Of a stretch of DNA of 64,000 nucleotides, positions 1 to 64,000 are shown in pieces. The DNA is from Escherichia phage vB_EcoM_EP57. Made by a program: the position numbers and the translations under genes. How positions within the stretch are numbered: position 1 is the first letter of the stretch; every line of letters starts with the position of its first letter. The stretch is taken from the sequence record OR544956; one strand, written 5' to 3'. The notes under the pieces are model-generated. The model was not told the DNA's origin. It made no database searches and saw only the letters and a program-made list of their open reading frames with translations.

Positions 1-47
1 TTTGTCGGTAGATAACTTGGTAGTATTTGTAGCAGTATTCGCAAGTT

Positions 48-686
48 TTGGTATTAAAAGCACACACTTGCAGCACAATAGGCACTTACTTGTTAAGTTT
101 GGGCTGGTATGTTAATATCTTCTTCGGTGCGGTCATCCTTTTCTGTGCAGCTAAAATGGTATTTGCTGGAGATAATGACGCAGAAGTTGATTACTCTAAA
201 CACTGGGCTACCCGTATTGTTCGTAAACTGTTCCCTGTATCTAATAAAATGGATGGGGAGAAGTTCTTCACAATCGAAAATGGTGTTCGTGTAGCAACTC
301 CAGCTTTGGTTTGCGTATTCGTGATGGAAATGGTGGATGTAATCTTTGCAGTAGATTCGGTTCCAGCGGTGATCGCAGTGACACAAGAACCCCTGCTTGT
401 ATTCTCTTCGATGTTATGTGCAATCTTAGGTCTACGTGCTCTGTTCTTTGTTCTTAGTGTCGCACTGAAGTATCTGGTTCACTTGGAGAAAGCAGTTATT
501 GTGGTTCTGGTGTTTGTAGGCGTTAAACTGATGTATCACCCGTTTGCAGAAACATTGCATGAGAAAATGAGTTTCCTGCCAGCACATATTGATCCAACTA
601 TTAGTATGTATATCGTGCTTGGTACTTTGGCCCTTGGTGTTATTGCAAGCTTTATCTTCCCTGAAAAAGAAGAAGCTACTGTTTAA
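48..686 (+). CDS. terC: TerC-family integral membrane protein, C-terminal part; the N-terminal part (LSVDNL motif) reads in another frame from position 2 and the gene starts upstream of the window
   Basis: Translation contains the second TerC signature VDVIFAVDSVPAVIAVT...FSSMLCAILGLRALFF; frame 2 at positions 2-112 reads LSVDNLVVFVAVFASFGIK; the two frames overlap at 48-115. Confidence 0.6.
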   Translation: MVLKAHTCSTIGTYLLSLGWYVNIFFGAVILFCAAKMVFAGDNDAEVDYSKHWATRIVRKLFPVSNKMDGEKFFTIENGVRVATPALVCVFVMEMVDVIFAVDSVPAVIAVTQEPLLVFSSMLCAILGLRALFFVLSVALKYLVHLEKAVIVVLVFVGVKLMYHPFAETLHEKMSFLPAHIDPTISMYIVLGTLALGVIASFIFPEKEEATV

Positions 687-692
687 TAAATG

Positions 693-717
693 AGCCTCCT
701 TCGGGAGGCTATTTTAT
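693..717 (+). terminator. Intrinsic terminator after terC
   Basis: agcctcc-ttcg-ggaggct hairpin followed by attttat. Confidence 0.5.
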
Positions 718-728
718 AGGAGAGACTT

Positions 729-1079
729 ATGAGTAATTTTGATGAAATTCAAGAACTTGTTTGGGATTTATCTGGTGATGTGGATTACATTTCAGATTAT
801 CTTTCAAAAGTTTACCCTGGGGTAAGCGTTATGATTGTGACCAAAGATCCAATTAATTTGCCTCCTAATGTTGTAGCTTGTTGTGGAAGTGGTTCAGGAG
901 AAGTAGAGCCTGTATCTCGTTGGGAATTAACTAAAGCTGTTTCAAAACGAAACGGTGAAGTTTTGAATATTGATATTGAGCAAATATGGACTTCTCCAGC
1001 AGCCAAATGGAATGATCCAAATGGTTGGGATTTGTTCTTCTGGGATAATGAGACTGATGATGAGGTGTTTTTAAAATGA
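729..1079 (+). CDS. Hypothetical protein
   Basis: ORF with ATG start preceded by ggagag; no recognisable motif. Confidence 0.4.
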   Translation: MSNFDEIQELVWDLSGDVDYISDYLSKVYPGVSVMIVTKDPINLPPNVVACCGSGSGEVEPVSRWELTKAVSKRNGEVLNIDIEQIWTSPAAKWNDPNGWDLFFWDNETDDEVFLK

Positions 1080-1146
1080 AATACTTGTTGGTTGTGTTTG
1101 AAAATATCTGTTTTGCAATAGGGTTGTTTGTTGTAATTTTTGTATT

Positions 1147-1175
1147 GACAAGCGTAATCAACGGCAGTAAAGTGA
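1147..1175 (+). promoter_or_regulatory. Candidate sigma70-like promoter (TTGACA-17-TAAAGT)
   Basis: TTGACA at 1147-1152 and TAAAGT 17 nt downstream, upstream of the lipoprotein gene. Confidence 0.3.
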
Positions 1176-1262
1176 GTTTATACCGAGATGGAGAGCAACT
1201 TTATTGCTTCTCTGGAGATTTCAAACACAGATGTATTAATAGCCAAAACGAGGAAAGCAAAT

Positions 1263-1700
1263 ATGAAAAAACTAGCCCTGATTTTAATTGGTTGTATCTT
1301 TTTAACAGCTTGCGAGGATGAAACAAATCCTGCACAATACCAACAACCTCCTCAACAATACGCTCAACAAGGATCTGACGGAGATACAACTATTATCAAC
1401 AATGGTGGCGGTTCTAGTAGTAGCGGTGTTGGTGAGTTTGCTACAGGTATGTTGTTAGGGCATATGATGAGTGGCGGTAGTAATCGTAGCAGTGGGGATT
1501 ATAACGATAACAGAACGATTATTAATAAGCATTATAATACACCTAAACCGAAAACTAATTTTTATGGTAAGCCTAAACAAGAGATAAAAACTTATGAAAA
1601 GCCGAGACAAACTTTTAAAACAAATAGTAGCTATACAACTCGTAAATCTTACAATAGCCCTTTAAGTAAAAAGAGTTCATCTCGTAGCAAGCGACGTTAA
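1263..1700 (+). CDS. Putative lipoprotein (signal peptide with lipobox LTAC, Gly/Ser-rich, basic C-terminus)
   Basis: Internal ATG at 1263 preceded by gaggaaag; MKKLALILIGCIFLTAC; the track ORF 1188..1700 is the same frame with an earlier start. Confidence 0.5.
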   Translation: MKKLALILIGCIFLTACEDETNPAQYQQPPQQYAQQGSDGDTTIINNGGGSSSSGVGEFATGMLLGHMMSGGSNRSSGDYNDNRTIINKHYNTPKPKTNFYGKPKQEIKTYEKPRQTFKTNSSYTTRKSYNSPLSKKSSSRSKRR

Positions 1701-1714
1701 TAAGGAGAAAAACA

Positions 1715-2308
1715 ATGACAATTTCTATTCGTACTTCCATCGTAGGTGTTAAAAGGTTGCCTAATGCTTTGCAAATCACACGCGCTTTGAGGGATACATT
1801 CTCTGCTGTGGACGAGCATAAGATGCTTGATAATCTTTCAAATTGGCCCTATTTCCATTATTTTAAAAATGAAGATGACGAGTTTATAGACGCTGTTTCT
1901 TATGGTTATGATTTCGGTAAGGAGGTTTCTGCTGAAGAATTTGTAGCTATGGTGTTCCCAAACGGTTTGCCTACTCGCAGTAAACGTAAAAAAGGACCAA
2001 AAAACAAGAAACGTGCTACTAATAAAGCTACCATTTTCTTTACTGATGGCACACAATATACGATTAAAGATTTTGAAGAGGTATCTTATACAGCAGGTGG
2101 GAATCTTTCTTTCTACACCATCAAAAAACAAAACTCTACGTTCAGCCATGTTTCTAACATGATTGAAATGTTAGTAGAAGATATTGAAAGCGTAGCTGTG
2201 TTAGGTATGCATAAAAGCTTTTTAATTACAAATATTTCAGATTTCAGTGCAAGTTTATCTGGCCCTGATTTTGAAGCCACGACCACGCATTTCGCTTTTA
2301 AGGTGTAA
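1715..2308 (+). CDS. Hypothetical protein
   Basis: ORF with aggagaaaaacaATG ribosome-binding context. Confidence 0.45.
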   Translation: MTISIRTSIVGVKRLPNALQITRALRDTFSAVDEHKMLDNLSNWPYFHYFKNEDDEFIDAVSYGYDFGKEVSAEEFVAMVFPNGLPTRSKRKKGPKNKKRATNKATIFFTDGTQYTIKDFEEVSYTAGGNLSFYTIKKQNSTFSHVSNMIEMLVEDIESVAVLGMHKSFLITNISDFSASLSGPDFEATTTHFAFKV

Positions 2309-2311
2309 GTT

Positions 2312-2902
2312 ATGCATACCGAGAGAGACTTGCAACTCTTGTGGTGGGAAGTGATGCAGGAAATAAAAGAAGATTTTCCTGTTTACTACAACATGTTACG
2401 TGAAGCAGGATATAAAGCTTGTGTTAGAAACAAAGTGAATAACTCTTTCGGTTGGTGCAACTACCGAGATAAAATTGTTGTTGTAAATTGGCACTTGCAT
2501 AAGAACTCCACAAGAGATATGATCGTGGATACAATGAAGCACGAAATTGCTCATGCTATTGATGGTTGTATGGGTAAGTTTAGTAGGCACGGTGCTCATT
2601 GGCAAAAACTGGCAGCAGAATTAGGGGCTAATCCTAAAGCCACTTCCAAAGAGCCGTTGAACCACGAATATAAATATGTTCTTGTTCTGGTAGATAGGTT
2701 TGCGACAAGATGTGTTAGAGGTTATAATCGTAAACCTAATCGCATGTACCCAGGTAAGCAACCTAATATGTGGTTGAAATCAGATAAAGAAGGGACCGAA
2801 GGAAAATTATGGTTGTATAAATGGGACGATTGGGTTAAAGTAGCTAAAGAGTACGGTGTTTCACCATATATAAGAGATGCAGAAGAGGAGAATGAAGAAT
2901 GA
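2312..2902 (+). CDS. SprT-like zinc metallopeptidase domain protein (putative)
   Basis: HEIAH motif in a context (KHEIAHAIDGCMGKFSRHGAHW) resembling SprT-family proteins. Confidence 0.4.
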   Translation: MHTERDLQLLWWEVMQEIKEDFPVYYNMLREAGYKACVRNKVNNSFGWCNYRDKIVVVNWHLHKNSTRDMIVDTMKHEIAHAIDGCMGKFSRHGAHWQKLAAELGANPKATSKEPLNHEYKYVLVLVDRFATRCVRGYNRKPNRMYPGKQPNMWLKSDKEGTEGKLWLYKWDDWVKVAKEYGVSPYIRDAEEENEE

Positions 2903-4011
2903 CAAGTCCATTTTTAAAAGCAGCTACTGGTGGTCAGAAGAAGCCTGAAATGAGCGTATTTGCTGCAACAACAGATGCAAGTAAATCTGTATTCGCTCCA
3001 AGCGTGTTAGATGCCAGTCCTGTTTATGCACCAGCGGCACCGCAAGAAGTTCCAGTTTTGCCTTCTATGACCCGACAAGAGATCGAAGAGATTGGGGCAG
3101 AGGCAGGAACAACCTTGCGTTCCTTGAATGCCGAGGTATTAAAACATCAACGTAGTAATCAAGGCGATCAGATGAGTGAACGACTCACAGCTTTGATTAA
3201 ACAGGCAAAACAACTTGATCCAAACTCTATTAAACAAAGCAAGGGTATTACTAAACTCATTAAAAAAGTTATGGGTATGAAAGAAGACCTGTTTGGGGAG
3301 TTTGATAATGTTAATAACCGTATTGAAGAGTTGGTAAAGAACCTTCAAATGGATATTCGCAAAGAAGAAGATTCCTTGGTATATCTTGAAAAGCTACATC
3401 AAGCTATTGGACAATATGCTGCAAGTTTGAACCGAGATATGCAGCTTCTAACAGCAACCTATGAAAAAGAAGAACAAGCTTTGGCTGCTCTTCCAGAAGA
3501 TGCAGTAGAACAGCGACAAGTGATCCGAGATACTTTGGATCTTCTGGAGATTCGTATTGCAGATTTAAAAGCATTGCGCCTACTGTGTGTCCAAATGGGA
3601 CCGCGTGTACAAGGTATGCAAAAAGTTTCTGCAAGCTTAATGCGATCTGCGCGTAACATAGTAAATAATGTTATTCCTGCTTACTCTGCTAACTTCTCAA
3701 TGTATATAGAGAGCTTACGTCAAATGAAAGCAGCAGAGACGCAGAATAACGTTCTTGATGAATTTAACCTGGCAATTAAACTGGGTAGCGATCTTGCCAC
3801 ACAGAATCAGATCGAAGCAGCAGCACTGGCTAACCGTCAAGTGTTGGATATTGAAACTCTGCGTCACGATCAGGAAAACTTGGTTAAGATGTTGGAAGAA
3901 ACTAACCGCATCAATACGGAAGCCCGTGCTGCTCGTGTTGATTATATTAATGAAGTTCAATCTCTGGAAGACGGGATGGTAGCTGCTGTGAAACGAGGGC
4001 TTGGTAAATGA
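2899..4011 (+). CDS. TelA-like coiled-coil protein (putative toxic-anion-resistance family)
   Basis: 370 aa, coiled-coil rich; pattern LKALRLLCVQMGPRVQGMQKV ... LDIETLRHDQENLVKMLEE resembles TelA/KlaA family; sits inside a Ter-like gene cluster. Confidence 0.4.
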   Translation: MTSPFLKAATGGQKKPEMSVFAATTDASKSVFAPSVLDASPVYAPAAPQEVPVLPSMTRQEIEEIGAEAGTTLRSLNAEVLKHQRSNQGDQMSERLTALIKQAKQLDPNSIKQSKGITKLIKKVMGMKEDLFGEFDNVNNRIEELVKNLQMDIRKEEDSLVYLEKLHQAIGQYAASLNRDMQLLTATYEKEEQALAALPEDAVEQRQVIRDTLDLLEIRIADLKALRLLCVQMGPRVQGMQKVSASLMRSARNIVNNVIPAYSANFSMYIESLRQMKAAETQNNVLDEFNLAIKLGSDLATQNQIEAAALANRQVLDIETLRHDQENLVKMLEETNRINTEARAARVDYINEVQSLEDGMVAAVKRGLGK

Positions 4012-4545
4012 GAATCCGTATCTATATAATTGATGAAGACATTGGTGTCCGTTATGATGACGAAAAACGATTCGCACCGATGGGAGGTATATATCCCCCA
4101 AGTGTTCTAGCAGTTTGTCGTGATTGTTATATTTATGAAGGTTGTCGTAACTTCCGTAAATTCGAACTCCTTGCAGATATTGACTTCAATGAGGAGGAGG
4201 AGTAATGAAAATATTACGAGTGAATATTGAAACTGCTTGGTGTGGATGCAATGAGGTTGTGGATATCGAAATTGAAGATGATATGTCTCAAGAGGATATA
4301 GAAGATCTTGCGCACGAAACCTTTCAGGATTATTGTAATTACGGGTTCCATATTTTAGAGGAGGAAGAAGATGTTTAATTGACTCGACAGGAACTGATCA
4401 CAATCATTGAAGATGCTTTTATTGATGGCTGGAATACACAAGATAATGACTGGGGTGGACCCGAAGCTTTTCTGGAACATCATAAAACTTATGGAGACTC
4501 TTGTGAAACCACTGTAGCTCTTGATAATCTGAAGGAGGGTTTGTA

Positions 4546-5109
4546 ATGGGTTGTTTTAGCTTTTTGTGCAAAGAATCGGGCAAAGCTGCCCTTTCTACTT
4601 CTTTCGACGGATCACCTTGCTACCTCTTTCTTTTGAAGGACGGTGTTGTTATTGAAGAGATGTATGGCAACTATGATAGTTATGGTTGTGTTTTCTCTGG
4701 AAAGGAGGATGAAAACGGCGTTCGTGAACGATTTGAATGGGCTATGGATTGGGGTAAGGTTTGTGATTTGATGCATTCCTCAAATCCAAGGGACGGTATC
4801 GCTATGGTGCTGGAAGAGTACTTTACAGGTGAAATCCCTACAGAACAATCTGACGGAGATCCTAACCAAGGTTGGGGTGATGGTGAAGAAGATCCAGATT
4901 GTTTTTTCAGCACAGAAAAGAATAAGTTTAAACGTGTTGACAACCCTTATCACAAAGTGCATAATACTCTCATTGAAACAGAAGATGACAAGATGGAAAT
5001 TGAAGAAGATGATCCTCTTGTAACACTTCCTGTAAGTGAGTTACAAAAGATCACTAAGGAAGCTTACGATTTGGGCTTCAAAATTGGTAGAGGAGGTATG
5101 CGTGTTTAG
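4546..5109 (+). CDS. Hypothetical acidic protein
   Basis: ORF track; ggagggtttgtaATG context. Confidence 0.35.
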   Translation: MGCFSFLCKESGKAALSTSFDGSPCYLFLLKDGVVIEEMYGNYDSYGCVFSGKEDENGVRERFEWAMDWGKVCDLMHSSNPRDGIAMVLEEYFTGEIPTEQSDGDPNQGWGDGEEDPDCFFSTEKNKFKRVDNPYHKVHNTLIETEDDKMEIEEDDPLVTLPVSELQKITKEAYDLGFKIGRGGMRV

Positions 5110-5380
5110 ATTCAATATTCAAGAAGAAAAAAGTCAGGATTTACCTATTGCTTTCGAAGATCTTGACGTAGGGGCCACATTCATGTATTATGATGCCTAT
5201 GAAGACGCAGGGTTGGATACCTACCGTAACTTGGTGTTCATTAAAAATTCCACAAACAGTGCGATCTGTATTAATGGATCACTAGCACAACGAGGCTATA
5301 CTCATTGCATCCCACCAGATACAAATATGGTGGAAGTAGATTTAGAAGTTACCAATATTACACTTAAGAAGGAGAAATAA
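5102..5380 (+). CDS. Small conserved protein, paralog A (shares DLDVGxTF ... EVxLxVTxITLK with 6402..6671)
   Basis: GTG start at 5102 after ggtagaggaggt; paralogous to 6402..6671. Confidence 0.4.
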   Translation: MFRFNIQEEKSQDLPIAFEDLDVGATFMYYDAYEDAGLDTYRNLVFIKNSTNSAICINGSLAQRGYTHCIPPDTNMVEVDLEVTNITLKKEK

Positions 5381-5381
5381 T

Positions 5382-6176
5382 ATGTCCGAGAAAATCAGCC
5401 TGAAAAAACGTCAAGAAAACCTTGCTTTCTCTCTGAAAAAGAATAAGAACCTGAATGAAGGTAAGATTGTTCTTCGTGTAGCATGTGCTCTAGATATTTC
5501 TGGTAGTATGCATGGTCTATATTCTAGTGGGGTAGTGAGTGATTTTGTAGGTAAACTGCTTCCTTTTGGTATGCTGTTCGACGATAATCAACAAATTGAT
5601 ATGTGGGCCTTCAATACGAGTTCCCAAGAGCTTACTCCAGCAACAGCAGATGTTTACGATGACTATGTTGGTAAATGTATGCGTAATGTTCGTATCGGAG
5701 GTGGAACAAATTACGCCCCTGTAATGGCGGATATCTACGATGAGTATTTTGGCACTGTTACTAAATATATTACCACTAAACAAGTGGTACAAGAGGAGGC
5801 TCCAAAGAAAGGTTTCTTTAATCGTCTACTTGGTAAAACTGAAACAGTATCTGTAGAGCGTGAAAAGGTCGTAGCTGTATCTGAACCAGGTGCTGACGTT
5901 ACCCCTGGTGTTGTATTCTTCCAGACAGACGGTGAGAATGGTGATCCTAGTGCTGTTCGTCGTCTTATCGAAGAGAATAAGAATAAACCTATTTATTGGT
6001 TCATGGTTGGCGTTGGTAATGAGAAGTTTGGCTTCCTGAAAGAACTGGCAAATGCTTATGATAATGTTGGTTTTATTGGCATTAAAGATTTAGACTTGAC
6101 AGATTCAGAGCTTTATGACAAACTCTTATCTGAAGAGTTCGGAGAGTGGGTTGTTAAAGTAGGTGCTAAAAAATGA
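5382..6176 (+). CDS. von Willebrand factor A domain protein (TerY-like)
   Basis: MIDAS-like motif VACALDISGSM near the N-terminus; located next to TerD. Confidence 0.5.
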   Translation: MSEKISLKKRQENLAFSLKKNKNLNEGKIVLRVACALDISGSMHGLYSSGVVSDFVGKLLPFGMLFDDNQQIDMWAFNTSSQELTPATADVYDDYVGKCMRNVRIGGGTNYAPVMADIYDEYFGTVTKYITTKQVVQEEAPKKGFFNRLLGKTETVSVEREKVVAVSEPGADVTPGVVFFQTDGENGDPSAVRRLIEENKNKPIYWFMVGVGNEKFGFLKELANAYDNVGFIGIKDLDLTDSELYDKLLSEEFGEWVVKVGAKK

Positions 6177-6421
6177 TCGACGAGCTTGCCTCTCAAGTCA
6201 TAGAAAATTATTGGCGCGAGAGAGAAGCTTTCATTATGCGCAGTCTCAAAGAGTATTTCATTGGGACTGTGCGAATGGAAGATATTGTAAGTAGAGTAGA
6301 GATTCATGTATGGCCCGATTATGAAGAATGGGTTGACAAAGAAAATGAAAATGCTATAATTCTTCGTATATACAAACCGGAGATAACATTAGGAGGAAGA
6401 AGTGTTAAACTTCGAAATTGA
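6173..6421 (+). CDS. Hypothetical protein
   Basis: ORF overlapping the upstream stop (ATGA). Confidence 0.35.
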   Translation: MIDELASQVIENYWREREAFIMRSLKEYFIGTVRMEDIVSRVEIHVWPDYEEWVDKENENAIILRIYKPEITLGGRSVKLRN

Positions 6422-6671
6422 TGAGCAAAAAGTAAATAAACGATGCCTTACCATTAAAGATTTGGATGTAGGAGATACTTTCGTCTATGAAAATGCATTT
6501 GACGAAAATGGTTTAGACCTTAGTGAAATCATTGTTTATTTAAAAGTAGATGATGGGGAAAATGATTATTCTGCTGTAGAACTAAACCATCATGCACAAT
6601 TAGTATCAATCCAAAACACATCTAAGCTTTTGGAAGTAGAATTGACTGTAACTGGTATTACACTTAAATAA
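6402..6671 (+). CDS. Small conserved protein, paralog B
   Basis: Paralog of 5102..5380; ggaggaagaaGTG context. Confidence 0.4.
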   Translation: MLNFEIDEQKVNKRCLTIKDLDVGDTFVYENAFDENGLDLSEIIVYLKVDDGENDYSAVELNHHAQLVSIQNTSKLLEVELTVTGITLK

Positions 6672-6686
6672 TAGAGGAGACAAAAG

Positions 6687-7289
6687 ATGACTGATAAAAT
6701 TTCCCTGAAAAAAGGCTCTAGCGAAAAAATTTCCCTGAAGAAAGTTGCTCCGGCTCTGAAAGAACTACGCCTGGAATTCTCTTGGAAATCTGATTCTAAA
6801 CTAGATCTGGATGTAAGTGCACTGGTTTGTCGTCACAATGCCGCTGGCAATCCTGAAATGCTGTCTGCACGTCATCTGGTTTGCTATGCTAACAAGTTTG
6901 ATCCTGAACGTTCTACCTTCGCTGGTGACGATGTTCGTGATGGAACTGGCAGCATGGAGCAGATTGATATTACTCTGGCTAAAATCTCTCCTGATGCACA
7001 AGAGATTGCCTTTGTTCTGACCATTGATGATGATACAGGTCTGAAACGTTTTGGTCATGCTTCTGAAGGTATGCTTAAAATCTTCGACTCCGAGCGCAAT
7101 GTGGAAATTCTGGATTTTGACTTCCTGGCTCCTGAAGTAGCTGGCAACACAATCTGCCACGTGGCTTCCTTGGTTCGTGAAGATGGGGAATGGAAGCTGA
7201 AAGCATATGGTGTAGGTAAAGCTGGTCTGGATATTTGTGATGTGGTGATGGCCTTCGGTGGTAAAAAAGAATGGTATGAATGTCCGTAA
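6687..7289 (+). CDS. terD: TerD-family protein (tellurium-resistance TerD/TerZ/TerE-like)
   Basis: ISLKKGSSEKISLKK, DLDVSAL, IAFVLTIDD and EDGEWKLKAYGVGKAGL align with my recollection of E. coli TerD (SLSKGGNVSLSK, DLDASAF, IIFVVTIHD, NGEWKFRAVGQGYAGGL). Confidence 0.8.
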   Translation: MTDKISLKKGSSEKISLKKVAPALKELRLEFSWKSDSKLDLDVSALVCRHNAAGNPEMLSARHLVCYANKFDPERSTFAGDDVRDGTGSMEQIDITLAKISPDAQEIAFVLTIDDDTGLKRFGHASEGMLKIFDSERNVEILDFDFLAPEVAGNTICHVASLVREDGEWKLKAYGVGKAGLDICDVVMAFGGKKEWYECP

Positions 7290-7307
7290 TAATTAACAAA
7301 TGATTTT

Positions 7308-7327
7308 GAGGGGGAGAAATCCCCCTC
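7308..7327 (+). terminator. GC-rich hairpin gaggggg-agaaat-ccccctc after terD (terminator or conserved stem-loop)
   Basis: 7-bp G/C stem; a similar element occurs at 23447-23464. Confidence 0.4.
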
Positions 7328-7388
7328 TTGCAATAAAGCCTCTATCGTGTTATACTAGAAATTCGTTAACTTAAAAAGGAGGCAAAAT

Positions 7389-7910
7389 TTGCTGATAAAA
7401 AACTTTGTAACAGTTGCGTTACTATCCTTAACTGCTTTTACATTTACACCTGTTGTGGCGAAAGCCGAAGCTGCAAACGTAAAAACCGCTAAAGTAGTTC
7501 ACAAATGTACAAAGCAATATAATGATAAAATTCTATTAGCTTGTGCAATTTACGCAGAAGGTCGCGGTCTGGGTAAAAAAGGAATGAATGCCGTTGGGAA
7601 TGTGGTAATCAACAGAAGAAATGATACCTACTTCCCTAACACAGTCAGAGGAGTCTTGTTCCAGAAAGGGCAATTCTCATATGCGAAAACTTTTAACGTA
7701 ACAGAGAAAGATAAGTGGCAGGAAGCAAAAGCAATAGCGGAGCGTTTACTTTATTTAGAGAAACATTTTCCTGAATTGCGGTCTGTTTTAGATGTTACTA
7801 AAGGTGCTCTATACTTCAAGAAACGGAATATAAGAACACACTGGGAACGTGATATGCGTCTTGTTTATCGAGATAAAGTGCATGGTTTCTATCTACCAAA
7901 GGGGAGTTAA
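7389..7910 (+). CDS. Cell-wall hydrolase, SleB/CwlJ-like, with N-terminal signal peptide (candidate endolysin)
   Basis: Signal peptide MLIKNFVTVALLSLTAF; motif LACAIYAEGRGLG...NVVINR typical of Hydrolase_2 family. Confidence 0.5.
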   Translation: MLIKNFVTVALLSLTAFTFTPVVAKAEAANVKTAKVVHKCTKQYNDKILLACAIYAEGRGLGKKGMNAVGNVVINRRNDTYFPNTVRGVLFQKGQFSYAKTFNVTEKDKWQEAKAIAERLLYLEKHFPELRSVLDVTKGALYFKKRNIRTHWERDMRLVYRDKVHGFYLPKGS

Positions 7911-7911
7911 A

Positions 7912-8196
7912 ATGCAAGAAGATAATACTGTTGTTGTAGCAAGTTACCTGGTTGTCGGTCTTACTGAAGAGGATGTATACTACACCCGTAAGCATTTAGA
8001 AGCATACGCTACTTTGTTTATGGAAGATGAAAAGGATGTAGATAAATATAGCATTGACATGATCAACGACAGTATTTATCCTTGTATGGTTCTTAAAGTA
8101 GATGCTGTGTTGTGGGAGCGTTTTGCAAGGACTCATGATGCTGTAGAATGCTCCGCAGTAATGTCTCAAAACAACATTTTAGGGGAGATTCACTGA
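7912..8196 (+). CDS. Hypothetical protein
   Basis: ATG at 7912 after aaggggag; track ORF 7849..8196 is the same frame. Confidence 0.35.
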   Translation: MQEDNTVVVASYLVVGLTEEDVYYTRKHLEAYATLFMEDEKDVDKYSIDMINDSIYPCMVLKVDAVLWERFARTHDAVECSAVMSQNNILGEIH

Positions 8197-8420
8197 TGGG
8201 AGAAGTCATTGAAGTCAATTTTCGCACTAAACAGAAAGTGCAAAAATATGTCGTTATTAAAAACATTTGCGTTGTCTGCTTCAATACAGTAATATACGAC
8301 TCACGACGCGGAGAAAACGAACCTTACATTGAAATTTCTAAGAACAAAGGTCAATGTATTTGTAAGAACTGTGCAGTAGCTATTAAGGAGGTTGTAAATG
8401 AAAACGCTTGGGACCAATGA
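8196..8420 (+). CDS. Small Cys-rich (zinc-ribbon-like) protein
   Basis: CVVCF...CICKNC; ATG overlapping the upstream TGA. Confidence 0.3.
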   Translation: MGEVIEVNFRTKQKVQKYVVIKNICVVCFNTVIYDSRRGENEPYIEISKNKGQCICKNCAVAIKEVVNENAWDQ

Positions 8421-8589
8421 AACTGGCGAGATCTCTCTTCAAGAAGTGACAAACGACAAACTGATTAAACTACGGGACGTAGCCCGTGACCATCTCCAAG
8501 AATCTTTTAAAGAATATATGGAAGCACGAGATCGTGTGATCCAAATCCAACAAGAAATGATTAAACGTGGGATTGTAGCCGACAGTTAA
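8398..8589 (+). CDS. Hypothetical small protein
   Basis: ORF track. Confidence 0.3.
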   Translation: MKTLGTNETGEISLQEVTNDKLIKLRDVARDHLQESFKEYMEARDRVIQIQQEMIKRGIVADS

Positions 8590-8605
8590 TATAACGGAGG
8601 GGAGA

Positions 8606-9169
8606 ATGATTTATTATATTACTCCCTATCTGACAGGAAATATCGGCAAGGCTATCAATGAAGCCATTGCCGTTCTTCCAGATGATAGTTGGGTGTGTTT
8701 AAGAGATACCGATACAATGTTCCTCCTACCTGATCAACCATCTATGCTTGAAGAGCTTGTTATGTCAAACCCGCCTTTTGATGTAATAGGTGCAACTTGT
8801 AACAGGTTAGGCAGTGGTTATCAGCTTTTCTCTAACCAAATTAACGATGATCCAGATATTCTAAACCATATAGAATATGCTAAGATTGCAAGAGAATATC
8901 ATAAAGTAAATGTTGAAGAAGTTCCTTTCGGAACACCTCTGGCAGGTTTCTTTTTGCTTTTTAGAAAATCATTGTGGAATGAAATTCCTTTTGAAGAAAA
9001 ATCTATCCAATTCGACTTAATTTTCTCTCGCACTTTACATGAAAAAGGAAAGAGGTTAGGATTGATGCGGGGAATGTATCTGTTTCACATTTACAGATTA
9101 GGTCAAACAAATCCTCAACGGTCTATACATCATTTATTACACTGTCATGATCACAGTAAAACTATTTAG
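8606..9169 (+). CDS. Putative glycosyltransferase-like protein
   Basis: N-terminal pattern NIGKAINEAIAVLPDDSWVCLRDTDTMF resembles GT-A nucleotide-sugar transferases; first gene of a glycosyltransferase block. Confidence 0.3.
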   Translation: MIYYITPYLTGNIGKAINEAIAVLPDDSWVCLRDTDTMFLLPDQPSMLEELVMSNPPFDVIGATCNRLGSGYQLFSNQINDDPDILNHIEYAKIAREYHKVNVEEVPFGTPLAGFFLLFRKSLWNEIPFEEKSIQFDLIFSRTLHEKGKRLGLMRGMYLFHIYRLGQTNPQRSIHHLLHCHDHSKTI

Positions 9170-9177
9170 GAGAGAAA

Positions 9178-9861
9178 ATGGAAAATATTAAAATCGGAGT
9201 GGGTGTTATCACTGTAGGTGTCCGTCCGCTTAAAGACTACCTTGTAACAGATCCACGTGCAGATTTTCGAGTATTCAACGATCCAGATCGTAAAGGTGTA
9301 GCTTATGCCAGGAATGAACTTATGCACCAGTTTTATGAAGAAGGTTATGATTATTGGTTTATTTTTGACGACGATTGCTACCCAGTCATGGAGGGATGGG
9401 AAACATATTTTGTAGATCAAGCTGTCTCTGGAGGATGGGATTTCTTTGGTATGCCGGAGTACTTCAAAGATAAAGTTGTTGGAAGCAAAGGAGAAGTTAT
9501 TCTCTGGGAACTTGCAATGTGTCAATTTGCAATGTATTCTCGTGCCGTTGTTGAGAAGATGGGTTATTTCCGTCCTTACACTCACGGTTATGGTTTTGAA
9601 GATGCTGAATGGGGACACCGTTTGCAAGCTGCTGGTTTGAATCATGGTATTCAGGCAACACCTTGTCCACTTCGTATCATGGCTTATATCCACCCAGACG
9701 ATGTTTTTGGAAACAATCCTATGCCTTTTGCTAATCTGACAAAAGAAGAGAAAGAAGCTGCTATTGGGATTAACTGGGAAGAATATAAAGCATCTTTAGA
9801 GGATATTAAAAATGGGAAAATCCGAATTTCCTATGAGGAGGCACTAGCACATGTCAAATAA
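9178..9861 (+). CDS. Glycosyltransferase, GT-A fold (family 2-like)
   Basis: GVRPLKDYL...AYARNELM...DYWFIFDDDCYP (DxD-type motif). Confidence 0.5.
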   Translation: MENIKIGVGVITVGVRPLKDYLVTDPRADFRVFNDPDRKGVAYARNELMHQFYEEGYDYWFIFDDDCYPVMEGWETYFVDQAVSGGWDFFGMPEYFKDKVVGSKGEVILWELAMCQFAMYSRAVVEKMGYFRPYTHGYGFEDAEWGHRLQAAGLNHGIQATPCPLRIMAYIHPDDVFGNNPMPFANLTKEEKEAAIGINWEEYKASLEDIKNGKIRISYEEALAHVK

Positions 9862-10798
9862 AAAATGGTCTAAACTAAAAATTGATGCAAAACCTCACAG
9901 CGGTTGTGACTATCATCGTATTGTTATGCCATTTAACAACAATAATATTCAACCTAAGAAAGATGCTGTTGTGTTTAACCGTATCCACTCTAAAGGTGCA
10001 GAATACGTTTTATCTTTGAAACGTCAAGGTGTTAAGATTGTTGTAGATTTAGATGATTTCTACCAACTTAATCCAGAACATTATTTAGCAAGTCTATACG
10101 AGTCAAACACTCATGCTATTGTAGCTATGGTTAAGCTTGCGGATGTGGTTATTGTGACTACGGAATATTTGGCATATAAGATCCGTCACTTAAATAGGAA
10201 TGTTGTTGTGATCCGAAATGCACTTCCTTTTGATAGTGGACAATTCACTTTGTCAAATGATCGTTCATCCGGTACCCCTGTTGTATGGGCTGGCGGTGCT
10301 AGTCACGAACCAGACTTACGACTAGTCTCTAATACTTTCGATGATGAACTTCTTACTATTGCGGGATATGAAACATCACAAAGCATCACGGGACAAGAGT
10401 GGATTAAGATTCGCAGAAATTTACCAAATGCTAAATATAAAGCCGCTGTAAAAGATTTAGATAATTACATGAGTGTTTACGAAAGTCATGCTATTGCTAT
10501 AGCTCCTTTGGTAGATAACGATTTTAATAATTGTAAAAGTAATCTCAAAATCCTGGAAGCTGGAGCAAAAGGTATTCCAATTGTTTGTTCTAAGGTATTA
10601 CCTTATTTTAACCCTGTAGATGCTCGCGCTGTTGCTTACGCAGAGAATAAAGCAGAATGGCATTACGAAATTGTTAAGCTTCTTCGCAATCCAAACTATC
10701 GGGAAGATCGTGGCTTGTTCTTGGCTGAACATGTTCGAACACATTATAATCTGGCAGATGCAAACGAGTTGCGACGCCAGGTTATTGAAAGTTTGTAG
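9851..10798 (+). CDS. Glycosyltransferase, GT-B-like, tandem paralog 1
   Basis: Paralogous to 10806..11750 over the full length; C-terminal NNCKSNLKILEAGAKGIPIVCS resembles the GT-B nucleotide-sugar binding motif. Confidence 0.5.
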   Translation: MSNKKWSKLKIDAKPHSGCDYHRIVMPFNNNNIQPKKDAVVFNRIHSKGAEYVLSLKRQGVKIVVDLDDFYQLNPEHYLASLYESNTHAIVAMVKLADVVIVTTEYLAYKIRHLNRNVVVIRNALPFDSGQFTLSNDRSSGTPVVWAGGASHEPDLRLVSNTFDDELLTIAGYETSQSITGQEWIKIRRNLPNAKYKAAVKDLDNYMSVYESHAIAIAPLVDNDFNNCKSNLKILEAGAKGIPIVCSKVLPYFNPVDARAVAYAENKAEWHYEIVKLLRNPNYREDRGLFLAEHVRTHYNLADANELRRQVIESL

Positions 10799-10805
10799 GT
10801 GAAGT

Positions 10806-11750
10806 ATGGGACAAATAATTCTTGACAATCGTAACGGAATCAATTATAGTGTCTGCGATTTCCATAGGGTAGTGCTGCCTTACTCAAGGCAGTTCTCTTC
10901 ACAACCTAAACACAACGTTTTCGTTTTTAACGGGGTGCCAACAAAAGGTAAAGAGGGCTTTTTAGCCCTTAAAAACCTAGGCTTTAAAATGGTTATGGAT
11001 TTGGATGACTCTTTAGTTATTCCAAAAGGACACATGTTAGAAGGTATTTTTGAATCAGGTATTCGTGAACATTTAAAATGGTTTTTAGAGCACAGCGATC
11101 TTGTTACAACTACGACACCTGCTTTGCAAGTTGAACTTTCACAATACAATGATAATGTGCACATAATCCCTAATGGACTTCCTTACGATGAAGGTCAATT
11201 TGTGTTGACCCGTGATCGCTACTCCAAAACTCCATTAGTCTGGGCTGGAAGTGAAACACATAAACAAGATTTGGCTATCTTGCCCGATTTTGGTAAAGAT
11301 CTTACAATATGTGGTTTTCGTAGGGATTCTGAAGTTTTAAGTAGTCGTGAATGGTCTGTGATCAGAGAAAATGTAGCACCAACTTGTGTTTATGAAGGTG
11401 TAAGACCATATGCCAACTACATGGAATCTTACGATGGTCATCAAATCAGTCTTGCGCCATTGATTGATAACGTGTTTAATAATGCAAAAAGCAATCTTAA
11501 AATTCTTGAGGCAGGTGCTAAGGGTTTACCTTTGATTTGTTCTCCTCGTGAGAATTATCATACACAAGAGTTTAAAGATTTGTTATTCTTTGCTGAAACA
11601 CCTTCCGAGTGGAAAGATATTACGGAATACTTATTAAGTGCTCCCGATGTTTGCATGGAGAAAGGATTAGCATTAGCTAAGTATGTCAGGACTCATTATC
11701 ACATTGATGTGTTGAATGAGCGTCGTAGACTTTTATTTGAGGAGCTATAA
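10806..11750 (+). CDS. Glycosyltransferase, GT-B-like, tandem paralog 2
   Basis: NNAKSNLKILEAGAKGLPLICS; about 35-40 percent identity to paralog 1 by eye. Confidence 0.5.
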   Translation: MGQIILDNRNGINYSVCDFHRVVLPYSRQFSSQPKHNVFVFNGVPTKGKEGFLALKNLGFKMVMDLDDSLVIPKGHMLEGIFESGIREHLKWFLEHSDLVTTTTPALQVELSQYNDNVHIIPNGLPYDEGQFVLTRDRYSKTPLVWAGSETHKQDLAILPDFGKDLTICGFRRDSEVLSSREWSVIRENVAPTCVYEGVRPYANYMESYDGHQISLAPLIDNVFNNAKSNLKILEAGAKGLPLICSPRENYHTQEFKDLLFFAETPSEWKDITEYLLSAPDVCMEKGLALAKYVRTHYHIDVLNERRRLLFEEL

Positions 11751-12028
11751 TGATTAACACTTTTGATTTTGAATACACCACTCGTAACGGGAAAGCTTTA
11801 GTCGTGGAGGTGGATTACTATTATGAAGAGCCTAACCCGCTTTCTCGTGAAAGTGATTGGGATTACCACGGAGGGCTTTTAATCGACGGTATTCGTTTTT
11901 ATGAAGGCTCTACAGAAGTTTTTGAAAAAGATTTAAATGTAACTGTAGCAGAAATTGCTTTCCAATTTAGAAAGCACATGGAAGAACTAGAAGCAGAATA
12001 TATGATGGAGACTAACGAACCATTTTAA
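11750..12028 (+). CDS. Hypothetical protein
   Basis: ATG overlapping the upstream stop. Confidence 0.35.
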   Translation: MINTFDFEYTTRNGKALVVEVDYYYEEPNPLSRESDWDYHGGLLIDGIRFYEGSTEVFEKDLNVTVAEIAFQFRKHMEELEAEYMMETNEPF

Positions 12029-12040
12029 CAGGAGAACAAA

Positions 12041-13561
12041 GTGTCGCACATTATAACTAAATATGGATTTGATGTTGATCTTAGCAAGGAAGGGCATACA
12101 GGTTGTCCGCGCTGCATGAAAAATGGCAAGGATCGCTCTCGTAATAACCTGATGGTTTATGGATTAGATTCTAATGGAGAGCATAAAGGTGCTAAGTGCT
12201 TTGCGTGTGAATACACTATTCCTAGCGTAGAATGGTTACGAGAAAATGGTGAAGTTTTAGAAGAAGAGGAGGAGATTGTGGGTTCGGAATTTAATAAACA
12301 GATTCATCGTAAAATTGTTCAAGAAACATCAACCAACCCACGTGGTTATCGAGGCATTAAAGAAAAAGTTTCATCTTTCTATGGCGTTCGTTATGAATAC
12401 CGTCAGGAAGGGGATCAGATGGTAGTAGAAAGTTGTTTATATCCGACTACCATCGGTAAAGAGTTGGTTGGTTTTAAGCGTCGTATTCATCCTAAAGATT
12501 TCAGTAAACCTATTGGTCAAGTAGGTAAAGATGTAGATCTTTTTGGACAAATTCGTTTTGCAGACCGTTCTCATACTGTGGTAATTACAGGTGGTGAACA
12601 CGATGCTCTGGCAGCTTATCAAATGCTGTCTGAAAACTTGGACAACAAATATGAACTTCCAGCAGTAGTTAGTGGCACAACTGGTGAAACCAGTATGTAT
12701 AAACAAGTTCAGGCACAATATCCTTTCTTTGAAAAATTTAAGAAGATTATTGTTTGCATGGATAATGACAAAGCAGGTAATGAGGCATTTGAAAATATTG
12801 TTAAGGTGCTGCCTCGTAACAAAGTCTACCGTATGCAGATGGATCTAAAGGATGCCAATCAGTATCTGGAAGAAGGCCGTGCAAAAGATTTCGTAAAAGC
12901 TTTTTGGAGTGCTCGTCTATACACCCCAGCAGGTGTTTATGCTTCTAATGTCTTGTATGAAGCTGCATTAGAATGCTTGGAATCCAAGATGATTACCTTG
13001 CCTCCTTTTATGCGTGTTGCTGCAAACATGCTGGGTGGTGGTTTAGTAGAGGAAGAGATTACCGTCATCCTGGCAAAGACCAGTATCGGTAAAACTTTGA
13101 TGGTGAACGAGATCACCAAACATATTATTGTTGCGCACCCAGAACATACCCTAGGTATTCTGTCCTTGGAAGCAACTTATAAGAAATATTCTCGTAACCT
13201 GTTGTCCTCGTTCCTGCATATTCCTCTACACAGGAAAACACCGGAAGAGAAATTTCAAATCTTGGAAGAGAATAAAGAAAAAATCCTAGATTTTTACGAA
13301 AGAGAAGATGGATCACCACGTTTTTATGTGTGTGATGATCGTGGAGCAGATGTGGAGTCTATCAAAGAAAAAGTTTTGGAGATGATCATCTATTTTGGAG
13401 TAACAATTCTTGTTATCGACCCTTATTCTGATTTGCTTTCTGGTATGGATGTTCAAGCCCAGGAAGAGTTAGCAACATGGTTGAAGCGCATCATGAAAGA
13501 GTATGCTATAACCATTATCCACACGTTAAGAAGTCGGCTAATGGTGGCAATGAACACTTAA
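12041..13561 (+). CDS. DNA primase/helicase (T7 gp4-like), N-terminal and central part; reading frame changes near 13520
   Basis: N-terminal Cys4 zinc ribbon (CPRCMKNG...CFACEY), Walker A LAKTSIGKT, beta-strand ITIIH; the C-terminal helicase motifs continue in the -1 frame. Confidence 0.7.
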   Translation: MSHIITKYGFDVDLSKEGHTGCPRCMKNGKDRSRNNLMVYGLDSNGEHKGAKCFACEYTIPSVEWLRENGEVLEEEEEIVGSEFNKQIHRKIVQETSTNPRGYRGIKEKVSSFYGVRYEYRQEGDQMVVESCLYPTTIGKELVGFKRRIHPKDFSKPIGQVGKDVDLFGQIRFADRSHTVVITGGEHDALAAYQMLSENLDNKYELPAVVSGTTGETSMYKQVQAQYPFFEKFKKIIVCMDNDKAGNEAFENIVKVLPRNKVYRMQMDLKDANQYLEEGRAKDFVKAFWSARLYTPAGVYASNVLYEAALECLESKMITLPPFMRVAANMLGGGLVEEEITVILAKTSIGKTLMVNEITKHIIVAHPEHTLGILSLEATYKKYSRNLLSSFLHIPLHRKTPEEKFQILEENKEKILDFYEREDGSPRFYVCDDRGADVESIKEKVLEMIIYFGVTILVIDPYSDLLSGMDVQAQEELATWLKRIMKEYAITIIHTLRSRLMVAMNT

Positions 13562-13812
13562 CAGAGGACGATGCAATGGGTAGTAGTTTCTTGGCTAAAG
13601 GTGCTGGTATTACCTTGGCTTTGGAACGAGATAAAGCCGCTGAAGACCCTGTAGAACGCAATACGACTCATTGCTTTATCCTAAAAAACCGTGAGTTCTC
13701 GGAAACTGGTCCGGCAGGGCAGTTTTACTATGACATTAGAACTGCAACTCTGCATGACAAAGAGCAGTATTTCAACAATCCTGCTAATTTGCCTACGGAT
13801 AGCAACTATTAA
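13477..13812 (+). CDS. C-terminal segment of the primase/helicase in the -1 frame
   Basis: HVKKSANGGNEHLTEDDAMGSSFLAKGAGITLALERDKAAED resembles the T7 gp4 helicase C-terminal motifs (LICHLKNPDKG...[23 protein letters not shown]). Confidence 0.55.
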   Translation: MVEAHHERVCYNHYPHVKKSANGGNEHLTEDDAMGSSFLAKGAGITLALERDKAAEDPVERNTTHCFILKNREFSETGPAGQFYYDIRTATLHDKEQYFNNPANLPTDSNY

Positions 13813-13831
13813 GGGCTTCGGCCCTTTTATT
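13811..13831 (+). terminator. Intrinsic terminator (GGGC-UUCG-GCCC then UUUU)
   Basis: aagggcttcggcccttttatt immediately after the helicase stop. Confidence 0.5.
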
Positions 13832-13842
13832 AAAAATACCTG

Positions 13843-13871
13843 TTGACAACTTTACGGAAGAGATTTATACT
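13843..13871 (+). promoter_or_regulatory. Strong sigma70-type promoter (TTGACA-17-TATACT)
   Basis: Consensus -35 at 13843-13848, 17-nt spacer, TATACT at 13866-13871; gaggagaag then ATG at 13905. Confidence 0.6.
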
Positions 13872-13904
13872 TGTCTCATCAACCAAACAAGAGGAGAAGT
13901 AAAA

Positions 13905-14336
13905 ATGCGTATGACAATCGATCTGAATGCAAAAGTTAAAGCTGCTGGTGCTCTGGGTGCTGGTGTTATTAAACACAAACAAGCGTTGGCATTTGCCATC
14001 CCACATATGATTGTTGAGGATCATCCTGAAGAGTTTGCTGTAAAAGTTGTTGAGAACAATGTCTCTGTTATTGAACATCTTCCAACTGGACGTTCTTACC
14101 GTGTTGTTTCTTCTAAAGGTTTTCGTTTCGATGTAAGCCCTTCTTTCACAAAAGGTGCTGGTCGTAGTAAAGTGGGTATTCTTTCTTACAAATATTATAT
14201 CGATAAAGTTGCAGATGGTGTCGCATTCTGTCGTGTAAGTGAAGGTAAAGTAGATATCATCTTTAAAAATACCAAAAACATGGTTATTTCTGACGATGGT
14301 AAAGTTGACCTCACTATTGAGTTCGCTAACAACTAA
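13905..14336 (+). CDS. Hypothetical protein, first gene behind a strong promoter
   Basis: ORF with strong ribosome-binding site. Confidence 0.45.
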   Translation: MRMTIDLNAKVKAAGALGAGVIKHKQALAFAIPHMIVEDHPEEFAVKVVENNVSVIEHLPTGRSYRVVSSKGFRFDVSPSFTKGAGRSKVGILSYKYYIDKVADGVAFCRVSEGKVDIIFKNTKNMVISDDGKVDLTIEFANN

Positions 14337-14345
14337 GGAGGACTA

Positions 14346-15140
14346 TTGAGCAAGTTGAATACACTTGATCAATATTACACTAACCCCGCTTATGCGGGGT
14401 TCTTATGTGATAAGATCAAAGAAATTTTTGGAGAGGAAGCTAACTACGTAGAACCATCTGCGGGAGAAGGAGCTTTCTCTTTTTGTTTTAAAAACATAAC
14501 TTCTTTTGATATTGATCCTAAGTTTGAAGATTGTATTGAGGCAGATTTTTTAGCTCAATCTGTTGAGTCTGTTGGTAGTGTAACTGCTTTTGTCGGTAAT
14601 CCTCCGTTTGGAAAAAATGCCAGTCTTGCCATTAAGTTCTTTAACCATTGTGCTGAAATGTTGGATAACGAAGGTGGTATTTGTTTTATCTTGCCTCGCA
14701 CATTTCAAAAAATCTTTTTTGCACACAAACTAAATCCCCACATGCATCTTCTTTACGAAGAAGAATGTCCAAAAGGATCTTTTATTCTTCATGGAGAACC
14801 TTGGGATGTTCCTTGTGTATTCCAGATATGGATTAAACGCAACGAGAAGCGTTCTCCCGTTGTTTTAGGAGAAAATCGACTGTTCGTATTAGGTAACAGT
14901 AAAGACTACGACATAGCCGTTAGGAGAGCGGGAGCAAGTGCAGGTAAAGTGTTATCAGAAGAAGATTCTTTATCTGAAGCATCTACCTACTTTTTAAAAG
15001 CCTTGACTTCTGATCTTAAAACACGTATCATTGAGGCTTACCCGTTACTTAAAGCTGAAGCTAGTAAAACTGCGGGAGTAAGAAGTTTAAGTTTAAAAGA
15101 ACTTCAGTGGGTTCTGGAGAACATTAGAAAGGAGGAATAG
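14346..15140 (+). CDS. DNA N6-adenine (amino) methyltransferase
   Basis: Motif I-like EPSAGEGAF and catalytic motif IV GNPPFG (NPPF/Y); TTG start after aaggagga. Confidence 0.6.
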   Translation: MSKLNTLDQYYTNPAYAGFLCDKIKEIFGEEANYVEPSAGEGAFSFCFKNITSFDIDPKFEDCIEADFLAQSVESVGSVTAFVGNPPFGKNASLAIKFFNHCAEMLDNEGGICFILPRTFQKIFFAHKLNPHMHLLYEEECPKGSFILHGEPWDVPCVFQIWIKRNEKRSPVVLGENRLFVLGNSKDYDIAVRRAGASAGKVLSEEDSLSEASTYFLKALTSDLKTRIIEAYPLLKAEASKTAGVRSLSLKELQWVLENIRKEE

Positions 15141-17737
15141 TGAGTAAGTTTACATGGGATATTGAAGCAAACGGATTGTTGAATAATGACACTATTGATT
15201 ATTTAGCTAGTCCTTATCGTCTCAAAGACACATTTCAAATGCACTGTATTGTCTTAGAGAACCATGAAACAGGAGAAATAGTAGCTTTCCACGATGGCCC
15301 TAAATACATCTTTGATGGGCGTCCTTATGAAGAGTCAGATGGTAAATACACATATGTTCTTAAAGAGTATGTGGCGCAAGATTACACACATTTTCAACTA
15401 AAAGATTTCCCAGATTTTATTAATCATGAAGGTTATTTTAAAGATAAGCCTGAATATCTGGTTGAAATGGCTGTGGCTCACAACGGTATCAACTACGACT
15501 GGTTGGCTACAAAACTGTTTTATGGATTAGATTACAGTGTTAAATATAATACGTGGGGCAAAAATAAGGTAAAACTTATTGACTCCTTGATTTTGAGTAA
15601 AGTGTTAAACCCAGATCGAAAGATTGAGGGCAAATCAGGACATAGCTTGGCAGCACTTTCTCGAAAAGCAGGTGGTGATGTAAAAATAGATTTCCGTAAA
15701 GAGATTCCAGAAGAAGATCGATTTAAGACTTTTGCTGCGGATATGCTTTATTACTGTATCTATGACAACAAAGCCAATACGAGCGTATATAATTACCTTA
15801 TGGAAGAATGGGGTGATTATGATAAATGGGAAGGTCCATTTGAACTTGAACAACGTGTAGCAGACATTATTACACGTCAGGAACACCGTGGATTTGCTTT
15901 TAACATGAAACAAGCAGAAGAGAACCTTGCTTTTTTGGATGCAGAAATGGAGCGTCTTCGTTTACTCGTTGAGCCTATTTTGCCACCTAAACCAGCAACA
16001 AAAGGTTATCTTAAGGCTTTTATTCCACCTAAGTTGCAAATTAAAAAGAACTTAGAGCCAACTAACCATATGATCAATTTTGCTAAGAAACATGATGGTC
16101 ATTTGGAAGAGAGGGATGGCGATTGGTGGTTAGTTATGTTGGGGAAAGAGTGGAAACTGCCAGTTGCAGCAGATGAGCCTCTATGTGATCCTAACATCCC
16201 TGCAACATTGAACGATACAACCCATATTAAAAACTGGCTTGTAGGATTAGGTTGGGTACCGTCTGAATATAAAGATAAAGACTTGACGCTTAAATCTGGC
16301 ACCAAAATTAAAAAGAGCGAGGAAGAACTTCAGAAAGGTATTCGAGCTTACGTTGAGCAAACTCTATCTTCTAATTTTTGTCAGGATCGTTGTGATCATC
16401 TGGAGTGCACACCGGAAACCTTGGAAAGGAAGATTCAAGAGCGTATAGCAAAAGGTAAAGGTCGCGGTCTTAAAGTATTGACTAACCCGTGTTTTACCAA
16501 AGGTCAGGAAAAAGAAATTTGTCCTAACCTGCAAGCTTTGGGTGAGAAGTTTCCTTATGCTACACAGATTGTAGAATACTTAACGTATAAGCATCGTAGG
16601 AACTCTATTTTAGGTGGCGGTGCTGATTGGGAAGAAGATGAAGAAGATCAAGAATACGATAAAGGTTTCTTAGCCGCAGTAAGGGCGGATGGTCGTATTC
16701 CTACCCCAGCAGCTACATGTGATGCTGCAACCTCTCGTATGAAGCATAGGTCTGTAGCTAATATTCCTCGTGTCACATCTTTGTTTGGATGGGAGATGCG
16801 TAACTTGTTTGGTGTAGAGGTTCCTAAATACTTCCAGATTGGCTACGACTTCGACTCTTTGGAAGCAAAAATTGAATCACACTACTGTTGGCGGTACGAG
16901 CCGGAGCCACACGAATATTGTAACGCTCTGTTATTAGAGAAACCTAATGATGTTCACACAATGATGGCAAAACGTATCACTGAAACTATCGGACGTAAAT
17001 TTGAACGTAGTCCTGCTAAATCTGTTAAGTATGGTATTACCTATGGTGCACAAGCCGACAAGGTTGCTAAAACAATTGGTAGCGATAAGTTTACAGGTCA
17101 ATTGGTGTTCGATGCTTTCTGGGAAGCTGCATTCCCATTGGCGCGTCTTAAAGAACGTTTAAACGATTTCTGGGTTAAGACTGGTAAACAATATGTTTTG
17201 GGTATTGACGGTCGTAAGGTTCCTACTCGTTCTGCTCACGCGATTCTTAACTCTCTGTTCCAAAGCGGCGGGGTTATCTGTGCTAAACGTGCAATGGTTA
17301 TTTATGACGACATGATCGAAGAAGAAGGGCTAAGTGTTGACTTCTTTAAAGATGACTGGAAGAATAAAGATTTCGTGCAACAAATGATTGCATATCACGA
17401 TGAAGCCCAGCTTGAAGTTTCTCGTAACCTTGTAGAATTTAAATGGTTTTCACCTGAATCATTAGGTTGGAAGAAAGTAGACGATCCTGAAGAACAAAAG
17501 AAAATTGATAAAGAATGCCTTGCTAAAGTTGAAGAATGGAAGCATAATAAGGAAAAAGAGACGGGACAAATTTGGGCTAACATTCATGAATCTCCCAAAG
17601 GTGGATGGTTTACAGCCTATAGTCGGGCAGGTGAACTTGCTGCTTTAGCTGTTACTAAGGCTGGAGAATTTTACAATCTTAACGTTCAGCTTACTGCCGG
17701 ATATGATGTGGGTAACTCTTGGGCGTCCTGTCACTAG
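15140..17737 (+). CDS. DNA polymerase, family A (T7 gp5-like) with N-terminal 3'-5' exonuclease
   Basis: WDIEANGL exonuclease motif; C-terminus RSAHAILNSLFQSGG ... GNSWASCH resembles T7 gp5 (RSPHAALNTLLQSAG ... GPNWAICH); GTG start after aggagg. Confidence 0.85.
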   Translation: MSKFTWDIEANGLLNNDTIDYLASPYRLKDTFQMHCIVLENHETGEIVAFHDGPKYIFDGRPYEESDGKYTYVLKEYVAQDYTHFQLKDFPDFINHEGYFKDKPEYLVEMAVAHNGINYDWLATKLFYGLDYSVKYNTWGKNKVKLIDSLILSKVLNPDRKIEGKSGHSLAALSRKAGGDVKIDFRKEIPEEDRFKTFAADMLYYCIYDNKANTSVYNYLMEEWGDYDKWEGPFELEQRVADIITRQEHRGFAFNMKQAEENLAFLDAEMERLRLLVEPILPPKPATKGYLKAFIPPKLQIKKNLEPTNHMINFAKKHDGHLEERDGDWWLVMLGKEWKLPVAADEPLCDPNIPATLNDTTHIKNWLVGLGWVPSEYKDKDLTLKSGTKIKKSEEELQKGIRAYVEQTLSSNFCQDRCDHLECTPETLERKIQERIAKGKGRGLKVLTNPCFTKGQEKEICPNLQALGEKFPYATQIVEYLTYKHRRNSILGGGADWEEDEEDQEYDKGFLAAVRADGRIPTPAATCDAATSRMKHRSVANIPRVTSLFGWEMRNLFGVEVPKYFQIGYDFDSLEAKIESHYCWRYEPEPHEYCNALLLEKPNDVHTMMAKRITETIGRKFERSPAKSVKYGITYGAQADKVAKTIGSDKFTGQLVFDAFWEAAFPLARLKERLNDFWVKTGKQYVLGIDGRKVPTRSAHAILNSLFQSGGVICAKRAMVIYDDMIEEEGLSVDFFKDDWKNKDFVQQMIAYHDEAQLEVSRNLVEFKWFSPESLGWKKVDDPEEQKKIDKECLAKVEEWKHNKEKETGQIWANIHESPKGGWFTAYSRAGELAALAVTKAGEFYNLNVQLTAGYDVGNSWASCH

Positions 17738-17754
17738 TTAACATATTGTTTTAT

Positions 17755-17776
17755 AAGGGGCTTCTGCCCCTTTATA
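17755..17776 (+). terminator. Intrinsic terminator after the DNA polymerase gene
   Basis: ggggc-ttct-gcccc then tttata. Confidence 0.45.
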
Positions 17777-17785
17777 GGAGGAAAT

Positions 17786-17977
17786 ATGCATTACGATTTA
17801 GATTGTCTTGGTATGCCTTACCTACCAGATGAATTTGAAGGCGAAGAAGAACGTGAATGGGACGATGGGGATATCCGTTGTTGGTCTTGTGGTAAAGATA
17901 TGTCTTATGAACAACATATGCACAATGATGGTTTCTGTATACATTGTTATAATGAAATTGATCTGGAGGAAGATTAA
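17786..17977 (+). CDS. Small Cys-rich protein
   Basis: CWSCG ... CIHC. Confidence 0.35.
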   Translation: MHYDLDCLGMPYLPDEFEGEEEREWDDGDIRCWSCGKDMSYEQHMHNDGFCIHCYNEIDLEED

Positions 17978-18154
17978 TGGGAAATGGTATCATGATTTGC
18001 TATAAAATTGTGCGTATTGTCGGAGACGAAGTTACCACTCGGTATTTTATGATAGAGTCTCAAGCCGATGAGGTTTACAATGACTGGCTTGAAAAAGGTG
18101 GATACGATTTTGTATCTAAAGAAACTTTCCGTTTAGAAGTATAAGGAGAAAACA

Positions 18155-18373
18155 ATGCGTAAACTAGTGAGCTTTAATGTTTCAATTCTTATTGATGAAC
18201 AAAATGAAGATGTTATTAAAGGTCTTGCAAATAAGATTGCAGGTGGAATGACGGAAGCTGAAGTGTGGGAAGAATGTGCTCGACTTTATGAGGAAGGTGT
18301 TATTGAGGTCTTGGGAGATGAGATTAATATGGACGATATTGTTAAAGTAACTGTGGAGCGTATCAATGACTAA
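18155..18373 (+). CDS. Hypothetical small acidic protein
   Basis: ORF track; aaggagaaaacaATG. Confidence 0.3.
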   Translation: MRKLVSFNVSILIDEQNEDVIKGLANKIAGGMTEAEVWEECARLYEEGVIEVLGDEINMDDIVKVTVERIND

Positions 18374-18593
18374 ATCAAAACAAATCAATATTGCCAAAGA
18401 AATTCTTACCGTATTAAAGATCGCTGATCCTAATTCTGTCTTGGCTGGCGGTGCTGTTCGTGATTGGCGTATTCTTGATATTGCTGGACGTGATCTGGAT
18501 TTTTACACATCTCTTCCTGCACATCGGAAGGTGTTACTGGTCTTAAACACGTTTTTGAGTTTGAACGTGATGGTCAGCTTTGCAACCTTATGA
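18366..18593 (+). CDS. Pol-beta-superfamily nucleotidyltransferase (CCA-adding-like head), N-terminal segment; continues in the -1 frame
   Basis: VLAGGAVRDWRILDIAGRDLDFYT (GGxVRD plus DxD). Confidence 0.45.
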   Translation: MTKSKQINIAKEILTVLKIADPNSVLAGGAVRDWRILDIAGRDLDFYTSLPAHRKVLLVLNTFLSLNVMVSFATL

Positions 18594-18868
18594 TTATGGA
18601 ACCAAGCGTAATGACAACCTTTCTAAATGAGTTTGATCTGTCCATCTGTCAAGCTGCATTTGATGGGAAGGATTGTTATTATTCTAAAGATTTTGAAACA
18701 ACCTTGGAAACAGGGATCTGCTTCTTGCACAAAGATGTTAGAGAAGATGCCAAACACGTTATTAAAATTGCTACACGTTTCCCATATCTTCGTTTTGTGA
18801 AAGAGGTTAAGGTTCCACGTCCACCTCAAGTAGATACCAGATTGGAAGAAGATGATATTCCTTGGTAA
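18590..18868 (+). CDS. C-terminal segment of the nucleotidyltransferase (frame -1 relative to 18366..18593)
   Basis: This frame is open upstream of its first Met and reads ...EGVTGLKHVFEFERDGQLCNLMIMEPSV... Confidence 0.4.
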   Translation: MIMEPSVMTTFLNEFDLSICQAAFDGKDCYYSKDFETTLETGICFLHKDVREDAKHVIKIATRFPYLRFVKEVKVPRPPQVDTRLEEDDIPW

Positions 18869-18875
18869 TTAAAGC

Positions 18876-18905
18876 TTGACAATATTAAACATTTTATGAT
18901 AGGAT
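18876..18905 (+). promoter_or_regulatory. Candidate promoter (TTGACA-18-TAGGAT)
   Basis: -35 consensus at 18876-18881; -10 is degenerate. Confidence 0.35.
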
Positions 18906-18913
18906 AGCATTCA

Positions 18914-19306
18914 ATGACTGAACGTTCTAAGATAGCTGTTGAAACTGTTTATGGAAACTATACCAGTTTGACACTAGTTGAGAAAAATGTTGTAGGTCTT
19001 GACAACTCTTTTTATTTTCAAATTTTGGTTATTCAAGGTGGAAACAAGAAGCTAACTGCTCGTGTTGAAACATCTGAAATAATTGAAACCACTGTTACAA
19101 ACAAAGAATTCATTTCACTGCAAGATACAATCCGAAACGTTATAGACGAAGAAGGCAAAGCTGCCACAATTAAACTCGGAGGTTTCCCAGTGCAAATAGT
19201 TCATTTTCCTAATGGTGAAATTGGAGTTGGAATAGGTAAAGGTAAATACCTGTTAGAGCAAGATGATATGGAAAGACTCCGCTCTTTCTGTGCAAAATTA
19301 ATGTAA
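18914..19306 (+). CDS. Hypothetical protein
   Basis: ORF track. Confidence 0.4.
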   Translation: MTERSKIAVETVYGNYTSLTLVEKNVVGLDNSFYFQILVIQGGNKKLTARVETSEIIETTVTNKEFISLQDTIRNVIDEEGKAATIKLGGFPVQIVHFPNGEIGVGIGKGKYLLEQDDMERLRSFCAKLM

Positions 19307-19322
19307 TGTAGAGGAGATAATA

Positions 19323-20210
19323 ATGTCCGTAATTAATACTGAAACTGATCGTAAAGGCAAAACCGTAACTTATGCAACTGGTATCGTAGACTACGTTAAA
19401 CTGGATAAATTCGCTGAACCTAAAACTTTCCATTGGGAAGGAAAAACGATTGTTTCAACTCACCGAGCTTCTCTTGTTCTGAAAGAGAAAGGTGCTAAAC
19501 CAGATGAGAAAGGTGTTTGGATTTCTCTTGGTGACATTGAACTGAAAGAAGGTTATGAAAACCTGCAAGTCAAAGAAGGTGATAACTGGATCACTATTGA
19601 AAAAGGTGTAGAAGTAAGTATTGATATTGATCGCGTTGATAATAAAGGCGGTAAAACTTACTACAATACTAAAAAATCTCGTATTACAGTATTGTCTACC
19701 GAGGGTGTTCAGAAGTCTAACAAATCTTCTGGCAATAAGGGGTCCAACGATGCGGCTCCTAAACAATCCTATAAAAAACGTGATACTGTAGGTCTGGAAA
19801 CTGGTCACGCAGTAAATGGTGCACTGGAACTGATTCGTAATGGTGTTAAAGGCGATGCTTTCGATATTGCTGGGGTTGTTCAATCTGCAACTGTCACGCT
19901 GAAATCTGAAATTGCTGAATCTCGTGGCGTTGATATTAATGATTATGATCTTGGGGCATCTGTTGGTCACGCTATTCTCAATGCTTGTAAAGACCATACT
20001 ATTAAGACTGTCTCTGTAGAAGATCTGATTGATTCTGCTCGTAAAGTTCTGGCTCTGTCTGATAAAGTTGCTGCTGCCATTCGTGGTTCAGCAGAACAGC
20101 CTAAGAAAGAAGAGAAGAAAGAAGTTAAGAAACCTGAACCACAACCAGAACCAACTCCAAGTAATCAAGAAGAACCTCCAATGGACTTCGACGATGATAT
20201 TCCATTCTGA
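19323..20210 (+). CDS. Single-stranded-DNA-binding-like protein with an E. coli SSB-type C-terminal tip
   Basis: C-terminus EEPPMDFDDDIPF is essentially the E. coli SSB interaction tail (MDFDDDIPF), preceded by a Pro/Glu-rich linker. Confidence 0.5.
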   Translation: MSVINTETDRKGKTVTYATGIVDYVKLDKFAEPKTFHWEGKTIVSTHRASLVLKEKGAKPDEKGVWISLGDIELKEGYENLQVKEGDNWITIEKGVEVSIDIDRVDNKGGKTYYNTKKSRITVLSTEGVQKSNKSSGNKGSNDAAPKQSYKKRDTVGLETGHAVNGALELIRNGVKGDAFDIAGVVQSATVTLKSEIAESRGVDINDYDLGASVGHAILNACKDHTIKTVSVEDLIDSARKVLALSDKVAAAIRGSAEQPKKEEKKEVKKPEPQPEPTPSNQEEPPMDFDDDIPF

Positions 20211-20220
20211 TCTTATTGAT

Positions 20221-21849
20221 TTATAAAGAGTTTTTATAAAAGAAAAGATACTCAACAACCATACCAGGTAAGCTTGCTGCCCCTGTTGGCGTTATTTCTG
20301 CTACCATTGTTTGTGTTGTTCCTACATCCATCGCAGATAAGCTAGGAGTGTAAACGCTCAATGTTGAAGCATATCCTCCAGAGGTATCTGATAAAGTTGT
20401 TCCTTCAGCGTTTAAGGCTGTCATACCTGCATCAAAACCACCTTCTGCATGGAAAGTCATTAAACCAGTAGATGATATTGTCATGTTTGCAGGGGCAGAA
20501 GAAGTGTATTTAATATTGAAAAGTTTACCTCCTTCTGGGCTAACAGAATGTGTCAACTGTTTAGTTCCACCTACAATACAAATTCCTAAAGAATCTGTAG
20601 TTAAGCCAGTTGCCAGAATATCACCCGTAATCACGGAGCTTGCTATTGGTGTGAATTTATTATAGTTTAGACCGCTATTGAACAGATACGAGGCTTTCCC
20701 ATCTTTCCAAATACCGGAATAATACATATCTCCATTATAAACGAAAAAGGTTCCTTGATAACCTAATTGGTTAGTAACATCCATATTCAGCGTATGAACG
20801 CTTGTGAGCTTGTTTATATCCCAAGAACCCACTCCTTCAGGTTTAACTGGTTTTCCCACTTGGAGTGGATCTCCGCTCGCAGAATCATACCCCAAACCTA
20901 AGTTTGCAGTGTAGTTCTTACCAATAGCCCACAAGGAATTATTGATCCCAACGAAAAAAGAGTGGCGGCTTGGTGGAAACTTCCATGTTGAGAAACCTGC
21001 TGCAAAGGTATCCAGTTTAGTGTAGGTTGTTTCTGTATTAGACCTAACATATAAGTAGTTTACTGTACCCGAGCCACCGGAGGTATCTCCTACAACTATT
21101 GTCTGGGAAACTGTATTGATGTAATCTTTGACATACACTGTTTCAGTAGCGGATATCTTAGCATTGACAAAAGCTGTTGTTGTGTTATTATTACCTGCTA
21201 AACCTTTACTAGCTCCACAAACACGCAAGGTTCCCACATTGTTGACATAAGAGCATTGGTTGTAACCTGCATCAAAAGCAACTGCTGCACTTGTTATCTG
21301 ACGAGGAGTAGAAACTTCGTTAGTAGTACTTGCACCTAAACTACCTACTGTGTTTTGACCTGATCCATAAAGAACACCACTATTCATTAACCAGAGAGTG
21401 TTGTTATATCCTCCCTTAACCTCTTTAAGATTGGCTAAAGAGATAGTCCCTGTTATTACAGATGGAAAGCTGGTCCAAGTAGTTACACATGCGTCCGTAC
21501 CACCTGCCGCTATAGATCCTACCAATCCTGCTGTCAATCCTGAATATTGCCATCCCCCACTGTTAGTTTTAATAACAAAACAACGATCTGCGGTAAACAC
21601 ATCCGCTACTACAGTAGAAGCTAAGTGGAAATTATTGAATCGTGCACTACGAGTTCCATCTGCAATCTCACCAAAAAGGTTTGCGCCTTGAGTAAACAAT
21701 CTACCATCATTAAGCAAAATTGCTAAACTGCTATTAGAATTACCAGCATTATCTGGGTAATCTAAAGTGATTACTTTTTTAACAATACCTGCTGGCAGAG
21801 GAACGACACCAGTGCTGGTCATAATAGTAAATATTGGAATTGGAAACAT
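20221..21849 (-). CDS. Tail fiber or receptor-binding protein (Gly/Thr/Ser-rich, repetitive)
   Basis: 542 aa, last gene of the late module; repeated G-x-hydrophobic segments. Confidence 0.4.
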   Translation of the reverse strand: MFPIPIFTIMTSTGVVPLPAGIVKKVITLDYPDNAGNSNSSLAILLNDGRLFTQGANLFGEIADGTRSARFNNFHLASTVVADVFTADRCFVIKTNSGGWQYSGLTAGLVGSIAAGGTDACVTTWTSFPSVITGTISLANLKEVKGGYNNTLWLMNSGVLYGSGQNTVGSLGASTTNEVSTPRQITSAAVAFDAGYNQCSYVNNVGTLRVCGASKGLAGNNNTTTAFVNAKISATETVYVKDYINTVSQTIVVGDTSGGSGTVNYLYVRSNTETTYTKLDTFAAGFSTWKFPPSRHSFFVGINNSLWAIGKNYTANLGLGYDSASGDPLQVGKPVKPEGVGSWDINKLTSVHTLNMDVTNQLGYQGTFFVYNGDMYYSGIWKDGKASYLFNSGLNYNKFTPIASSVITGDILATGLTTDSLGICIVGGTKQLTHSVSPEGGKLFNIKYTSSAPANMTISSTGLMTFHAEGGFDAGMTALNAEGTTLSDTSGGYASTLSVYTPSLSAMDVGTTQTMVAEITPTGAASLPGMVVEYLFFYKNSL

Positions 21850-21860
21850 TTAAACCCTCC

Positions 21861-21886
21861 ATAAAAAGAAAGCCCCTTTCGGGGCT
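21861..21886 (-). terminator. Intrinsic terminator (AGCCCC-GAAA-GGGGCU then U-run)
   Basis: Hairpin plus T-run immediately downstream of the 21891..23429 stop on the minus strand. Confidence 0.45.
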
Positions 21887-21890
21887 TCTG

Positions 21891-23429
21891 TTATCGTGTT
21901 ACAACAACCATGTCCACGATATCACCCACACCAGGATACGTTAATTGCAAAATTGTTACTGCGTTAGCAGTAGTTGCTATTTCTGTATCATTTAGTGCTC
22001 CATAAGACGCATCTAGTGTAACCGTGTGTCCCGTTGTATCTTGAATCAAATAAATCATTGCTGAAAACGCTTTAGGTTTTGTAGAGCCAGTGACACCAGG
22101 CCATGCTCCAACTGTCAGAGCGTCAGTTACTGTAACAACATACATATTGGAAGTTCCAGAAGGAGTCCAAGATGCTCCAGAGTTGGCAGTAGTTGTTTCA
22201 AGTTCCATGAAACCTGCTGTAACTCTAGTTGGTGTTATAGCTTCCGTAGGATCTGATCCTGATATTTCGATCCAGTTTCCATCAGAACGACCATACGTCA
22301 AGCCGTCTTGAGGGGCTTCTGGTATACTAGGAAGAGTTCCTATAAGTGTCCACGTAGAAGAATCTGTTTTCTTAAACACTGCTCCAGTGGTAGTATTGAA
22401 GGCGTAATCATTGATAACACCGTCTCCTGCGACTGGATTAGTTGTTGCTACAAACCATTGTGCGCCGTCCTTACCGACAAAATCTACTTCTGTCCCTTCA
22501 TTACCAGCATCCAGCCAACTTTGATATGCAGATTTCCCTTCGTCTCCATCTGTTCCATCTAGACCGTCTTTACCTGCCTCACCTTGTGGACCTTGAGGAC
22601 CAACAATATTACCCATGTTGACCCAAGCTGTCCCATTAGAGACATAAAGATTACCACTGATAGAATAAGCTTGGCTTACGTTTTCAGAGTTAGGTTGTGG
22701 TAAGTTACTTGTAGAAGGCAAATCTCCACGATAATCAAAACCGTTGGCGTTAACACCAGGTGCTCCCTGTGGCCCTGTAGGACCAACATCGCCTTTATCA
22801 CCTTTTATAGAGGTAAGAAAATCATAAACAGACCCTGTATTACCATCTGCCAACCATACCTCGTAAGCTGATTTACCTTCTGGCCCAAGAGAAGAAATAA
22901 GTTTCCAAACAGAACCATCCCAAGCGTAAATCACATCACCTACAATATAACCGTCCCCTGCAACGTTACCTGTGGATGGTAGTTCACTAGTGCTTGCTAA
23001 TGATCCTTTAATATTAAGTTGAGCACCAGTATCCCCTTTCAAAGAGGCAAGCCATTGTGCTTCTGTTCCAACAAAACCATTATCAAGTGCGATCTGATAA
23101 GCCGATTTACCAGCTTCAGGTATTGTTTCCGACAGATCATCAATTTGTTGCTGCACTGCCGTAAACTTGGCATTGATAATTGCTATATCATCAGCGGTCC
23201 CAACACTTTGCCATGCAAGGGAAGAAATACCACCTGTGGTGGCTGGCGTAGAGTTTGCTGGAACTACTTTAGGAAAAGTTCCTTTCCATTGGTAATAATT
23301 CCCTTCTGCTGCTAACAGCAAAACTTCACGGGAATTACGTAATGTAAAACCTGCCTCAAAGCTGCGACGTTTTCGATAAGTAGCTTCTACCAGATCGGCT
23401 ATCGCACTATTAGGTCTTGTTAAATTCAT
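21891..23429 (-). CDS. Tail fiber protein with collagen-like G-X-Y repeats
   Basis: GDKGDVGPTGPQGAPG and GPQGPQGEAGKDGLDGTDGDEGKSAY; repeated KSAYQ/EVWL modules. Confidence 0.6.
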   Translation of the reverse strand: MNLTRPNSAIADLVEATYRKRRSFEAGFTLRNSREVLLLAAEGNYYQWKGTFPKVVPANSTPATTGGISSLAWQSVGTADDIAIINAKFTAVQQQIDDLSETIPEAGKSAYQIALDNGFVGTEAQWLASLKGDTGAQLNIKGSLASTSELPSTGNVAGDGYIVGDVIYAWDGSVWKLISSLGPEGKSAYEVWLADGNTGSVYDFLTSIKGDKGDVGPTGPQGAPGVNANGFDYRGDLPSTSNLPQPNSENVSQAYSISGNLYVSNGTAWVNMGNIVGPQGPQGEAGKDGLDGTDGDEGKSAYQSWLDAGNEGTEVDFVGKDGAQWFVATTNPVAGDGVINDYAFNTTTGAVFKKTDSSTWTLIGTLPSIPEAPQDGLTYGRSDGNWIEISGSDPTEAITPTRVTAGFMELETTTANSGASWTPSGTSNMYVVTVTDALTVGAWPGVTGSTKPKAFSAMIYLIQDTTGHTVTLDASYGALNDTEIATTANAVTILQLTYPGVGDIVDMVVVTR

Positions 23430-23446
23430 TTATCTCTCCTATCATT

Positions 23447-23464
23447 AGACCATTCTATTGGAAG
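23447..23464 (-). other. GC-rich hairpin (GAGGGGGG-AAU-CCCCCUC family), intergenic
   Basis: Similar to the hairpin at 7308-7327. Confidence 0.35.
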
Positions 23465-23491
23465 AAGAGGGGGGAATCCCCCTCTATTCCA

Positions 23492-24940
23492 TTAGGTTGT
23501 TGGCACATCTACTACTGGCGTTGGGCGAATAACCGCAGTATTACCTACAGAAACATTACTGGAATCATTAGGTATGGTTTTAATTCTAACTCCAGCACTT
23601 GTAGGCGTTACAATTGGATCTGCAATGTCTATTTTAACTGGGTTAGTCCACGTATCATTATCTTGATAAGGTGCACGAGTAATAACTGTGTCCAAATCTG
23701 CTCCACCTACGCCAGCACCAGGAATACGGATACGTGTCCCTGCTGACAGAGGGTAATGATACAACCAAGAAGCATTTGTTGCTGTCCCGTTAGGAGTCAA
23801 GTTCTGTGTCAGGAAGGTATCTCCTGCCTGTGTAGCTCGAATACCGAAAGCTGGGATATCTGGAATATATGCCCCACTTGTTGTTACAAGGAAGAACGTA
23901 TTATCCGCCTTGACTATCATATCACCTTTGTCAAACTCTTTCCCTGTTGGGAAATGCATTCCATCAATGTTTCGACTAGGATTAGGCTCTAAGTAATAAA
24001 CTTTGCCCGTTGTCCCTACAATAGCTCCAATACCACCTGCGATATTGGTATACATATTAGCTTCAACATTACAGTTGACACGATGAATATCCGAGTAACG
24101 GCAACGGCTCCACTGTGGACGACCAGTAACCATCGTCTTGCCATCTGGGTAACAGTTTACGTTAACCATTTCAAGAACAGATTTTTCTCTACGGAAGAAT
24201 CCATCATAAAATGTTCCTGGACCAGATTCAGGTTGACCAACACAATCGAAGATATTACAGGTGATGTTAGACATTGAAAGCCAAGAAGCTATACCGAACA
24301 ACTGCAATGCAGCGCAACGAATATTTTCAAAGCTAACTCTGTTTTCATAACCTGGCCCAGCGGAAACTCCCGCAAAAACACGCCCAGTTTTGGTGTGAAT
24401 GTTACGAACAGAATAGTTAAAGCATGGGTTTGAAGGTCTACCCTGTGCCGGAACTACCGGATTACCCTCTTCGTCCAGAACTGCGTTAGTTCCCCACTCC
24501 AAATAAATCATACGGATATTACTTGCAAGTGTGCTACCGTCTGTTTTAGGCTCCCCATAAACACCGTCAATCGTAAAATCTTTACTTCCATACATTACAA
24601 CTGCGCCAGTTGCCAAACCTGTCCCAACAGATACGGTTTGATCTGGATCGCCATGAATGTTTTCGATAGAAATATTACGACCAACTTCTACGTGGACAAT
24701 CTGACGGCAACGTTTTGCAAAAACGTTACGAATTGTAATATTCTTGCAATATTGATCATCAGGGATTCCGTAACCATATGGTCCTTTACCAGCTACACCG
24801 ATACCGATACCCCAGTTGGACAGAGGAATAGGAGCGTTAGTCCCATCGATATTAGACAGGTAAATATTCTCAATCACACAACCATCATCATAATGTTTAT
24901 TGATGACGTTCAGTTCTATCGCATCACCTTGCATGTCCAT
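23492..24940 (-). CDS. Tailspike or tail fiber C-terminal segment with a parallel beta-helix (pectate-lyase-like) region
   Basis: NITIRNV...ISIENIHG...NIRMIYLEWG repeats; its frame is open upstream of the first Met and overlaps the end of 24970..25704 in the -1 frame. Confidence 0.5.
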   Translation of the reverse strand: MDMQGDAIELNVINKHYDDGCVIENIYLSNIDGTNAPIPLSNWGIGIGVAGKGPYGYGIPDDQYCKNITIRNVFAKRCRQIVHVEVGRNISIENIHGDPDQTVSVGTGLATGAVVMYGSKDFTIDGVYGEPKTDGSTLASNIRMIYLEWGTNAVLDEEGNPVVPAQGRPSNPCFNYSVRNIHTKTGRVFAGVSAGPGYENRVSFENIRCAALQLFGIASWLSMSNITCNIFDCVGQPESGPGTFYDGFFRREKSVLEMVNVNCYPDGKTMVTGRPQWSRCRYSDIHRVNCNVEANMYTNIAGGIGAIVGTTGKVYYLEPNPSRNIDGMHFPTGKEFDKGDMIVKADNTFFLVTTSGAYIPDIPAFGIRATQAGDTFLTQNLTPNGTATNASWLYHYPLSAGTRIRIPGAGVGGADLDTVITRAPYQDNDTWTNPVKIDIADPIVTPTSAGVRIKTIPNDSSNVSVGNTAVIRPTPVVDVPTT

Positions 24941-24969
24941 GAAGGTAAGGTTACGGAAGACACCACGTG

Positions 24970-25704
24970 TTACTGGTTCCCCTGTCCCTTGTTGAAGCCA
25001 TATAACCCGTTTTTAAAAGTACAGTTATCAATTTCAAAAGTACCTGATATTGGGTTGCCTTGGAATACCAAGCTACCAACTTGACCTGCGCGAGGAGCAC
25101 CGTCCCACAAACAATCGAACATGCGCACAGCACCACCCCAATACATAACACGAGAGTTACGGAAAGTTGTGCCTTCTACTGTAGCATTTTGCACACGATA
25201 GTCGCGTTGACCACGGAACACACCCCCACGCAAAGTGATATCTTGAATATCAAAAGAGCTTGTCGTGAAAGTCATATCGCAACCGTAAGCATCGAGAATC
25301 TTGCTTTTCGAAGCTTTTGCTGCTAACAGTGCCGCCTGGAAAGCTGCTTCTGGTGTGGTATAGGTAGTTGTATTGTTAGCAAATTCTGACAAGTAGACAA
25401 CATCGAATAAATCGTTGTATGTTCCACCACGAGGGGTTAACAGTCCTTCCGTATTAGTTAGAACCCATGCGTTTGGACCTAATCCACCGCTTGTCTCTAA
25501 TGTGTCAGAGGCCAAAATACTTTTTGGTAAACTTCCAGCCCAACGATAACGACCAGCACCACGTCCAATCGTCTGATTTTTAGCTGTCAGGGTTACGTTA
25601 TTACCAAAGCTTGTAGGCAAATGGACAAATTGTCCACGTTCAACAGCCAGTGCAGAAAGATCTACAGATCCCCCAGAATAAGTCATTACTCCAGAAACAG
25701 ACAA
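24970..25704 (-). CDS. Tailspike middle segment, probably the same gene as 23492..24940
   Basis: This frame is open upstream of its TTG start; junction to the downstream ORF lies at a TTTTAAAAA run near 25010. Confidence 0.4.
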   Translation of the reverse strand: MSVSGVMTYSGGSVDLSALAVERGQFVHLPTSFGNNVTLTAKNQTIGRGAGRYRWAGSLPKSILASDTLETSGGLGPNAWVLTNTEGLLTPRGGTYNDLFDVVYLSEFANNTTTYTTPEAAFQAALLAAKASKSKILDAYGCDMTFTTSSFDIQDITLRGGVFRGQRDYRVQNATVEGTTFRNSRVMYWGGAVRMFDCLWDGAPRAGQVGSLVFQGNPISGTFEIDNCTFKNGLYGFNKGQGNQ

Positions 25705-25709
25705 AGATG

Positions 25710-26261
25710 TTAAAGTTCCTGTAATGTTAGGAGGTAGTGTGTAGGAAGACTGTGACTATCTTCTATGCGGAAAGCTTCCCCCAGAACCTGAATAACACCA
25801 TTGATCGTAACAATAGCACTATCAAAGATGTAAGGAGGACTAATTACTGTTTCATAACCAGTTGCACCAGAATATACCCAAGGGGTGACTTCTGTTGCCA
25901 ATTGTTCTGTCTTCAGTCCCCACAATACCCAGTTGTTATCTCCTACTGGAGTCCCTTGCATAGGGATAGGGTTAACCAATGTAGCGTTAGGAGCATAGTA
26001 ATAACCGCTCAATACTCCATTCTGGAAATAACGAAGTTGGTTAAAAACTGTTTCGTTTGTGCCTTGCGCCCAATCCAATGGGCTTTTAAAGAAAAAGTTG
26101 TCAACAAGGGCTTTTCTCAGGGTTGGTATCAACCCTGATTCTGTTTCAATACTCTCTGTAGCACTTCCATTAATAACATCATGGAGTTGGTTAGATGAGA
26201 AAATAACCAGGTCTACGCCCTGTTCGAGAGACGTTGCTGGATATGTTGGGAATGTTGCCAT
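25710..26261 (-). CDS. Tailspike N-terminal segment or separate tail-associated protein
   Basis: Ends 5 nt upstream of the next ORF; both frames are open across the junction. Confidence 0.35.
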   Translation of the reverse strand: MATFPTYPATSLEQGVDLVIFSSNQLHDVINGSATESIETESGLIPTLRKALVDNFFFKSPLDWAQGTNETVFNQLRYFQNGVLSGYYYAPNATLVNPIPMQGTPVGDNNWVLWGLKTEQLATEVTPWVYSGATGYETVISPPYIFDSAIVTINGVIQVLGEAFRIEDSHSLPTHYLLTLQEL

Positions 26262-26264
26262 TAA

Positions 26265-26516
26265 TTACCCCTTATTCTGTGTACGTTTAACTATGTCATC
26301 TAGCATCATTTGGATAGTCGCATTCTTGAGGTCCATAATCTTTTCAATTTTTTGCTCAAGGGTGTTGTTATTTGCCATTAATGTAGAGTTAATTTGATTT
26401 AGCATCTGGGTAAGTTCGGCTTTAGTTGCGTAAGTTGATTCAACAAAGACCAACTTCTTCTCTAGCTCTCGACTTTTCTCCTCCATTTCCTCAAGATCAG
26501 AGCCGAATTTATCCAT
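26265..26516 (-). CDS. Hypothetical coiled-coil protein
   Basis: ORF track. Confidence 0.3.
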   Translation of the reverse strand: MDKFGSDLEEMEEKSRELEKKLVFVESTYATKAELTQMLNQINSTLMANNNTLEQKIEKIMDLKNATIQMMLDDIVKRTQNKG

Positions 26517-26557
26517 TTTTTGTTTGAAAAAGAACCAGATGACTCCGATTAAAGGGA

Positions 26558-26950
26558 TTATTGCATCCTTTGCAAGTCCCCATGCGTAGCATCTGTAATA
26601 TTTGCCGACAAGTGATTATGACTGTTATCTAGAACTTGAATAGATAAAGTAACTTCTTTATTACCATTCCAAGTAGCCTCACCAGTAGCATCACCTGCCA
26701 TTGTAATCTTAGTTCCAACTAAAGGCAAGTAAGTATCAGGTAAAGTTGGAAGAAAGTCATCCACCAAATAGCGAATCCATAAACCGATATTATTAAGAAT
26801 CCAGTTCATTTCTTCGCAAGTCATGATTTGACCATAATCCATACCAACTGTGCGGATGGTTTCTTTAGGTCTAATTTTGTTTGTGTTTAAAGTTCCTGGG
26901 AGCGTTACAGTTTGTGTAGCCCAGTCAGGATAATATATTGGCTTCGCCAT
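26558..26950 (-). CDS. Hypothetical tail or baseplate protein
   Basis: ORF track; position in the tail module. Confidence 0.35.
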   Translation of the reverse strand: MAKPIYYPDWATQTVTLPGTLNTNKIRPKETIRTVGMDYGQIMTCEEMNWILNNIGLWIRYLVDDFLPTLPDTYLPLVGTKITMAGDATGEATWNGNKEVTLSIQVLDNSHNHLSANITDATHGDLQRMQ

Positions 26951-26959
26951 TTAAACTCC

Positions 26960-27589
26960 TTAATCTATTTGCTTGAGAAGCGTACACATGCGTCCTGTTT
27001 CATCCCCAGTAGATTCCATGTACAGGGAACCTAAACCACCAATACCATGAGGCGGTTTGGTAGCATAATAAGAACTAAAACCAAAAGCTGATCCTGCTTT
27101 TGCTCCAAGACGGTAGCTACTAATGATAGGGAAAACACTTAGCAACTGTTCTAAAGCTTGATCAGATTGAAGACACAGGTTGTAGAAAAACACATCAAAG
27201 GTTTTATTCAAACCTACGTAAGTATTAAGCGTTTCACGCTCTGTTCCTGTGAAACGGGCGAAGATATCAATTATGTCACCACGAGTCCCCGATGAGGCTA
27301 CGCGGTAAGCCCTGATTTTTAATATTGTTCTATACTCTTCATCATCAGAGCCATTACGTTCGATCCCCATTTCTTCTCCTAAGATATCTAGGTATTTGCC
27401 TGTGGCTGTGGAGATCAAGCGGTGTTTAGCAAGATAGATCATTGCCTGATCTATCTTTTGCTTTTCACTGGATACGATGTAGAGGAGCTTGACAATGTTA
27501 GGAGAAGATTTAAAATCTTCAATCAGAAGGTTTTTAACGTCTTCATTGATACTGGCCCAAGTTGTTACATGGTCAACACTCACTGCCAT
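26960..27589 (-). CDS. Hypothetical baseplate-associated protein
   Basis: ORF track; position. Confidence 0.35.
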   Translation of the reverse strand: MAVSVDHVTTWASINEDVKNLLIEDFKSSPNIVKLLYIVSSEKQKIDQAMIYLAKHRLISTATGKYLDILGEEMGIERNGSDDEEYRTILKIRAYRVASSGTRGDIIDIFARFTGTERETLNTYVGLNKTFDVFFYNLCLQSDQALEQLLSVFPIISSYRLGAKAGSAFGFSSYYATKPPHGIGGLGSLYMESTGDETGRMCTLLKQID

Positions 27590-27591
27590 TT

Positions 27592-27933
27592 TTACACTCC
27601 ATACTCGTAAGAAATGTTATCAAGGTCAAAAGAAGGGACAACATTATAAGCAGGAACTATATTATTCTCTGTATATTTACTGTCATCCTCAGTATTAAGT
27701 TTAACATAAACACGAAGAGAAGTCAAGCGTCCAAAAGCAAGTGCTGCATAAATAACCCCTTTGATTTGATCGTTCGTTACTGAAGAACCTAATTCAAAGT
27801 AAGCTTGCAGGTTTTGTAAAGCTTCTACGATGTTTTGTTTTTCTGTTCCACTTAAAGTTGTTCCGTTGACAGTTTGATAAACAAGTTTTACAGAATACAT
27901 AGCAGAAGCACCTTTCTTCAGCACTCCCTCCAT
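27592..27933 (-). CDS. C-terminal segment of the baseplate J-like protein (different frame from 27794..28969)
   Basis: Overlaps 27794..27933 with the upstream ORF, whose last ~40 residues look out-of-frame. Confidence 0.35.
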   Translation of the reverse strand: MEGVLKKGASAMYSVKLVYQTVNGTTLSGTEKQNIVEALQNLQAYFELGSSVTNDQIKGVIYAALAFGRLTSLRVYVKLNTEDDSKYTENNIVPAYNVVPSFDLDNISYEYGV

Positions 27934-28969
27934 AAACTATAGTCTGGAAAGTCATAGCTGGAGCATGTTCTTGATCATGTAACGTAGGGTTATCATAAAT
28001 CTTCACCTTAGTAACACCATCTGTAAGTAACAGAGCTTTCACAATAGCTGCTCGTGTCCCTGCGTTAGCTTCGTCAACGTTGTCATTGAAACGAGAGCGG
28101 AATTCTGCGTCTGTCTCAACATCTCGACCAGGGGAAAATGAATAGAAGTTACCACTATCAAGATAACCTGTAAAGGTAGAAGATATCCCTGTAATAGACT
28201 CCACACCAACAGGATTGTATCCTTTCTCTGCTGCAACTACCGGAATCTCACTCCACTTGGTTCCAACCGGAACACTAGCATAAAATTTAATAGGAGTTAC
28301 CAGTCCCACTGGAGTATCACTGGTTAAAGAAGTAAAACCAATTGATAAGTTACCTGAATCAGAAAATACAAGACTACGATCAGCTTCTGTTAAATTTGCC
28401 TTGATAAAAGTTTCAAGATCGGTTATAAATGTAGAAGAACCAGGTGCAAGTGTTTTACTGTTTAGTCCTCCATCGACCGCACTTTGTGCATAAAAAGTAA
28501 TATTTGGAACACCTGTAGCAGTTGCATTAGCACGAGAGATTTGATAAGCTGCAATCTTAGCATTCAACATGGTTGGTGTGCTAACATAATAGTTCATATC
28601 ACTATCAGAGTTGAAGTAAATATCCGTGCCTAACTCATAAGTCCAAGCTGCTTTGTTATTACTCTTAACATATGCATAACCTGTACTTGCTGCTGCCCCT
28701 GCTCGATAGAAACCGCGTTTAGAAAAAATTTCGTCAAGATAAATACCTTCTGCGCCATCTAGTGTTTGAGTATTATAAACACCTTGCATACCTTCCCACA
28801 ATGTGTAATCTGTGTATGCAATTATTCTAAACAGTTGTCCGATCACAGTATCTTCAGAAGTGGCTGCATCTGCACCAAATGTGTTTTTTACTGCTGTCAT
28901 ATAATTGTTTAGAACATCGTCAAAAGTCGGGATTACAAATCCCGCATCTGTTAAACCATATTCGTCCAT
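27794..28969 (-). CDS. Baseplate J-like (gp6/gpJ-like) wedge protein, frame-disrupted near its C-terminus
   Basis: N-terminus MDEYGLTDAGFVIPTFDDVLNNYMTAVKN... resembles Baseplate_J family; C-terminus ERCFCYVFCKTCLSNCQRNN looks like frame noise. Confidence 0.45.
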   Translation of the reverse strand: MDEYGLTDAGFVIPTFDDVLNNYMTAVKNTFGADAATSEDTVIGQLFRIIAYTDYTLWEGMQGVYNTQTLDGAEGIYLDEIFSKRGFYRAGAAASTGYAYVKSNNKAAWTYELGTDIYFNSDSDMNYYVSTPTMLNAKIAAYQISRANATATGVPNITFYAQSAVDGGLNSKTLAPGSSTFITDLETFIKANLTEADRSLVFSDSGNLSIGFTSLTSDTPVGLVTPIKFYASVPVGTKWSEIPVVAAEKGYNPVGVESITGISSTFTGYLDSGNFYSFSPGRDVETDAEFRSRFNDNVDEANAGTRAAIVKALLLTDGVTKVKIYDNPTLHDQEHAPAMTFQTIVYGGSAEERCFCYVFCKTCLSNCQRNNFKWNRKTKHRRSFTKPASLL

Positions 28970-29151
28970 TAGTCATCCTCTTTGGTAGATTGTGATCTGC
29001 CCCAACGTAAATCAATAAGATTTTTCATGAGGCGAGAAGGGGTTATCATGAAAACAAAAGCCCAACCCATCCATTCAGGAATTTCTTTTTCTATTCCTAA
29101 AAAGATAAACATGCCTGTCATAACAGACATGCCTACAGCGTTCCAGACCAT
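28969..29151 (-). CDS. Small two-TM membrane protein
   Basis: Two hydrophobic segments in 60 aa. Confidence 0.3.
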   Translation of the reverse strand: MVWNAVGMSVMTGMFIFLGIEKEIPEWMGWAFVFMITPSRLMKNLIDLRWGRSQSTKEDD

Positions 29152-29202
29152 TAACTTTTGATGTTTCGGGTAAATTAGTAATTGTAGTTGACATTTTTAC
29201 TC

Positions 29203-29517
29203 CTATATATAAAATTTTTGTGTTGTTACTAAATCTTCTCCAGATTTAGTGGCTAATGTAATTCCACTTATGGTGGCAATCTCAACATTTACCTGTTTAA
29301 GAGTGATATCCTGTAAATAAACGTTCAAAGGCACGTTACCCATATAGAAAACTTGGGATTGAGAATTAACTACCGTGATAGAATCGTGCATTATTTGAGG
29401 ATAGGCCCATATATATTGTGTAAGTCCGTCAAACTTATTGGCGTTCAACACTATGTTACCTATAATCATCTTCCAAAGATACGTGCGGTAGTTTGATTTA
29501 GGATCAAAGCCATACAA
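29203..29517 (-). CDS. C-terminal segment of the Calx-beta tail protein (-1 frame)
   Basis: Overlaps 29466..29517 with 29466..31283. Confidence 0.35.
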   Translation of the reverse strand: MYGFDPKSNYRTYLWKMIIGNIVLNANKFDGLTQYIWAYPQIMHDSITVVNSQSQVFYMGNVPLNVYLQDITLKQVNVEIATISGITLATKSGEDLVTTQKFYI

Positions 29518-31283
29518 AGGTGCAAGAGTAGCATCTGGAACAAAACCTGCATCTTACCTTCCAACAACCAGTCATAACACTCTGAACAGTAAAAATCAAA
29601 AGCTTCAGGAATGTAGTAATCAGACGGGAAGTTAACTTTCTCCATCAAACCGTTGCCGATAATTGATGGCAAGAACGGAAGCAATGTTACCTTGGCTCCT
29701 GGGTAAGTTGCTCTAGTATCTGTTGCAAACTTTGTAACTCTTAATCCTAGTTTACGAGACAAAAATGCATAGTATTCGTCAAACGGCGTTCCTGTTTTAT
29801 AATTATCTATTGTTCCTGCATCTTGTGCAAATAAACCTGTTTCTGTGTTGAATGCCAGTTTGGTAGTGTAATCATATATGCAAGGCATTTTACTTGCTGT
29901 ATTATACCACCACCAAGGCTCACCAATTTGAATGACAACTGGAATATTATTAGCTTGCGAAATAGATGCTATTTTATTAATAACATTTTGCAAATATTCC
30001 ATACCTTCGTCAATAGTTGGAGACAACACATAACTAGGAGGTTTATACCCTGTTGCTGCAAGAGCATCGTTCCAATCATGCTGGACCCATTCTACAGGAC
30101 AAACTGTGCTCATCAATTCAAAACTTAAAGAGTTCATTATTGTGTAGCCCTTCTCGTTTGCTATAGAATGGAAGCTGTTAAGCCAAGCTTCTGTAGCCGG
30201 ATTCAGGAAAACAGATTTATTTAAAGCCCAAGATGTTCCATTCCATGAGAACTCATAATAGTGAGACATTCCGTTATAATGGTTAATCATCCCACGATAA
30301 CCTAGTGCATATGTATTATAAATAACTCTCTCTGGAGTCAGGTTATACATATCATCATAAGATGTGCACATGCGAATATCATGTTCAGGCTGGACAAGGT
30401 TGCTGACTTTCATCATACTGTAACCAGAAGTAGGTTCAAGAAGAGTGAAAGTAAACCAAGCCTCTTGACTGGCAATAGGTACAATCTCTTCTATTTCTTC
30501 GTACCTTGCTGTAATCAAAGAGAAGAAAATATTATCTACAGCACTCATATCCAAAGGAATATCATTATTAGGGCCAGAAAAGATATTACCAAAATCTAAC
30601 TTGATTGTAGCTGTTTTACCATCTTCTGAAATATCTAAAGCGTAGAATCCTAAACTGACATAATGAACACTTTTATCCAGGAGAGTTACAGTCAAAGTCG
30701 GCACCAAAGGTTCTTCTTTAAAACCTGGCATGTTTTGACTAATTTCCATTTTAAACCAAAGTTTCTCTGAACTTAAATCTGTGTGGGGTAAATACCCAAC
30801 ACCTTTATGGTCATATTTGTCAACTGTGCTCCAGATAACCCCTGCCAAACCTGCTGTTGTTCTGTTTACAAATCTTGCAGTAAAAGAGTCTCCATGAGAT
30901 ACAATAGAACAACTTTCCGTTGCTTGAGAATCTATTGTCCAATACATAGGAGAGAACATTTTAACGTCTTTTGTAGTCCAAGTTATTGGAGTAGTATTTT
31001 CTTGGATAGTAGTTATAATACAATTGATGGTTGTTTCAACCATCATATTATTTTGACTAATCCCTGAAACTTGGAGGGAGAAGTTAAGATCTATTGAGTT
31101 CTTTGGTCGTTCAAATACTTCAACCACAATAGTAGCAGAATCAGCATCATCAGGGAACACAAGTGTTCCCGATTTTGCAATATAATCTCTACCAGCGACT
31201 GCTGTTCCGTCAACAGTCGTGTAGTTAAATGAACTCGCATTTACTCTCTTGTCTCGCGTGACAGTAAATATAGCTTGTTTCAT
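29466..31283 (-). CDS. Tail-associated protein with N-terminal Calx-beta domain and a probable glycoside-hydrolase-like domain
   Basis: TVDGTAVAGRDYIAKSGTLVFPDDADSATIVVEVFER matches the Calx-beta signature; C-terminal ~30 aa look out-of-frame. Confidence 0.5.
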   Translation of the reverse strand: MKQAIFTVTRDKRVNASSFNYTTVDGTAVAGRDYIAKSGTLVFPDDADSATIVVEVFERPKNSIDLNFSLQVSGISQNNMMVETTINCIITTIQENTTPITWTTKDVKMFSPMYWTIDSQATESCSIVSHGDSFTARFVNRTTAGLAGVIWSTVDKYDHKGVGYLPHTDLSSEKLWFKMEISQNMPGFKEEPLVPTLTVTLLDKSVHYVSLGFYALDISEDGKTATIKLDFGNIFSGPNNDIPLDMSAVDNIFFSLITARYEEIEEIVPIASQEAWFTFTLLEPTSGYSMMKVSNLVQPEHDIRMCTSYDDMYNLTPERVIYNTYALGYRGMINHYNGMSHYYEFSWNGTSWALNKSVFLNPATEAWLNSFHSIANEKGYTIMNSLSFELMSTVCPVEWVQHDWNDALAATGYKPPSYVLSPTIDEGMEYLQNVINKIASISQANNIPVVIQIGEPWWWYNTASKMPCIYDYTTKLAFNTETGLFAQDAGTIDNYKTGTPFDEYYAFLSRKLGLRVTKFATDTRATYPGAKVTLLPFLPSIIGNGLMEKVNFPSDYYIPEAFDFYCSECYDWLLEGKMQVLFQMLLLHLCMALILNQTTARIFGR

Positions 31284-31291
31284 TTTACCCC

Positions 31292-31885
31292 TTACTCAGT
31301 AACGTCCACACTAATGTTTGCCATTGTCAAAACAGTAAGTGCAGGAATATTGCTCGAATCCAAAACAGGTAATGCATTTTGGGGATTAAGTTTTTTGTAT
31401 AAGGCATACAACCCAAAACCACGTAACAACTCTCCAGCGTGGAAGCCAAAGAAAACTCCGTTATCACTGTCTGGTCTAGGGGCAGCACTCCAACAACCAT
31501 TCATAACGTGATTAGGACCAAGAACAATATAATTTTCCTGAATAAGTTCAAAACAGCGGTCTGCTACTATTTTAATGTTAGGAATTTCTGAATCATATCC
31601 AGCCATCCCCATTATAGCACATCCCGCCATAAAGAGCGCAGACATGTGACTTGTAAAGTCATCTACAGGCGCAGCCACTTCTCCGTTGGGATAAAATATT
31701 GTTGGTGTTCTTCCTTCGTTGTTATCTTGGAACCACTTCAGATAGTTGATCCAGTTTTTACAAACTGTTAAAAGTTTTTCAGGAACTTCTGCTCCTCGTC
31801 GCTTTAGTTCGTATACCGTATGACACGCACAGAAGAATGCTCGTGCTTCATAACCATCCCAAGCTTTATCGTTCCAATGATACAT
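31292..31885 (-). CDS. Tail fiber or depolymerase segment 4 of 4
   Basis: Overlaps the upstream ORF in the -1 frame. Confidence 0.35.
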   Translation of the reverse strand: MYHWNDKAWDGYEARAFFCACHTVYELKRRGAEVPEKLLTVCKNWINYLKWFQDNNEGRTPTIFYPNGEVAAPVDDFTSHMSALFMAGCAIMGMAGYDSEIPNIKIVADRCFELIQENYIVLGPNHVMNGCWSAAPRPDSDNGVFFGFHAGELLRGFGLYALYKKLNPQNALPVLDSSNIPALTVLTMANISVDVTE

Positions 31886-32340
31886 TGTGAACTCATTTTT
31901 GTTTCCATAACATAAGCTTGTGCCATTGGCCCAGGCATTACAGGGGCAAACTTATTATAAAACCACATTTGTGAATCATATAAAAAGTCTATACTGTTGT
32001 TCATACGAACCCAGTCAATATCTCTCCCTTTAAAACAATATAAGGATGGGTATTGATAACCTGGGTAAGGAATACCACGCCAACCGTCATATAATGCTGT
32101 GTTAGGATCACTAATATTGGAAAATGGAATGATTCCTGGAGTATAATTCAAACTATCAAGTTTGTAGTCCAGTATTGTACAATCTCCAAGTTTTGCTGTA
32201 TAAGGATTTTCAGATGAAACTGTAACCCTGAAATACATTGTGTAATCATCGCCAGCGGCTGAAGAATACAAAGATGGGATATCGTTAACGCAATAAAAGT
32301 CGATTGCCCCTGTCAAGCCATTTGCAGGTTCAGAATCCAA
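31804..32340 (-). CDS. Tail fiber or depolymerase segment 3 of 4
   Basis: Frame open upstream of its TTG start, reading ...TAVDQINIALDSEPANG. Confidence 0.35.
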   Translation of the reverse strand: MDSEPANGLTGAIDFYCVNDIPSLYSSAAGDDYTMYFRVTVSSENPYTAKLGDCTILDYKLDSLNYTPGIIPFSNISDPNTALYDGWRGIPYPGYQYPSLYCFKGRDIDWVRMNNSIDFLYDSQMWFYNKFAPVMPGPMAQAYVMETKMSSQCIIGTIKLGMVMKHEHSSVRVIRYTN

Positions 32341-32356
32341 TGCAATATTGATCTGA

Positions 32357-33406
32357 TCAACAGCAGTCAGGTTTATTGACGAAGGTTTTGCCTCGTTGCC
32401 AAGTACTTAATTTGAAATCGGCAGGACTTAAAGCTTTAGTAACCCATGCAGAATTTGTTTTTTCTAACATGGCCCACCATCTCCAACCTGCGGAATCCGT
32501 AATAGTGATGTTAAAATCATCTGCGTATGAACGATATGTAATAGATTTTAAATTGGCTGTTTTAGTTGGTGTTAACCAAAACCCAACAGTAAAACCACCA
32601 TCTGAATCCATATTAGCAGAAACTATCTGATCACTATTTGTCCCAGCAATACCAGTTGCATATTTATATTGTATCACAGTATTGCTTCCCCAGTCAACAA
32701 TAATTCTGGGTTCAGCAATAATATATACACCCCCTCCAGGAGGTTCAGTGCGCATAAAACTGGATAAAGGTATATCCATCTTAGTCATATTAGCTGCACC
32801 AAGAGGTAAGCCACAACGATATGTCACTGTGTCTGTTTCACTCTTAGTCTTGCTTAATTCTAACTCTGGACGGAAAAGAACACCTTCCCCTGCATCATCT
32901 ACACCTTGAAACTCAATACGCAGTTTTGAATTCTGATCCACTCTGAACCAAACTGCTTGTTGTTCTAGAGTTGTTTGTGCTGCAACATCTTGGCGAATTA
33001 CTGTGTATCCTAACTCGTCACGAGAATATTTAGGTATTGCTGTAGATGGGTATGAGTAATCATACGAGATACCATCTGTAAAAGGAATTATTGCTGTCGT
33101 AGATCTACGGAAGAATTTATCAAACATATCGATGTTTGAGTAGTCTTGACACAGCAATAAAGAAGATTGCCAGCAAAGCCAGTATTTTCTCTCTCCTGTG
33201 ATCTGATACATCAGGTAGTTTGCATCACACCACCACGTTTCAGCATCGGAAGCATTATCTTGATAACCTAACTCTACCGGAACGTTTACAGGACGGTTAT
33301 GCCACATCTCATTACGCTTAAGCAGATATCCACCGTGTTCTACAGGGTTGCATGTAGCGTAGTTGAATTTATAGTCACCGTTCACAGAAGCATTTTTAAG
33401 TTGCAC
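32357..33406 (-). CDS. Tail fiber or depolymerase segment 2 of 4
   Basis: Frame is open upstream into 33481..34107 (reads ...ADKAWFAFNGNLGWNSVNATVYAINPDG...). Confidence 0.4.
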   Translation of the reverse strand: MQLKNASVNGDYKFNYATCNPVEHGGYLLKRNEMWHNRPVNVPVELGYQDNASDAETWWCDANYLMYQITGERKYWLCWQSSLLLCQDYSNIDMFDKFFRRSTTAIIPFTDGISYDYSYPSTAIPKYSRDELGYTVIRQDVAAQTTLEQQAVWFRVDQNSKLRIEFQGVDDAGEGVLFRPELELSKTKSETDTVTYRCGLPLGAANMTKMDIPLSSFMRTEPPGGGVYIIAEPRIIVDWGSNTVIQYKYATGIAGTNSDQIVSANMDSDGGFTVGFWLTPTKTANLKSITYRSYADDFNITITDSAGWRWWAMLEKTNSAWVTKALSPADFKLSTWQRGKTFVNKPDCC

Positions 33407-33480
33407 TGTTCCATATTCTGCAAAGCTGTGACCTGTAGATAAAATGTTACCGTCCCAATCAACTTTACGTCCTAGACGAT

Positions 33481-34107
33481 CTATAATCCATTCAACGTCC
33501 CACTGATCTCCATATTCTTTCCAGTTGGTTGAACCGTCTGGGTTAATTGCATAAACTGTTGCGTTAACGGAGTTCCAACCAAGATTACCATTGAAAGCAA
33601 ACCAAGCTTTATCTGCGCACCTTTAGGAATAATAGTCCTTCCGTTAATCCAAGTCATCATGCTACCTTTGAACCCACCGTGCGTAGGATACCCATCATCT
33701 GTGAGAGGATAGTGTGCTAAACGTGGTTCTTTACCATTGATGATCCAGTTGGGACGATATTTAGCTGGAGGATCAGGAATAGGTTGGCCCCCGAAGAAGT
33801 GATCTATATAGGCTTGCCAATACTTCTCGGCAGATTCAAGATATTTTTTATCCCCTGTAGCCAAATATGCATAAGCAAAACCAGTGATAAGCACAGATTG
33901 ACCTTCGGTAGTAGCGTCACCGTTTGGTTGCCCTTCCTGCGCTGTCCAGTTAATAAAGTGTCTGTTGTTCGCCAATACGTTTTGTGGGTTGATAATGTAA
34001 TGCTGAACCGTAGGATCTATGGTAAGCCCAGTATTTCTTTCCAAAAACTGAACCAACCCTTCAATCAACTGAAACGTGTTGTCAATATTGTGCTTAACTC
34101 TTGACAT
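33481..34107 (-). CDS. Tail fiber or depolymerase segment 1 of 4 with a glycosidase-like (alpha/alpha-toroid-like) motif
   Basis: VLITGFAYAYLATGDKKYLESAEKYWQAYIDHF; C-terminal ~35 aa look out-of-frame. Confidence 0.4.
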   Translation of the reverse strand: MSRVKHNIDNTFQLIEGLVQFLERNTGLTIDPTVQHYIINPQNVLANNRHFINWTAQEGQPNGDATTEGQSVLITGFAYAYLATGDKKYLESAEKYWQAYIDHFFGGQPIPDPPAKYRPNWIINGKEPRLAHYPLTDDGYPTHGGFKGSMMTWINGRTIIPKGAQIKLGLLSMVILVGTPLTQQFMQLTQTVQPTGKNMEISGTLNGL

Positions 34108-34400
34108 TAAATAACTCCTGCTAAAACTAAGCTACCTGTCCAAGTTGCACCATTATCATAACTGATAAACTCAAAAGTGTCTGTTGCACCTTGACGATAA
34201 CTCAAAACTGGGGAACGACCAAAACTCCATTTTACAGAAGAAGGCCATACGACTTTATTTGCACCACTTCCTTGACGCAAAGCTAAAGTAAAGTTTAAAA
34301 CTGCATTTGTTGCTACTGGAATATTAGTAAAACTAATTGTGCACGTTGCAGAAGATAAAGTTGCAGAAAAATATTCTGCTGAACTAATATCTAATGCCAA
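34107..34400 (-). CDS. Small tail or baseplate protein
   Basis: ORF track. Confidence 0.3.
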   Translation of the reverse strand: MALDISSAEYFSATLSSATCTISFTNIPVATNAVLNFTLALRQGSGANKVVWPSSVKWSFGRSPVLSYRQGATDTFEFISYDNGATWTGSLVLAGVI

Positions 34401-34578
34401 GGCTGGTTACTGTTCCCCGTGCATTCAGACGGTTTCTAGTTACCCCTGCACCACTCAACAACACTTTCAAAGAAGTTTTCTTTGTTATTCCAGCCTGATC
34501 TGTTACAAAGAAATCTGTATCAGACACAGAGGTTGTTTGTGTAAGATCAGAAATTTTGATCGTAGTTAAATCTGCCAT
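34384..34578 (-). CDS. Small tail or baseplate protein
   Basis: ATG with ggag ribosome-binding site. Confidence 0.3.
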   Translation of the reverse strand: MADLTTIKISDLTQTTSVSDTDFFVTDQAGITKKTSLKVLLSGAGVTRNRLNARGTVTSLGIRY

Positions 34579-35204
34579 TACTCTTCTACTCCTGTCATAG
34601 CTGTTATACCGAAATTATTGTTTGTAGTTAATGCATCACCTTTTTCGTTAACCATGATTCTTTCCACTGCTGACTCTGTAGACCATTCATTCCACCAAGT
34701 AGAGTAGGTATCACGTGGCAAACCAACAAAGTTGATAAAGCGATAAAGTCTATTCGAATTCTCAACAATACTGTAAGCTTCACAAATGATCGCTGCATTG
34801 TCTTCACCAGCTTCAGGGTAAATAAACTCTTCAGAAGGTTGAGTATTGAATATAGATGTTACTGTATCTGCTCCTACTGTGACCATAACTGTCATTGAGT
34901 AATAACGTTGATCCATGTCATAAGCAGATTTATAACTGTTTATTGTATCTATGTAAACGTTTTTGGCAATCTCTGCTAAAAATATTCTGTCTACAATATC
35001 TTTCTTTCTAGCAACACCAATAATCTCTTGTAAGTAAGGAACACCGAAGTTAGTATTTAAAAACCACTCCCCACGATACGTGTTCAGAGTTATCCCAAGA
35101 GTTTGTGCTGCAATTTCTGTTCTGGTTGTAGTGAGGACCAAATCCCCATCATCCATGATGAGGTCGTTGTTTGGTCCAAGTTTTAAGTCAAAAGGGATTC
35201 CCAT
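34578..35204 (-). CDS. Baseplate wedge protein (gpW/gp25-like, putative)
   Basis: Position next to the spike; LKLGPNNDLIMDDGDLVLT motif. Confidence 0.35.
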   Translation of the reverse strand: MGIPFDLKLGPNNDLIMDDGDLVLTTTRTEIAAQTLGITLNTYRGEWFLNTNFGVPYLQEIIGVARKKDIVDRIFLAEIAKNVYIDTINSYKSAYDMDQRYYSMTVMVTVGADTVTSIFNTQPSEEFIYPEAGEDNAAIICEAYSIVENSNRLYRFINFVGLPRDTYSTWWNEWSTESAVERIMVNEKGDALTTNNNFGITAMTGVEE

Positions 35205-35205
35205 G

Positions 35206-35940
35206 TTAGGCTCCTGTTGGTTTTAAGGACTCGGCACTTGAGTTACCGCTCTGAATGTTACGAACCGTGTGCGTGTGAGTATGGAATCCGATGCCATTAC
35301 CATCTGTCATCAAACCGTTCTGGTCTATTTTAAGACCATTGATATCTGCCACGCCGCCTTTGAAAGTTAAATTACCACCTTTTAGATCCAAAGTCCCTGT
35401 GCCATCTGTAATAGTAATACCAGAGGTGGTAATATCTATTTTCATCCCTTGACTATTCCATATTGAAATATTACCTGTAGGGTCGAAAGAAGCGTACGTG
35501 TTTTTGTTATTAGAAATAACTACCTTTTCAGAATCTACAGCTTCTGTTGAATCTGTTCCTGTAGCTATTTTGGGAATAAAACAAATAGGGTATAATCCAC
35601 AAGGCTGCATAAAAGTGGATGATGAAGAGGTTTCTCCACTAGTTTGCAGTGCATTAGAAGGATCTCTTTCAGAAAATATAACAGTTCCTAAATCGCCAGC
35701 TTTAATAGGGAATGAGATTCTTCCTGTCCCACCACCATTAACCATAAAAGGAACATCTTCAAAAGTAGGGTAATCTATTTCATCTTCGCTAGATCGTGTG
35801 TTTTTAACAATAGATTCTAAGGTGACAGTCTTAGCACCATAATTAACGCCAGTCACACGGACTGGCAGGGCTGTATGGACTTCTGCTAATTGTTCTGTCA
35901 TTAAGCCACGCATTGCTGTGACAAAATTTAATGCATCCAT
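35206..35940 (-). CDS. Baseplate central spike protein (gpV/gp5-like)
   Basis: C-terminal tip with HTHTHT motif of the kind seen in metal-binding spike apexes. Confidence 0.5.
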   Translation of the reverse strand: MDALNFVTAMRGLMTEQLAEVHTALPVRVTGVNYGAKTVTLESIVKNTRSSEDEIDYPTFEDVPFMVNGGGTGRISFPIKAGDLGTVIFSERDPSNALQTSGETSSSSTFMQPCGLYPICFIPKIATGTDSTEAVDSEKVVISNNKNTYASFDPTGNISIWNSQGMKIDITTSGITITDGTGTLDLKGGNLTFKGGVADINGLKIDQNGLMTDGNGIGFHTHTHTVRNIQSGNSSAESLKPTGA

Positions 35941-36950
35941 TATTTCTCCTTAGTCATTATTTCAGACACAGATACACACTCCACTTCAGTAACCCACTCT
36001 TTACCCTCTTTATCACCATTGTGAGAAACAGAAACAACTTTAAACGGACCATCATAATCTCGGCTTTTTAACCAGATTGTTTTTTCTGGTAATATTGCAC
36101 CATTCATTTGGCATTTGAATTTAACACCATCTGTAGGTTTCTTTGCCTTCTTAGAGGACTTGGTAACTTTTTTAGTAGGTTTTATATCGTTGTGGAATGG
36201 TTCTGGACTTCCTATCAGACCAGTTTCAGGGCTAATGTAGGCGCTACGTGCACTAGACATTTGTGAACGAGGAGTGACATAAACAGATCCATCTTGTATT
36301 GACACATTGTGATCAATACTTTTACAAATATGTTCTAGGTAATGTGAAGTGTTTCCACACATAGCTGTTGCTGAAGATAAGGTTTGATCATTATCTACGT
36401 GTATATTACCTTCTGTAGTTCCTAAATCCTTTACCAAATCTGTCACAACACGTTTGATTTTAGTTCCTTTTGGATAACTGCGGCTTGTTCTTGCTTCTGC
36501 AATGTTAATACCGCCATCCAAACAGTGTAAAGTGGTTTTCCTGTCTACCGAGTCAAAAGTATCACTAACCCACTGGATAGTTCCTTTGAAAATCATAACC
36601 AACTCTTCACCTTCGTATCCTACCGCTAAAGCAACAGCCAAGTTATTTCGGATACCACGGTTTATATAGTTAACAGTATCATCCGAAAGGTTATAAACTA
36701 CAATCTCTGCTTGGTTAGGATCTTTGTTATTATCTTTCTTAATACTGAAGGTTATTTGATGGTCTTGCAACAAATACAAATTAGAAGAGGATTTTTCTGT
36801 TGTTCCTAACTTGGTATCCAAATCTACTGTAGATTTAAATGCCGAGTTCTTAGTTCTCTTCTGTATTGTGTTTGTGGCAGAACCAATTAATAGTTTGTAT
36901 GCCCTGTTTAAATTAGGGGCAGGAGCTTTTGTATACTCTCTTTCTGCCAT
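35940..36950 (-). CDS. Baseplate hub or tail protein (putative)
   Basis: Position between the distal tail protein and the spike. Confidence 0.35.
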   Translation of the reverse strand: MAEREYTKAPAPNLNRAYKLLIGSATNTIQKRTKNSAFKSTVDLDTKLGTTEKSSSNLYLLQDHQITFSIKKDNNKDPNQAEIVVYNLSDDTVNYINRGIRNNLAVALAVGYEGEELVMIFKGTIQWVSDTFDSVDRKTTLHCLDGGINIAEARTSRSYPKGTKIKRVVTDLVKDLGTTEGNIHVDNDQTLSSATAMCGNTSHYLEHICKSIDHNVSIQDGSVYVTPRSQMSSARSAYISPETGLIGSPEPFHNDIKPTKKVTKSSKKAKKPTDGVKFKCQMNGAILPEKTIWLKSRDYDGPFKVVSVSHNGDKEGKEWVTEVECVSVSEIMTKEK

Positions 36951-36959
36951 ATTATCTCC

Positions 36960-37373
36960 TTACGCCTGATTAGGTTTGTTATCAATATAAACCAATACAA
37001 AACGTTTATCTCGACCTGTAGTTGTATACCCAGGACGACCATTAATCTTGACTGTATCTACTATATATAATTGACCATCTGGCACACTTTCAAGATATTT
37101 ATAAGGTTTAAGAAGATCTAAACCATTTGTAACTTTGAAACTTATACTCGGATCATCCCCAGATAATCCCATCTGACATTGCCAAGATTCGTCCCTAGTG
37201 TTCCACCTTAAACGAATGTCATAATCAACCCCATCCAATGTAACTGTATATGTTTGATCAGGGTACTCTTCAGTTTTCAGATACCATGCAAAATAAGTAG
37301 AATGGTCCTCCAGATAAACTGCACTGTAGCCTGTATTACTTGTAGACCTTGTTGTTTTAGAATAAGTTGTCAC
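36960..37373 (-). CDS. Tail or baseplate protein (hypothetical)
   Basis: ORF track. Confidence 0.3.
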   Translation of the reverse strand: MTTYSKTTRSTSNTGYSAVYLEDHSTYFAWYLKTEEYPDQTYTVTLDGVDYDIRLRWNTRDESWQCQMGLSGDDPSISFKVTNGLDLLKPYKYLESVPDGQLYIVDTVKINGRPGYTTTGRDKRFVLVYIDNKPNQA

Positions 37374-37375
37374 TA

Positions 37376-38077
37376 TTAACCTCCGTTGTTTGTTGGGGTA
37401 TTAGTAGCTTTGGCAGTTCTTACTGTAATATCTGACTTAGGACCATCCGAAGAAACTTGACCTTTCACATCACCACCAGTCGATTTATTTGGTGCTGTTT
37501 TTACAGCAATAGCATTAGTAGTGGCCTTAGAAACGAGACGGATTTGTTCGAACTCTAAATCAAATTGCATAGCAAATTCAGATTTATAATCATAAGAGTA
37601 GCCTTTGAGAATAACATTTTCAAAAGTTCTGTGTTCTGTCAAAAGAACTATTGGTTGTCTTGACTCAAATATTTGATCTAGATATTCTATTGCTTGAGAA
37701 ATCCTTGCACCATTTACACCTGCACTGTATAATTGATCTCGCATAAGCCGAATTGGTGTTTCGGTAATTATACCTGAAAGTTTAAATCTGTTGTTTTTTA
37801 TTTGAACGTGGTCACTTACATCCGATCCTGATTCTACTGGAAAACTTGTAACATCTGCCTCACGAGTTACACCTATTTCAGGGACTGAATCGAAAGTAAT
37901 TGCTTTAAAGTTTTGAATGTATTGATCACTTGAACTATTATAAACACTTGCTAAAATGCAGAAACCATTATCACCCTTTACAGTAGATGCCGAGGTATTT
38001 TTATTCTCGGTAGAGTTGATTTCCTGTTCTGCCTTATAGACGGCTCTCACCGACTGTTGTGGAGTCATTGCTGCCAT
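37376..38077 (-). CDS. Distal tail or baseplate protein (hypothetical)
   Basis: First gene after the tape-measure terminator/promoter. Confidence 0.35.
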   Translation of the reverse strand: MAAMTPQQSVRAVYKAEQEINSTENKNTSASTVKGDNGFCILASVYNSSSDQYIQNFKAITFDSVPEIGVTREADVTSFPVESGSDVSDHVQIKNNRFKLSGIITETPIRLMRDQLYSAGVNGARISQAIEYLDQIFESRQPIVLLTEHRTFENVILKGYSYDYKSEFAMQFDLEFEQIRLVSKATTNAIAVKTAPNKSTGGDVKGQVSSDGPKSDITVRTAKATNTPTNNGG

Positions 38078-38136
38078 GATAACCTCGTAGTAATGATAAT
38101 GCCAAAAGGAAGATGCAAGATCTTCCCATATTGATT

Positions 38137-38166
38137 ATTGTAACACATATAGAAACTTCGTGTCAA
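38137..38166 (-). promoter_or_regulatory. Sigma70-like promoter on the minus strand (TTGACA-18-TACAAT)
   Basis: Reverse complement of 38137-38166 reads TTGACAcgaagtttctatatgtgtTACAAT. Confidence 0.45.
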
Positions 38167-38174
38167 GGGAAACG

Positions 38175-38203
38175 AAAAAACCCCGCCGAAGCGAGGTATT
38201 TTA
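38175..38203 (-). terminator. Intrinsic terminator after the tape-measure gene (CCUCGC-UUCG-GCGGGG then UUUUUU)
   Basis: Hairpin with UUCG loop and six U on the minus strand. Confidence 0.55.
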
Positions 38204-40048
38204 TTAACCACCAGTGTTAGATTGTCCACTTAGAGTTGAAAGAGATAAACGTTGGAAAATGCTATTTCCGCTATTTTGAATTCTTGCATCAAGAATATTT
38301 CCAAACTCTGAAGAAGGGCTGATCGTAACTTTGATAAGATCACTTGGTATTGCTACCGTATTCTCAACAACAGGTTGATTACGAGCCAAACTTACATTAG
38401 GTGTATATGCCGACTGACGTAAATCTTCCAGAGGATTACCAAATCCAAAAGCACGTGTCCTTGTTTGTTCTCCTCTCCACATACGACCAATATCTTGTGT
38501 ATCAATACCTGTTAAATTGTACAACCAATCTGCTACAGGATTGCTGTCTCCACTTTGCGTTGCCTCGTATGCTTTTTGTGCTAAAGATTTATTAGGATCT
38601 GTGTCTTTAACGTTATCCAACCAAGAATCATCTTTAGGTAAGGCTTTCACAAAACCCTCTAAGAAGTGGTTCTGCATACCTTGACCTACAAGCTGAACTG
38701 TTGCAGCAAAACGAGTAAACTCTTTAGAAGCATCTATTTGTTCTTGAGTTAATGTTGCACCTGTTCTTTGAAGCATTTTCAATACTTCATTATACCCTTC
38801 GCCGTTTTTACTAAACATACGTTGGTAGTGCATAAGGTCATCACCAAGGTTTTCAAGAAGTCGCCCGATTTGAGCAGAGTTCATACCTCGACGCTCACCT
38901 TCATTAACAGTAGCCTGAATAAAAGCTAAAGGATCGTTCTGTAAAGGTTTAAGCTGTTCTGGATTCCATCCAAACAAGTTCATAATGTCATTTATGCCAT
39001 TATCACCGCCTTTCCACTTCCCTTCTTTCTCATTCCATTTTGAGGCTAAAACTGTATTACCAAGACGTTCACGAACGTCTTTAATATTATCTATTGACTT
39101 AATAATATTTGCAGAGTCTACACCGTTCTGTTCACCCCAAGCTGTCATCGCTAAAATAGAGTTGGCGTTTGTCTGAACGTTTTCAGCGCCACGACTTACA
39201 AGTTTAATTCTTTCGTTAGTATTCATCAACGTGTTACCAACTACAGAACCACCTGCAAACAGCCCAGCACCTATTAAAGAGGATGCAATCATGCGTGGAT
39301 TAAGACCTGCTGCACCTTCTTTTAATTGTCCATATCGACGATCACGATCACGTTTTTGTTGAGCTAATTCACGCTTACGGTTGCGTTCTATATCTCTAAG
39401 TTCACGATTTCGCATACGTATACGCATTTTAGCTTCTGCTTCTAGCTCTCTACGAATACGGCGACGACCGCGAACCTCGTCTTCTATTTCAGCATTCTTT
39501 TCACGATGAGATCTGCGTAAGGCATCTAACTGGTGAGCAAGAGCTTGGTTCATACGTTGAAGAGTTATTTCACCCTTTTTGTATTGCTCTACAGCTTTAC
39601 CCATAACGTCCCTAGCTTCTTGCATAGCCCCAGGACTGGCTTTACTAAATGCTCTTGCTCTGTAGTTAAAGTTCTGCAAACGAAGATTACCTAAATCTTC
39701 CCTACGTGCTGCTGCTTTAGCTTCGCGTTCAGCAGCTTTACGAGCTTTTTCTTCTTCTCTTCCTTGCGGGGTTTTAGGAGTTCTAGGTCTACCAGATCCG
39801 CCTACAGGAGCACCCGCTCCAGCGGGAGTAGGTGCTCGCATAGGTTTTTGACTTTGAGTTTGAGCTTTCTTAAGTTCACGCTCAATCTCTTTCATTTGTT
39901 GTCTAAACTTGGTCATGTTCATAGTGGGTTGCATTTTATTTGCAAACTTCTGAACACTCAACACGGCATCTTTTGCTTCCTTGAGACTGTTCTTGTCCAC
40001 CTTAAACGTAACCACGTTACTAATTTTGGAGGCGTTAATTTCTAACAA
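38204..40048 (-). CDS. Tail tape measure protein
   Basis: 614 aa, highly charged coiled-coil (RRELEAEAKMRIRMRNRELRDIERNRKRELAQQKRDRDRR), located after the tube and chaperone genes. Confidence 0.7.
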   Translation of the reverse strand: MLEINASKISNVVTFKVDKNSLKEAKDAVLSVQKFANKMQPTMNMTKFRQQMKEIERELKKAQTQSQKPMRAPTPAGAGAPVGGSGRPRTPKTPQGREEEKARKAAEREAKAAARREDLGNLRLQNFNYRARAFSKASPGAMQEARDVMGKAVEQYKKGEITLQRMNQALAHQLDALRRSHREKNAEIEDEVRGRRRIRRELEAEAKMRIRMRNRELRDIERNRKRELAQQKRDRDRRYGQLKEGAAGLNPRMIASSLIGAGLFAGGSVVGNTLMNTNERIKLVSRGAENVQTNANSILAMTAWGEQNGVDSANIIKSIDNIKDVRERLGNTVLASKWNEKEGKWKGGDNGINDIMNLFGWNPEQLKPLQNDPLAFIQATVNEGERRGMNSAQIGRLLENLGDDLMHYQRMFSKNGEGYNEVLKMLQRTGATLTQEQIDASKEFTRFAATVQLVGQGMQNHFLEGFVKALPKDDSWLDNVKDTDPNKSLAQKAYEATQSGDSNPVADWLYNLTGIDTQDIGRMWRGEQTRTRAFGFGNPLEDLRQSAYTPNVSLARNQPVVENTVAIPSDLIKVTISPSSEFGNILDARIQNSGNSIFQRLSLSTLSGQSNTGG

Positions 40049-40068
40049 AGTATGTTCCTCGTGTTGGA

Positions 40069-40404
40069 TTAAACAAGTTTCTTAAACAAATCTGACATTT
40101 TATTTGTCTGGTTTTGATGTTTTCTCTTTATTGAAGTGTCTTTAACATACATGGCTTCAACATACTCTTCGTATGTTAAATACTCATATAGTTTTAAAAG
40201 ATAATCTACACCGTAGTTATCCAATGTTTTCAGTGTTTCCGAGGTATCTTTAACGACTTTGCAAAGAATAACCTCATACCACTTCAAAGTAAGGGTTTTC
40301 GTTGCTGTGTCGATAGCATGTTCAATCGCAGGTGTTAATTTGCTGCTAAACTCGTCATCGCCTGAAGCTGTGTGAACAGTTTTCCGAAACCTCGTTTGAA
40401 AAAA
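40069..40404 (-). CDS. Tail assembly chaperone frameshift extension (GT-like product made by -1 frameshifting from 40335..40817)
   Basis: The -1 frame is open from 40428 to the stop at 40069; slippery site on minus-strand codons occupies plus 40398-40404. Confidence 0.5.
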   Translation of the reverse strand, partial: FFQTRFRKTVHTASGDDEFSSKLTPAIEHAIDTATKTLTLKWYEVILCKVVKDTSETLKTLDNYGVDYLLKLYEYLTYEEYVEAMYVKDTSIKRKHQNQTNKMSDLFKKLV

Positions 40405-40817
40405 GGGCCGTAGTTTACCTCCAGAACTTTAGCAGTAAGATCTAACACTAGTTCTGGGTGAGCCATAAATAATTCATCAAAATTTTCTGCAACGTTATAA
40501 CCGTCTTGAGTATAAACCTCATCTAAAATTTTACGCAAAAATACAGTTAAATTCTTTTCTTCCAAACCTGCAAAAAGTTGGATCAGTGCCATAGCAATAC
40601 GTGACTCAAGGTCTTCGTCTGCGGACATTGTTGCTGTGCTATACATAGTCATAGGAACAACCAGAACACTACCCAATTCTGGAATCCTGTCAAACACTTT
40701 AGATGGACTCCACTTCATAATACGGAAAGTAACAGATCTGTTTCCATCTAACGGAATCTCAACTACTTCTTCTGGTCGAGCATATTTTTGAATCGTGTTA
40801 TCTTGTTCTTGTGACAT
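40335..40817 (-). CDS. Tail assembly chaperone (G-like short product)
   Basis: Sits between tube and tape measure; carries the slippery heptamer T_TTT_TTC 21 codons before its stop. Confidence 0.55.
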   Translation of the reverse strand: MSQEQDNTIQKYARPEEVVEIPLDGNRSVTFRIMKWSPSKVFDRIPELGSVLVVPMTMYSTATMSADEDLESRIAMALIQLFAGLEEKNLTVFLRKILDEVYTQDGYNVAENFDELFMAHPELVLDLTAKVLEVNYGPFFKRGFGKLFTQLQAMTSLAAN

Positions 40818-40862
40818 ATTTTCCTCTCTAATGATAAAAAGGGCATTTCTGCCCTTTATTTA

Positions 40863-41111
40863 TTATTGAATTGTCAGAGCAGAGATTGAGTTAAGGGTGC
40901 TCAAACCTACACCAACTTCATTACGCAGAAGACTTGCATCTTTAAGACCAATAACCCATTGGTTCTCTGTAATCATTTCGCCAATAGTATCTTCAGGCTG
41001 ACTTTGAATCCATCCAATCGTGCTAATGTAATAGCCACGTGGGTCTTCCAAGTAAACACTGAACGCTACTTGACGAGTAGAATACATTGTTTGTGCATAT
41101 GTTGCAAGCAA
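40863..41111 (-). CDS. Tail tube protein, C-terminal segment (frame -1 relative to 41066..41314)
   Basis: Frame is open upstream to a TAA at about 41135; together with 41066..41314 gives about 150 aa. Confidence 0.45.
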   Translation of the reverse strand: MLATYAQTMYSTRQVAFSVYLEDPRGYYISTIGWIQSQPEDTIGEMITENQWVIGLKDASLLRNEVGVGLSTLNSISALTIQ

Positions 41112-41314
41112 GACATTGTGAGTGTTCCCAAACGGTTACGACTCAAAGCTAGTGAAACGTCGCCATCAGTCCCTGAATAAGGGTTGATAATATCGTTAGA
41201 TTTAGCAATAACGATTTTAGTATCAGCCGCAAAACCCCACGGTTCCCAACCACCTAATGAAAGGATAACTTGAGATGGGTCGTAGGCCATTACGCCAGTA
41301 AGCATTTTATCCAT
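41066..41314 (-). CDS. Tail tube protein, N-terminal segment
   Basis: Immediately downstream of the sheath gene. Confidence 0.45.
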   Translation of the reverse strand: MDKMLTGVMAYDPSQVILSLGGWEPWGFAADTKIVIAKSNDIINPYSGTDGDVSLALSRNRLGTLTMSCLQHMHKQCILLVK

Positions 41315-41338
41315 TATAGATCCTCTTTATTTTGATAA

Positions 41339-41355
41339 CGGGGGCTTAACCCCCG
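41339..41355 (-). other. Sheath-tube intergenic hairpin (CGGGGG-UUAAG-CCCCCG)
   Basis: Stable stem-loop between sheath stop and tube ribosome-binding site. Confidence 0.35.
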
Positions 41356-41360
41356 CCGTA

Positions 41361-42734
41361 TTAGTTTGCAGTACGGTTAGTCAGGACGTTGACCTGAACT
41401 TTAACGTAATGGAAGAAGCCAGCGTAAACATATTCAATCTTCATCCCATCGACCAGACGAGCATTGATTTGCGCATCAGTCATATCGGCACGAGAAGGAA
41501 TATAAACAATAGGTTTCAGATCGACACGCAAACCAGTCTCTTCAGAAGTAACAACTTCATTAGCGATGGAACCGTTGAGGATACCTACTTGGATTGGGTT
41601 AGCCAGAACAGCTTGTCGAATCAAAGCCAGACCGTTTGAAGTAGCACGAACACCACCACCCAGCATAGACTGTTGTTTAAACAGTGTAAACAGTGATTCT
41701 TCTGTGCGAGCTTTAAACCACAAAGCATGAACAACATAGTCAACAAAGAAACCGCTAACCATCAATCCATCACGATAGAACAGAGTTCCATGCTCTTTAC
41801 GATAGATGTTACCGTTCTGTTGAACAATATTGTTTTCCGAAGTCTGATCCAGTTTCTCGATCTCTACACCTACCAGTGTTTTACCGTGAAGAGTAGTTAA
41901 ACCAGGTTGACGAGAACAGATTGCACCAACAACTGCTGCTTCTGGGAATACAGAATCTGCATCGGTCATCCACAAAGCAAAGCAAGTGTTATTATAACCG
42001 AGGTCATTCAGTCGTTCCAGAACGTTATCTTCTGCTTTCGTTTTAATTCCAGGTTCAGAACTAGAGAAGAAGTAAACTTTATCATTCTCTTCTACCCATG
42101 CAGCCAAAGCTAGAACATCTTCTGTTTCATGGGAATCTGAAAGGGTCCAGAACCAGCTACTATCAATATCATGCAGAGCAGCGATATCTTCCGTAATAGC
42201 ATTAGCATAGACAGTTTCTTGAGTGAAACCTGTGCTGTCAATAGAACCAAACTTACCTTCTACTGGAGTGAAAGTCATTGCAGCGCCGTTGTTAGCTACT
42301 GTAAACAGTGGGCCATAAACAAGATCTGCATTGATCATTTCAGTCAGACCAACTACAATCTCTTGTGCAGTTGCAGTGTCATCAGCAATGAATTTAAATT
42401 CTTTTTTCTTGGTACCATTTTTGATGGTAATTGTGTAAGTTGCACTATCTTCTACGATTGGAGTTAGAGTAAAGTTTGTAACTTCACGCTTACCAACCAT
42501 GACTTGATCTGGTGGGAACAAACCGTTAAACAGTTTGACTGCCATAATATACGCTGGATCATTTAATCCATAACCTGCTTCCAAAAGTGCATCGGAAGAA
42601 GAGTAATATTGAATCGCTTCGCCAGTTACGTTCTGACCTGTAAGGATCAGGGGAATATCGAACTGGGTTTCACGAATTGATGTAGCACCATACAGTAAAG
42701 TTACGGTTGCTACCTTTTCACGAAAAGTTGCCAT
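41361..42734 (-). CDS. Tail sheath protein
   Basis: 457 aa, directly upstream of tube, chaperone and tape measure. Confidence 0.65.
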   Translation of the reverse strand: MATFREKVATVTLLYGATSIRETQFDIPLILTGQNVTGEAIQYYSSSDALLEAGYGLNDPAYIMAVKLFNGLFPPDQVMVGKREVTNFTLTPIVEDSATYTITIKNGTKKKEFKFIADDTATAQEIVVGLTEMINADLVYGPLFTVANNGAAMTFTPVEGKFGSIDSTGFTQETVYANAITEDIAALHDIDSSWFWTLSDSHETEDVLALAAWVEENDKVYFFSSSEPGIKTKAEDNVLERLNDLGYNNTCFALWMTDADSVFPEAAVVGAICSRQPGLTTLHGKTLVGVEIEKLDQTSENNIVQQNGNIYRKEHGTLFYRDGLMVSGFFVDYVVHALWFKARTEESLFTLFKQQSMLGGGVRATSNGLALIRQAVLANPIQVGILNGSIANEVVTSEETGLRVDLKPIVYIPSRADMTDAQINARLVDGMKIEYVYAGFFHYVKVQVNVLTNRTAN

Positions 42735-42768
42735 TTATGCTCCTGTTAGAAACTTAATTCCAATGAGT

Positions 42769-43407
42769 TTATTCGGTAGGGTTGTTAAATAATGATCCAT
42801 TTTGATTGACTGACGAGTATTCGCCTGGAACCAAAGTAATTGCATAAACCCTGTTTAGAATTAAATCTAAAGGGATAGGATCATTGTAACTATCTCTGAA
42901 TGAACGGATGTGCATGTTGATTGCTTCTATTGGTGTAGTAGCAATATCTTCAATACTCATACGAGTGTTGAACGTCATAACCATACGCGCTCTTAATTCA
43001 GTCTTATCTCCGTCTACAATTGTATTGGCTTGAGCTATATTGGAGGCTCCTAAAAAACCAAGACCTTTAGAATAGAGATGTTTGTATTTTAATTCCTCTG
43101 CACCACGGAGAGCAGCCAGAACATAGCTCATCAAAGTGGTAGGTCTTCCACGATAGGCTACAAGTTCAATCTCGTAGGTATTATCCATCTCGTAGGAATA
43201 CATATCATTTTGAATAGAGCTTCGGTAAGACCAACCTCCAGAATCGCTGGAAGTGATAATATGTAGTGCTAGGTAAGGAGTATCCGGTTTAATGAATGGC
43301 TTATCCATAACATAGACTGGCAACCCCACTAATTCTTGAAGGAAGCCACCTATATTTAAGTAGATGGCATTTTCGTATGCTTCTATTTGTTGGTAAATAT
43401 TAGCCAC
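42769..43407 (-). CDS. Virion structural protein (tail completion or neck, hypothetical)
   Basis: Position between head and tail modules. Confidence 0.3.
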   Translation of the reverse strand: MANIYQQIEAYENAIYLNIGGFLQELVGLPVYVMDKPFIKPDTPYLALHIITSSDSGGWSYRSSIQNDMYSYEMDNTYEIELVAYRGRPTTLMSYVLAALRGAEELKYKHLYSKGLGFLGASNIAQANTIVDGDKTELRARMVMTFNTRMSIEDIATTPIEAINMHIRSFRDSYNDPIPLDLILNRVYAITLVPGEYSSVNQNGSLFNNPTE

Positions 43408-43503
43408 TGTTCTGTTCCTTGTTGTAACCCCTTCATTTCTGTTTTAGTCCAGAAACTATATTGAGCCTTAGATCTGTAACCTTCAGGTAGTGCATTCAGT
43501 GTT

Positions 43504-43695
43504 TTACCAGATATCGGTTGTAAGCTTGCCTTCAATGGTAAATGGTTCATATTCTACACTACTTTCTAAGTTAGCAATAACTGAACCAACAGCCTCTTTG
43601 TAGACTCGTCTACGACCTTGGTATTCAGTTAGATCAAGGAGAGTAAATTGATCTAGTAACACTTGTATCTCCTTTTTAGTATACATCAAAAACAA
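43504..43695 (-). CDS. Hypothetical small protein
   Basis: ORF track. Confidence 0.25.
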   Translation of the reverse strand: MFLMYTKKEIQVLLDQFTLLDLTEYQGRRRVYKEAVGSVIANLESSVEYEPFTIEGKLTTDIW

Positions 43696-43707
43696 AGTTT
43701 ATGCAAG

Positions 43708-44196
43708 TTATTTTTTAGACTTGCTTTTTGTGATTTTTGTTTCGATTGCATTTATCATGTGTGCCGTATCTATTAAGATATGATTAGAATAGTTTCCTTT
43801 ATCTTGTCGTATCTTAATTGTCACAGGAGACAAAGGACGATAACGTTGCATTGCAATCGCTTGAGCTATTCCTTCTCTAGAGGCTCTCGCTATAGGCTCA
43901 AAAACAGCTAACCCGACATTATTCATTAAGTAATTTGCAAACACCTGCTTCATCTTTTTAGCGATATCGTTCTGTGAGATAACAGCACCATCTGTTATAA
44001 AAGGGCGAGCAGGTATGTTATTTGTTTCATTACCATATTGTTGAATAGCTGCTATTGCAGGAATAGTGAGATCTGATTCAGGATGCCTTTTGTTTGTTAA
44101 AAAACCAGCTTCGATTTGAACTTGTTCAAGGTCCATCATCTTTTTGATAATGGTTTCCCAATCTGTATCGTCACCTGGTAAGATCTCACTTTCCAT
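43708..44196 (-). CDS. Head-tail joining protein (hypothetical)
   Basis: Position. Confidence 0.3.
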   Translation of the reverse strand: MESEILPGDDTDWETIIKKMMDLEQVQIEAGFLTNKRHPESDLTIPAIAAIQQYGNETNNIPARPFITDGAVISQNDIAKKMKQVFANYLMNNVGLAVFEPIARASREGIAQAIAMQRYRPLSPVTIKIRQDKGNYSNHILIDTAHMINAIETKITKSKSKK

Positions 44197-44744
44197 TATT
44201 TGTCCCTACGATAAAAAGAAACAGGTCCGTAATTTCGCAAATAATTAACGTTGCGTGTATTCCGATCAACACTTGCAACATTACCAAGACCATTTACAGA
44301 GTTAGGATCGCTGTTTACTCGATCAATCTCACGAGCATCCACACCACCAATAAGAACTTTACTGGTTGCTCCTCGTCCTGCCGTGCACCCAGGGATCACC
44401 ATAAGACCATTTAAATAGTTATGATAGATATCTTCCCACGGAGATTTATAAGTGACTTGACCGTTGTTAAATTTAACTTCAACTTCGACTTCACCCATCT
44501 TTTCTCTGCGGGACATAGCCCCTCCTGTTTGAGTACTGTTGTTAAGAACATCGTTGTTCCATAAATACTCTAAAACAGAAATCAAGCTGTTCCACAATAC
44601 TGCACACTTATCCTTATCTTCATTCCCTATAATATCAATCCAAGTTTGGATGATCTGAATCAGCATTGCGTCTGGCAATACTTCTTGAGAAGGGTTATAA
44701 ACAAGGATTCGGATCAGTGGTGCCAACTCTACCGCATTCAGCAT
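44196..44744 (-). CDS. Head-tail adaptor or head completion protein (hypothetical)
   Basis: Position. Confidence 0.3.
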   Translation of the reverse strand: MLNAVELAPLIRILVYNPSQEVLPDAMLIQIIQTWIDIIGNEDKDKCAVLWNSLISVLEYLWNNDVLNNSTQTGGAMSRREKMGEVEVEVKFNNGQVTYKSPWEDIYHNYLNGLMVIPGCTAGRGATSKVLIGGVDAREIDRVNSDPNSVNGLGNVASVDRNTRNVNYLRNYGPVSFYRRDK

Positions 44745-44753
44745 AAGCCCACC

Positions 44754-45152
44754 TTATTTTTTACGAAGGGAACGTTTTTTAGCTGGAGTGTCTACCGCTT
44801 CTACTTTTAAAACTTCTTCTTTGATTTTTACAGGCGAATAGTCTTCATAACTTACAAGATAGTAACCCATGTGTTCTTCACTTGCAAAAGGATGCACAAG
44901 AATACCTGTTTCTTCTCTCAAACGCGTGAGGAAGTGAATGAAGTTTCCACCTAATGCAATACGACCATCTTTCAGATAGAAAGACATTGGTGGCGCAGAT
45001 ACTAATGTTTTATCAGCATCAATCAGTGGTGAAAGCGATTCGAAATCACGAATCATTTCGTGATAACTAAAGTAACGTTTCAATTCTGGGTTTGACATAT
45101 CAATCTCCTCATTGTAAACTCTTATTGTAAACAGAAAAGGCTCGCCCATCAC
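44754..45152 (-). CDS. Hypothetical structural protein
   Basis: Position downstream of the capsid gene. Confidence 0.3.
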   Translation of the reverse strand: MMGEPFLFTIRVYNEEIDMSNPELKRYFSYHEMIRDFESLSPLIDADKTLVSAPPMSFYLKDGRIALGGNFIHFLTRLREETGILVHPFASEEHMGYYLVSYEDYSPVKIKEEVLKVEAVDTPAKKRSLRKK

Positions 45153-45161
45153 GGACGAGCC
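45129..45161 (-). terminator. Intrinsic terminator after the major capsid gene (GGCUCG...CGAGCC then UUUUCUGUUU)
   Basis: Hairpin plus U-rich tract on the minus strand; overlaps the start of the next gene. Confidence 0.4.
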
Positions 45162-45182
45162 TCTAATATTAACAGAGTTCTA

Positions 45183-46184
45183 TTAAGCCGTAGTCAGTTT
45201 AACTACCAGTTCTGGACGGGTGTTAACTGCGAGCAGCGAGAATTCAGACTGAAGCTGAATAGTGCGGTGCTGGCTGATCATGAAGGTATACAGTTCACGA
45301 GCCTGGGTGTTAGCCAGTTCTGGAGTATCCGCAGGAGCGTAGTGCGCCTGGAACATACCTTCGATACCCATAGGCAGAACATATGCTTCACCAGCAGGGA
45401 TGTTACCGTGGATATCTTCAATGTAAGTTACACCGTTCCATTCGAACACCTGAACATCCATGTTACCGCTAAGGCGGTCACGCAGAAGGTTAGGAGTTCC
45501 CTGGAAATACTGATATGCCTGGCGAACAAATGGAGAGTTAACCAGAGATGCGAAAAACTCACGAGAACACAGAGCTACGATACGGGTAGCGGTAGAGCCA
45601 TCTTGTTTAGTATCGATGATGTAAGCACGAGCTTCTTGTTCGATAGTGGCTGCTGGAGAAACAGTGGTAGAAGCAAAGTCTACAGCAACAGATTTCTGGG
45701 TAGCACCCCATTCGGTATACCAGTTGTATGCAGAGTTAGCTGCACCACCTACGCCGTTATAGGCACGACCCATAACTGCTTCTGCAAAGATTTTCTCTTT
45801 GGTTTTTGCTACGTCACGCAGAATCTGGGACATATAGCGGTTAACAACTTCAGCGTCTGTGCGCAGAGAGTCATTGATTCCTGCCATTGCAAAGCTACGG
45901 AAAGATTGAATATCTTGAGCTTTGATGTTTTTATCCAGAGGGAAGAACGGAATGCGGAACGCTTTCAGTTCTGGATTTTTCATGGTCAGGAAGTTACGCT
46001 CACCACCACGCTCACGAGCGGAGATCAGAGCATCTTCAGCTTTTTCTTTACCGATTTCAATAGCGGTAGTTGAATGATAGTCAACACTGAACAGATTCAG
46101 GCTGGCAATCAGTGTATCAGGGGAATCCTGAAGTTCGATCATAGGGCTGAAATCTACAACCTGATCTAAAATTACTGCTGGCAT
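45183..46184 (-). CDS. Major capsid protein (lambda gpE-like)
   Basis: 333 aa; C-terminal region LPMGIEGMFQAHYAPADTPELANTQARELYTF resembles lambda gpE (LGNTQARGLRTY); follows a decoration-like gene. Confidence 0.65.
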   Translation of the reverse strand: MPAVILDQVVDFSPMIELQDSPDTLIASLNLFSVDYHSTTAIEIGKEKAEDALISARERGGERNFLTMKNPELKAFRIPFFPLDKNIKAQDIQSFRSFAMAGINDSLRTDAEVVNRYMSQILRDVAKTKEKIFAEAVMGRAYNGVGGAANSAYNWYTEWGATQKSVAVDFASTTVSPAATIEQEARAYIIDTKQDGSTATRIVALCSREFFASLVNSPFVRQAYQYFQGTPNLLRDRLSGNMDVQVFEWNGVTYIEDIHGNIPAGEAYVLPMGIEGMFQAHYAPADTPELANTQARELYTFMISQHRTIQLQSEFSLLAVNTRPELVVKLTTA

Positions 46185-46205
46185 TATATTAATCTCCTAT
46201 TAAAA

Positions 46206-46604
46206 TTAAGAAGTGAAAACGACTTTTTCGGTCAGTTTCAGATCATGTGTTTCCAGTGCTGCTACGCCAGCGTCATCTACCAGGGAGCCATCTTTGTAGT
46301 ATACTGCAAAGCGGTTCAGAGTAAGATCACGTACGCCAACAACTGCGGTGAAAGTGTCACCTACTGCTACATCGTCAATACCGAACAGAGCATCAGTCCA
46401 AAGCAGAACTTTAGCAGCATCGGCAGCTTCAGCTTTAGCAGCTTCAGTGTTGTCAGCTTTCAGGATAGAACCAATTTTCATGGTTGCTGTTTTAACCAGG
46501 TTAACTTCACGTACACAGTGTCCAAGGTCAGAGCTAAACACTCCACCCAGAACCAGGTGTCCGAATTCCTGGCGAGAGTTAGATAAAGTAATTCCTTTAG
46601 CCAT
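46206..46604 (-). CDS. Head decoration protein (gpD-like, putative)
   Basis: 132 aa immediately upstream of the capsid gene. Confidence 0.4.
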   Translation of the reverse strand: MAKGITLSNSRQEFGHLVLGGVFSSDLGHCVREVNLVKTATMKIGSILKADNTEAAKAEAADAAKVLLWTDALFGIDDVAVGDTFTAVVGVRDLTLNRFAVYYKDGSLVDDAGVAALETHDLKLTEKVVFTS

Positions 46605-46623
46605 TTAATTTAATCTCCTAAGA

Positions 46624-47739
46624 TTATTGTTTCTGGGCTTTTTTAAGTTCAGCAGCTTTCTGACTAATCAGTTCAGAAGAAGATTTAGCTACAGGTTGAG
46701 TATTGATCACATCAACACCACGTTCTGTTCCAAATTCTTTCTTAACTGCGTCCACTTCTGCACGTGCTTTTTCGAATGCTTTGACGATAGTTTCAGCGAT
46801 ATCTTTATTGTCTACCAGATATTTAACGAGAGCTTCAACTTTGTCTTCTTCTACGAAAGAATAGGATTTAACAACAGTTGTATATTCTTCTTCGATACGA
46901 GCTTGTTCAGCTTTACGAAGTTCTTCTGCTTCCTGTTCTGCCTTAGCGATTTTTTCCTGTGCTTCAAGTTCTGCGGCTGCACGTGCATCTGCTGCTGCTT
47001 TTTCTACAGCTTCAGCGATCTGTGCTTTCATCAGTTCTTGGAATTCAGCAGATTTCAGGAATTCTTCTTTGTTGATATTTTCCAAAGGGGTTTCTCCTTT
47101 ATTGATTCCAGTTGTGTTTGCAGATTTATCACCTGCGGGGTTAGCCTCTGCATCCACAGAGTTTGTATTAGCTTTAGCGTGAGCTTTCACTAAATAATCT
47201 TTAACTTGACTTTGTTTCAAGGAACTCTTAACGAGATTACTCAAAGCATCGTCTAAAACGTCCTCAAAGAAATCAATGGAGATCATTACATCACCATCAA
47301 CAACTTGATAATCAGTAACACGAACAACAGGTTTAGCAACCTCTTCAACTTCAACATTCAGTCCGTCAACTTTAAAGCCAACAGAGAACATACCGTTATC
47401 TGAACAGAAAATTGCAACGTTCGCATCGAAGTCAGCATCAATAACGTAAACCCAATCCCAACCAGCTTCAAATTTTTCACGCACTTTTTCAGAAATGCGA
47501 TCCATCACTTGTTGAATATAGCTTTTACGTAACTCTGTAACATCTTCTCCCATTTTAGTGAGAGCTTCTAACTTTTCAAAAGTTATGTCTGGAGATCCGT
47601 CTGACTTAAATAAAAGGGGGGTATTATAACCAGATGCCGCTCCACCTTGAAAATCAAAAGTGTAAGCAATATGAGCACCTAGTGACTCTTCCGTAGCTTT
47701 TCCAGAAAAGTCTACGTTAGTTAAATATGTATTTGCCAC
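46624..47739 (-). CDS. Head scaffolding protein (possibly with protease domain)
   Basis: Ala/Glu/Lys-rich coiled-coil AAADARAAAELEAQEKIAKAEQEAEELRKAEQARIEEE; position between portal and capsid. Confidence 0.4.
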   Translation of the reverse strand: MANTYLTNVDFSGKATEESLGAHIAYTFDFQGGAASGYNTPLLFKSDGSPDITFEKLEALTKMGEDVTELRKSYIQQVMDRISEKVREKFEAGWDWVYVIDADFDANVAIFCSDNGMFSVGFKVDGLNVEVEEVAKPVVRVTDYQVVDGDVMISIDFFEDVLDDALSNLVKSSLKQSQVKDYLVKAHAKANTNSVDAEANPAGDKSANTTGINKGETPLENINKEEFLKSAEFQELMKAQIAEAVEKAAADARAAAELEAQEKIAKAEQEAEELRKAEQARIEEEYTTVVKSYSFVEEDKVEALVKYLVDNKDIAETIVKAFEKARAEVDAVKKEFGTERGVDVINTQPVAKSSSELISQKAAELKKAQKQ

Positions 47740-47741
47740 GA

Positions 47742-48221
47742 TTAGTCCTTCTTGACTTTAACGCCCATTGCGCCTATACTCAAACCTTTAAGAACGCCGT
47801 CTTTACGAGCTTGATATAATTCAGGGTCGTTGAATTGGATTTTAACGAGGGGAGTTCCTTCCACAACGAGTTCGTCACCAATGTAACAATCGACTTCATT
47901 TACCCAAGCTTTAATTGGAGAAAACTTATCGGTGTTCTTCATGTGACCAAGATTACCACTAATGTTGGTAATATTCTCATTGAAGTTGTCAACCATCTTC
48001 CTGATTTCCAAATCAGACATGCGCTCTCCGTGGAGATCGTCTTCTTCAGGTGGACAATACAAGACCTCAATAACCTGCATCTTTTCTTCATCAAATTTAT
48101 TTTGTTTGACTAGAGTTTCAGGTTTTTGAGATGGTATAGAATCTTGTTGGGATTCAGAATTCTCTTTAAAACCAGCGAAGGTTTTGAAGAGTTCCCACAG
48201 TGTATCTTTATTGAGTTCCAT
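47742..48221 (-). CDS. Head morphogenesis protein (hypothetical)
   Basis: Position after the portal. Confidence 0.3.
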   Translation of the reverse strand: MELNKDTLWELFKTFAGFKENSESQQDSIPSQKPETLVKQNKFDEEKMQVIEVLYCPPEEDDLHGERMSDLEIRKMVDNFNENITNISGNLGHMKNTDKFSPIKAWVNEVDCYIGDELVVEGTPLVKIQFNDPELYQARKDGVLKGLSIGAMGVKVKKD

Positions 48222-48257
48222 TTGAAACCTCTTAAAAACAGATATCCCATAAATCTT

Positions 48258-48286
48258 AGTCTACAGGATATTTGTTGTTTTGTCAA
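48258..48286 (-). promoter_or_regulatory. Promoter on the minus strand with CTATTGACAA -35 context (TTGACA-17-TAGACT)
   Basis: Same extended -35 motif as the three promoters in the tRNA locus. Confidence 0.4.
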
Positions 48287-48314
48287 TAGAAAAATTAAAA
48301 AATATTAAATATTT

Positions 48315-49880
48315 TTAATTCGACAGGTTTTGTGCTGAAGGATCTAAAGCAGAAACAGTATCAGACGTTCCAGTTCCCGCTGTAGCTAAACCGTCTCCTG
48401 ATCGTGAAGTTTTGTCAGGCATATAGTTATCCATGAATTCAAAGAATTTCTCTTTATTGGCAACAATATCGTCAGGGATACGATATTCAAAACCAATTTT
48501 TTCAAGGAACTCGTTAATAACTTCTGGGGTTAAAGGTATTGCACCAGAGGCTACCAACTGCTGAATAGCTTTAGCATTTACTTCAATATCAGGATCACCC
48601 ATTTCACCACTGACAAACTTAGGCATATCTTCATCAGAAAGGAAGATATTGTTTAGTCGTAGTGTTTGAGGGATCAGTTGAGAGTTTATAGCTTCTACAA
48701 CAATATCTACATCTCGCTCAATAAAATGAGACAATAGTGTTTGTTTGTTGTCAGAAAGCGCAAAACTTCCTGCATCACCATCACCCATAATCAACACACC
48801 CGCACCAAAACGGTTATAAATATCTAGCTTGCGTTGTTTGATTAGTGCTTGAGTGTCAAACTGTTTACCCGTGCCATCAACACCTTGGAATACAAGATCG
48901 TATTGACGCATCACTGTGCCTTCATAAACGTCTGAAGGCAATACCATGTAGGCTTGCTCCCCAGAGTGCAGGTTAGCGATGTTGGCTTGAAGAACTCGAA
49001 GAGATTGTGCTTCATCCCCAGCAGGATCTAAAGATGCCCTGTTTAGAATGTCACTTGGAACCTTAAGAACTGGCATACCACCTAAATCTTTAGATACCCC
49101 AATAACCTCAAATTCCTGAATAAGAGATTTTTCACGCCAGCTACGATATACAGCTAAAAGCGGACTAACTCCTAGTGGGTTATTCTCTGTAATGTTGCTA
49201 CCAACAAATAAAACTTTACTGAAAGGAATTTCTTTAATACCAGTTTCTAAAGTTGTATTACCTGGAGCTAACATCGTATTGGTGATATTCTGGTTAACAG
49301 ATAGAATAGAACGTCCGTCTGCCGAATATGTAAAAGGTTGAGCCATGTGAAGAGTGTCTTGTGGTCTAAAAGCCAGTTTGGTTAATCGCCAATACCCAAA
49401 GTAAGGACTTTTAGGATCTTCATCCAACTCATAAACTTTCTCTGCGAATGCAAAACCATATTGCTTATATGTCAAAAGTGATCTAACATATTGACGTAGA
49501 GGGGCTTGCATATTGCGTAACATGTAATCAATAAACTTAGCAGCTTTTCTTGACTTTGCCGAGTTTACATTGTATTTTATCTTGAAATCAAAGAATGCTC
49601 TATCTACAAAGATATATGTAGCGTCAAGAGCAGTAGCTACATCAGGGTCTTCACCCATCTCTTTAAAAGTGCGAATACATTCTGGGAAACGAGTCTCATA
49701 AGGTTGCATGAAATTCGTAAATGCTTTGATTGAGTTTAATCCGATCGTTCCTATTTCAGGTGACAGGAGTAACGTTTTCTCTTTCTCTGCCTCTTTTGTT
49801 GGAGAGAGAGCAGCTTTATTTGCAGCACCTTTGTCCCAGTATTCTGACTTTTTAGTGTACGTTCTTTTTCCTGTTGACAC
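48315..49880 (-). CDS. Portal protein
   Basis: 521 aa, immediately downstream of the large terminase. Confidence 0.55.
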   Translation of the reverse strand: MSTGKRTYTKKSEYWDKGAANKAALSPTKEAEKEKTLLLSPEIGTIGLNSIKAFTNFMQPYETRFPECIRTFKEMGEDPDVATALDATYIFVDRAFFDFKIKYNVNSAKSRKAAKFIDYMLRNMQAPLRQYVRSLLTYKQYGFAFAEKVYELDEDPKSPYFGYWRLTKLAFRPQDTLHMAQPFTYSADGRSILSVNQNITNTMLAPGNTTLETGIKEIPFSKVLFVGSNITENNPLGVSPLLAVYRSWREKSLIQEFEVIGVSKDLGGMPVLKVPSDILNRASLDPAGDEAQSLRVLQANIANLHSGEQAYMVLPSDVYEGTVMRQYDLVFQGVDGTGKQFDTQALIKQRKLDIYNRFGAGVLIMGDGDAGSFALSDNKQTLLSHFIERDVDIVVEAINSQLIPQTLRLNNIFLSDEDMPKFVSGEMGDPDIEVNAKAIQQLVASGAIPLTPEVINEFLEKIGFEYRIPDDIVANKEKFFEFMDNYMPDKTSRSGDGLATAGTGTSDTVSALDPSAQNLSN

Positions 49881-49981
49881 TTGTTCCTCCAGTCAGGTAT
49901 AAAATCGTTAAGGCAAGGCTGTATTATATACAACCTCACCTATCTAGTTATAATACACTTTAAAGTGACTTTTGTCAACAA

Positions 49982-52057
49982 TTATCTTTTACGGACACTA
50001 TACGGTTGGTGAAATCCGCTGTTCATTCTACTGTATCCTGTAGGAGCATTTGTTGTTGTAGGGATAGCTACTGCTTTGAAAGTATTCTCTTTTGACAGAG
50101 TATTAAAACAAGAGGCAGCAGCATCGGGAATGTCATCTTTAATAGTGGCTGTAGATCTTTCACCATTGAAAGATTCCAATTCTTTATAAAAGTGGGTTAA
50201 AGTCTCCACATTAGGGAAAGAATCTTCAACAATATAAACAAAACCGTTTTGACACGCACTACTAAAAGGCATGAAACGCTGAAGCTTTTTCTTGTTACCT
50301 GGCATAGCATCTGGTTTAACAACAAAACCCTCTAGAATAAGTTTCTTTGCAGACTCTGTGTATTCTATTGTCCCAGCACCAGATGGGTCTTTAGGAAGCA
50401 CTACTGTAACTTCTGGTCCATCAATCTTACATTGATTTAGAATCAGGTTATCCCTTTCCCCAGGTAGTCTTCGAAACCTTCCGAAAATTTTACTTTTCTC
50501 ATCCACAGCATCATAATCATAGTCGCCAAAGATGTAGATATTACCATCTTGGTCTTTACCCATTTTGACAGATGTTGTATAGTCTGGATAACGGTAAGTT
50601 TCTGTAGGAACTGAAACAGCTTTATCCCATGCTCGCATTAGTTTAAGATTGTTAGGAACATCTTTATAAGATATTTTATGTAACCATTCACGTTGAAAGA
50701 AAGATTCTTTCTGGATACGTGCAAACCAACAACCGTCCAGAAGCTGTGCTCTTTTGATCGCTGTTTGTGATTTAAGCTGTGCTAAGTAATTAGGGTTAAG
50801 CCTAATGAGTTCTGGGTTATCAAATATTGTCCCACCAATAAATACGAAAGTTTGTGGTTCAATAACAACTGTCTCCCCTGTATTAGGGTTTTCCATGAAA
50901 CAGTTTTCTGGATATTTTTCTTTCAGTTCTTCAGGTGTGTCAGCAAAAACAGGTTCATCGTTAACAATGATGAAATATTTTTGTTTACCACACATATCTT
51001 CTCTAGGATAACCACCCTCATCAAGATAAGGTAACACCCAATTCAAAACCCAACTATCTGCGTCAGGGTTACATGTGCACAACATGAAACTTGTTTCTGA
51101 CTCTGAACGCATACGTCCCAGAAGATAGAGCATTTCATATTGTGTGAAGTGGGTTAACTCGTCAAAACCTACCATTGAATACTGTGTACCCTGATGGTTT
51201 GTTTCTGCTGTTACGTTATCATTTTCCAAATGGTCAAATTTGAGGGTTCCGCCACCAGTGGCTTCAAAAATGATATCCATTGTACTTTCTTTTACGTGTG
51301 GTTGTAAAGGAAGATACAAACGTTTTGCTTCTGTAAACAGACCACCTGGTTTACGGTGAGCAGTGGTGTTCTTACGGAAAAGTATTCCACCAAACAAAGG
51401 GTCTTTGTAGGCGTATTTTAAAGCTTTCAGCAATAGCAGACGAGACTTGCCGCTATTCCCAGTAACGAAGCAGTGATCGCCACGTCTAAAGACAATATAG
51501 CTGCTTGGAGTCTCAAAACAATATTTCTTATCATCTGTTGAAATAACCTCGTGTATTTTTAAGTAAGTGCTCTTTTTACCAGGTATGTTAAAAGGAACAC
51601 GTTTACCGAATGGATTTTCTACATAACCTTGCAGGGGTTTTCCTATTTGCTGTAATGCAATAAGATCTCCTACAAGAATCTCGAAATGTTTCTTTGATTT
51701 CTTTTTCTTATAGAATACAAAACGGTGTTCCATACTAAGTTCTTGGAATAATCCTACACCATTTGTTATTCTGTATAGGTTATCTCCATTTAAATCGTAT
51801 TCTACAAAATAAGGTGTTACCAATTCTAAACGCTTATTCTTAGGATTGTATTGGTAAATATCCTCTCCCGAATATTCACTAATCTGCCTCCAACCATCTT
51901 TTGTAAGATATTCCGTTTCAGCAGAAACACATCCAGCGGCACCACCATAAATCATAACCTCTGGCATTAAATCCATTGCAAGAGTCTGTTTACCTGGTTG
52001 AGCCTTTACTTCAATATCTACTCCAGCTAAACTACCTGCTGCCTTTTTCTTTGCCAC
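49982..52057 (-). CDS. Terminase large subunit, intein-containing
   Basis: Walker A split as GGAAG / SGKS by an insertion; C-terminal nuclease region; 691 aa including a 159-aa intein. Confidence 0.8.
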   Translation of the reverse strand: MAKKKAAGSLAGVDIEVKAQPGKQTLAMDLMPEVMIYGGAAGCVSAETEYLTKDGWRQISEYSGEDIYQYNPKNKRLELVTPYFVEYDLNGDNLYRITNGVGLFQELSMEHRFVFYKKKKSKKHFEILVGDLIALQQIGKPLQGYVENPFGKRVPFNIPGKKSTYLKIHEVISTDDKKYCFETPSSYIVFRRGDHCFVTGNSGKSRLLLLKALKYAYKDPLFGGILFRKNTTAHRKPGGLFTEAKRLYLPLQPHVKESTMDIIFEATGGGTLKFDHLENDNVTAETNHQGTQYSMVGFDELTHFTQYEMLYLLGRMRSESETSFMLCTCNPDADSWVLNWVLPYLDEGGYPREDMCGKQKYFIIVNDEPVFADTPEELKEKYPENCFMENPNTGETVVIEPQTFVFIGGTIFDNPELIRLNPNYLAQLKSQTAIKRAQLLDGCWFARIQKESFFQREWLHKISYKDVPNNLKLMRAWDKAVSVPTETYRYPDYTTSVKMGKDQDGNIYIFGDYDYDAVDEKSKIFGRFRRLPGERDNLILNQCKIDGPEVTVVLPKDPSGAGTIEYTESAKKLILEGFVVKPDAMPGNKKKLQRFMPFSSACQNGFVYIVEDSFPNVETLTHFYKELESFNGERSTATIKDDIPDAAASCFNTLSKENTFKAVAIPTTTNAPTGYSRMNSGFHQPYSVRKR
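51455..51931 (-). other. Mini-intein (Hint domain without homing endonuclease) inserted in the terminase P-loop
   Basis: Begins with Cys (CVSAETEYL) right after GGAAG and ends ...DHCFVTGN followed by SGKS; removing it restores a GGAAGSGKS-type P-loop. Confidence 0.6.
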
Positions 52058-52060
52058 TCC

Positions 52061-52405
52061 TTATTCAGCAATAATACCTTTTTCTTGCAGTGTTTTAATA
52101 TATGTTTGTAAACCTAGAACCTTTCGTCTATCTTGCTCCCAAAGAGCATTGTTTTGAGTTTGGTTGTTAACAACTTCAGATCTACTAACCCCTTTTGCAA
52201 TTTGATTTTTAGTGTATGGCACAGGTGTCGATACTTTATCCATCAAGTCCGAATCTGGACCTTTAACCTTTTCTATGGCTACAGCCTTACACTCATCAAT
52301 AAGAACTGGGGAAACTTTTGTTGATGATGAACAACCCGTCATCATTAGGGGCAAAGCAAGACATACTGCCAGAATTAGTTTTTGCATAATTCGTTGTATC
52401 CTCAT
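52061..52405 (-). CDS. Outer-membrane spanin (o-spanin, Rz1-like lipoprotein)
   Basis: Lipobox LMMTGC; overlaps the 3' end of the i-spanin gene in another frame. Confidence 0.45.
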   Translation of the reverse strand: MRIQRIMQKLILAVCLALPLMMTGCSSSTKVSPVLIDECKAVAIEKVKGPDSDLMDKVSTPVPYTKNQIAKGVSRSEVVNNQTQNNALWEQDRRKVLGLQTYIKTLQEKGIIAE

Positions 52406-52688
52406 TGATCGTTTGTTTCTTCTTCTCTAAATCTGCTTTTAATTGTGCATTGTTTTTAGACAAGTTGTTTATTTGAGTATTTAATAATGCTCTTTCTTCA
52501 TCTGCTCTTTTTTGAAGAACATCAAAATCTTGTTTTGCTTTTGCTTGGGCTGCTTGATATACTTGCGTTTGATAGGCAACACCATCTTTGTAGCCAGACT
52601 CACGTATCTTGTTATAAGCAAACATTCCGGCAAGAATAAGAACAACAATTAAAACAAAACTTAATACAGTTTTAGTCTTTAGATTCAT
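52296..52688 (-). CDS. Inner-membrane spanin (i-spanin, Rz-like)
   Basis: N-terminal TM (VLSFVLIVVLILAGMFAY) followed by coiled-coil. Confidence 0.5.
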   Translation of the reverse strand: MNLKTKTVLSFVLIVVLILAGMFAYNKIRESGYKDGVAYQTQVYQAAQAKAKQDFDVLQKRADEERALLNTQINNLSKNNAQLKADLEKKKQTINEDTTNYAKTNSGSMSCFAPNDDGLFIINKSFPSSY

Positions 52689-52738
52689 TATCTTCTACTT
52701 CCTCATAAAATTTTATTTTAGGAAGAGAAGGGGCGTTG

Positions 52739-52909
52739 TTAACTATCTTCTTCACTTCCATTGGTTGAGCCTCCGCTAGGATCTCTTCCCAAGTCTTCTC
52801 TGTCATCATAAAGTTCTTCCTCCAAGTTCCAAGCCCGTGTGTAATCATTCTTTTTATCTTTATGATAAGAAGAACGGTTAAAATCATTTTTAACTACAAA
52901 ATTGCGCAT
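52739..52909 (-). CDS. Small acidic protein (56 aa) with strong ribosome-binding site; overlaps track ORF 52672..52887 in another frame
   Basis: gaggagga then ATG at 52909; reads MRNFVVKNDFNRSSYHKDKK... Confidence 0.3.
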   Translation of the reverse strand: MRNFVVKNDFNRSSYHKDKKNDYTRAWNLEEELYDDREDLGRDPSGGSTNGSEEDS

Positions 52910-52930
52910 ATTTTATCCTCCTCATATCTG

Positions 52931-52960
52931 ATCTTATCACAAAATGATATATAATTGCAA
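52931..52960 (-). promoter_or_regulatory. Sigma70-like promoter on the minus strand (TTGCAA-18-TAAGAT)
   Basis: Upstream of the small gene and spanin/terminase block. Confidence 0.4.
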
Positions 52961-52964
52961 GCAT

Positions 52965-53002
52965 TAAAAATAAAAAAGCCCCTAACCTTTCGGAGAGGGG
53001 TG
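52965..53002 (-). terminator. Intrinsic terminator (second of a tandem pair) on the minus strand
   Basis: CCCCUCUCC-GAAA-GGUUAGGGG then CUUUUUUAUUUUU; a first hairpin GGGGCUUUGCCCC lies at 53021-53034. Confidence 0.45.
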
Positions 53003-53049
53003 TTAAAAATAACAAGGAGGAGGGGCAAAGCCCCAAGAGAGGAGAGGGA

Positions 53050-53346
53050 TTAGATTACGATCTTTTTAGGAACGTCATCTGTATTCTGCACGGCAGGGGT
53101 TTCTTCTTCCATAGCTTCATAATGTTCTTCTAACCATTCTTCTACTTGCTCTTTAATAGCTTTAGCTGCTTGGAAGCGGAGAGGTTTTGCTGCATCCTTA
53201 TCATTAACAAGTTCAACAATATACCGCATAGCTTCTAAATAATGCTCTGCAAATAATTCTTTTACACTTGCTTGCGCCGCATCCATTGCGTAAATCTGTT
53301 GCATTTCGGCTGTTGGTCTTCCACGACCACGTTTTAGTTTAGGCAT
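53050..53346 (-). CDS. Small DNA-binding protein with AT-hook-like KRGRGRP motif (terminase small subunit candidate)
   Basis: 98 aa; its own promoter and tandem terminators. Confidence 0.3.
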   Translation of the reverse strand: MPKLKRGRGRPTAEMQQIYAMDAAQASVKELFAEHYLEAMRYIVELVNDKDAAKPLRFQAAKAIKEQVEEWLEEHYEAMEEETPAVQNTDDVPKKIVI

Positions 53347-53367
53347 AATAAAATCCTCCTAAACTTT

Positions 53368-53396
53368 ATCTTAACATATAAAAAATAATAAGTCAA
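53368..53396 (-). promoter_or_regulatory. Sigma70-like promoter on the minus strand (TTGACT-17-TAAGAT)
   Basis: Followed by AGGAGG and the ATG of 53050..53346. Confidence 0.45.
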
Positions 53397-53553
53397 GTTT
53401 TATTCAATAGATAGCAAAAAGCCTCCAATAAGGAGGCTAATAAATACTGTTAAGTTGAAATGCTTTATTATAATTGTGCGTTAAGGAGTCGCACCCCTCC
53501 ATCTTAGAAGGAACCAGGCAAGGTCTTCAAAGATACCGCTGGCAAGCGATATT

Positions 53554-53632
53554 TGGAGGCGGGAATTGGATTTGAACCAATGATCTCCAGCATATGAAAC
53601 TGGCGAGGACGACCAGACTCCTCTATCCCGCT
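53554..53632 (-). tRNA. tRNA with anticodon CAT (Met or Ile2)
   Basis: Manual fold: T-arm ATTGG-TTCAAAT-CCAAT, anticodon loop TTCATAT, CCA encoded; 1-72 is an A-C mismatch. Confidence 0.55.
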
Positions 53633-53638
53633 ATTATG

Positions 53639-53708
53639 TATCCCGTGCTGGATTCGAACCAGCATCACAATAAGCTGTGGAACTCTTATCCTGTAAGTCT
53701 AACGGGAA
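53639..53708 (-). tRNA. tRNA-like element, unassigned (anticodon arm cannot be folded; possibly degenerate)
   Basis: Good T-arm GCTGG-TTCGAAT-CCAGC and acceptor pairing, but only about 70 nt. Confidence 0.3.
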
Positions 53709-53710
53709 AC

Positions 53711-53784
53711 TGGTTGTTTCGACAAGAATCGAACTTGTGTCTCACGATTATCAGTCGTGGGTTCTACCATTGAACTACGAAACA
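53711..53784 (-). tRNA. tRNA-Ile (anticodon GAT)
   Basis: Perfect acceptor, T-arm and anticodon stem; loop CTGATAA; CCA encoded. Confidence 0.7.
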
Positions 53785-53790
53785 TTAAAT

Positions 53791-53867
53791 TGGTCGGAAT
53801 TGCAGGATTCGAACCTGCGACCCTACGCTCCCAAAGCGTATGCTCTACCAAACTGAGCTAAATTCCG
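53791..53867 (-). tRNA. tRNA-Pro (anticodon TGG)
   Basis: Perfect cloverleaf; anticodon loop TTTGGGA; CCA encoded. Confidence 0.7.
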
Positions 53868-53960
53868 TCATAACATTCTAAAGGTACACCGCAAAAGAAA
53901 GTGTTCGGCGGCTCCTCGTTTTTAACTTCACACTTGAGGTAGTGACTCACCTTTGTTATA

Positions 53961-54036
53961 TGGCTGGTCTGTCTGGATTTGAACCAAACCTACGACAGTC
54001 AAAGTGTCGTGTGCTACCGGACTACACTACAAACCA
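53961..54036 (-). tRNA. tRNA-Gln (anticodon TTG)
   Basis: Cloverleaf with anticodon loop CTTTGAC; CCA encoded. Confidence 0.65.
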
Positions 54037-54134
54037 ATAAATCATTTAATGAAGGGCAACCAGAAGAGGTGTGAGAGAAGGAGAAAACCATGAGTAAAAG
54101 AGAAAGTTTTCTGGCAACCCTTTATTAAATAATT

Positions 54135-54208
54135 TGGAGCGTTCTACGAGGATCGAACTCGTGCCGCCGACTTGGAAGGACGGAATGCTACCGCTACACC
54201 AAGAACGC
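54135..54208 (-). tRNA. tRNA-Gly (anticodon TCC)
   Basis: Acceptor GCGTTCT/AGAACGC, anticodon loop CTTCCAA; one mismatch in the anticodon stem. Confidence 0.55.
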
Positions 54209-54219
54209 CCTACATCTTT

Positions 54220-54249
54220 ACTATACTACATTTTACTATTGGTTGTCAA
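54220..54249 (-). promoter_or_regulatory. tRNA-operon promoter 1 (CTATTGACAA-18-TATAGT)
   Basis: Minus strand; -10 ends about 11 nt before the tRNA-Gly 5' end. Confidence 0.55.
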
Positions 54250-54524
54250 TAGTTTTATTGAGTGGGACAGTGACGAGTATCCCGTTGGGTGACTAGCCCT
54301 ACGTTCGGTAAGCTAACTTAAAATAATACAAAACCAAAGTCAAATATTATTCTTCGTTGCTGTCGATGGGAGAGCCGCTTCTCATTTTGCCCCATCCAAC
54401 CCTACTCCGGTCAAGTTTCGGGTAACTCTTTTTGTGTGATCAACACAATACTAAGAACACTGTCTTTCGAACAGACCTTGTGCACAGGATACGACGATCA
54501 ATCACAGTGCTCTTAATGTTGTGT

Positions 54525-54599
54525 TGGTGCTCCCACACTGAATCGAACAGAGATCCACGGATTACAAAACCGTTGTAATAGCCATTATACTATAGGAGC
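54525..54599 (-). tRNA. tRNA-Thr (anticodon TGT)
   Basis: Anticodon loop TTTGTAA; minor stem mismatches. Confidence 0.5.
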
Positions 54600-54605
54600 A
54601 AAGCT

Positions 54606-54682
54606 GGGACTCGGCAGGATTCGATACCTGCAATTCCAGAAGCCTCTTGGCGACTGGGGGTTTACCTTAACTCTACAAGTCC
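54606..54682 (-). tRNA. tRNA-like element, unassigned (T-arm near-identical to tRNA-Pro but with an 8-nt loop; no foldable anticodon arm)
   Basis: gcaggattcgatacctgc versus gcaggattcgaacctgc in tRNA-Pro. Confidence 0.3.
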
Positions 54683-54689
54683 ATAATTC

Positions 54690-54775
54690 TGGCGATGAGT
54701 ATAGGATTTGAACCTATATCGTTCTTTCGAACACGGATTAACAGTCCGCCGCTTAAACCATTCAGCCAACTCATC
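54690..54775 (-). tRNA. Class II (long variable arm) tRNA with anticodon GTT
   Basis: Perfect acceptor GATGAGT/ACTCATC, T-arm ATAGG-TTCAAAT-CCTAT, extra arm GTTC-GAAA-GAAC, anticodon loop CTGTTAA. Confidence 0.45.
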
Positions 54776-54781
54776 TTAATT

Positions 54782-54869
54782 TGGTGGTGAGTGATGGAGT
54801 TGAACCACCCGAATCGCAATGATAACAGATTTACAGTCTGCCCCGCTACCCCTACGGAATTAACTCACC
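54782..54869 (-). tRNA. tRNA-Tyr (anticodon GTA), class II
   Basis: Anticodon arm CAGA-CTGTAAA-TCTG as in E. coli tRNA-Tyr; 88 nt. Confidence 0.6.
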
Positions 54870-54947
54870 TAAATACTAATATTTAAATTCTTTTTAAAAT
54901 AGCCAGTGTTCACACCACTAACTATGTAAGCCATATTAAAAAGAACT

Positions 54948-55033
54948 TGGCGGTAGATGTAGGACTCGAACCTACACGCCGTTTCCGACTACAGTTTAGC
55001 AAACTGTCGTGGCTACCATTTCACCAATCTACC
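54948..55033 (-). tRNA. tRNA-Ser (anticodon GCT), class II
   Basis: Anticodon arm ACAGT-TTGCTAA-ACTGT; long variable arm. Confidence 0.65.
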
Positions 55034-55038
55034 TAATC

Positions 55039-55129
55039 TGGCGGAAGGAGGGAGAGTCGAACTCCCAAGGCTCTTTCAAGCTCGGCGGTTTTCAAGACCG
55101 TTTTCGTCGCCACGTCGATTTGCCCTTCC
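55039..55129 (-). tRNA. tRNA-Ser (anticodon TGA), class II
   Basis: Anticodon loop CTTGAAA; long variable arm; 91 nt. Confidence 0.55.
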
Positions 55130-55137
55130 ATACTTAT

Positions 55138-55167
55138 AATCTAACATAAAATAATGTTTGTTGTCAA
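55138..55167 (-). promoter_or_regulatory. tRNA-operon promoter 2 (CTATTGACAA-18-TAGATT)
   Basis: Minus strand; -10 ends about 9 nt before the tRNA-Ser(TGA) 5' end. Confidence 0.5.
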
Positions 55168-55363
55168 TAGTTTTTTAAAACATTTTACCATGAATGGTGA
55201 CTCCACCAACCCCCGTTCTCCACGAACGGTGCTCTTCGAGCATTTATGTCTTCTAATATAACCGTGGCCTTTGTTTATAATGTCTGACATACTTGCCTCA
55301 TTCTCTGCCACCATGATCAGTAGTGGGTTCAAATTACTTGAGCTAATTCATGTTAAAATGTTC

Positions 55364-55438
55364 TGGTGTCTTTACAAGGAATCGAACCTTGACTAAGAGT
55401 TTAGAAGACTCCTGTGCTATCCATTACACCATAAAGAC
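55364..55438 (-). tRNA. tRNA-Arg (anticodon TCT)
   Basis: Anticodon loop CTTCTAA; acceptor GTCTTTA/TAAAGAC. Confidence 0.6.
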
Positions 55439-55440
55439 GT

Positions 55441-55515
55441 TGGTGGCCCTGGCTGGTTTCGATCCAGCTACCTATCGGTTATGAGCCGACAGCTCTCCCA
55501 TTGAGCTACAGGGCC
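55441..55515 (-). tRNA. tRNA with anticodon CAT (Met or Ile2), second copy
   Basis: Acceptor GGCCCTG/CAGGGCC, D-stem GCTC/GAGC, anticodon loop CTCATAA. Confidence 0.6.
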
Positions 55516-55519
55516 ATAA

Positions 55520-55713
55520 ATGTGGTAACAGAGACGCTGACGATTGTAGAGAACCGCTACATTCTCTAAGACCAAGCCCAACTTTCAGCGTAAAAGTTCT
55601 TGAGCCGAGACTGTTCCTTTTCCTCTTTGGTAGCTAACCTCTGAAGAAGTAGTCTCTAACACTACCGCAGTGCAAGCCCCTCTTAACAAAAGTCAACGAC
55701 ACTGTTACCACAC
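55520..55713 (-). ncRNA. Candidate structured small RNA (about 190 nt) closed by a perfect 10-bp terminal stem, first transcript unit behind promoter 3
   Basis: Plus 55522-55531 gtggtaacag is the exact reverse complement of plus 55702-55711; lies between a promoter and the first tRNA; no ORF. Confidence 0.35.
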
Positions 55714-55724
55714 TTGATGAACGT

Positions 55725-55754
55725 ATCCTAACATATGAAGGATACGTTTGTCAA
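55725..55754 (-). promoter_or_regulatory. tRNA-locus promoter 3 (CTATTGACAA-18-TAGGAT)
   Basis: Minus strand, directly downstream of the 55762..56010 stop. Confidence 0.5.
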
Positions 55755-55761
55755 TAGTTAT

Positions 55762-56010
55762 TTAAGCATATTCTGCTACTTCTTCACTATCTTTCTTTTC
55801 CAGAAGAGCAACAACCAAAGCTTCTGCGTTAAAAGTATTAATTTCAAGATCCATCTCTCGCATCAGAGCCAAGAAATCAATAACTTTAACATCTTTAGTG
55901 ATTACAATAGAAGTTGTACCATTGTTTTCAGATGTGTATTTTTCTGGATGGAAAAGAAAAACTGCATTGCCGTTACCATCTTCAAACACGTGTTTTTCTA
56001 ATAGAGACAT
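55762..56010 (-). CDS. Hypothetical protein
   Basis: Strong ribosome-binding site tAGGAGGaacaATG. Confidence 0.45.
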   Translation of the reverse strand: MSLLEKHVFEDGNGNAVFLFHPEKYTSENNGTTSIVITKDVKVIDFLALMREMDLEINTFNAEALVVALLEKKDSEEVAEYA

Positions 56011-56018
56011 TGTTCCTC

Positions 56019-56270
56019 CTAATCTGTTAGTTGTTCGTCCTCTACCAAGTTTGACACGAGAACGTCTGTTATATATTGATGCTGATAAACCCTTTCGGGA
56101 CTATCATCAAAAGCCAAACCTGTGCAAATAGAACAGAGGTCTGATTCCTTGATGACTCCATTTTTATCACGTCTGGAGTGGTTTGTCAAATGCCTATTAC
56201 AAGCACGGCACCTAAAATAAAAGCTATTTTGCATATATCCTTCGAACCCCAAATGGGGAGTGATCGGCAT
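56019..56270 (-). CDS. Small Cys-rich protein
   Basis: CRACN ... CSIC. Confidence 0.35.
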   Translation of the reverse strand: MPITPHLGFEGYMQNSFYFRCRACNRHLTNHSRRDKNGVIKESDLCSICTGLAFDDSPERVYQHQYITDVLVSNLVEDEQLTD

Positions 56271-56307
56271 CTCCTCACTTCTAGTTTAGCACGAAGGATA
56301 TCTTAAG

Positions 56308-56505
56308 TCAACTAGGAATAATTTTATCCCTTTTGGTTTCATAACCAGTCCAATCTAAATCCTCCCAGCCTTCATCATCGTCTAACACATTGTCATCATC
56401 ATAAGATGCAATGTTATAAATAGAACGTGGATTACAAGACATACAATCTTTAATAGGCACATGATGCCATTTGCACGGATTCTCACTAATCATTGCACAC
56501 CTCAT
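56308..56505 (-). CDS. Small Cys-containing acidic protein
   Basis: ORF track. Confidence 0.3.
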   Translation of the reverse strand: MRCAMISENPCKWHHVPIKDCMSCNPRSIYNIASYDDDNVLDDDEGWEDLDWTGYETKRDKIIPS

Positions 56506-56514
56506 CTATAGATC

Positions 56515-56700
56515 AAGTATTATTTATAATAATTTATTATTTTATTTTTAATTGATAGAAGTTGATCTGTACGTACCAGTTCTGATACACTGTACCTGTT
56601 TGTTAGATCTAATAATTATTTATTATTAATATTTAATAATTATTAATCTAGTACGGAGTACAGTACTTGAGTACAGAGTACTACATCAACGACCTAAAAC
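56515..56700. repeat. AT-rich repeat region at the switch between divergent gene blocks (candidate origin or divergent promoter region)
   Basis: Direct repeat TAATAATTATT at 56601 and 56626, imperfect palindrome around 56596-56650, and clustered GTACAG/GTACGG repeats at 56650-56690. Confidence 0.35.
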
Positions 56701-56915
56701 CTTAACTCGCTGCGCTCGTTAATAGATTTCTAGGGTAACATACTTCGAACACAAAAGTCAAGAGTTTTATTAAAAATTATTTTCTGTGTGCAAAAACCTT
56801 GCTTAAACAGGTAGCAATAGTATTAAGAGGCTGTAGAGCAAGTTTACTTACTAGGTAAGGTGATTTATCATCTTATATATAAAAAGTGCGTCAGAGACGC
56901 GTTTAGGAGGCTAGA

Positions 56916-57332
56916 ATGAGATTTACAAGACAAGAGGTAGTTGTACTTGACGAAGCAATGACAATGATCGTCTTTTACTATGAGGATATCTTCTGTGCAG
57001 CATATCATTTAAATGATATTCAGATTGAATGGAAGCAGATAGCATTCCTGTTGGACAAGAGTAATCATTTGGATGGCTTTGAGTATTTGGAGTGGGATGG
57101 TGCAAAGGAAGTTAAAATTGTAGGGTTAAATCACGATCAGATTGTTGACATGCAATGTAAGTTGTGTCATTATCAGTTCTCAAACAATCCTGGCAACAAT
57201 TGTTCTGATTTTTGCCATGTGTGTGGTTCACGATGTTCTGGTAAGCTACTTTTGAAGACACAAGATGTGTCCTACAGCCGTGTTACGCTTACTGGCGACC
57301 ATACCCCAATCATGGAGTACGTAAAGAAATGA
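56916..57332 (+). CDS. Cys-rich hypothetical protein
   Basis: CKLCHY ... CHVCGSRC; taggaggctagaATG. Confidence 0.4.
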   Translation: MRFTRQEVVVLDEAMTMIVFYYEDIFCAAYHLNDIQIEWKQIAFLLDKSNHLDGFEYLEWDGAKEVKIVGLNHDQIVDMQCKLCHYQFSNNPGNNCSDFCHVCGSRCSGKLLLKTQDVSYSRVTLTGDHTPIMEYVKK

Positions 57333-58132
57333 GCAACTATCCAATTACAGGCGTAACCTATTCTTGTGTAGCAAAAGGTGGTTTATATACAGTAGTGGAA
57401 TTTCCAAAACCTGCCGGAATATCTAAAGTGTTTGATCCTGTGGTTATCTATGAAGATCTTAGAACAGGTCAACGTTACTGGAGATTTGTGAATGACTTTT
57501 TAGATCGTATGGAGGTAGTAAGTGGCGAAAACACCGAAGAAGTTATCAAAGCCAACGTTACTAAGAAACCGAAAAACGAGGTTCTCAAAGTAGCCAAATC
57601 AGTTCCTAAGAAAGATAAATTTGATACGGAGGCATTCGTCTTTGACACACCAATCGAGAAGATTGAAGAAGCGTTGCAACGTCTTGAGGAGCAGGAGGCA
57701 GATCCAATGGCTGAACCACTCGCTGAAGCAAAAAACATTGGTCGTTCCAATGAAACAACACCAGAAGAACAAGCTGAACTTGAAGCTTTTGCCAAATGGA
57801 CAAAACAGTTAAAGAATGGCTATTATAAAACAAAAGAAGAAGCTGAAAACCATGTTCCTTCCACACCAATGAAATGCCAGGATTATAAAGATTATCCTGA
57901 AAGGGTTGTGTTCCCTGGTTATGCACAATACAAACTGAACGGGTTACGTTCTATGATTAACATGAAAGGAGAGTGTTTATCAAAAGCTGGGGAAGTGTAC
58001 AACCTGCCACCTCATTGGAAAGGTATTCCAAACTTTATTAGTGAAGTTGTTGGTCATCCTCTTGATGGTGAAGTGTTTGCTGGGTTAGGTGTCCTTAGTC
58101 TGCAACAAATTAACAGTGCTTGCAGTAGTTGA
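57329..58132 (+). CDS. ATP-dependent DNA ligase-like protein, N-terminal and adenylation part; frame changes near 58090-58130
   Basis: Motif I-like YKLNGLR (KxDG-type with N in place of D) and motif III-like LDGEVFA. Confidence 0.45.
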   Translation: MSNYPITGVTYSCVAKGGLYTVVEFPKPAGISKVFDPVVIYEDLRTGQRYWRFVNDFLDRMEVVSGENTEEVIKANVTKKPKNEVLKVAKSVPKKDKFDTEAFVFDTPIEKIEEALQRLEEQEADPMAEPLAEAKNIGRSNETTPEEQAELEAFAKWTKQLKNGYYKTKEEAENHVPSTPMKCQDYKDYPERVVFPGYAQYKLNGLRSMINMKGECLSKAGEVYNLPPHWKGIPNFISEVVGHPLDGEVFAGLGVLSLQQINSACSS

Positions 58133-58592
58133 AGATTATGGTCTTGATGAGCTTATTTGTGTAGTTCATACAGAGTATATTGAAAACCAAGAACAGTTTG
58201 ATGCTTTCTATGAAAAAGCTTTACTTGAGAAAGCTGAAGGTGTAGTATATCGTAATGCTCACGGAGTTTACGAATTTGATAAACGTTCTTATGACGTTAT
58301 TAAACGTAAGCCTCGCCATACGCTTGAAGTTAAAGTAATAAATTCAAAAAGTGATAAAAATGGCGATGGAGTGTTGACAGGTGAGATGGAAAATGGTAAA
58401 GTAGTCGAATTCTTAATGCGTAAAGATGCTCATGAGACTATCAATTATCGTAAAGCAGAGAATGCTTCTACCTTGATTAATCAGTTCGTTGAAATAGAGT
58501 ATGAAGAATTTTCAGATGAAGGTATTCCAACAAAACCTGTTGGTGTTCGTATTCGAGAAATGATCCCAGGCACTTGGGAACCAGCAGAATAA
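58089..58592 (+). CDS. DNA ligase C-terminal part (motif IV/V and OB-fold region), +1 frame relative to 57329..58132
   Basis: EGVVYRN ... KPRHTLEVKV pattern typical of ligase motifs IV-VI. Confidence 0.45.
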   Translation: MSLVCNKLTVLAVVEDYGLDELICVVHTEYIENQEQFDAFYEKALLEKAEGVVYRNAHGVYEFDKRSYDVIKRKPRHTLEVKVINSKSDKNGDGVLTGEMENGKVVEFLMRKDAHETINYRKAENASTLINQFVEIEYEEFSDEGIPTKPVGVRIREMIPGTWEPAE

Positions 58593-58645
58593 GGAGGAAA
58601 AATGTTCTTAGCTTATCATTGTGCAAAATACCTGGAGGCATTTTT

Positions 58646-58828
58646 ATGATAATTTTAGCAACAATTCTTATGATGTTGATAGCAATTGCTATTATAATTC
58701 TGGCATCTTTTCCGGCGGATAAATGGTATTTCAATATTCCACGTATGCTTGTTTTCGGTTTCGCAGGGATTTACATGGGTGAGTCTGTAGTAAATATTAG
58801 CAACTTTCTAGAAAGCTATTTTAAATAA
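58646..58828 (+). CDS. Small two-TM membrane protein (holin-like candidate)
   Basis: Internal ATG at 58646 after ggaggca; MIILATILMMLIAIAIIILA and MLVFGFAGIYMG hydrophobic segments. Confidence 0.3.
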   Translation: MIILATILMMLIAIAIIILASFPADKWYFNIPRMLVFGFAGIYMGESVVNISNFLESYFK

Positions 58829-58837
58829 GGAGTTATA

Positions 58838-59551
58838 ATGATCGAGAATTTTTTTAAAGATATTAAATTCGATACTGAATTTTTCAAAAATGCAGCAAAG
58901 CACGTAATTGATTGGAATGCCAAAGCACGAGGTGGTGAACAACCTGAATTCACTCAAGAGCTATTTATGTCCCAAATCGGGTTCGTTCGTGAAGAGCTTA
59001 AAGAGTATGAAACAGCCGCGAAAGTAAACGATCATGTAGAACTCTTGGATGCAGCAGCGGATATTTTTGTAGTATCCAGTTATCTTACTTACATGTTCTT
59101 TGGTGAAGAACATACGATGAATTTCTTGGACTATGCTGTAGGCGATGTTTTTACTCCAACTGTGTATACTGATTTTGATGCTTTGGAACAAACATTTACA
59201 GAGCCAGTTCAAATGGCACTAATGGCTGCTGGTATTATGCGTATGTCTCGTGACACTCTAATCCGTTCAAAATATCCAGAAAAGAAAGTTATTAAAGAGG
59301 TATTGAAAAGTAATGATTCCAAGTATCCAACTAAACAACAGTTGCTGAAAACTTGGAAAACTTCGGATATCGATTCAGCCATTGCACAAGAATGCGCTGC
59401 AATTGAAGAACGAAATGCCAATCGTCCAGAAGGGGCATACACTGGTGTTCATGCTGTTTATAATGAAAAACAGAAAGTGTATGTGTTCTTTGATGATAAA
59501 GGTAAGATCATGAAACCATCGACCTTTGTCAAACCTAATATTAATAAGTAA
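58838..59551 (+). CDS. Hypothetical protein (possibly MazG-like nucleotide pyrophosphohydrolase)
   Basis: EELKEYETAAKVNDHVELLDAAADIFVV resembles the EExxE...D motif of all-alpha NTP pyrophosphatases. Confidence 0.3.
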   Translation: MIENFFKDIKFDTEFFKNAAKHVIDWNAKARGGEQPEFTQELFMSQIGFVREELKEYETAAKVNDHVELLDAAADIFVVSSYLTYMFFGEEHTMNFLDYAVGDVFTPTVYTDFDALEQTFTEPVQMALMAAGIMRMSRDTLIRSKYPEKKVIKEVLKSNDSKYPTKQQLLKTWKTSDIDSAIAQECAAIEERNANRPEGAYTGVHAVYNEKQKVYVFFDDKGKIMKPSTFVKPNINK

Positions 59552-59607
59552 TGTTGTAAGCCGCCCTTTATGGGCGGTAATGTGAGATGTATTAAATAGG
59601 AGGAAAC

Positions 59608-60486
59608 ATGTTTGTAAAATCTTTTAAATCCGCTCTGCCTATGGTTGTTGGTGACAATGCTTCTGTAGCATCCCTTAACAGCATTACAGATATTCCTCTG
59701 GAATTTGTAACAGCAGAAGGCTCCCAGTCACACACTATTGGTCTTGTTCGTTTTGAAGATGACTCTAAATTTGTAAAAGAGTTCTCAGATCTTGAACTGC
59801 TTAATGTAGGTCAATCTGTGAAGAAGGTAGATAAAAAGAAAGTTAAACGTATTCTGAATGAACGTCTAGAAGAAATGCGTCAGGACATGGAGAGCGAAGG
59901 TAAAGAGTTTTATGTCGATAAAGAAGTAGTCAAAGCAATGAAGGAAGATATTGAATTTGCACTATTGCCTGAAACAGAACCTGAAGATTTCTTTAACTAT
60001 GTTGTCTTGGATAAAACTACGAATCTTCTTTATGTTCTTAATGGAAGTAAAAAGGTTGCAGAAGAGATTACTTCTTTCCTCCGTTCCGTTCTGGGGACTT
60101 TCCCTTCGGTAGGTTTTAGTGTGCATGAAGAAGCTATTGTAAAAGGTTTTGGTGAATTGCTGGAGAATCACGAAGCAGATCGTATTACTCTCGGAAATTA
60201 TATCAAAATGGAGGATAGCGAGGGCGTTGTTGTTTGGAGTAAAGAATCCCTATACGAGTCTAAAGCTGTCGAACTAAAAGAAGATGGTAAAGATGTTGTT
60301 GCAATCGGTCTTGAATATGACGGTGTTGTAGATTTTGTAGTGGATAAAGAGTTTAAACTTTCTAAACTACGTTTTCCGAAATATTTTGCAGACGAAGAAG
60401 GTAGTATTGAAGCTTCAGTCCTTCTGTGCTTCAATGAGATTCGAGGTCTGATGGAAGATTTAACCAAAGCAACAATCCTTAAATAA
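59608..60486 (+). CDS. RdgC-like recombination-associated protein
   Basis: About 290 aa; pattern resembling E. coli RdgC in the C-terminal half. Confidence 0.4.
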   Translation: MFVKSFKSALPMVVGDNASVASLNSITDIPLEFVTAEGSQSHTIGLVRFEDDSKFVKEFSDLELLNVGQSVKKVDKKKVKRILNERLEEMRQDMESEGKEFYVDKEVVKAMKEDIEFALLPETEPEDFFNYVVLDKTTNLLYVLNGSKKVAEEITSFLRSVLGTFPSVGFSVHEEAIVKGFGELLENHEADRITLGNYIKMEDSEGVVVWSKESLYESKAVELKEDGKDVVAIGLEYDGVVDFVVDKEFKLSKLRFPKYFADEEGSIEASVLLCFNEIRGLMEDLTKATILK

Positions 60487-60490
60487 GTTC

Positions 60491-60519
60491 TTGACTTGCG
60501 GGATTAGTTATGATATTAT
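60491..60519 (+). promoter_or_regulatory. Sigma70-type promoter (TTGACT-17-TATTAT)
   Basis: Near-consensus boxes, then aggagg and the ATG at 60559. Confidence 0.5.
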
Positions 60520-60548
60520 GCCTACCTACTTAATGAGGTAGGCTTTTT
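60520..60548 (+). terminator. Intrinsic terminator overlapping the promoter-proximal region (GCCTACCT ... AGGTAGGC then TTTTT)
   Basis: 8-bp stem followed by a T-run. Confidence 0.45.
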
Positions 60549-60558
60549 AGGAGGCGTT

Positions 60559-60768
60559 ATGAAAAAGATTCTGACAGTCGTTCTTTTAGCTTTTAGTTTC
60601 ACAGTAGCAGCAGGTCAAATTACTTTAATCTTGTCTGATTCTGAAGTTAATGGCAATACAAAATATTGCTACTATTCTAACGCTAACCAAGATGAAGTTA
60701 TAGCAATCCCGAAAAGTCGTCAATGTCCGTATACTAAAACATTCTCAACAGAGGATGACGATGAATAA
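60559..60768 (+). CDS. Small secreted protein (signal peptide, two Cys, acidic tail)
   Basis: MKKILTVVLLAFSFTVAAGQ signal peptide. Confidence 0.45.
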   Translation: MKKILTVVLLAFSFTVAAGQITLILSDSEVNGNTKYCYYSNANQDEVIAIPKSRQCPYTKTFSTEDDDE

Positions 60769-61209
60769 TTAGGGGGAAATATTAGCGGTTATATTTTAAT
60801 TAAGCCTGAAGATCTTCATTTATATGTCAACGAAGAAACAATAGCTGCAATTGATTATGATCAGATCGCTTTCCAAGCAGCGTCTGCATTAGAGAAAAGA
60901 ACAATCATTGCAAAGCACATCCCTTCAGGTGCTCAAAAGGAATTTAAAAATAAGACAGAGTTTTGGGGTAAAAGCAAGACTAAGATTGGAGGTTGGCTAG
61001 GAGATACAAATGCAGAAAGAGCCTCCAAAAACAAACGTCCCTTCACAAAGGAAGAGTTCGAAATCATTGATAAGCAATACCCGCCAGAAGATATCGGACA
61101 CACCTTCCAAGCAGCTAAAACAAAAGTCTTAGGTATTCTAAAACATCTACGTTTAGAAAAATATTGCGGAGTTATTGGCGTAGGAAAAACTTTCAGACAC
61201 GCCTTCAAA

Positions 61210-61899
61210 ATGCCTGTAGAATATAAATCTGAACGATTAGATATCAAACCACTTCAGCTTTCAGAAACCAAAGATTATCTTGTGGAGTTCCACAATGGTG
61301 ATGTTGTTACTGTAATAGAAGCTGATGATGAGTTAGAGAAGTATGGTTTCCAAGGTTATAAAGATTATAAAAGGACGGGTAAATTTTCTTATATCGTTGT
61401 ATCTATAGATAAAGATAGTTTACATACTCCTAGTATCCTTTTTAATTTCTACAAAGAGGATGGAGTATTTAAAAATCCAGATATAATTCTTATTGACGAG
61501 TCTATTGGCGATATATGGATCGTAGATAAAGGTAAAAAGAAAGAAGTTAAAGGTTGGGGCAGTTACTGGTTAGCATATCAGATGCTAATGGGAGATAAAA
61601 CAGATAGTATCCGACCTTATCAAGATTTTGATATTAAGTTCGGAGATATTACTTGTTTTAATCTTCTTTCAGCTTGTAAAACTCAAGCAGAACTTTTCCA
61701 AACAGTTAAAGACACTTACTACTCATGGTTCCCAGAGGGTGTTAATTTTACTTCTTGGGATGGAGAAGAAGTCCATATGACAACAGATGAATGGATAGAA
61801 ACAATTTTCCAGTTGGTATACATGAAACGCTGGGATAATGACGATACAACATTTGAGAGTATGCTTCAGTCATACATCTCGCAACAGGAGGCAGAGTGA
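61210..61899 (+). CDS. Hypothetical protein; the reading frame is open from 60769 with no canonical start before 61210
   Basis: Same frame as 60559..60768, separated only by the TAA at 60766-60768. Confidence 0.35.
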   Translation: MPVEYKSERLDIKPLQLSETKDYLVEFHNGDVVTVIEADDELEKYGFQGYKDYKRTGKFSYIVVSIDKDSLHTPSILFNFYKEDGVFKNPDIILIDESIGDIWIVDKGKKKEVKGWGSYWLAYQMLMGDKTDSIRPYQDFDIKFGDITCFNLLSACKTQAELFQTVKDTYYSWFPEGVNFTSWDGEEVHMTTDEWIETIFQLVYMKRWDNDDTTFESMLQSYISQQEAE

Positions 61900-62849
61900 G
61901 CAGATTAACAGAAGAGCAGAAAGCAGATATCCTTAGTATGAGTGCAGAGGGTATGTCTTCTCGTAATATTGCAGCAATTGTTTTAGGTAGTCCAACAAGA
62001 AAAAGCACAGTGAACGATTTCCTTGCACGATTAAGTAAACAAGAGCCAGTTAAAAAGAAACAACCCGTTATTAAAATTATTGATGTTGAAACTGCACCAG
62101 AGATTGCATATACTTTCCGTCGATTCAAAGCCTTCATTTCTCCAGATCAAGTAATTCGTAGGGGTTATTTGTTATCTTACTCTTCTGCTGACCTATATAC
62201 TGGTGAAGTGGAAGGTAAGAACTTGTCTTCTTATCCTCTTTTTGATATTGATCATACAGATGATTGGGAGCTTTGCCAAGATCTTTGGAACCTTCTGAAC
62301 GAGGCAGATGTAGTTGTGGCACACAACGGGTATAAGTTTGACCGTGCATACATTAACCAACGATTTGCATATCACGATATGGCTCCTCCTTCTAATTATG
62401 TAGTTGTTGATACATTGAAGGCAGCTAAGAAACAATTTGCACTTCCTTCCAACTCCCTTAAAGAAATGGGAGCATATTTCGAAACAGAAAGTGAAAAACT
62501 GGATAACGAGGGGTTCCCTTTATGGAAAGCATGTTGTGAAGGTGATCGTGATGCTTTTGAACGTATGCAGATTTACAATGATGGTGATGTTGTTTCACTC
62601 CGTGATTTGTATATGAAAATCCTTCCGTGGATTCCACAGCATCCTAACTTATCCGCTTATTACCCAGATGAGAAAGTCCGTTGTTCTCGTTGTGGCAGTG
62701 ATCACGTTCACGTTGTTACTGGTAAGCAATACCACACTGCGGTAAGTTCTTTCGATATCATTCGTTGTGAATCTTGCGGCGGTTTGTCACGTAGTAGAGC
62801 AAACACCAGATCCAAGGATAAACGAGCAGCAACTATCATTGGAATCTAA
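61896..62849 (+). CDS. DnaQ-like 3'-5' exonuclease (DEDD family) with N-terminal HTH and C-terminal zinc-finger
   Basis: Exo I IIDVETAP, Exo II VVVAHNGYKFDRAYI, Exo III YNDGDVVSLRDLY; C-terminal CSRCG ... CESCGG. Confidence 0.55.
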   Translation: MSRLTEEQKADILSMSAEGMSSRNIAAIVLGSPTRKSTVNDFLARLSKQEPVKKKQPVIKIIDVETAPEIAYTFRRFKAFISPDQVIRRGYLLSYSSADLYTGEVEGKNLSSYPLFDIDHTDDWELCQDLWNLLNEADVVVAHNGYKFDRAYINQRFAYHDMAPPSNYVVVDTLKAAKKQFALPSNSLKEMGAYFETESEKLDNEGFPLWKACCEGDRDAFERMQIYNDGDVVSLRDLYMKILPWIPQHPNLSAYYPDEKVRCSRCGSDHVHVVTGKQYHTAVSSFDIIRCESCGGLSRSRANTRSKDKRAATIIGI

Positions 62850-62855
62850 TAATCA

Positions 62856-62878
62856 GGGAGCTTATTGCTCCCTTTTTT
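62856..62878 (+). terminator. Intrinsic terminator (GGGAGC-UUAUU-GCUCCC then UUUUUU)
   Basis: Hairpin plus T6 right after the exonuclease stop. Confidence 0.55.
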
Positions 62879-62879
62879 A

Positions 62880-62908
62880 TTGACAAAAATTTTATATTAG
62901 TGTATACT
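62880..62908 (+). promoter_or_regulatory. Strong sigma70-type promoter (TTGACA-17-TATACT)
   Basis: Same boxes as the promoter at 13843; followed by aaggagg and the ATG at 62936. Confidence 0.6.
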
Positions 62909-62935
62909 CTGCTAACCACAATAAAAGGAGGAAAT

Positions 62936-63090
62936 ATGAGCATTACATTAACAGGTAACGAAATTTTCGAACTGTTTGAAATGTTAGGTTTGAACTATAC
63001 CATCCGATGGTGATATTATCTATCAAGGTAGGGTAGCTTATTATGCAGACTACCCAGAAGAAGGCGCAGTAGGAATTCAGGAGGAAAATT
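62936..63090 (+). CDS. Small protein (about 50 aa) split by a frame change near 63005-63013
   Basis: MSITLTGNEIFELFEMLGLNYTIRW stop, continuing in another frame as GDIIYQGRVAYYADYPEEGAVGIQEENYV. Confidence 0.3.
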
Positions 63091-63492
63091 ATGTCTAATG
63101 CTTTTGATAATCAGGTTGACGGTGATCACTACACAAAGATGGCAATGCAACCTATTGAACTAGCTTATTTGGTTGGTGGCACACCTTGTTTTTGCAAATT
63201 GGCAAAATATGCAACACGTATTAAAGGTGAACGTCAGATTAACCTAGATAAAGCTATTCATTGTATTGAACTAGAAAGAACCCTTATGCAAAATAACACG
63301 TATATGGTTCGTGAAAATTATCCCTCTATGACAAATGCAGCTAAACATGATCAAGCTATGCTTCTTATTGATTTCTTCACAAAAGATCCTTTAATACGAG
63401 TAGCACTGAAACACATGTATAACTCTTCTTATGTAGATGCAATCGAAGCTATTAAACAACTTAAGGAACGTATTAGTGGCGAGCAATACTAA
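63091..63492 (+). CDS. Hypothetical protein
   Basis: caggaggaaaattATG. Confidence 0.45.
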   Translation: MSNAFDNQVDGDHYTKMAMQPIELAYLVGGTPCFCKLAKYATRIKGERQINLDKAIHCIELERTLMQNNTYMVRENYPSMTNAAKHDQAMLLIDFFTKDPLIRVALKHMYNSSYVDAIEAIKQLKERISGEQY

Positions 63493-63580
63493 ACAATATG
63501 GAGCAGGAGAAGTTTATAAAATATTCAACCGAAAAGGTGATAAACTTTTACTAACTTTGACTATTCCAGAAACAATGTGC

Positions 63581-63610
63581 AAGGCGGGGTTAGACCGCCT
63601 TTTGTTTTTT
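63581..63610 (+). terminator. Intrinsic terminator (AAGGCGG-GGUUAGA-CCGCCUU then UUUGUUUUUU)
   Basis: Strong hairpin plus T-run; it lies inside track ORF 63437..63670, which argues against that ORF being fully coding. Confidence 0.5.
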
Positions 63611-63680
63611 AAACATAATATCCCACCAGGGGAATATACAGCTAAAAAGGTGAGCAATATTGGCAGGTGAACCAAAAATA

Positions 63681-64000
63681 ATGTGGGGTGAAGGAACACC
63701 CTGGAAAACACAAGCTGAATTTTATACTTATCTTAGGGGATGTTTTAGAAAAGCATGGATGAGACACCCTAATAAAATTAAGGTTATCAATGCAAGGCGT
63801 TTTAAAGTTGATCGTGTAGATAAAGACGGCAATGTAATGATAGACAAGAAAACTGGAAAACCAAAACAAGTTTGGAATTGTGAGTGCGAAATATGTGGAC
63901 ACAGAGGAGGAATGAAAGACTTCCAAGTGGATCATATTCACGCAGCAAAACAACTTCAATGTTTTGAGGATATTCCCCTTTTTGTTTTCCGTTTAATCTA
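63681..64000 (+). CDS. HNH/endonuclease VII-like nuclease, 5' partial (runs off the window end)
   Basis: CECEICGHRGGMKDFQVDHIHAAKQ resembles the T4 endonuclease VII CxxC ... HLDHDH zinc/catalytic region; no stop before 64000. Confidence 0.4.
   Translation, partial: MWGEGTPWKTQAEFYTYLRGCFRKAWMRHPNKIKVINARRFKVDRVDKDGNVMIDKKTGKPKQVWNCECEICGHRGGMKDFQVDHIHAAKQLQCFEDIPLFVFRLI

What the first reader, a model, noticed from the sequence alone, without database searches (positions are those of the whole stretch)
55520..55713. About 190-nt non-coding RNA candidate closed by a perfect 10-bp terminal stem
Plus 55522-55531 (gtggtaacag) is the exact reverse complement of plus 55702-55711, so the minus-strand transcript starting just downstream of promoter 3 would begin and end with a 10-bp helix, and it runs straight into a tRNA. 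No ORF is present. This resembles the stable small RNAs that some phages encode within tRNA clusters.
Basis: seen in the sequence. Interest (0 to 1): 0.6.

Follow-up and report, generated by a model that had tools for sequence, protein, structure and literature searches.

The report
New structured RNA heading phage tRNA operon
A roughly 200-nt stretch at the head of the tRNA gene cluster of a phAPEC8-type E. coli phage is a real, evolutionarily maintained folded RNA that matches no described RNA family; its function is unknown, so it adds to the small set of mysterious stable RNAs that phages keep beside their tRNA genes.

Summary
The inverted repeat exists exactly as described: 11 perfect bp within a 22-bp terminal helix. 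Alone it means nothing, because 10-11-bp repeats at this spacing are as common in shuffled sequence. The whole element, 55516-55718 on the minus strand, carries the evidence. It folds far better than shuffles (z = -4.9; -5.5 and -4.8 in two lineages about 20% diverged). Its five-helix consensus structure has 14 of 73 pairs with compensatory double changes, against 0-2 in register-shifted controls. The one small ORF that stays open does not evolve like a coding sequence.

It begins about 3 nt after the predicted start site of a strong sigma-70-type promoter and ends 2 nt before tRNA-Met. Two sister promoters in the cluster have a tRNA in that slot. It matches no Rfam family, is not homologous to T4 rnaC/rnaD, and is absent from E. 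coli genomes, plasmids and the sister genus Justusliebigvirus. It is present in all 70 Phapecoctavirus-type records found.

Verdict: a genuine, genus-restricted, previously undescribed structured ncRNA, probably released by RNase P cleavage of the downstream tRNA. Two invariant complementary loops suggest a kissing contact. Expression and function are untested.

The parts
55725..55754 (-). Sigma-70-type promoter: -35 TTGACA (55754-55749), 18-nt spacer, TG-extended -10 TAGGAT (55730-55725). Predicted start site is about 55718.
   Evidence: Found by the scan. It has the same 'aAaACTATTGACAAc-18-TAnnnT' context as the two other promoters in the cluster, at 55167 and 54249. The -35 box is invariant and the -10 is TAGGAT or TAAGAT in the diverged lineages.
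55720..55748 (-). 10-bp hairpin (AACGUAUCCU / AGGAUACGUU, 9-nt loop) lying over the promoter spacer and -10 box, just after the stop codon of the upstream 82-aa ORF.
   Evidence: Seen in the sequence. Between lineages it shows two compensatory changes plus one G-U (alignment A1). Its role is unknown: possibly a 3' hairpin of the upstream mRNA, or an operator.
55516..55718 (-). The structured RNA itself, 203 nt from the predicted start site to the RNase P site of tRNA-Met.
   Evidence: z = -4.9. The consensus has 73 pairs, 14 of them compensatory. The covariance model scores 233 bits on the minus strand and 32 on the plus strand. No Rfam match at E<=10.
55693..55715 (-).
   Evidence: 22 pairs, 17 never vary and none show a double change. 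A C-to-G mismatch shared by 3 phages is tolerated.
55518..55540 (-). It ends 2 nt before tRNA-Met.
55678..55692 (-). P2, a weak hairpin rich in U-G pairs, with invariant loop GUUAA.
   Evidence: 5 pairs, 1 with a double change.
55659..55673 (-). P3 hairpin. The stem covaries and the loop is variable.
   Evidence: 3 of 6 pairs have double changes (CACUG/UAGUG, CAUCG/GAUG, CACAU/GUGUG).
55607..55656 (-). P4, a long interrupted arm. Its invariant apex GAGGUUAGCUACCAA lies at 55627-55641, with GCUAC at 55630-55634.
   Evidence: double changes at pairs 67-110 and 74-98. The apex is invariant in 13 distinct sequences.
55575..55606 (-). P5, a 32-nt arm that is sequence-invariant except for one compensatory U-A to A-U pair.
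55541..55574 (-). P6 hairpin. The stem covaries strongly. The loop GUAGC (55556-55560) is invariant and complementary to GCUAC of the P4 apex.
   Evidence: 5 of 7 distal pairs and 2 of 4 proximal pairs have double changes. The loop is invariant. Single-sequence folds of the diverged lineages build a long-range helix on this complementarity.
55441..55515 (-). tRNA-Met(CAT). RNase P cleavage at its 5' end would define the 3' end of the RNA.
   Evidence: ARAGORN and Rfam. The processing step is inferred from established tRNA maturation.
55364..55438 (-). tRNA-Arg(TCT), the next gene of the same transcription unit.

Best explanation
This is a gene for a discrete, structured, non-coding RNA of about 200 nt. 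It is the first cistron of a tRNA transcription unit in Phapecoctavirus (phAPEC8-like) phages.

Inferred steps:
- Host sigma-70 RNA polymerase starts at about 55718, 3 nt before the terminal helix P1.
- The transcript continues into tRNA-Met and tRNA-Arg.
- RNase P cleavage at the 5' end of tRNA-Met releases the RNA with only a 2-nt 3' overhang. Both ends are then locked in the 22-bp helix P1 and protected from exonucleases and 5'-end-dependent decay.

Shown: the body is a five-way junction (P2-P6) maintained by selection.

Inferred function: the RNA acts in trans as a folded particle, not by antisense pairing. Its sequence-invariant surfaces (P1, P5, the P4 apex and the P6 loop) are contact sites. 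The complementary P4-apex and P6-loop sequences (GCUAC and GUAGC) form a kissing contact that compacts the molecule or joins two molecules. The partner and the biological role are unknown. Because it is co-expressed with the phage tRNAs, the role is most likely connected with translation, tRNA takeover or host tRNA-targeting functions.
For: Structure:
- z = -4.9, -5.5 and -4.8 in three lineages about 20% apart.
- 98% of cells are paired, against 42-49% in slid controls.
- 14 pairs have double changes, against 0-2 in slid controls and 7.6 +/- 1.6 in shuffles.

Strand: 233 bits against 32 bits; MFE -72.3 against -51.9 kcal/mol; 16 G-U pairs.

Not coding: the conserved 34-codon ORF has differences of 6/9/6 by codon position, with 1 synonymous and 13 non-synonymous codons. 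Neighbouring genes show 12/8/33, 25/17/53 and 7/5/29.

Gene-like placement: there are three near-identical promoters. A tRNA starts a few nt after the -10 box at two of them, and this RNA does so at the third. P1 begins 3 nt after the predicted start site and ends 2 nt before tRNA-Met.

Selection on loops: the P3, P4 and P6 stems covary, while the P4 apex, P5 and the P6 loop are invariant in 13 distinct sequences.

Retention: present in all 70 Phapecoctavirus-type records found.

No antisense target: the longest complementary match in the window is 13 nt, within the shuffle range of 10-15 nt.

Precedent: T4 RNAC and RNAD are expressed stable RNAs from the tRNA region (PMC9697503, PMC3014915). 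GOLLD and ROOL lie near phage tRNA islands and use kissing loops (PMC12286853).
Against: - There are no expression data of any kind. No transcriptome of these phages was found.
- The promoter, start site and RNase P release are predictions.
- P1 and the proposed loop-loop contact never vary, so covariation neither supports nor refutes them.
- Only three independent lineages exist, so statistical power is limited and the shuffle control overstates significance for related sequences.
- Nucleotide identity of the element between lineages (81%) is no higher than that of flanking spacers and ORFs.
- Several other inter-tRNA spacers in this cluster also fold into stem-closed structures. Self-closure may therefore be a general property of the operon and not a sign of a trans-acting RNA.
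- No partner protein is encoded next to it.
Confidence: 0.6

Rival explanations
1. It is a cis-acting structured leader or processing module of the tRNA operon. The fold exists, but its job would be local: to cap the 5' end of the primary transcript, to insulate tRNA folding, or to offer the 22-bp P1 as an RNase III or RNase E entry site. After processing the excised piece would be discarded.
For: - It is physically the 5' leader of the tRNA-Met and tRNA-Arg transcript.
- P1 is about two helical turns of dsRNA followed by AUUUAU. This fits RNase III and RNase E preferences, which I state from my own knowledge of these enzymes and did not test.
- Other spacers in the cluster are also closed by long stems: 55130-55363 with z = -3.5, 54037-54134 with z = -5.7, and 54870-54947 with z = -3.1.
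Against: - The two sister promoters drive tRNAs with essentially no leader, so no leader is needed for tRNA expression.
- A simple cap or insulator does not explain a five-way junction with invariant loop sequences on covarying stems.
- The sister genus and T-even phages express similar tRNA sets, including the same Met-Arg pair, without it.
Confidence: 0.25
2. It encodes a small protein: the 34-codon TTG ORF at 55689..55585 on the minus strand, which is annotated as a CDS in some relatives.
For: The ORF is open, has the same length and uses the same stop codon in all three lineages. It is annotated as a hypothetical protein in PsgM04F and a few other records.
Against: - It has a TTG start with no Shine-Dalgarno sequence upstream.
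- Substitutions are 6/9/6 by codon position, with 1 synonymous and 13 non-synonymous codons, unlike the flanking genes.
- The same substitutions are explained pair by pair as compensatory changes in RNA helices.
Confidence: 0.03
3. It is a chance inverted repeat or a DNA-level element: an invertible segment, an operator pair, or a single-strand origin.
For: Inverted repeats of this length are expected by chance. Unrelated viral contigs carry arrays of the same GGTAACAG motif.
Against: - Compensatory changes occur in internal helices and the element is strongly strand-asymmetric, with many G-U pairs that would be A-C mismatches on the other strand.
- It has one orientation in all 70 genomes.
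- The motif occurs nowhere else in the window.
- No recombinase gene is adjacent.
Confidence: 0.03

Closest known systems
Phage T4 stable RNAs RNAC (species 1, 139 nt) and RNAD (species 2, 119 nt)
   Same: - Non-coding RNAs encoded inside a phage tRNA cluster, on the tRNA strand and directly abutting tRNA genes (T4 order: tRNA-Arg, rnaD, rnaC).
- Presumably excised by the tRNA-processing machinery.
- Function still unknown after decades (PMC3014915, PMC9697503).
   Different: - No sequence or structure homology: the covariance model finds nothing in the T4 region.
- T4 rnaC carries a canonical T-arm (CCGGGUUCGAAUCCCGG) and is tRNA-like. This RNA has none.
- This RNA is larger, forms a five-way junction, and sits at the head of its transcription unit directly after a promoter, not after tRNA-Arg.
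GOLLD and ROOL ornate RNAs of phages and prophages
   Same: Structured RNAs of unknown function found in phages, 'often near tRNA islands' (GOLLD env-38 lies downstream of a Met-tRNA). Their architecture relies on kissing loops (PMC12286853). Here two invariant complementary loops are the most conserved unpaired features.
   Different: - They are 3-4 times larger (about 580 to over 800 nt) and contain many pseudoknots.
- No Rfam match to either family, even at E<=10.
- Oligomerisation of this RNA is pure speculation.
Bacterial Y RNAs (YrlA) and phi29 pRNA, as architectural analogies only
   Same: In both, the 5' and 3' ends pair into a long terminal helix carrying a structured module. pRNA uses two complementary loops for intermolecular contacts (my own knowledge; not tested here).
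   Different: - No Rfam hit to Y RNA or pRNA models.
- No Ro/TROVE gene or phi29-type packaging system in the 40 kb around the locus.
- No tRNA-like module.

Membership tests
T4-type tRNA-cluster stable RNAs (rnaC / rnaD) | Encoded within a phage tRNA gene cluster, on the same strand as tRNA genes and abutting them | tested here: met
   The element lies 2 nt upstream of tRNA-Met on the tRNA strand. T4 layout is shown.
T4-type tRNA-cluster stable RNAs (rnaC / rnaD) | Sequence or structure homology to T4 rnaC or rnaD | tested here: not met
   Model R1 gives no hit in the T4 region L030 or the Dhakavirus region L039. blastn of the element finds only Phapecoctavirus-type phages.
T4-type tRNA-cluster stable RNAs (rnaC / rnaD) | tRNA-like 3' domain (T-arm GGUUCGAAUCC), as in rnaC | tested here: not met
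   T4 rnaC shows the T-arm. This RNA has none, and there is no tRNA, tmRNA or tRNA-like Rfam or ARAGORN hit over 55516-55718.
T4-type tRNA-cluster stable RNAs (rnaC / rnaD) | Accumulates as a stable small RNA during infection | not testable with these tools
   No read data are available, and no transcriptome paper for these phages was found.
GOLLD / ROOL | Match to the Rfam covariance model | tested here: not met
   No match at gathering threshold or at E<=10.
GOLLD / ROOL | Phage-encoded and adjacent to a tRNA island | tested here: met
   The family description is in PMC12286853.
GOLLD / ROOL | Large size (over 500 nt) with multiple pseudoknots and homo-oligomeric assembly | tested here: not met
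   The RNA is 203 nt. One possible loop-loop contact is invariant and so unproven. Oligomerisation is not testable here.
tRNA / tmRNA | Cloverleaf, or acceptor and T-arm, recognised by ARAGORN or Rfam | tested here: not met
Y RNA (YrlA-type) | Rfam model match, a tRNA-like module, and a Ro (TROVE) gene nearby | tested here: not met
   No Rfam hit. No such gene is annotated within +/-20 kb in phage tuntematon. Only the terminal-helix architecture is shared.
Riboswitch or T-box-type leader | An expression platform (terminator/antiterminator or RBS sequestration) controlling a downstream gene | tested here: not met
   There is no terminator-like site between P1 and tRNA-Met. The downstream gene is a tRNA starting 2 nt after P1. 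No Rfam cis-regulatory hit.
Base-pairing sRNA | A conserved single-stranded seed with a complementary target | tested here: inconclusive
   There is no complementary match longer than 13 nt in the 64-kb window, within chance. The remaining roughly 86 kb of the phage genome was not examined for targets, and host transcripts were not scanned for short complementarity. blastn against E. coli genomes found nothing at E<=1.

The most novel reading that the evidence does not exclude
The RNA is a self-associating particle. The invariant, partly palindromic P4 apex (GGUUAGCUACC) and the P6 loop (GGUAGC) would pair between molecules, giving dimers or rings. That would make it a miniature counterpart of the ROOL and GOLLD nanocages or of phi29 pRNA. 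The assembly would serve as a decoy or sponge for a host factor that targets tRNAs or translation, for example an anticodon-nuclease-type defence. It would then be an RNA-only anti-defence or takeover device expressed together with the phage's replacement tRNAs.
Probability: 0.1. Interest if true: 0.85.

Novelty: new variant of a known kind. Interest (0 to 1): 0.5.

Why it matters
Phage tRNA islands repeatedly harbour structured RNAs whose function nobody knows. T4 RNAC and RNAD have been unexplained for about 50 years, and GOLLD and ROOL only recently gained structures. This element adds a compact (about 200 nt), well-delimited example in easily cultured, genetically tractable E. coli phages that are widely used in therapy collections (phAPEC8, the ESCO phages and the Danish wastewater isolates). 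Its promoter and processing sites are clear, and a sister genus naturally lacks it. That makes the general question of what tRNA-island RNAs do directly testable by deletion, complementation and pull-down. Practically, the region is currently unannotated or mis-annotated as a hypothetical protein in public records.

Tried and rejected
- **Rfam:** searched at gathering threshold over the window and at E<=10 over 54600-56100. Nothing over the element.
- **Homology to T4 rnaC/rnaD, Dhakavirus, Mosigvirus JS09 and Justusliebigvirus tRNA regions:** no covariance-model hit. JS09 has the same Met-Arg pair with only 80 nt upstream.
- **Distant relatives by exact-pattern scans:**
  - The P4 apex pattern in viral contigs gave 26 hits, only 1 real.
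  - The P5 pattern with free stem positions gave 2 real hits in metagenomes, both in known lineages, and 1 chance hit in bacterial genomes.
  - The P1 arms with a free interior gave 3 unrelated contigs carrying GGTAACAG repeat arrays.
- **Host or plasmid origin:** no blastn match.
- **Antisense target within the window:** nothing beyond chance.
- **Paralogy or pairing with the two other long spacers of the cluster:** none beyond chance.
- **P1 arm as a recurring DNA motif:** it occurs only at the two arms.
- **Coding hypothesis:** rejected by codon-position statistics.
- **Inverton:** rejected, since all genomes have a single orientation.
- **Literature:** no transcriptome or ncRNA report for these phages. 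The 2023 viral csRNA survey lists candidates of 29-151 nt and its supplement is not held, so overlap could not be checked.
- **Ideas from inspection, not pursued:** resemblances to CsrA-binding GGA motifs, boxA, the T-box, the RNase P P4 helix, 5S rRNA, and a tRNA-Lys or tRNA-Arg anticodon-loop mimic in P5. In each case the relevant bases are not conserved between lineages, or no model supports the match.

Full report
**What the window is.** blastn places the region in Phapecoctavirus, the phAPEC8-like myoviruses of E. coli (subfamily Stephanstirmvirinae), with more than 99% identity to many isolates. The finding lies at the upstream end of a minus-strand tRNA cluster. ARAGORN tRNAs there and Rfam. 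The cluster sits just after a divergent intergenic region and upstream of the spanin, large terminase and structural genes.

**Checking the observation.** The two 10-nt arms are exact reverse complements at the stated coordinates. The perfect match is 11 bp, 55521-55531 with 55702-55712.

This alone is not evidence of anything. Perfect inverted repeats of >=11 bp with a 100-300 nt gap occur 7 times in the window, against 3.9 +/- 1.6 in dinucleotide shuffles. For >=10 bp the counts are 13 against 15.2.

The signal appears only when the whole element is considered. The minus-strand RNA 55516-55716 folds to -72.3 kcal/mol, against -53.0 +/- 3.9 for shuffles (z = -4.9, 0 of 200 as stable). The plus strand reaches only -51.9 kcal/mol.

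**Relatives and covariation.** blastn with the element alone finds 70 phage records, all Phapecoctavirus-type. Sixty-four are 97.5-100% identical and six are about 80% identical (the phiWec phages and PsgM04F). One IMG/VR contig represents a third lineage. Two metagenome contigs belong to the known lineages.

A MAFFT alignment of nine sources gives an RNAalifold consensus of 73 pairs:
- P1 is a 16+6 bp terminal helix.
- It closes a five-way junction of hairpins P2 to P6.
- 14 pairs show changes on both sides that keep the pair.

Counted against controls:
- 98.0% of cells are paired, against 42-49% when the 3' partners are slid by 1-3 columns.
- 14 pairs have double changes, against 0-2 in slid versions and 7.6 +/- 1.6 in column shuffles.

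The double changes concentrate in P3 (3 of 6 pairs), P4 (2 pairs), P5 (1 pair) and P6 (7 of 11 pairs).

With 13 distinct sequences the picture holds. The stems of P3, P4 and P6 covary. P1, P5, the P4 apex (GAGGUUAGCUACCAA) and the P6 loop (GUAGC) are constant in sequence. P1 tolerates single mismatches; one of them, C15G, is shared by three phages.

The two diverged lineages fold independently, with z = -5.5 and -4.8 and the same P1, P2 and P3.

Overall nucleotide identity between lineages (81%) is no higher than in the flanking spacers and ORFs. The evidence is therefore the pattern of substitutions, not unusually high conservation.

**Strand and coding potential.** The covariance model scores 233 bits on the minus strand and 32 on the plus strand. 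Sixteen consensus pairs are G-U.

A 34-codon TTG ORF (55689..55585, minus strand) stays open in all lineages and is annotated as a CDS in a few records. Three points argue against translation:
- It has no Shine-Dalgarno sequence.
- Its differences fall 6/9/6 across codon positions.
- It has 1 synonymous and 13 non-synonymous codon changes.

The three neighbouring real genes show 12/8/33, 25/17/53 and 7/5/29, with synonymous changes at least as frequent as non-synonymous ones. The element is not protein-coding.

**Transcription-unit anatomy.**
- A TTGACA-18-TAGGAT promoter with an upstream TG lies at 55754..55725. It is conserved in the diverged lineages, where the -10 box is TAAGAT.
- Two further promoters inside the cluster, at 55167 and 54249, share nearly the same context, aAaACTATTGACAAc.
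- At those two, a tRNA begins within about 3-12 nt of the -10 box.
- At the first, this RNA occupies that slot. The predicted start site (about 55718) is 3 nt before P1, and P1 ends 2 nt before G1 of tRNA-Met (55515).

The element is therefore placed like a gene of the operon. A leader is evidently not needed to express phage tRNAs.

From established tRNA maturation I infer that RNase P cleavage at tRNA-Met releases the RNA with both ends buried in P1.

**What it is not.**
- No Rfam family matches, even at E<=10 in a 1.5-kb search.
- It is not homologous to T4 rnaC or rnaD, which lie after tRNA-Arg in T4. rnaC has a canonical T-arm, which is absent here.
- It is absent from the syntenic tRNA cluster of the sister genus Justusliebigvirus.
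- It is absent from T-even-type phages that share the tRNA-Met/tRNA-Arg pair.
- It is absent from E. coli genomes and plasmids.
- Pattern scans of the viral, metagenome and bacterial genome collections found no further lineages.
- The P1 arm sequence is not a recurring motif in the window.
- No antisense target exceeds chance in the window.
- It shows no paralogy or pairing with the other long spacers.
- No RNA-binding, reverse-transcriptase or Ro-type gene is adjacent.

**The loop-loop complementarity.**
- The invariant P6 loop 5'-GUAGC-3' (55560-55556) is complementary to the invariant 5'-GCUAC-3' in the P4 apex (55634-55630).
- In the phiWec lineage the complementarity extends to 6-7 bp.
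- Single-sequence folds of both diverged lineages build a long-range helix of 10-12 bp on it.
- Because these bases never vary, covariation cannot test the contact. I estimate a roughly 10% chance of finding such a match among five loops by accident.
- I treat it as a plausible kissing interaction, within one molecule or between molecules, or as an alternative conformer. It is inferred, not shown.

**Interpretation.**
- Shown: a minus-strand RNA structure maintained by selection, non-coding, genus-restricted and universally retained, positioned as the first gene after a conserved promoter and abutting a tRNA.
- Inferred: early transcription by host polymerase, release by RNase P, stability conferred by P1, and trans action through the invariant surfaces.

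The main rival is a purely cis role as a leader, cap or processing module. Other inter-tRNA spacers in the cluster are also stem-closed, which supports that rival. The leaderless sister promoters and the elaborate junction with invariant loops argue against it.

**Comparison with known systems.** The closest known things are analogues, not relatives:
- T4 RNAC and RNAD come from the tRNA region, and their function is unknown (PMC3014915, PMC9697503).
- GOLLD and ROOL are phage RNAs near tRNA islands, rich in kissing loops, also of unknown function (PMC12286853).

I file this RNA as a new family within that loosely defined kind.

A 2023 survey of viral structured RNAs reports candidates of 29-151 nt from IMG/VR clusters (PMC10690425). 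This element is longer and occurs in one IMG/VR contig here, so it was probably not captured. The supplement could not be checked.

**Verdict.** It is a solid candidate for a new phage ncRNA family of unknown function. Interest is moderate. It would rise sharply if the RNA proved to be an oligomeric particle or an anti-defence decoy.

Noticed in passing
window 55130-55363 (minus strand), between tRNA-Arg and the next promoter: A second element of about 195 nt is closed by an 18-bp terminal stem (z = -3.5). One C-G to U-A compensatory change falls in that stem, and the centre is hypervariable. It also holds an ORF with a good Shine-Dalgarno sequence (GAGG, 5 nt, ATG; 55290..55141, 49 aa) and a conserved C-terminal peptide, CSKSTVRGERGLVESPF. 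Whether it is a structured RNA or a small protein is unresolved.
   Followed up: partly
window 53633-53710 and 54600-54689 (minus strand): Two 'spacers' fold like tRNAs, with an acceptor-type stem plus a T-arm (GCUGGUUCGAAUCCAGC and GCAGGUAUCGAAUCCUGC). Neither ARAGORN nor Rfam calls them. They may be degenerate or non-canonical tRNAs. They are 95-98% identical to the lineage that differs by about 20% elsewhere.
   Followed up: partly
window 54037-54134 (minus strand), between tRNA-Gly and tRNA-Gln: A 98-nt spacer forms a terminal stem of about 24 bp around a pyrimidine-rich loop of about 45 nt (z = -5.7). It is 100% identical in the diverged IMG/VR lineage, while some neighbouring tRNAs differ by 17-27%.
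   Followed up: partly
window 55043-55129 and 54785-54869 (minus strand): ARAGORN misses two tRNA-like genes. The first hits the Rfam tRNA-Sec model at 37 bits, below threshold; relatives have tRNA-Ser(TGA) at that position, and it is only 63% identical between lineages. The second hits the Rfam tRNA model at 39 bits, and relatives have tRNA-Tyr there.
   Followed up: partly
window 55754, 55167 and 54249 (minus strand): Three near-identical promoters (aAaACTATTGACAAc, 18 nt, TAnnnT) divide the tRNA cluster into three transcription units.
   Followed up: partly
window 55720-55748 (minus strand): A 10-bp hairpin overlaps the spacer and -10 box of the first promoter, immediately after the stop codon of the upstream 82-aa ORF. 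It keeps pairing through two compensatory changes and one G-U in the diverged lineages. It has no U-tract, so it is not a canonical terminator.
   Followed up: partly
window 55364-55515; loci L049 (JS09) and L039 (vB_EcoM_005): The adjacent tRNA-Met(CAT)/tRNA-Arg(TCT) pair also occurs as a pair in T-even-type phages. tRNA-Met is 96-97% identical to that of Mosigvirus phages, which suggests lateral exchange of a tRNA module between unrelated myoviruses.
   Followed up: partly
window 54209-54524 (minus strand), between tRNA-Thr and tRNA-Gly: This 316-nt spacer starts with an 82-nt near-perfect long hairpin directly after tRNA-Thr. In the sister genus the equivalent 324-nt gap is annotated as a protein (Phi92_gp112), but no ORF of >=60 aa exists here.
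   Followed up: no
loci L051 2979-3174 and L052 843-1026: Unrelated IMG/VR contigs carry dense arrays of GGTGGTAACAG / GTTACCAC repeats, the same 10-mer as the P1 arm. These look like iteron or operator arrays. They give no covariance-model hit and have no tRNAs nearby.
   Followed up: partly
public records (e.g. OR584014 PsgM04F, MG065650 'Campylobacter phage B15', OP562383 'Acinetobacter phage ABPW7'): Several records nearly identical to E. coli Phapecoctavirus genomes are labelled with Pseudomonas, Campylobacter or Acinetobacter hosts. These are probably contaminant isolations or mislabelled hosts.
   Followed up: no

Follow-up and report, generated by a model that had tools for sequence, protein, structure and literature searches.

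A candidate bidirectional promoter region with exceptional A/T-only tracts and a GTAC cluster at a divergent gene junction of a phAPEC8-like coliphage

Divergent promoter regions whose upstream tracts are A/T-rich form a known class of control element, of which the locus described here would be an unusually extreme member. Kropinski et al. (2013) predicted for phage rV5 that the equivalent junctions must carry bidirectional promoters and reported that changes of skew only track the direction of transcription (PMC3606486). The phage analyzed here resembles rV5 in its four-block architecture, in the expectation of bidirectional promoters and in a skew that tracks transcription direction, but differs in that the rV5 promoters were found at only one of the two divergent junctions and our candidates lie at what is apparently the other kind of junction, the equivalence being drawn by analogy of genome layout only. 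In the sister genus, the genome ends of phage BME3 were mapped by PhageTerm to a 342-bp direct terminal repeat (DTR), which is located in a long non-coding stretch within the block of small early genes (PMC12210895). For Phapecoctavirus and phAPEC8, our literature search found no transcriptome and nothing specific on promoters or termini; similarly, for Phapecoctavirus and its relatives, no origin, promoter or transcription start was found mapped in the literature or in the inspected record annotations.

The window, that is, the whole 64,000-nt stretch of DNA that was analyzed (Escherichia phage vB_EcoM_EP57, OR544956), comes from a phAPEC8-like myovirus (Phapecoctavirus, Stephanstirmvirinae) with a genome of about 150 kb. 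In a whole-window BLAST search, phage tuntematon is ~99% identical to the window, the identity being broken by many clean deletions; a megablast search with positions 55500-58200 matched 114 phage records, the best of which are 97-98% identical. The tuntematon annotation comprises four gene blocks with two divergent and two convergent junctions, and the locus under study is one of the two divergent ones. To its left, on the minus strand, lie three small genes, a cluster of 10 tRNAs, and the terminase and structural genes; to its right, on the plus strand, small genes are followed by those for ligase, exonucleases, ThyX and RNR. Matches of the flanking ORFs are confined to PHROG families without known function and to those of ligase and pyrophosphohydrolase, and no recognisable DNA-binding domain was found in the small neighbour proteins. 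The sequence-only reading had placed the block limits at 56505 and 56916. The rightward start stands; the ATG at 56505, however, is the product of a 37-nt deletion found only in the window, and the true start of the leftward gene is the ATG at 56493, with the Shine-Dalgarno sequence GAGGTG. The intergenic region of the relatives is 58 nt longer, the window carrying a 21-nt deletion in addition to the 37-nt one. The features of the region are as follows (a point in the strand position means that none is assigned).

56494-56915, strand. : divergent intergenic region of ~420 nt, between the phAPEC8_00140 homologue (minus strand, ATG 56493) and the first rightward gene (ATG 56916)
56511-56516, minus strand: -35 hexamer TTGATC of candidate promoter P_L1, the -10 of which (TACAGT in relatives) falls inside the 37-nt segment deleted at 56503/56504
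56518-56553, strand. : AT block 1, 36 nt of A/T only, flanked by the -35 hexamers of P_L1 and P_R2
56562-56591, plus strand: candidate promoter P_R2, TTGATC, 18-nt spacer, TACACT, with two GTAC sites in the spacer and one at the start region
56589-56664, strand. : 76-nt imperfect palindrome with its centre at 56627/56628; outer arms ACTGTACCTGT and CGGAGTACAGT (GTAC-bearing), inner arms formed by AT block 2
56605-56649, strand. : AT block 2, a ~46-bp palindrome AGATCT...AATCT that contains a 38-nt A/T-only run and both TAATAATTATT(A) copies; phAPEC8-type lineage only
56650-56682, strand. : AGTAC array, five copies in 33 nt, consisting of two 12-mers AGTACRGAGTAC 20 nt apart and one copy between them; phAPEC8-type lineage only
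56702-56722, minus strand: hairpin box TTAA-CGAGCGCAGCGAG-TTAA with a GCGNAGC mini-hairpin core, at about +5 to +25 of the predicted P_L2 transcript
56732-56761, minus strand: candidate extended -10 promoter P_L2, TTGACT, 18-nt spacer ending in TGT, TACCCT, directed into the AGTAC array and the palindrome
56765-56783, strand. : A/T-only tract of 19 nt that adjoins the P_L2 -35 on its upstream side (aataaaactc-TTGACT, a context also seen at other members of this promoter family)
56799-56826, plus strand: possible extra rightward promoter, TTGCTT, 16-nt spacer, TATTAA, weakly supported by sequence and alignment
56843-56871, plus strand: candidate promoter P_R1, TTTACT, 17-nt spacer, TATCAT, preceding the first rightward gene; its positional counterpart in FKP3 is TTGACA-17-TATCAT

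The AT-rich repeat region is genuine and unique, and it departs from chance expectation by a wide margin. The A/T-only runs at 56518-56553 (36 nt) and 56610-56647 (38 nt), which confirm the AT-rich segment noticed earlier, exceed in length every other such run of the window and of the complete tuntematon genome; the longest A/T-only run in 200 Markov simulations had a maximum of 33 nt and a mean of 20. Nowhere in the 150-kb genome is the duplex less stable than at this locus, whether measured over 40, 60 or 150 bp; the 150-bp minimum lies at 56504-56653, ~5 sd from the mean. The 11-nt direct repeat TAATAATTATT is present in exact copies at 56610-56620 and 56634-56644, with no other exact copy in the 64 kb, although the spacing first given for it, 25 nt, is slightly off: the copies start 24 nt apart and are separated by a gap of 13 nt. 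Each copy sits within a self-complementary 12-mer, TAATAATTATTA (TAATAA/TTATTA), so that the repeat is direct and inverted simultaneously, and the two TAATAATTATTA copies, 24 nt apart, form the arms of one ~46-bp palindrome. Repeat and palindrome analysis bears out this imperfect palindrome, its arms (56610-56627 and 56628-56645) being 89% complementary. As DNA, the 76-nt palindrome folds with -12.5 kcal/mol (z = -4.9 against shuffles), and the minus-strand RNA leader over the palindrome folds with z = -3.4; for the plus-strand RNA leader, the fold was not significant. At the locus, Tandem Repeats Finder reports only a 17-nt unit in 2.2 copies, of low-complexity AT. An Rfam scan that covered the locus and one copy, from a marine phage, of the hairpin module discussed below yielded nothing credible, the sub-threshold matches to miRNA models being caused by the palindromes.

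Conservation was assessed on an alignment of 11 close relatives and the diverged phages phiWec188/179, with the equivalent junction of Justusliebigvirus (VEcB, FKP3) read separately; the promoter comparison thus covers five lineages from two genera. A stringent scan (TTGnnn with a match of at least 4/6, a spacer of 16-18 nt, TAnnnT) gave 3-6 matches per ~400-nt intergenic region vs ~1 in shuffles. Elements of the sigma70 type, with -35 and -10 hexamers 16-18 bp apart, are directed toward the flanking genes on both strands (P_R2, P_L2 and P_R1 in the window, P_L1 in relatives), and their positions are conserved in the diverged relatives across the five lineages. P_L1, P_R2 and P_L2 recur at equivalent positions in tuntematon, phiWec188/179, VEcB and FKP3; the intervening sequence has diverged. 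P_L1 adjoins the first leftward gene and reads TTGATC-17-TACAGT in tuntematon, TTGACT-18-TAGAGT in phiWec, TTGACT-17-TAGAGT in VEcB and TTGACC-17-TACACT in FKP3; in the window, its -10 was removed by the 37-nt deletion. The equivalents of P_R2 are TTGATC-18-TACTAT in phiWec, TTGTTA-17-TAGTAT in VEcB and TTGATT-17-TATAGT in FKP3. P_L2 is present in all lineages as TTGAC(T/A)-17/18-TGn-TACCCT and is nearly invariant across the two genera. P_R1 is followed by a hairpin, GCGTCAGAGACGC (56888-56900), and a Shine-Dalgarno sequence, AGGAGG (56905-56910), and GGTAAGGTGATT is conserved across genera. For the possible additional promoter at 56799-56826, the -10 has been remodelled by the 21-nt deletion of the window, and phiWec has TTGTGT-16-TATAGT at the same place. 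Transcription starts are predicted near 56598 (plus strand), 56725 (minus strand) and 56878 (plus strand).

P_L2 is a clear member of a promoter family, TTGAC[AT]-N14/15-TGn-TAnnnT, that occurs 11 times in the window vs 0.3 in shuffles, with all copies co-oriented with the local genes; upstream, P_L2 has the context aataaaac(t)nTTGAC. Five further copies, which share the context aataaaac(t)n, lie to the left of the locus among the tRNA and small genes, at 53396, 55167, 55754, 56311 and 54249, the last with a variant spacer. The third-longest A/T-only run in the window (48290-48320) also adjoins a TTGACA -35. At the other divergent junction of tuntematon, TTGATC-16-TATCAT and TTGACA-16-TAAGAT stand back to back, and the AGATCAAGT context around the TTGATC -35 is common to both divergent junctions; no A/T tract is found there, and the tract is therefore a special feature of the junction studied here. 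Several other candidates were dropped. TTGATG-18-TACTGT (56689..56660, minus strand) was rejected as a promoter for want of conservation in phAPEC8. Resemblances of the GTAC array to a LexA box, of TAATAATTATTA to a Fur 7-1-7 box, of GCTCGTTAA to boxA and of TTGCTTAA to a MotA box were likewise set aside, since each deviates at a key consensus position or is not conserved in relatives.

Taken together, the positions of sigma70-type promoters in both directions, conserved across two genera, and the membership of P_L2 in a strongly overrepresented family uphold the suggestion of a divergent regulatory region, and we consider it probable that a compound bidirectional sigma70 promoter and control region between the divergent gene blocks has its core in this segment. 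In all lineages, the 43-57 bp that separate the P_L1 and P_R2 -35 hexamers are filled by an A/T-only tract; in phiWec188/179, VEcB and FKP3, it measures 16-35 nt at the same position although its sequence has turned over. Because the tract lies between these hexamers in every lineage, AT block 1 appears to be the shared upstream region of a back-to-back promoter pair. It would act as a shared UP-element-like tract on the alpha subunits of RNA polymerase, with P_L1 firing leftward (crippled in the window by the 37-nt deletion) and P_R2 rightward. This arrangement resembles divergent promoters that share an A/T-rich UP-like tract (rrnB P1 UP, divergent operons), with -35 elements 43-57 bp apart and pure A/T between them; it differs in that the tract of the window is 36 nt of uninterrupted A/T and in that the promoters are predicted ones.

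P_L2, which would fire leftward from about 125 bp further right, and P_R1, rightward, would be the second promoter of each direction. P_R2 and P_L2 are opposed, with their -10 elements 141 bp apart in the window and 104-112 bp apart in the other lineages, and the 76-nt palindrome and the AGTAC array lie in the interval that would be transcribed on both strands from this pair. The palindrome and the array may thus modulate the balance of the two opposed promoters, either as an operator to which a putative symmetric protein would bind or by forming a long AU-rich hairpin in both leaders. Face-to-face pairs are familiar from the pR/pL switches of P2 and 186, which the opposed predicted promoters resemble in being directed toward each other, across ~105-140 bp; the arrangement is kept in all five lineages examined. 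However, those are temperate lysis/lysogeny switches with known repressors, whereas the phage of the window is virulent, and each of its opposed promoters has a same-direction partner further out. In this reading the promoter map is well supported, and the role of the palindrome and the array is inferred. Several observations weigh against the control-region reading. P_R2 and P_L1 are only moderate matches, of a kind that AT-rich DNA yields easily; the 36-38 nt of pure A/T are not explained by the promoter model, given that UP elements are ~20 nt long and that the other junction has no tract; and the model does not explain the survival of ten GTAC sites in a genome that purges GTAC.

The GTAC sites are distributed far from randomly. 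The tetranucleotide occurs 49 times in the window vs 227 expected from base composition, and 150 times in tuntematon vs 531 expected, a ~4-fold depletion genome-wide. The sequence-only reading was right to point to a cluster of GTAC motifs: 8 of the 49 window sites fall within a 114-nt span at the locus (56569, 56573, 56592, 56651, 56658, 56663, 56671 and 56678; Poisson P ~8e-14 given the observed density), and elsewhere in the genome any 200-nt stretch contains at most four. The relatives carry 10 sites at the locus, the two extra ones lying in the segment deleted from the window. The three GATC sites at the locus do not form a significant cluster. Since GTAC is otherwise purged, the GTAC/AT-palindrome element, which is unique in the genome, must, by this argument, be under selection.

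The same region is a hot spot of indels, and the close relatives provide a set of natural variants. The window lacks the P_L1 -10 and two GTAC sites; in nieznany, an 83-nt deletion takes out two GTAC sites together with most of AT block 1 and P_R2; phAPEC8 is 3 nt shorter in AT block 2 and shows two substitutions within the array; BI-EHEC carries an 11-nt insertion, and anhysbys and UP17 have insertions of 7-9 nt. The palindrome and the AGTAC array are limited to the phAPEC8-type lineage; at this position, phiWec188/179 and the Justusliebigvirus phages VEcB and FKP3 have unrelated sequence that is merely GTAY- or GATC-rich. Given these deletions and lineage-specific elements, no sub-element in 56515-56700 is conserved like an essential replicator; P_L2 and its downstream box, by contrast, are nearly invariant across genera. 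The indels and the lineage specificity of the palindrome and the array could mean that the AT-rich DNA and the palindromes arose by slippage or duplication in a poorly constrained intergenic region and have no function beyond spacing. We regard this as very unlikely in view of the persistence of ten GTAC sites across more than 10 isolates in the face of a ~4-fold genome-wide purging of GTAC, and of the A/T-only tract that keeps its position in two genera despite the turnover of its sequence.

A cluster of short palindromes on both sides of A/T tracts also recalls a packaging site or terminus of the P1 pac type, in which GTAC clusters would flank an AT-rich region of terminase cleavage and methylation would control the cutting. 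The GTAC cluster is unique and, if its sites are methylated, represents the flanking group of methylatable short palindromes that is expected of a pac site; the locus heads a transcription unit with the terminase genes ~4 kb downstream, and the phage has several methyltransferase genes. In the noisy assembly of BI-EHEC, 13 of the 23 GTAC sites read GTAT, ATAC or another variant, mostly by C-to-T changes on one strand, a pattern of miscalls that gives a hint of modified GTAC cytosines. Nevertheless, the methylation of GTAC is an inferred property, and the cluster is absent in phiWec188/179. The three methyltransferase candidates of the phage produced no Pfam matches at E <=0.001, so that GTAC specificity was not assignable to any of them, and a PDB sequence search with the annotated 'Dcm' gave no match. 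The BME3 DTR, which provides the only mapped ends in the subfamily, is located far from the equivalent of the studied locus (PMC12210895). We give the packaging-site explanation almost no credence.

Just outside the AT-rich segment, P_L2 leads into a second conserved element. On the minus strand, positions 56702-56737 read TACCCTA-N13-TTAA-CGAGCGCAGCGAG-TTAA, and the 13-mer at the core of the box, CGA-GCG(C/A)AGC-GAG, comprises a GC/GNA/GC core, tandem G.A pairs and a closing C-G pair. Variation in the 13-mer is confined to the middle, free base of the loop, which is C in the window, phiWec and VEcB and A in FKP3 and others. Scanning IMG/VR for the pattern of the TACCCTA-hairpin module identified 40 loci, including other Stephanstirmvirinae and several unrelated groups. 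By rough estimate, so short a pattern with a variable gap could produce around ten chance matches in a collection as large as this, and some singletons may be such matches. About 25 of the contigs with the module are related to Pelagibacter phage HTVC027P, and in these, two module copies face outward at a strand switch beside the terminase gene. The flanks of the 13-mer often lengthen the stem with differing sequences (TTAA/TTAA, GGG/CCC, CCC/GGG, CC-A/T-GG). In phage PD06, the P_L2 module occurs a second time, within an array of co-directional genes, where it resembles an internal promoter followed by a leader hairpin. TACCCTA and the hairpin box are strictly conserved even in unrelated phages without a TTGAC -35, which suggests a role beyond that of a sigma70 -10 and weighs against the control-region reading. 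GCGNAGC mini-hairpins have been documented at the G4 complementary-strand origin, at RSF1010 ssiA and at the promoters of the N4 virion RNA polymerase (PMC13037366). The 13-mer of the window contains this core but differs from the G4, RSF1010 and N4 elements in that its hairpin follows closely on a sigma70-type -10 and is carried by the P_L2 non-template strand.

The sequence-only reading had offered a replication origin with iteron-like repeats as the other explanation of the locus and proposed GC-skew as a check. The skew was computed for the window and for the full tuntematon genome, and in the latter its sign flips at all four strand switches; because the skew follows gene orientation at every switch, it cannot locate an origin. 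An oriC-like origin would be marked by a DnaA-box cluster with IHF/Fis sites. DnaA boxes at the locus form no cluster, a single box with one mismatch (56787-56795) being present and the counts at chance level, and the region has no IHF consensus. Iteron origins contain at least three direct initiator-binding repeats of ~17-22 bp, usually in helical phase, with the initiator gene at or next to the origin. For the locus to be of this class, TAATAATTATT and/or the GTAC motifs would bind a phage initiator that opens the adjacent AT-rich DNA. As in lambda ori or a plasmid oriV, the repeats adjoin AT-rich DNA and are highly non-random, the lowest duplex stability of the genome would suit an AT-rich unwinding element, and the AGTACRGAGTAC 12-mers are 20 nt, or about two helical turns, apart. 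Unlike in those origins, however, there are only two copies of each repeat; the AT repeat is palindromic in itself, its copies being two halves of one palindrome; the AGTAC units, at spacings of 7, 5, 8 and 7 nt, are out of helical phase; and the motifs are lineage-specific. No initiator-like gene is evident among the immediate neighbours, and the lack of a DnaA-box cluster and of an IHF site points the same way. The iteron interpretation is therefore not sustained, and we consider a classical iteron origin highly improbable.

A transcription-activated origin, of the T4 oriF/oriG or T7 primary type, could coexist with the promoter function. A promoter followed directly by an easily melted A/T tract is the geometry of the T4 and T7 origins, and here, likewise, a predicted promoter is followed by an unusually A/T-rich tract, with AT block 2 beginning ~10 nt past the predicted P_R2 start in the phAPEC8-type lineage. 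The transcript from P_R2 or P_L2 would form an R-loop in the A/T-only tracts immediately downstream, divergent transcription from P_L1 and P_R2 would add negative supercoiling, and the GCGCAGC mini-hairpin of the displaced strand could offer an entry site for primase. The locus combines the least stable DNA of the genome with its two longest A/T-only runs, and as a cis element it is unique there. The phage has a polymerase and a primase/helicase of its own, no initiator being recognised in the annotation, and the nearby mini-hairpin is of a type documented at initiation sites (PMC13037366). Nevertheless, phiWec188/179 and Justusliebigvirus lack AT block 2 as well as the AGTAC array, nieznany has neither AT block 1 nor P_R2, and no sub-element is kept as a replicator would be, unless origins are redundant; in contrast to the T4 and T7 origins, the downstream tract exists in one lineage only and is known here from sequence. 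The GC-skew flips are explained by the direction of transcription, and the replication genes are ~40 kb away. Furthermore, true tandem repeats in non-coding DNA elsewhere in the genome compete as candidates, namely, 2.8 copies of a 29-nt unit with a 19-bp palindrome at 18061-18140 and 2.7 copies of a 30-nt unit at 4-83 of tuntematon, both outside the window. On balance, a transcription-activated origin appears rather unlikely. GATC clusters act as methylation-sensitive control elements at oriC and P1 pac, and a composite can be envisaged in which the least stable DNA of the genome would be melted by sigma70 promoters in opposed and divergent arrangement, the mini-hairpin of the displaced strand would mark where priming occurs, and the GTAC cluster, kept despite the genome-wide avoidance of GTAC and possibly methylated by an enzyme of the phage, would provide methylation-sensitive control; we deem this combination distinctly unlikely.

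The reading of the locus as a bidirectional promoter and control region has several implications for this group of phages. Phapecoctavirus and their relatives are widely used therapeutic coliphages, and the present analysis gives testable start sites and a map of one of their two divergent control regions. It also brings to light a small hairpin module that is common to a phAPEC8-like phage and to unrelated phages. The argument from skew to origin fails for this genome architecture. Should the origin reading nevertheless prove true, the locus would be the first origin for the Stephanstirmvirinae, or rV5-like, group.

The divergent intergenic region (56494-56915) and its counterparts contain a short hairpin module, TACCCTA-N(4-30)-CGAGCG(A/C)AGCGAG, built around a GCGNAGC mini-hairpin that includes tandem G.A pairs. 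Sequence comparison shows this module to be almost unchanging throughout Stephanstirmvirinae, and the same region carries a further conserved motif, located directly downstream of the predicted rightward promoter P_R2 (56562-56591) and kept in both Phapecoctavirus and Justusliebigvirus despite diverged surroundings:

56702-56737, minus-strand reading: TACCCTA-hairpin module
56600-56610: TGT(C/T)T(G/T)T(T/A)AGATC motif, with equivalents in phiWec188 and VEcB
Outside the window: module copies in 40 loci from a pattern scan of IMG/VR (L021-L060), notably L037 10316-10373 and L058 12029-12166

Unrelated viral contigs carry the module too; among them are HTVC027P-like marine phages, which contain two outward-facing copies at a strand switch adjoining the terminase gene. 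The flanks that lengthen the stem vary from group to group, and Rfam contains no entry for this hairpin module.

A family of predicted sigma70-type extended -10 promoters (consensus aataaaacta-TTGACA-N15-TGT-TAnnnT) is dotted through the tRNA cluster and other blocks. The strict pattern occurs 11 times in the window, against 0.3 expected, and all 11 copies share the orientation of the local genes. Members of the family are:

53396, 54249, 55167, 55754, 56311 and 56761, minus strand
27726, 32697 and 38166, further members on the minus strand
18876, 58374 and 60491, plus strand

Compared with the close relative tuntematon (MN850618.1), to which it is about 99% identical overall, the window shows at least 16 clean deletions, two of which (37 nt and 21 nt) lie within the divergent intergenic region. 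A deletion of about 200 nt merged three small genes, giving the 138-aa ORF at 56916-57332, and a 4045-nt deletion at 57721/57722 removed about 14 genes and left the DNA ligase in two pieces (57329-58132 and 58089-58592). Several more deletions affect the tail-fibre genes (20.2-29.5 kb). Tuntematon itself carries two non-coding tandem arrays, located outside the window:

18061-18140: 29-nt units, 2.8 copies
4-83: 30-nt units, 2.7 copies

Each 29-nt unit encompasses a 19-bp perfect palindrome, AATGAGAATCATTCTCATT, which resembles a Fur box. These arrays are better iteron-like candidates than the repeat region at 56515-56700.

When the indel-rich assembly of BI-EHEC (OL505078.1) was aligned to the window (36.8-64 kb), the background divergence was 1-2%, but 13 of the 23 aligned GTAC sites were GTAT, ATAC or another variant, and most of these changes were C-to-T on one strand. 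The pattern resembles systematic base-calling errors at a modified nucleotide, in which case the phage would methylate GTAC cytosines; alternatively, the variants might stem from selection against GTAC. Three DNA methyltransferase candidates are annotated, one with an NPPF motif and another with FGFPPC; a Pfam search of the three produced no matches at E 0.001 or below:

14346-15140, in the window
27498-28007 and 34418-35101, in locus L015

Short palindromes are widely under-represented in the whole window and the tuntematon genome (observed/expected: GTAC, 0.22; CCGG, 0.25; CGCG, 0.25; GGCC, 0.31; CTAG, 0.37; GCGC, 0.46), a deficit consistent with restriction avoidance by a broad-host-range phage.

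Follow-up and report, generated by a model that had tools for sequence, protein, structure and literature searches.

The ligase genes closest to the locus described here are those of Phapecoctavirus phages (Stephanstirmvirinae, phAPEC8-like), whose genomes are approximately 99% identical to this region of the window (the window being the whole stretch of 64,000 nt that was analysed), with Escherichia phages nieznany and tuntematon as the best matches. In these relatives, the ligase is encoded by a single gene of 1,116 nt and is 371 aa long (nieznany, YP_009986138.1; tuntematon, YP_009986564.1; phAPEC8). Its downstream neighbours, which are also those found in the window, are a small ORF, a nucleotide pyrophosphohydrolase gene and an RdgC-like gene. 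[quoted passage not shown] AsfvLIG is catalytically active and carries N153 in place of D570 of human LIG1 (PMC6344480). Among its mutants, every combination that included N153D showed less activity than the wild type, and removal of the NTD abolished activity (PMC6344480).

AsfvLIG and the phage family share approximately 21% sequence identity, the phage proteins being about 40-50 residues shorter. A single sequence of the intact family matched AsfvLIG with E=1e-3 and the family profile matched it with E=2e-23, profile positions 37-362 being aligned to AsfvLIG chain residues 74-411. The structural model of an orthologue (P0001; pLDDT 93.6) shows strands at residues 8-46 and a helix at residues 60-77. 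Superposed on full-length, closed, DNA-bound AsfvLIG, this model gives a TMq of 0.76-0.78 over approximately 410 columns (0.77-0.78 with 6imn), as against approximately 0.58-0.61 with the core-only ligases Lig E (6gdr) and T4 (6dt1). This better match to the full-length AsfvLIG fold indicates that the N-terminal domain is common to both. From the profile alignment and the model, the intact phage family can be considered homologous to AsfvLIG, and it is predicted to have the same working mode. The intact 371-aa enzyme has three domains (DNA-binding at the N-terminus, then adenylation and OB), and would seal nicks via a lysyl-AMP formed on the lysine of KLNGLR. The minimal ligases (Chlorella virus PBCV-1, Lig E 4d05/6gdr) and the T4 and T7 ligases are more distant (profile E=3e-17 to 1e-11; fold TMq 0.4-0.6). 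They have motifs I, III, IIIa, IV and V in the same order as the phage family, but they carry Asp in motif I, and their N-terminal domain is either absent or alpha-helical.

The initial annotation of this locus had pointed out that motif I reads KLNGLR, with Asn in place of Asp, and had counted this residue among features that would normally inactivate a ligase. The reading of the motif is correct, since these residues are indeed encoded at the positions given in Table 1, but the interpretation fails in view of the active ASFV ligase with N153 and of the composition of the family. Indeed, 112 of 121 homologues (with identities down to approximately 47%) carry Asn at this place in motif I and 9 carry Asp, the K, G and R of the motif being invariant, and the intact ligase of nieznany also reads KLNGLR. 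Asn is therefore the family norm in motif I and is no lesion. The corresponding motif of AsfvLIG is KRNGVR, so that Asn is found in both; among the four residues presented as unique in the AsfvLIG paper, Asn is the one compared here. As a separate observation, the N-terminal DNA-binding domain and Asn153 of AsfvLIG, which were published as unique, are common to a large family of phage ligases, and this sharing of supposedly unique features may be of interest to ligase specialists.

In the window, a DNA ligase-like gene had been described as divided between two overlapping plus-strand ORFs with a +1 frame difference. Both the gene family and the coordinates agree with the present analysis (Table 1). 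According to the ORF list, ORF1 (267 aa) and ORF2 (167 aa) overlap over 44 nt (58089-58132), the frame of ORF2 being +1 relative to that of ORF1. In profile searches, (i) both ORFs match phrog_114 'ATP-dependent DNA ligase', each with E of approximately 5e-27, (ii) residues 25-74 of ORF2 match PF01068 in its C-terminal part (E=1.9e-6), and (iii) ORF2 gives a weak match to the OB-domain profile PF14743. The parts of the ligase that are retained are 99.2-99.5% identical at the DNA level to the Phapecoctavirus genes, with 99.4-99.5% for the flanks against the ligase DNA of nieznany and tuntematon. Alignment to 4d05 and 6imj recovered motifs I, III, IV and V and a VI-like motif; motif IIIa is missing. 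The assignment of ORF1 to the ligases holds for its residues 132-264, whereas its residues 1-131 come from two unrelated genes.

Table 1. Features of the ligase locus, in window coordinates (strand +, plus;., not stranded)
Feature	Coordinates	Strand	Remarks
ORF1	57329-58132	+	267 aa; stop codon at 58130-58132
Remnant like tuntematon gp275 (phrog_12584), codons 1-75	57329..57553	+	Gives ORF1 its ATG
4-bp deletion junction	57554..57555	.	tuntematon 103729-103732; from BLAST alignment gaps, consistent with the spans of the relatives
Remnant like gp274, 'putative transposase-like protein' (phrog_6208), codons 14-68	57557..57721	+	
4,044-bp deletion junction	57721..57722	.	Missing: tuntematon 103900-107943
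Ligase residues 47-180	57722..58122	+	99.5% DNA identity to the nieznany/tuntematon ligase
AKNIGRSNETT, N-terminal DNA-binding domain (AsfvLIG-like), C-terminal half	57728-57760	+	
Motif I, KLNGLR	57932-57949	+	Aligned to KLDGIR of 4d05 and KRNGVR of 6imj
Motif III, LDGEVF	58061-58078	+	
ORF2	58089-58592	+	167 aa
107-bp deletion junction	58122..58123	.	Missing: tuntematon 108345-108451; placement ambiguous by 1 nt
Ligase residues 217-371 and stop codon	58122..58592	+	+1 frame
Motif IV, EGVVYR	58236-58253	+	+1 frame
Motif V, VIKRKP	58296-58313	+	+1 frame
OB domain with motif VI-like PTKPVGVRIRE	58527-58559	+	+1 frame

ORF1 is a chimera of gp275 (codons 1-75), gp274 (codons 14-68) and the ligase (codons 47-180). 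Indeed, its residues 1-76 match phrog_12584 (E=6.9e-42) and its residues 87-134 match phrog_6208 (E=3.4e-17) in the PHROGs profile search, neither of which is a ligase family; a stretch of 75 residues is identical to gp275 and one of 55 residues (residues 77-131) is identical to gp274. A deletion of 4 bp joins codon 75 of gp275 to the frame of gp274. A second deletion, of 4,044 bp, which was absent from the initial annotation, takes the rest of gp274, approximately 13 genes (including those of an HNH endonuclease and a phosphoesterase) and codons 1-46 of the ligase, in which the residues L8, W20, G34 and K39 are invariant. At this second junction (57721/57722), codon 47 of the ligase is fused in frame with codon 68 of gp274, and there is no microhomology. 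Both deletions keep the frame open, for which the chance is approximately 1 in 9; this is compatible with an accident and is not evidence for one. The relatives compared have the 4,044-bp block, and none of the matching phage records bridges 57721/57722. Likewise, none of eight further contigs (Logan, ENA, NCBI, metagenome) bridges this junction; they break at 57722, and similarity to the window is lost upstream of it. An exact look-up of the chimeric ORF1 product among 153 billion gene positions gave no match.

The split between the two ORFs corresponds to a real change of frame, as had been described, but its cause is the loss of a block of 107 bp rather than a small slip. This block codes for ligase residues 181-216 (WKKHNANTPLLNYYVYDIPVPGLPFEKRVDALAALK), among which K182, T187, L190 and Y195 are invariant in the family. 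It contains the whole of motif IIIa (LNYYVYDIP, approximately residues 190-198 of the intact protein), which was identified by aligning the protein with Lig E 4d05 and AsfvLIG. Since 107 equals 3 x 35 + 2, the downstream half of the gene falls in the +1 frame, and ORF2 is composed of 11 out-of-frame codons (58089-58121) followed by ligase residues 217-371. Across this junction, all of the phage records that hold both of its sides (22 of 22) have 218 bp, as against 111 bp in the window, and none of 64 matching records crosses 58122/58123 in one piece. The block is also present in all of eight extra contigs (six contigs with the RdgC neighbour and two metagenome contigs); a ninth contig, L016, ends short of the junction and was left out of the eight. 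The possibility that the 107 bp are an intron-like insert in the relatives was dismissed, since their ligase genes read the block in frame and it codes for invariant residues and motif IIIa. A slip of a single base or a homopolymer error was rejected as well, because the alignment shows that 107 bp are absent, and not one.

Judged from its sequence, the window gene as written would be unable to give an active ligase, because half of the N-terminal domain and motif IIIa are lost and the adenylation domain is split. In brief, all four strands of the N-terminal domain (codons 1-46) are gone and its helix part is left, motif III is present and motif IIIa is deleted, the adenylation domain is divided between motifs III and IV, and the ligase motifs are spread over two ORFs instead of lying in one continuous frame. 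The earlier statement that the gene is inactivated is thus correct insofar as no working ligase would be possible, but Asn is not among the causes.

These lesions are not restricted to the ligase locus. The window (positions 1-64000) corresponds to positions 39576-114412 of tuntematon (74,837 bp) and differs from it by 33 deletions of 2-4,044 bp, amounting to 10,843 bp in total, against which stand just two insertions (3 nt and 1 nt). The two deletions of 4,044 and 107 bp in the ligase are part of this set of 33. Twenty-one of the deletions were compared with relatives beyond tuntematon, and the other 12, including the 7-bp deletion in the primase/helicase gene, with tuntematon alone; at all of the 21 junctions so compared, no relative has the deletion in common with the window. 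In window 18000-30000, each of the 15 relatives listed matches in 9-10 pieces across approximately 18 kb. In window 30000-45000, which holds the structural module, the 12 relatives listed all span exactly 15,390 bp, as against 15,001 bp in the window, and the shortfall of 389 bp is the sum of the eight deletions located there. Natural indel polymorphism among isolates was rejected as an explanation for the junctions compared, since the relatives agree to the base in length and the window is 389 bp shorter in the structural module. A few of the shorter gaps, of 6 and 12 bp, which keep the frame and have 3-4 nt of microhomology, could be natural polymorphisms.

The genes hit out of frame include those of the primase/helicase (7 bp), the baseplate wedge (110 bp), the tail protein gp142 (25, 17 and 19 bp), a virion structural protein (28 bp) and the minor head protein (152 and 2 bp). 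Genes of the tape-measure region are also broken by deletions, and tail-fibre and tail-spike genes are removed whole (1,247 and 2,227 bp). With essential replication and virion genes destroyed in this way, a genome of exactly this sequence would be incapable of forming plaques.

The lengths of the deletions have a heavy-tailed distribution and are divisible by 3 in 11 of the 33 cases, which is the chance rate, the remaining 22 being out of frame. Microhomology at the junctions averages 0.85 nt, and size-matched deletions placed at random give 0.72 +/- 0.17 nt; a microhomology-mediated mechanism was rejected, since the junction homology equals the random expectation. None of the 33 deletions is of 1 nt, which sets them apart from ordinary base-calling error; their signature does not point specifically to any known pipeline error. 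The point differences from tuntematon number 363, of which 281 are synonymous, 47 are nonsynonymous and 35 are unassigned, with no gain of a stop codon, and they are the mark of full purifying selection on the genome. The features by which a pseudogene is recognised (nonsense or an excess of nonsynonymous changes, 1-nt deletions, lesions shared throughout a lineage) were not found, the ratio being 281:47 without stops and the lesions being absent from the relatives examined. With no decay in the point differences, the deletions appear to have been superimposed on a genome that was intact and functional. Of the two possibilities offered in the initial annotation, sequence error or a degenerating gene, a faulty record explains the data best, and decay is unsupported by these counts.

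The same arrangement was also searched for elsewhere. Six contigs that carry an RdgC neighbour identical to that of the window all encode an intact ligase of 371 aa. Exact 30-mers of both junctions gave no match in viral_contigs, where a control 30-mer taken from intact ligase sequence was likewise unmatched, so that these negatives carry no information. The junction scan of genome_contigs, run without a control, gave no match and is weak evidence, and that of metagenome_contigs, a small sample in which the control matched three contigs, gave none, which is an informative negative. No match was found among E. coli genomes and plasmids, which showed no sign of a host-borne copy.

Taken together, the random-looking breakpoints, the essential genes that are hit and the purifying selection on the remaining sequence indicate that the loss of sequence is most likely non-biological. 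Blocks of sequence were very probably lost through a fault in assembly, consensus building or processing, or through deliberate alteration of the record, and we infer an artefact on this basis. The loss of the 4,044-bp block would remove codons 1-46 of the ligase and the upstream genes from the record, and the loss of the 107-bp block would remove residues 181-216, with motif IIIa, and shift the frame; in the actual phage, the ligase gene is most likely whole. Another possibility is that the deletions are real and that the window belongs to a non-viable, heavily deleted Phapecoctavirus genome, propagated by a helper at high multiplicity or kept as a dead copy in a replicon. The deletions are consistent throughout the given sequence, their sizes are heavy-tailed, and the sequence itself holds no proof of an artefact, all of which would fit such a genome. 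It is nonetheless unlikely, because 33 independent deletions would have accumulated without a single nonsense change and with a synonymous to nonsynonymous ratio of approximately 6 to 1, without 1-nt deletions and with almost no insertions. In E. coli phages, microhomology is expected at the breakpoints of deletions, as in deletion mutants of T7 and T4; the breakpoints in the window lack this mark of slippage or illegitimate recombination. The unrecorded chimeric ORF1 product and the lack of a match among E. coli genomes or plasmids also weigh against a real defective genome, as does the nature of the Phapecoctavirus group, from which only virulent phages are known. In its more specific form, that of a natural, grossly deleted genome without a functional ligase, maintained by a helper or by passive carriage and generated by a deletion process independent of microhomology, this reading is quite improbable.

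A further reading is a loss confined to the ligase in a viable phage. In its favour, phage ligases can be dispensable where the host is ligase-proficient, and the relatives differ from one another in the genes of the early region in which the ligase lies. In that case, the gene would have become a pseudogene and the NAD-dependent LigA of the host would substitute for it, as in T7 gene 1.3 mutants. However, the same kind of deletion breaks the primase/helicase, baseplate wedge, tail, tape-measure-region and head genes, the ligase sequence is strongly conserved, and the relatives examined, including the six contigs with the identical RdgC neighbour, all have the intact 371-aa ligase, so that such a loss is very doubtful. 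The 44-nt overlap of the ORFs and their +1 frame difference are, in themselves, what one wrongly read base or programmed +1 frameshifting would produce in an otherwise complete ligase gene. This model, implicit in the initial annotation, is refuted by the alignment, in which 107 bp are absent instead of one, and no reading frame restores residues 181-216 or 1-46. The preferred explanation thus remains the non-biological loss of sequence blocks. The split of the ligase is best classed as no real biological feature, and the gene is the already known Phapecoctavirus ligase in a damaged copy.

For the ligase itself, little is at stake: Asn is a trait of the family and, in motif I, already known biology, and the other apparent defects are missing sequence. 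For the record as a whole, split genes, fusion ORFs and missing genes anywhere in the 64-kb window should be regarded as suspect until the source reads are examined.

In summary, compared with the Phapecoctavirus ligases, the window copy has lost codons 1-46 as well as residues 181-216, it carries a frame shift, and remnants of two unrelated genes are joined to its 5' end; the approximately 4 kb of genes that lie upstream of the ligase in Phapecoctavirus genomes are missing. The likeness to AsfvLIG belongs to the intact orthologues and not to this broken copy. In T7, deletion mutants of gene 1.3 have lost the phage ligase and live on that of the host, and these deletions form between short direct repeats in phages that are viable. 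The window differs from them on both counts, its junctions being without microhomology and its deletions reaching essential genes as well as the ligase.

Compared with the Phapecoctavirus tuntematon, which was used as the reference and is about 99% identical, the window (1-64000) shows 33 deletions, which range in length from 2 to 4,044 bp and sum to 10.8 kb. Their breakpoints look random, none of the 33 is a single-base deletion, and many of them are located in essential genes. Among the 21 of the 33 deletions that were checked beyond tuntematon, none was found in common with other relatives. Any further split or fused gene reported from the window probably reflects this same deletion phenomenon.

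Upstream of the ligase, 63 bp are absent at 57184-57186 and 135 bp at 57251-57252, and these two losses have joined the remnants of the tuntematon genes gp278, gp277 and gp276 into a single ORF of 138 aa. Furthermore, in the phage tRNA cluster (about 53500-55600), the stretch separating tRNA-Asn from tRNA-Ser lacks a 51-bp block at 54925-54926; as this block is intergenic by tuntematon coordinates, the tRNA genes themselves appear to be untouched.

In some relatives, an additional small gene (about 140 bp, 64 aa) separates the ligase from the following ORF. In contrast to the deletions confined to the window, this difference looks like true presence/absence variation between isolates. In the comparison of window positions 58592-58840 with four public contigs of relatives (L008, L009, L012 and L015), this gene was absent 3' of the ligase from the window, as it is from tuntematon and from nieznany, a second close relative.

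Coordinates of the ligase family sequences, the upstream ORF and the deletion junctions
Feature	Location	Strand	Remark
Ligase family, window	57722-58592		
Ligase family, P0001			Orthologue
Ligase family, contig L001	2363-3478		
138-aa ORF	56916-57332	+	Adjoins ligase ORF upstream; deletion product
Deletion junctions, window	75, 4378, 8318, 13519, 18526, 20245, 22476, 24996, 25754, 26585, 27912, 29146, 29549, 31908, 32394, 33614, 34401, 38604, 41109, 43405, 43529, 52056, 54925, 56503, 56823, 57184, 57251, 57554, 57721, 58121, 59538, 62032, 63004		

Among the phage-collection records matching this E. coli Phapecoctavirus, five are labelled 'Campylobacter phage' (e.g. B15, MG065650.1, in which the matched stretch is 63 nt, identical throughout), and others are labelled 'Acinetobacter', 'Pseudomonas' or 'Klebsiella' phage. 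The host labels of these records may be unreliable.

At E<=1e-5, the Phapecoctavirus ligase family comprises at least 420 proteins; it is homologous over its full length to the African swine fever virus (ASFV) ligase, AsfvLIG. In the paper describing AsfvLIG (PMC6344480), its N-terminal DNA-binding domain and its motif I Asn were both termed unique, and a 2020 review likewise termed the N-terminal domain unique and drew the ASFV ligase as an isolated node (PMC7470946). Both features are also present in the Phapecoctavirus ligase family, and the solved AsfvLIG structure 6imn aligns with the structure predicted for the intact orthologue P0001 with a TMq of 0.77-0.78.

Follow-up and report, generated by a model that had tools for sequence, protein, structure and literature searches.

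An rdgC-like gene of Escherichia phage vB_EcoM_EP57 is followed by a short gap in which a promoter-like sequence runs directly into a terminator-like hairpin. This arrangement raises the question of whether both signals are real and, if so, how RNA made from the promoter could pass a terminator placed immediately in front of it. We addressed the question in a window of 64,000 nucleotides from this phage (sequence record OR544956); all positions refer to this whole stretch of DNA. The window comes from a phAPEC8-like Phapecoctavirus (subfamily Stephanstirmvirinae), the region examined having 99.0–99.8% identity to nearly all of the 64 matched genomes of this type. Records named as Campylobacter, Acinetobacter, Klebsiella, and Dompiswa phages were at least 99% identical to the window over 60000–61300, and the record 'Pseudomonas phage PsgM04F' grouped with the phiWec179-like phages at approximately 76%; the host labels of matching records look unreliable.

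Layout of the junction downstream of rdgC

The upstream gene encodes an RdgC-like, recombination-associated protein of 292 amino acids (59608–60486; Pfam RdgC, E = 7.5e-22) and is labelled an RdgC-like exonuclease in related records. The gap of 72 nt between this gene and the next open reading frame contains both the promoter and the hairpin, all of these features lying on the plus strand. The −35 hexamer TTGACT (60491–60496), which matches TTGACA at five of six positions, is located 4 nt past the rdgC stop codon. A spacer of 17 nt separates it from the hexamer TATTAT (60514–60519), which is preceded by TG (60511–60512) to give the extended −10 element TG-A-TATTAT (60511–60519). The promoter scores 10/12. 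An alternative −10 hexamer, TATGAT at 60509–60514 (5/6), was rejected; the −35 hexamer lies 12 nt from it and none is found at 16–18 nt.

The hairpin, GCCTACCT-ACTTAATG-AGGTAGGC (60520–60543), was identified as a putative terminator by folding, by comparison, and by record annotation. It starts with 0 nt between the −10 hexamer and the stem, and 33 nt after the rdgC stop codon. Its 5′ arm (60520–60527), which also occupies the position of the promoter discriminator, its loop (60528–60535), and its 3′ arm (60536–60543) form a stem of 8 bp, 5 of them G-C, and a loop of 8 nt, with a folding energy of −12.7 to −13.9 kcal/mol. A T5 tract follows (60544–60548), the length of which differs among relatives, and then the Shine-Dalgarno sequence AGGAGG (60549–60554), a counterpart of which is present in all related loci. 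The open reading frame served by this site (60559–60768, with its ATG at 60559) encodes 69 amino acids with a signal-peptide-like N-terminus; it matches phrog_4641 (E = 7e-27) and is a homologue of phi92 gp086, which carries a SignalP annotation in the phi92 record. The first-pass annotation of this DNA had reported TTGACT-17-TATTAT at 60491–60519, followed by an 8-bp hairpin with T5 and the ribosome-binding site of a small secreted protein, and the sequence letters agree with it on each of these elements.

Conservation of the promoter elements

We compared the junction across 19 related loci comprising 17 distinct sequences, with RdgC protein identities to the window ranging from 84% down to 44%. 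The phage genomes compared were phiWec179, phi92, Klebsiella FKP3, and Citrobacter Tr1, at 76–67% DNA identity. Additional loci came from a viral-contig search, which gave 4 loci (4 IMG/VR contigs), and from one added metagenome scan (10 contigs, with the junction present in 9 of the 10). In the most distant lineage the RdgC protein identity is 44–47%. The same order of elements was found at all 19 loci: the stop codon, 3–4 nt, TTGAC(T/A), 17–18 nt ending in TGn, TAnnAT, 0 nt, the hairpin, a T-rich tail, a Shine-Dalgarno sequence, and the ATG of the signal-peptide open reading frame.

Conservation within the promoter was unevenly distributed. Among the 17 distinct sequences, entropy was 0 at positions 1–5 of the −35 hexamer, at the TG, and at positions 1, 2, 5, and 6 of the −10 hexamer; position 6 of the −35 hexamer was T or A, and positions 3 and 4 of the −10 hexamer had entropies of 1.5 and 1.0. 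The spacer had an entropy of 1.0, compared to 1.13 at the third codon positions of the adjacent rdgC 3′ end, and its length is 17 nt in the window and phiWec179 and 18 nt in every other lineage. The loci thus combine a near-consensus −35 hexamer, a spacer of 17 ± 1 nt, and a −10 hexamer with T1, A2, and T6 preceded by TGn, as expected of a sigma-70 promoter. Since selection is confined to the bases that sigma-70 contacts and does not extend to those between them, these data indicate a real promoter. We conclude that 60491–60519 is a conserved sigma-70 extended −10 promoter, with an activity predicted from this pattern, and that the conservation, not the single 10/12 match, is the real evidence for it. 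No promoter is annotated at the site in the ASO2A record, which lists only nine promoters genome-wide.

Compensatory changes in the hairpin and variation of the T-tract

Four types of stem occur among the lineages. Their pairs were counted by script from the base of the stem, as the shorter hairpin of the 44% lineage was not aligned correctly by MAFFT. The arms GCCTACCT/AGGTAGGC are shared by the window, phiWec179, and Tr1. The phi92-like loci have the same arms with pair 4 as T.G. The FKP3-like loci have GCCCTCCT/AGGTGGGC, in which pair 4 is C-G and pair 5 is T.T, so that these stems contain a U.U mismatch in the RNA. The 44% lineage has GCCCTTC/GAAGGGC with a 7-nt loop. Pair 4 therefore occurs as T-A, T.G, or C-G, pair 5 as A-T, T.T, or T-A, and pair 6 as C-G or T-A. 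Relative to the window, the 44% lineage carries double compensatory changes at pairs 4, 5, and 6 and pairing is still perfect; the one-sided intermediates T.G (phi92-like) and T.T (FKP3-like) are found in lineages between the two. Although stem and loop lengths shift from 8+8 to 7+7, all variants fold at approximately −11 to −15 kcal/mol, and the 0-nt register between the −10 hexamer and the hairpin is unchanged in 19 of 19 loci.

We also considered whether the palindrome could be an operator. The half-sites and their spacing differ between lineages (8-N8-8 versus 7-N7-7), a difference that co-evolution of a regulator could also allow. Because arm sequence and stem and loop lengths vary while pairing is kept, an RNA helix fits the data better than an operator of fixed spacing. 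A search of 60300–60900 against Rfam at a permissive threshold gave chance-level matches only, the best scoring 20 bits against a gathering score of 46 bits.

Several features point to an intrinsic terminator in the window: a GC-rich stem after a stop codon, a T5 tract, and compensatory pairing. The ASO2A record carries a terminator annotation for the hairpin (TransTermHP, WebGeSTer), and the Schickermooser record has a 'terminator' feature beneath the match. The loop of 8 nt is as large as intrinsic terminators allow, and counts against this assignment. Conservation of the T-tract is much poorer than that of the stem, which persists in all lineages. It is T5 in the window; T4 in phiWec179, the phi92-like loci, and loci L010 and L011; T3 in loci L012, L014, and L015; ATTA in FKP3 and loci L013 and L016; TTCATT in Tr1; and T5AT2 in the 44% lineage. 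This erosion of the T-tract while the stem stays suggests that termination may not be the only or universal role of the hairpin. In the lineages with an eroded T-tract, termination may be weak or lost, or the stem may be kept for another role.

Predicted position of the transcription start

Because the −10 hexamer abuts the stem, there is no room for a start site upstream of the hairpin. RNA polymerase favors a purine start after a pyrimidine, 6–9 nt from the −10 hexamer. Every lineage has T and A as bases 8 and 9 past the −10 hexamer; in the FKP3-like and L007-like lineages, only pyrimidines occupy bases 2–8 and A9 is the first purine. Based on the invariant T8-A9, the pyrimidine run, and a parallel with rrnB P1 described below, we place the start at A60528 on the plus strand, the ninth base past the −10 hexamer and the first base of the loop. 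Transcription thus probably starts just past the 5′ arm, most likely at A60528 and within the range of approximately 60526–60528.

The predicted structure of the RNA varied with the start assumed. RNA from 60528 has no structure (0.0 kcal/mol), RNA from 60526 forms a hairpin of −4.5 kcal/mol, and RNA from 60524 forms an alternative 7-bp hairpin of −7.6 kcal/mol followed by C and U5. The logic by which promoter RNA would escape termination holds for the likely starts but hinges on the exact start position. A role for the hairpin in stabilizing the 5′ untranslated region was not supported, the 5′ arm lying upstream of every plausible start.

Proposed function of the junction and alternative explanations

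We consider it probable, on the comparative evidence, that the junction is an overlapping host sigma-70 promoter and intrinsic terminator from which promoter RNA escapes termination. According to this model, a polymerase arriving from upstream (ligase, rdgC) would transcribe both arms, form the hairpin, and terminate in the T-tract. A polymerase initiating at approximately 60526–60528 would make RNA that lacks the 5′ arm, form no hairpin, and read through the T-tract. The 8 bases past the −10 hexamer would then double as the discriminator of one signal and the 5′ arm of the other. The 33 nt from the stop codon to the stem, occupied by the promoter, may also keep the terminating ribosome off the hairpin. 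Polymerases from upstream would pass over the promoter before they stop and might thereby occlude it to some extent, although this is speculative. The first-pass annotation had proposed that upstream read-through terminates here while the promoter transcript starts inside the hairpin arm. The abutting −10 hexamer and the predicted absence of the 5′ arm from promoter RNA gain support from the selection on the promoter, the compensatory pairs, and the fixed register; the terminator half of that proposal is weakened by the poor conservation of the U-tract.

A potential concern is that only the terminator is functional, the hexamers being fortuitous matches within AT-rich intergenic DNA and read-through accounting for expression of the small open reading frame. 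Promoter-like matches are indeed common: over 55–64 kb we found 39, compared to 28.5 ± 4.6 in shuffles, an enrichment of approximately 1.4-fold that is so weak that hexamers alone prove nothing, and the whole window holds 51 promoter-like sites scoring at least 10/12, many of them within genes. The ASO2A annotators also marked just a terminator here. Terminator-like sites, on the other hand, were clearly enriched (18 versus 5.1 ± 2.6 in shuffles), and the nested layout was found in 0 of 150 dinucleotide shuffles, against a single occurrence in the window. This shuffle test chiefly mirrors the scarcity of hairpins with T-tracts in shuffled DNA, and so we added a conditional estimate derived from the 51 promoter-like sites and the approximately 24 hairpin-plus-T sites of the window. 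By this estimate, approximately 0.04 promoters scoring at least 10/12 would be expected to end 0–3 nt before a terminator stem, or approximately 0.008 if the TG is included. Such low expectations, the invariance of the −35 hexamer, the TG, and the key −10 positions in 17 distinct sequences that include the 44% lineage, and a spacer that evolves at a neutral rate and shifts in length from 17 to 18 nt make a chance match very improbable. Nearly as improbable is a promoter-proximal attenuator, in which the promoter's own RNA would retain enough of the stem to terminate, giving regulated or low downstream expression. Starts at 60524–60526 would leave the −7.6 or −4.5 kcal/mol hairpins 1–2 nt before U5, as an attenuator would need. 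However, the stem begins immediately after the −10 hexamer, which leaves the promoter unable to transcribe the hairpin in full; the first purine of the FKP3-like and L007-like lineages, A9, is beyond the arm; and we found no evident antiterminator structure, no Rfam family, and no leader upstream of the hairpin.

The alternative with the most to be said for it, which we still regard as unlikely, accepts the promoter but holds that the stem-loop is mainly something other than a terminator: a stabilizer of the 3′ end of rdgC mRNA or a site for its processing, a signal for pausing, or a DNA palindrome at the start site that a regulator recognizes, with T5 being secondary. The stem is kept far better than the T-tract (T3, ATTA, or TTCATT in several lineages), the phage sets many T-less GC-rich hairpins beside promoters, and a nearby T-less hairpin at 59561–59579 is likewise annotated as a terminator. 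Against this stand the canonical U-tracts at both ends of the comparison, T5 in the window lineage and T5AT2 in the most distant one, and the change of arm sequence and of stem and loop length with pairing kept, unlike an operator of fixed spacing. In addition, RNA made from the promoter cannot contain the complete hairpin, whereas hairpins of 5′ untranslated regions sit 10 nt further from the −10 hexamer. We view as more doubtful still an extension of the overlapping promoter and terminator in which the fixed 0-nt register is itself selected: one pyrimidine-rich segment of 8 bases, used both as an rrnB P1-like discriminator and as the 5′ arm, would yield a host-sensitive promoter with its start 9 nt downstream, and upstream transcription would occlude the promoter. 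If such a dual-use cassette is real, expression of the downstream nuclease unit would respond inversely to upstream transcription and positively to the growth state of the host, and if the cassette is general it would represent a distinct, recognizable class of phage transcription-unit boundary.

The overlapping promoter and terminator thus remains our preferred reading. What we describe is a compact, conserved junction built from what appear to be standard promoter and terminator parts; its promoter activity, start site, and termination efficiency are predictions from sequence.

The predicted downstream transcription unit

Promoter RNA would consist of a 31-nt unstructured leader followed by three genes, in a unit of approximately 2.3 kb that ends at the terminator at 62855. 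The order of the predicted unit is the small open reading frame, an exonuclease gene with a probable ATT start (60781–61899, plus strand; identified by its open frame, a Shine-Dalgarno sequence, and a phrog_107 match), and a gene for an RNase H-superfamily exonuclease (61896–62849, plus strand; Pfam RNase_H_2, E = 8.9e-10). The next boundary is a classical tandem on the plus strand, with a hairpin and T6 (hairpin 62855–62873) followed by TTGACA-17-TATACT (62880–62908).

The start of the exonuclease gene deserves comment. Its frame is open from 60769 to 61899 and contains no ATG, GTG, or TTG before codon 147; database records annotate 61210–61899 only, or give internal TTG or GTG starts. The 143 N-terminal residues that precede the annotated ATG at 61210 are conserved at the protein level, and phrog_107 matches residues 10–367. 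In all lineages an AGGAGG-like Shine-Dalgarno sequence lies 3–5 nt before ATT or ATC (ATT 60781–60783 in the window). Loci L010 and L016 have an in-frame TAA directly before the ATC, and the 44% lineage has an in-frame TAG three codons upstream. Based on the conserved Shine-Dalgarno sequence, the flanking stop codons, the N-terminal conservation, and the phrog_107 match, the exonuclease appears to use a conserved AUU/AUC start, and the GenBank entries appear to be shortened or mis-started. In the window the small open reading frame and the exonuclease share one frame, parted only by the TAA at 60766–60768. Because the frames differ in relatives, this arrangement is unlikely to serve a read-through fusion.

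Other promoter and hairpin arrangements in the phage

Three other sites had been listed by the first-pass annotation as similar tandems: 13811–13871, 62856–62908, and 38203–38137 on the minus strand. Promoter and terminator are present at all three, but in the reverse order, with the terminator first and the promoter following the hairpin and T-tract by 6–17 nt; on the minus strand the tandem runs from 38197 to 38137. All are tandems of the classical kind, for which the logic of a start inside the arm does not hold. No second convincing nested case emerged when the window and 50 kb of the ASO2A genome were scanned. One candidate in ASO2A outside the window (L020; 32432–32371, minus strand), AAGACA-17-TGaTATACT with a UUCG-loop hairpin, was rejected: its '−35' is coding, its 'TG' belongs to a TGA stop codon, and neither phiWec190 nor Eryne conserves the promoter, Eryne having a different TTGACT upstream.

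A recurrent module was apparent in these genomes, consisting of a sigma-70 promoter, 8–12 nt, a T-less GC-rich hairpin, a purine-rich ribosome-binding site, and a start codon. It is found in the window at 56843–56903 (plus strand) and 49978–49910 (minus strand), and in ASO2A at 528, 1278, 1758, 2160, 3495, 4352, and 4702 (plus strand) and 45379 (minus strand). Several of the module hairpins are annotated as rho-independent terminators in ASO2A though they lack a U-tract, and these annotations are probably wrong. A further hairpin of the window, GCCGCCC-TTTAT-GGGCGGT (59561–59579, plus strand), lies between the upstream open reading frame and rdgC, is followed by AATGTGAG and no T-tract, and is annotated as a terminator in ASO2A; it falls inside the spacer of a weak promoter-like sequence, TTGTAA-18-TAATGT. 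phi92 lacks an intergenic gap here. Elsewhere in the window we noted a perfect 12/12 consensus promoter with TG, TTGACA-16-TGnTATAAT (6333–6360, plus strand), and a palindromic hairpin, AGCCTCC-TTCG-GGAGGCT (693–710), which is terminator-like on both strands and may be a bidirectional terminator.

Significance and relationship to known systems

The junction adds an unannotated candidate promoter to more than 60 near-identical Phapecoctavirus genomes, at a site where ASO2A marks a terminator only, and defines a probable transcription unit for a small secreted protein and two nucleases. It provides a comparatively validated example of phage stop and start signals that appear to be packed into shared bases, and could serve synthetic biology as a natural insulator part of approximately 60 nt; the general understanding of promoters and terminators is unchanged by it. 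Our literature search found neither a transcriptome for Stephanstirmvirinae nor any account of transcription starting within a terminator hairpin, and the promoter-first geometry is not described in a Mycoplasma gallisepticum paper or in a Pseudomonas phage ONT-cappable-seq paper. A preprint, 'Widespread coupling of promoters and terminators of transcription in bacteria' (bioRxiv 10.64898/2026.08.19.745784), states that the initiation and termination sites of neighboring units are extensively coupled.

Three known arrangements invite comparison with the junction. mRNAs of the ompA type carry stabilizing hairpins at their 5′ termini, and these mRNAs, like the phage's own modules, resemble the junction in that a GC-rich hairpin separates a sigma-70 promoter from the ribosome-binding site of the following gene. 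In the phage modules, however, the hairpin is 8–12 nt past the −10 hexamer, at the 5′ end of the transcript, and without a T-tract, whereas the hairpin studied here is at 0 nt and has T5. The rrnB P1 promoter offers a parallel for the start site. Winkelman and colleagues are said to have described in 2016 (PNAS) its arrangement TATAAT-GCGCCACC-A, in which a long C-rich discriminator of 8 nt places the start 9 nt past the −10 hexamer. Promoters of this type have an unstable open complex and are sensitive to ppGpp and initiating NTPs. The junction similarly has an 8-nt discriminator of G plus pyrimidines (GCCTACCT, GCCCTCCT, or GCCCTTCT) and then the invariant T-A; it differs from rrnB P1 in having an extended −10 element and a near-consensus −35 hexamer.

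A third comparison is with the classical terminator-then-promoter tandem, which likewise places an intrinsic terminator and a sigma-70 promoter in one short gap to insulate and restart a downstream unit. At the junction the order is reversed and some bases belong to both signals, the 5′ arm coinciding with the discriminator. Upstream polymerases would here traverse the promoter first, and restart needs a start site within or after the arm. Both parts are ordinary members of their classes, and it is the geometry of their overlap, with the promoter first and the hairpin arm as its discriminator, that is unusual.
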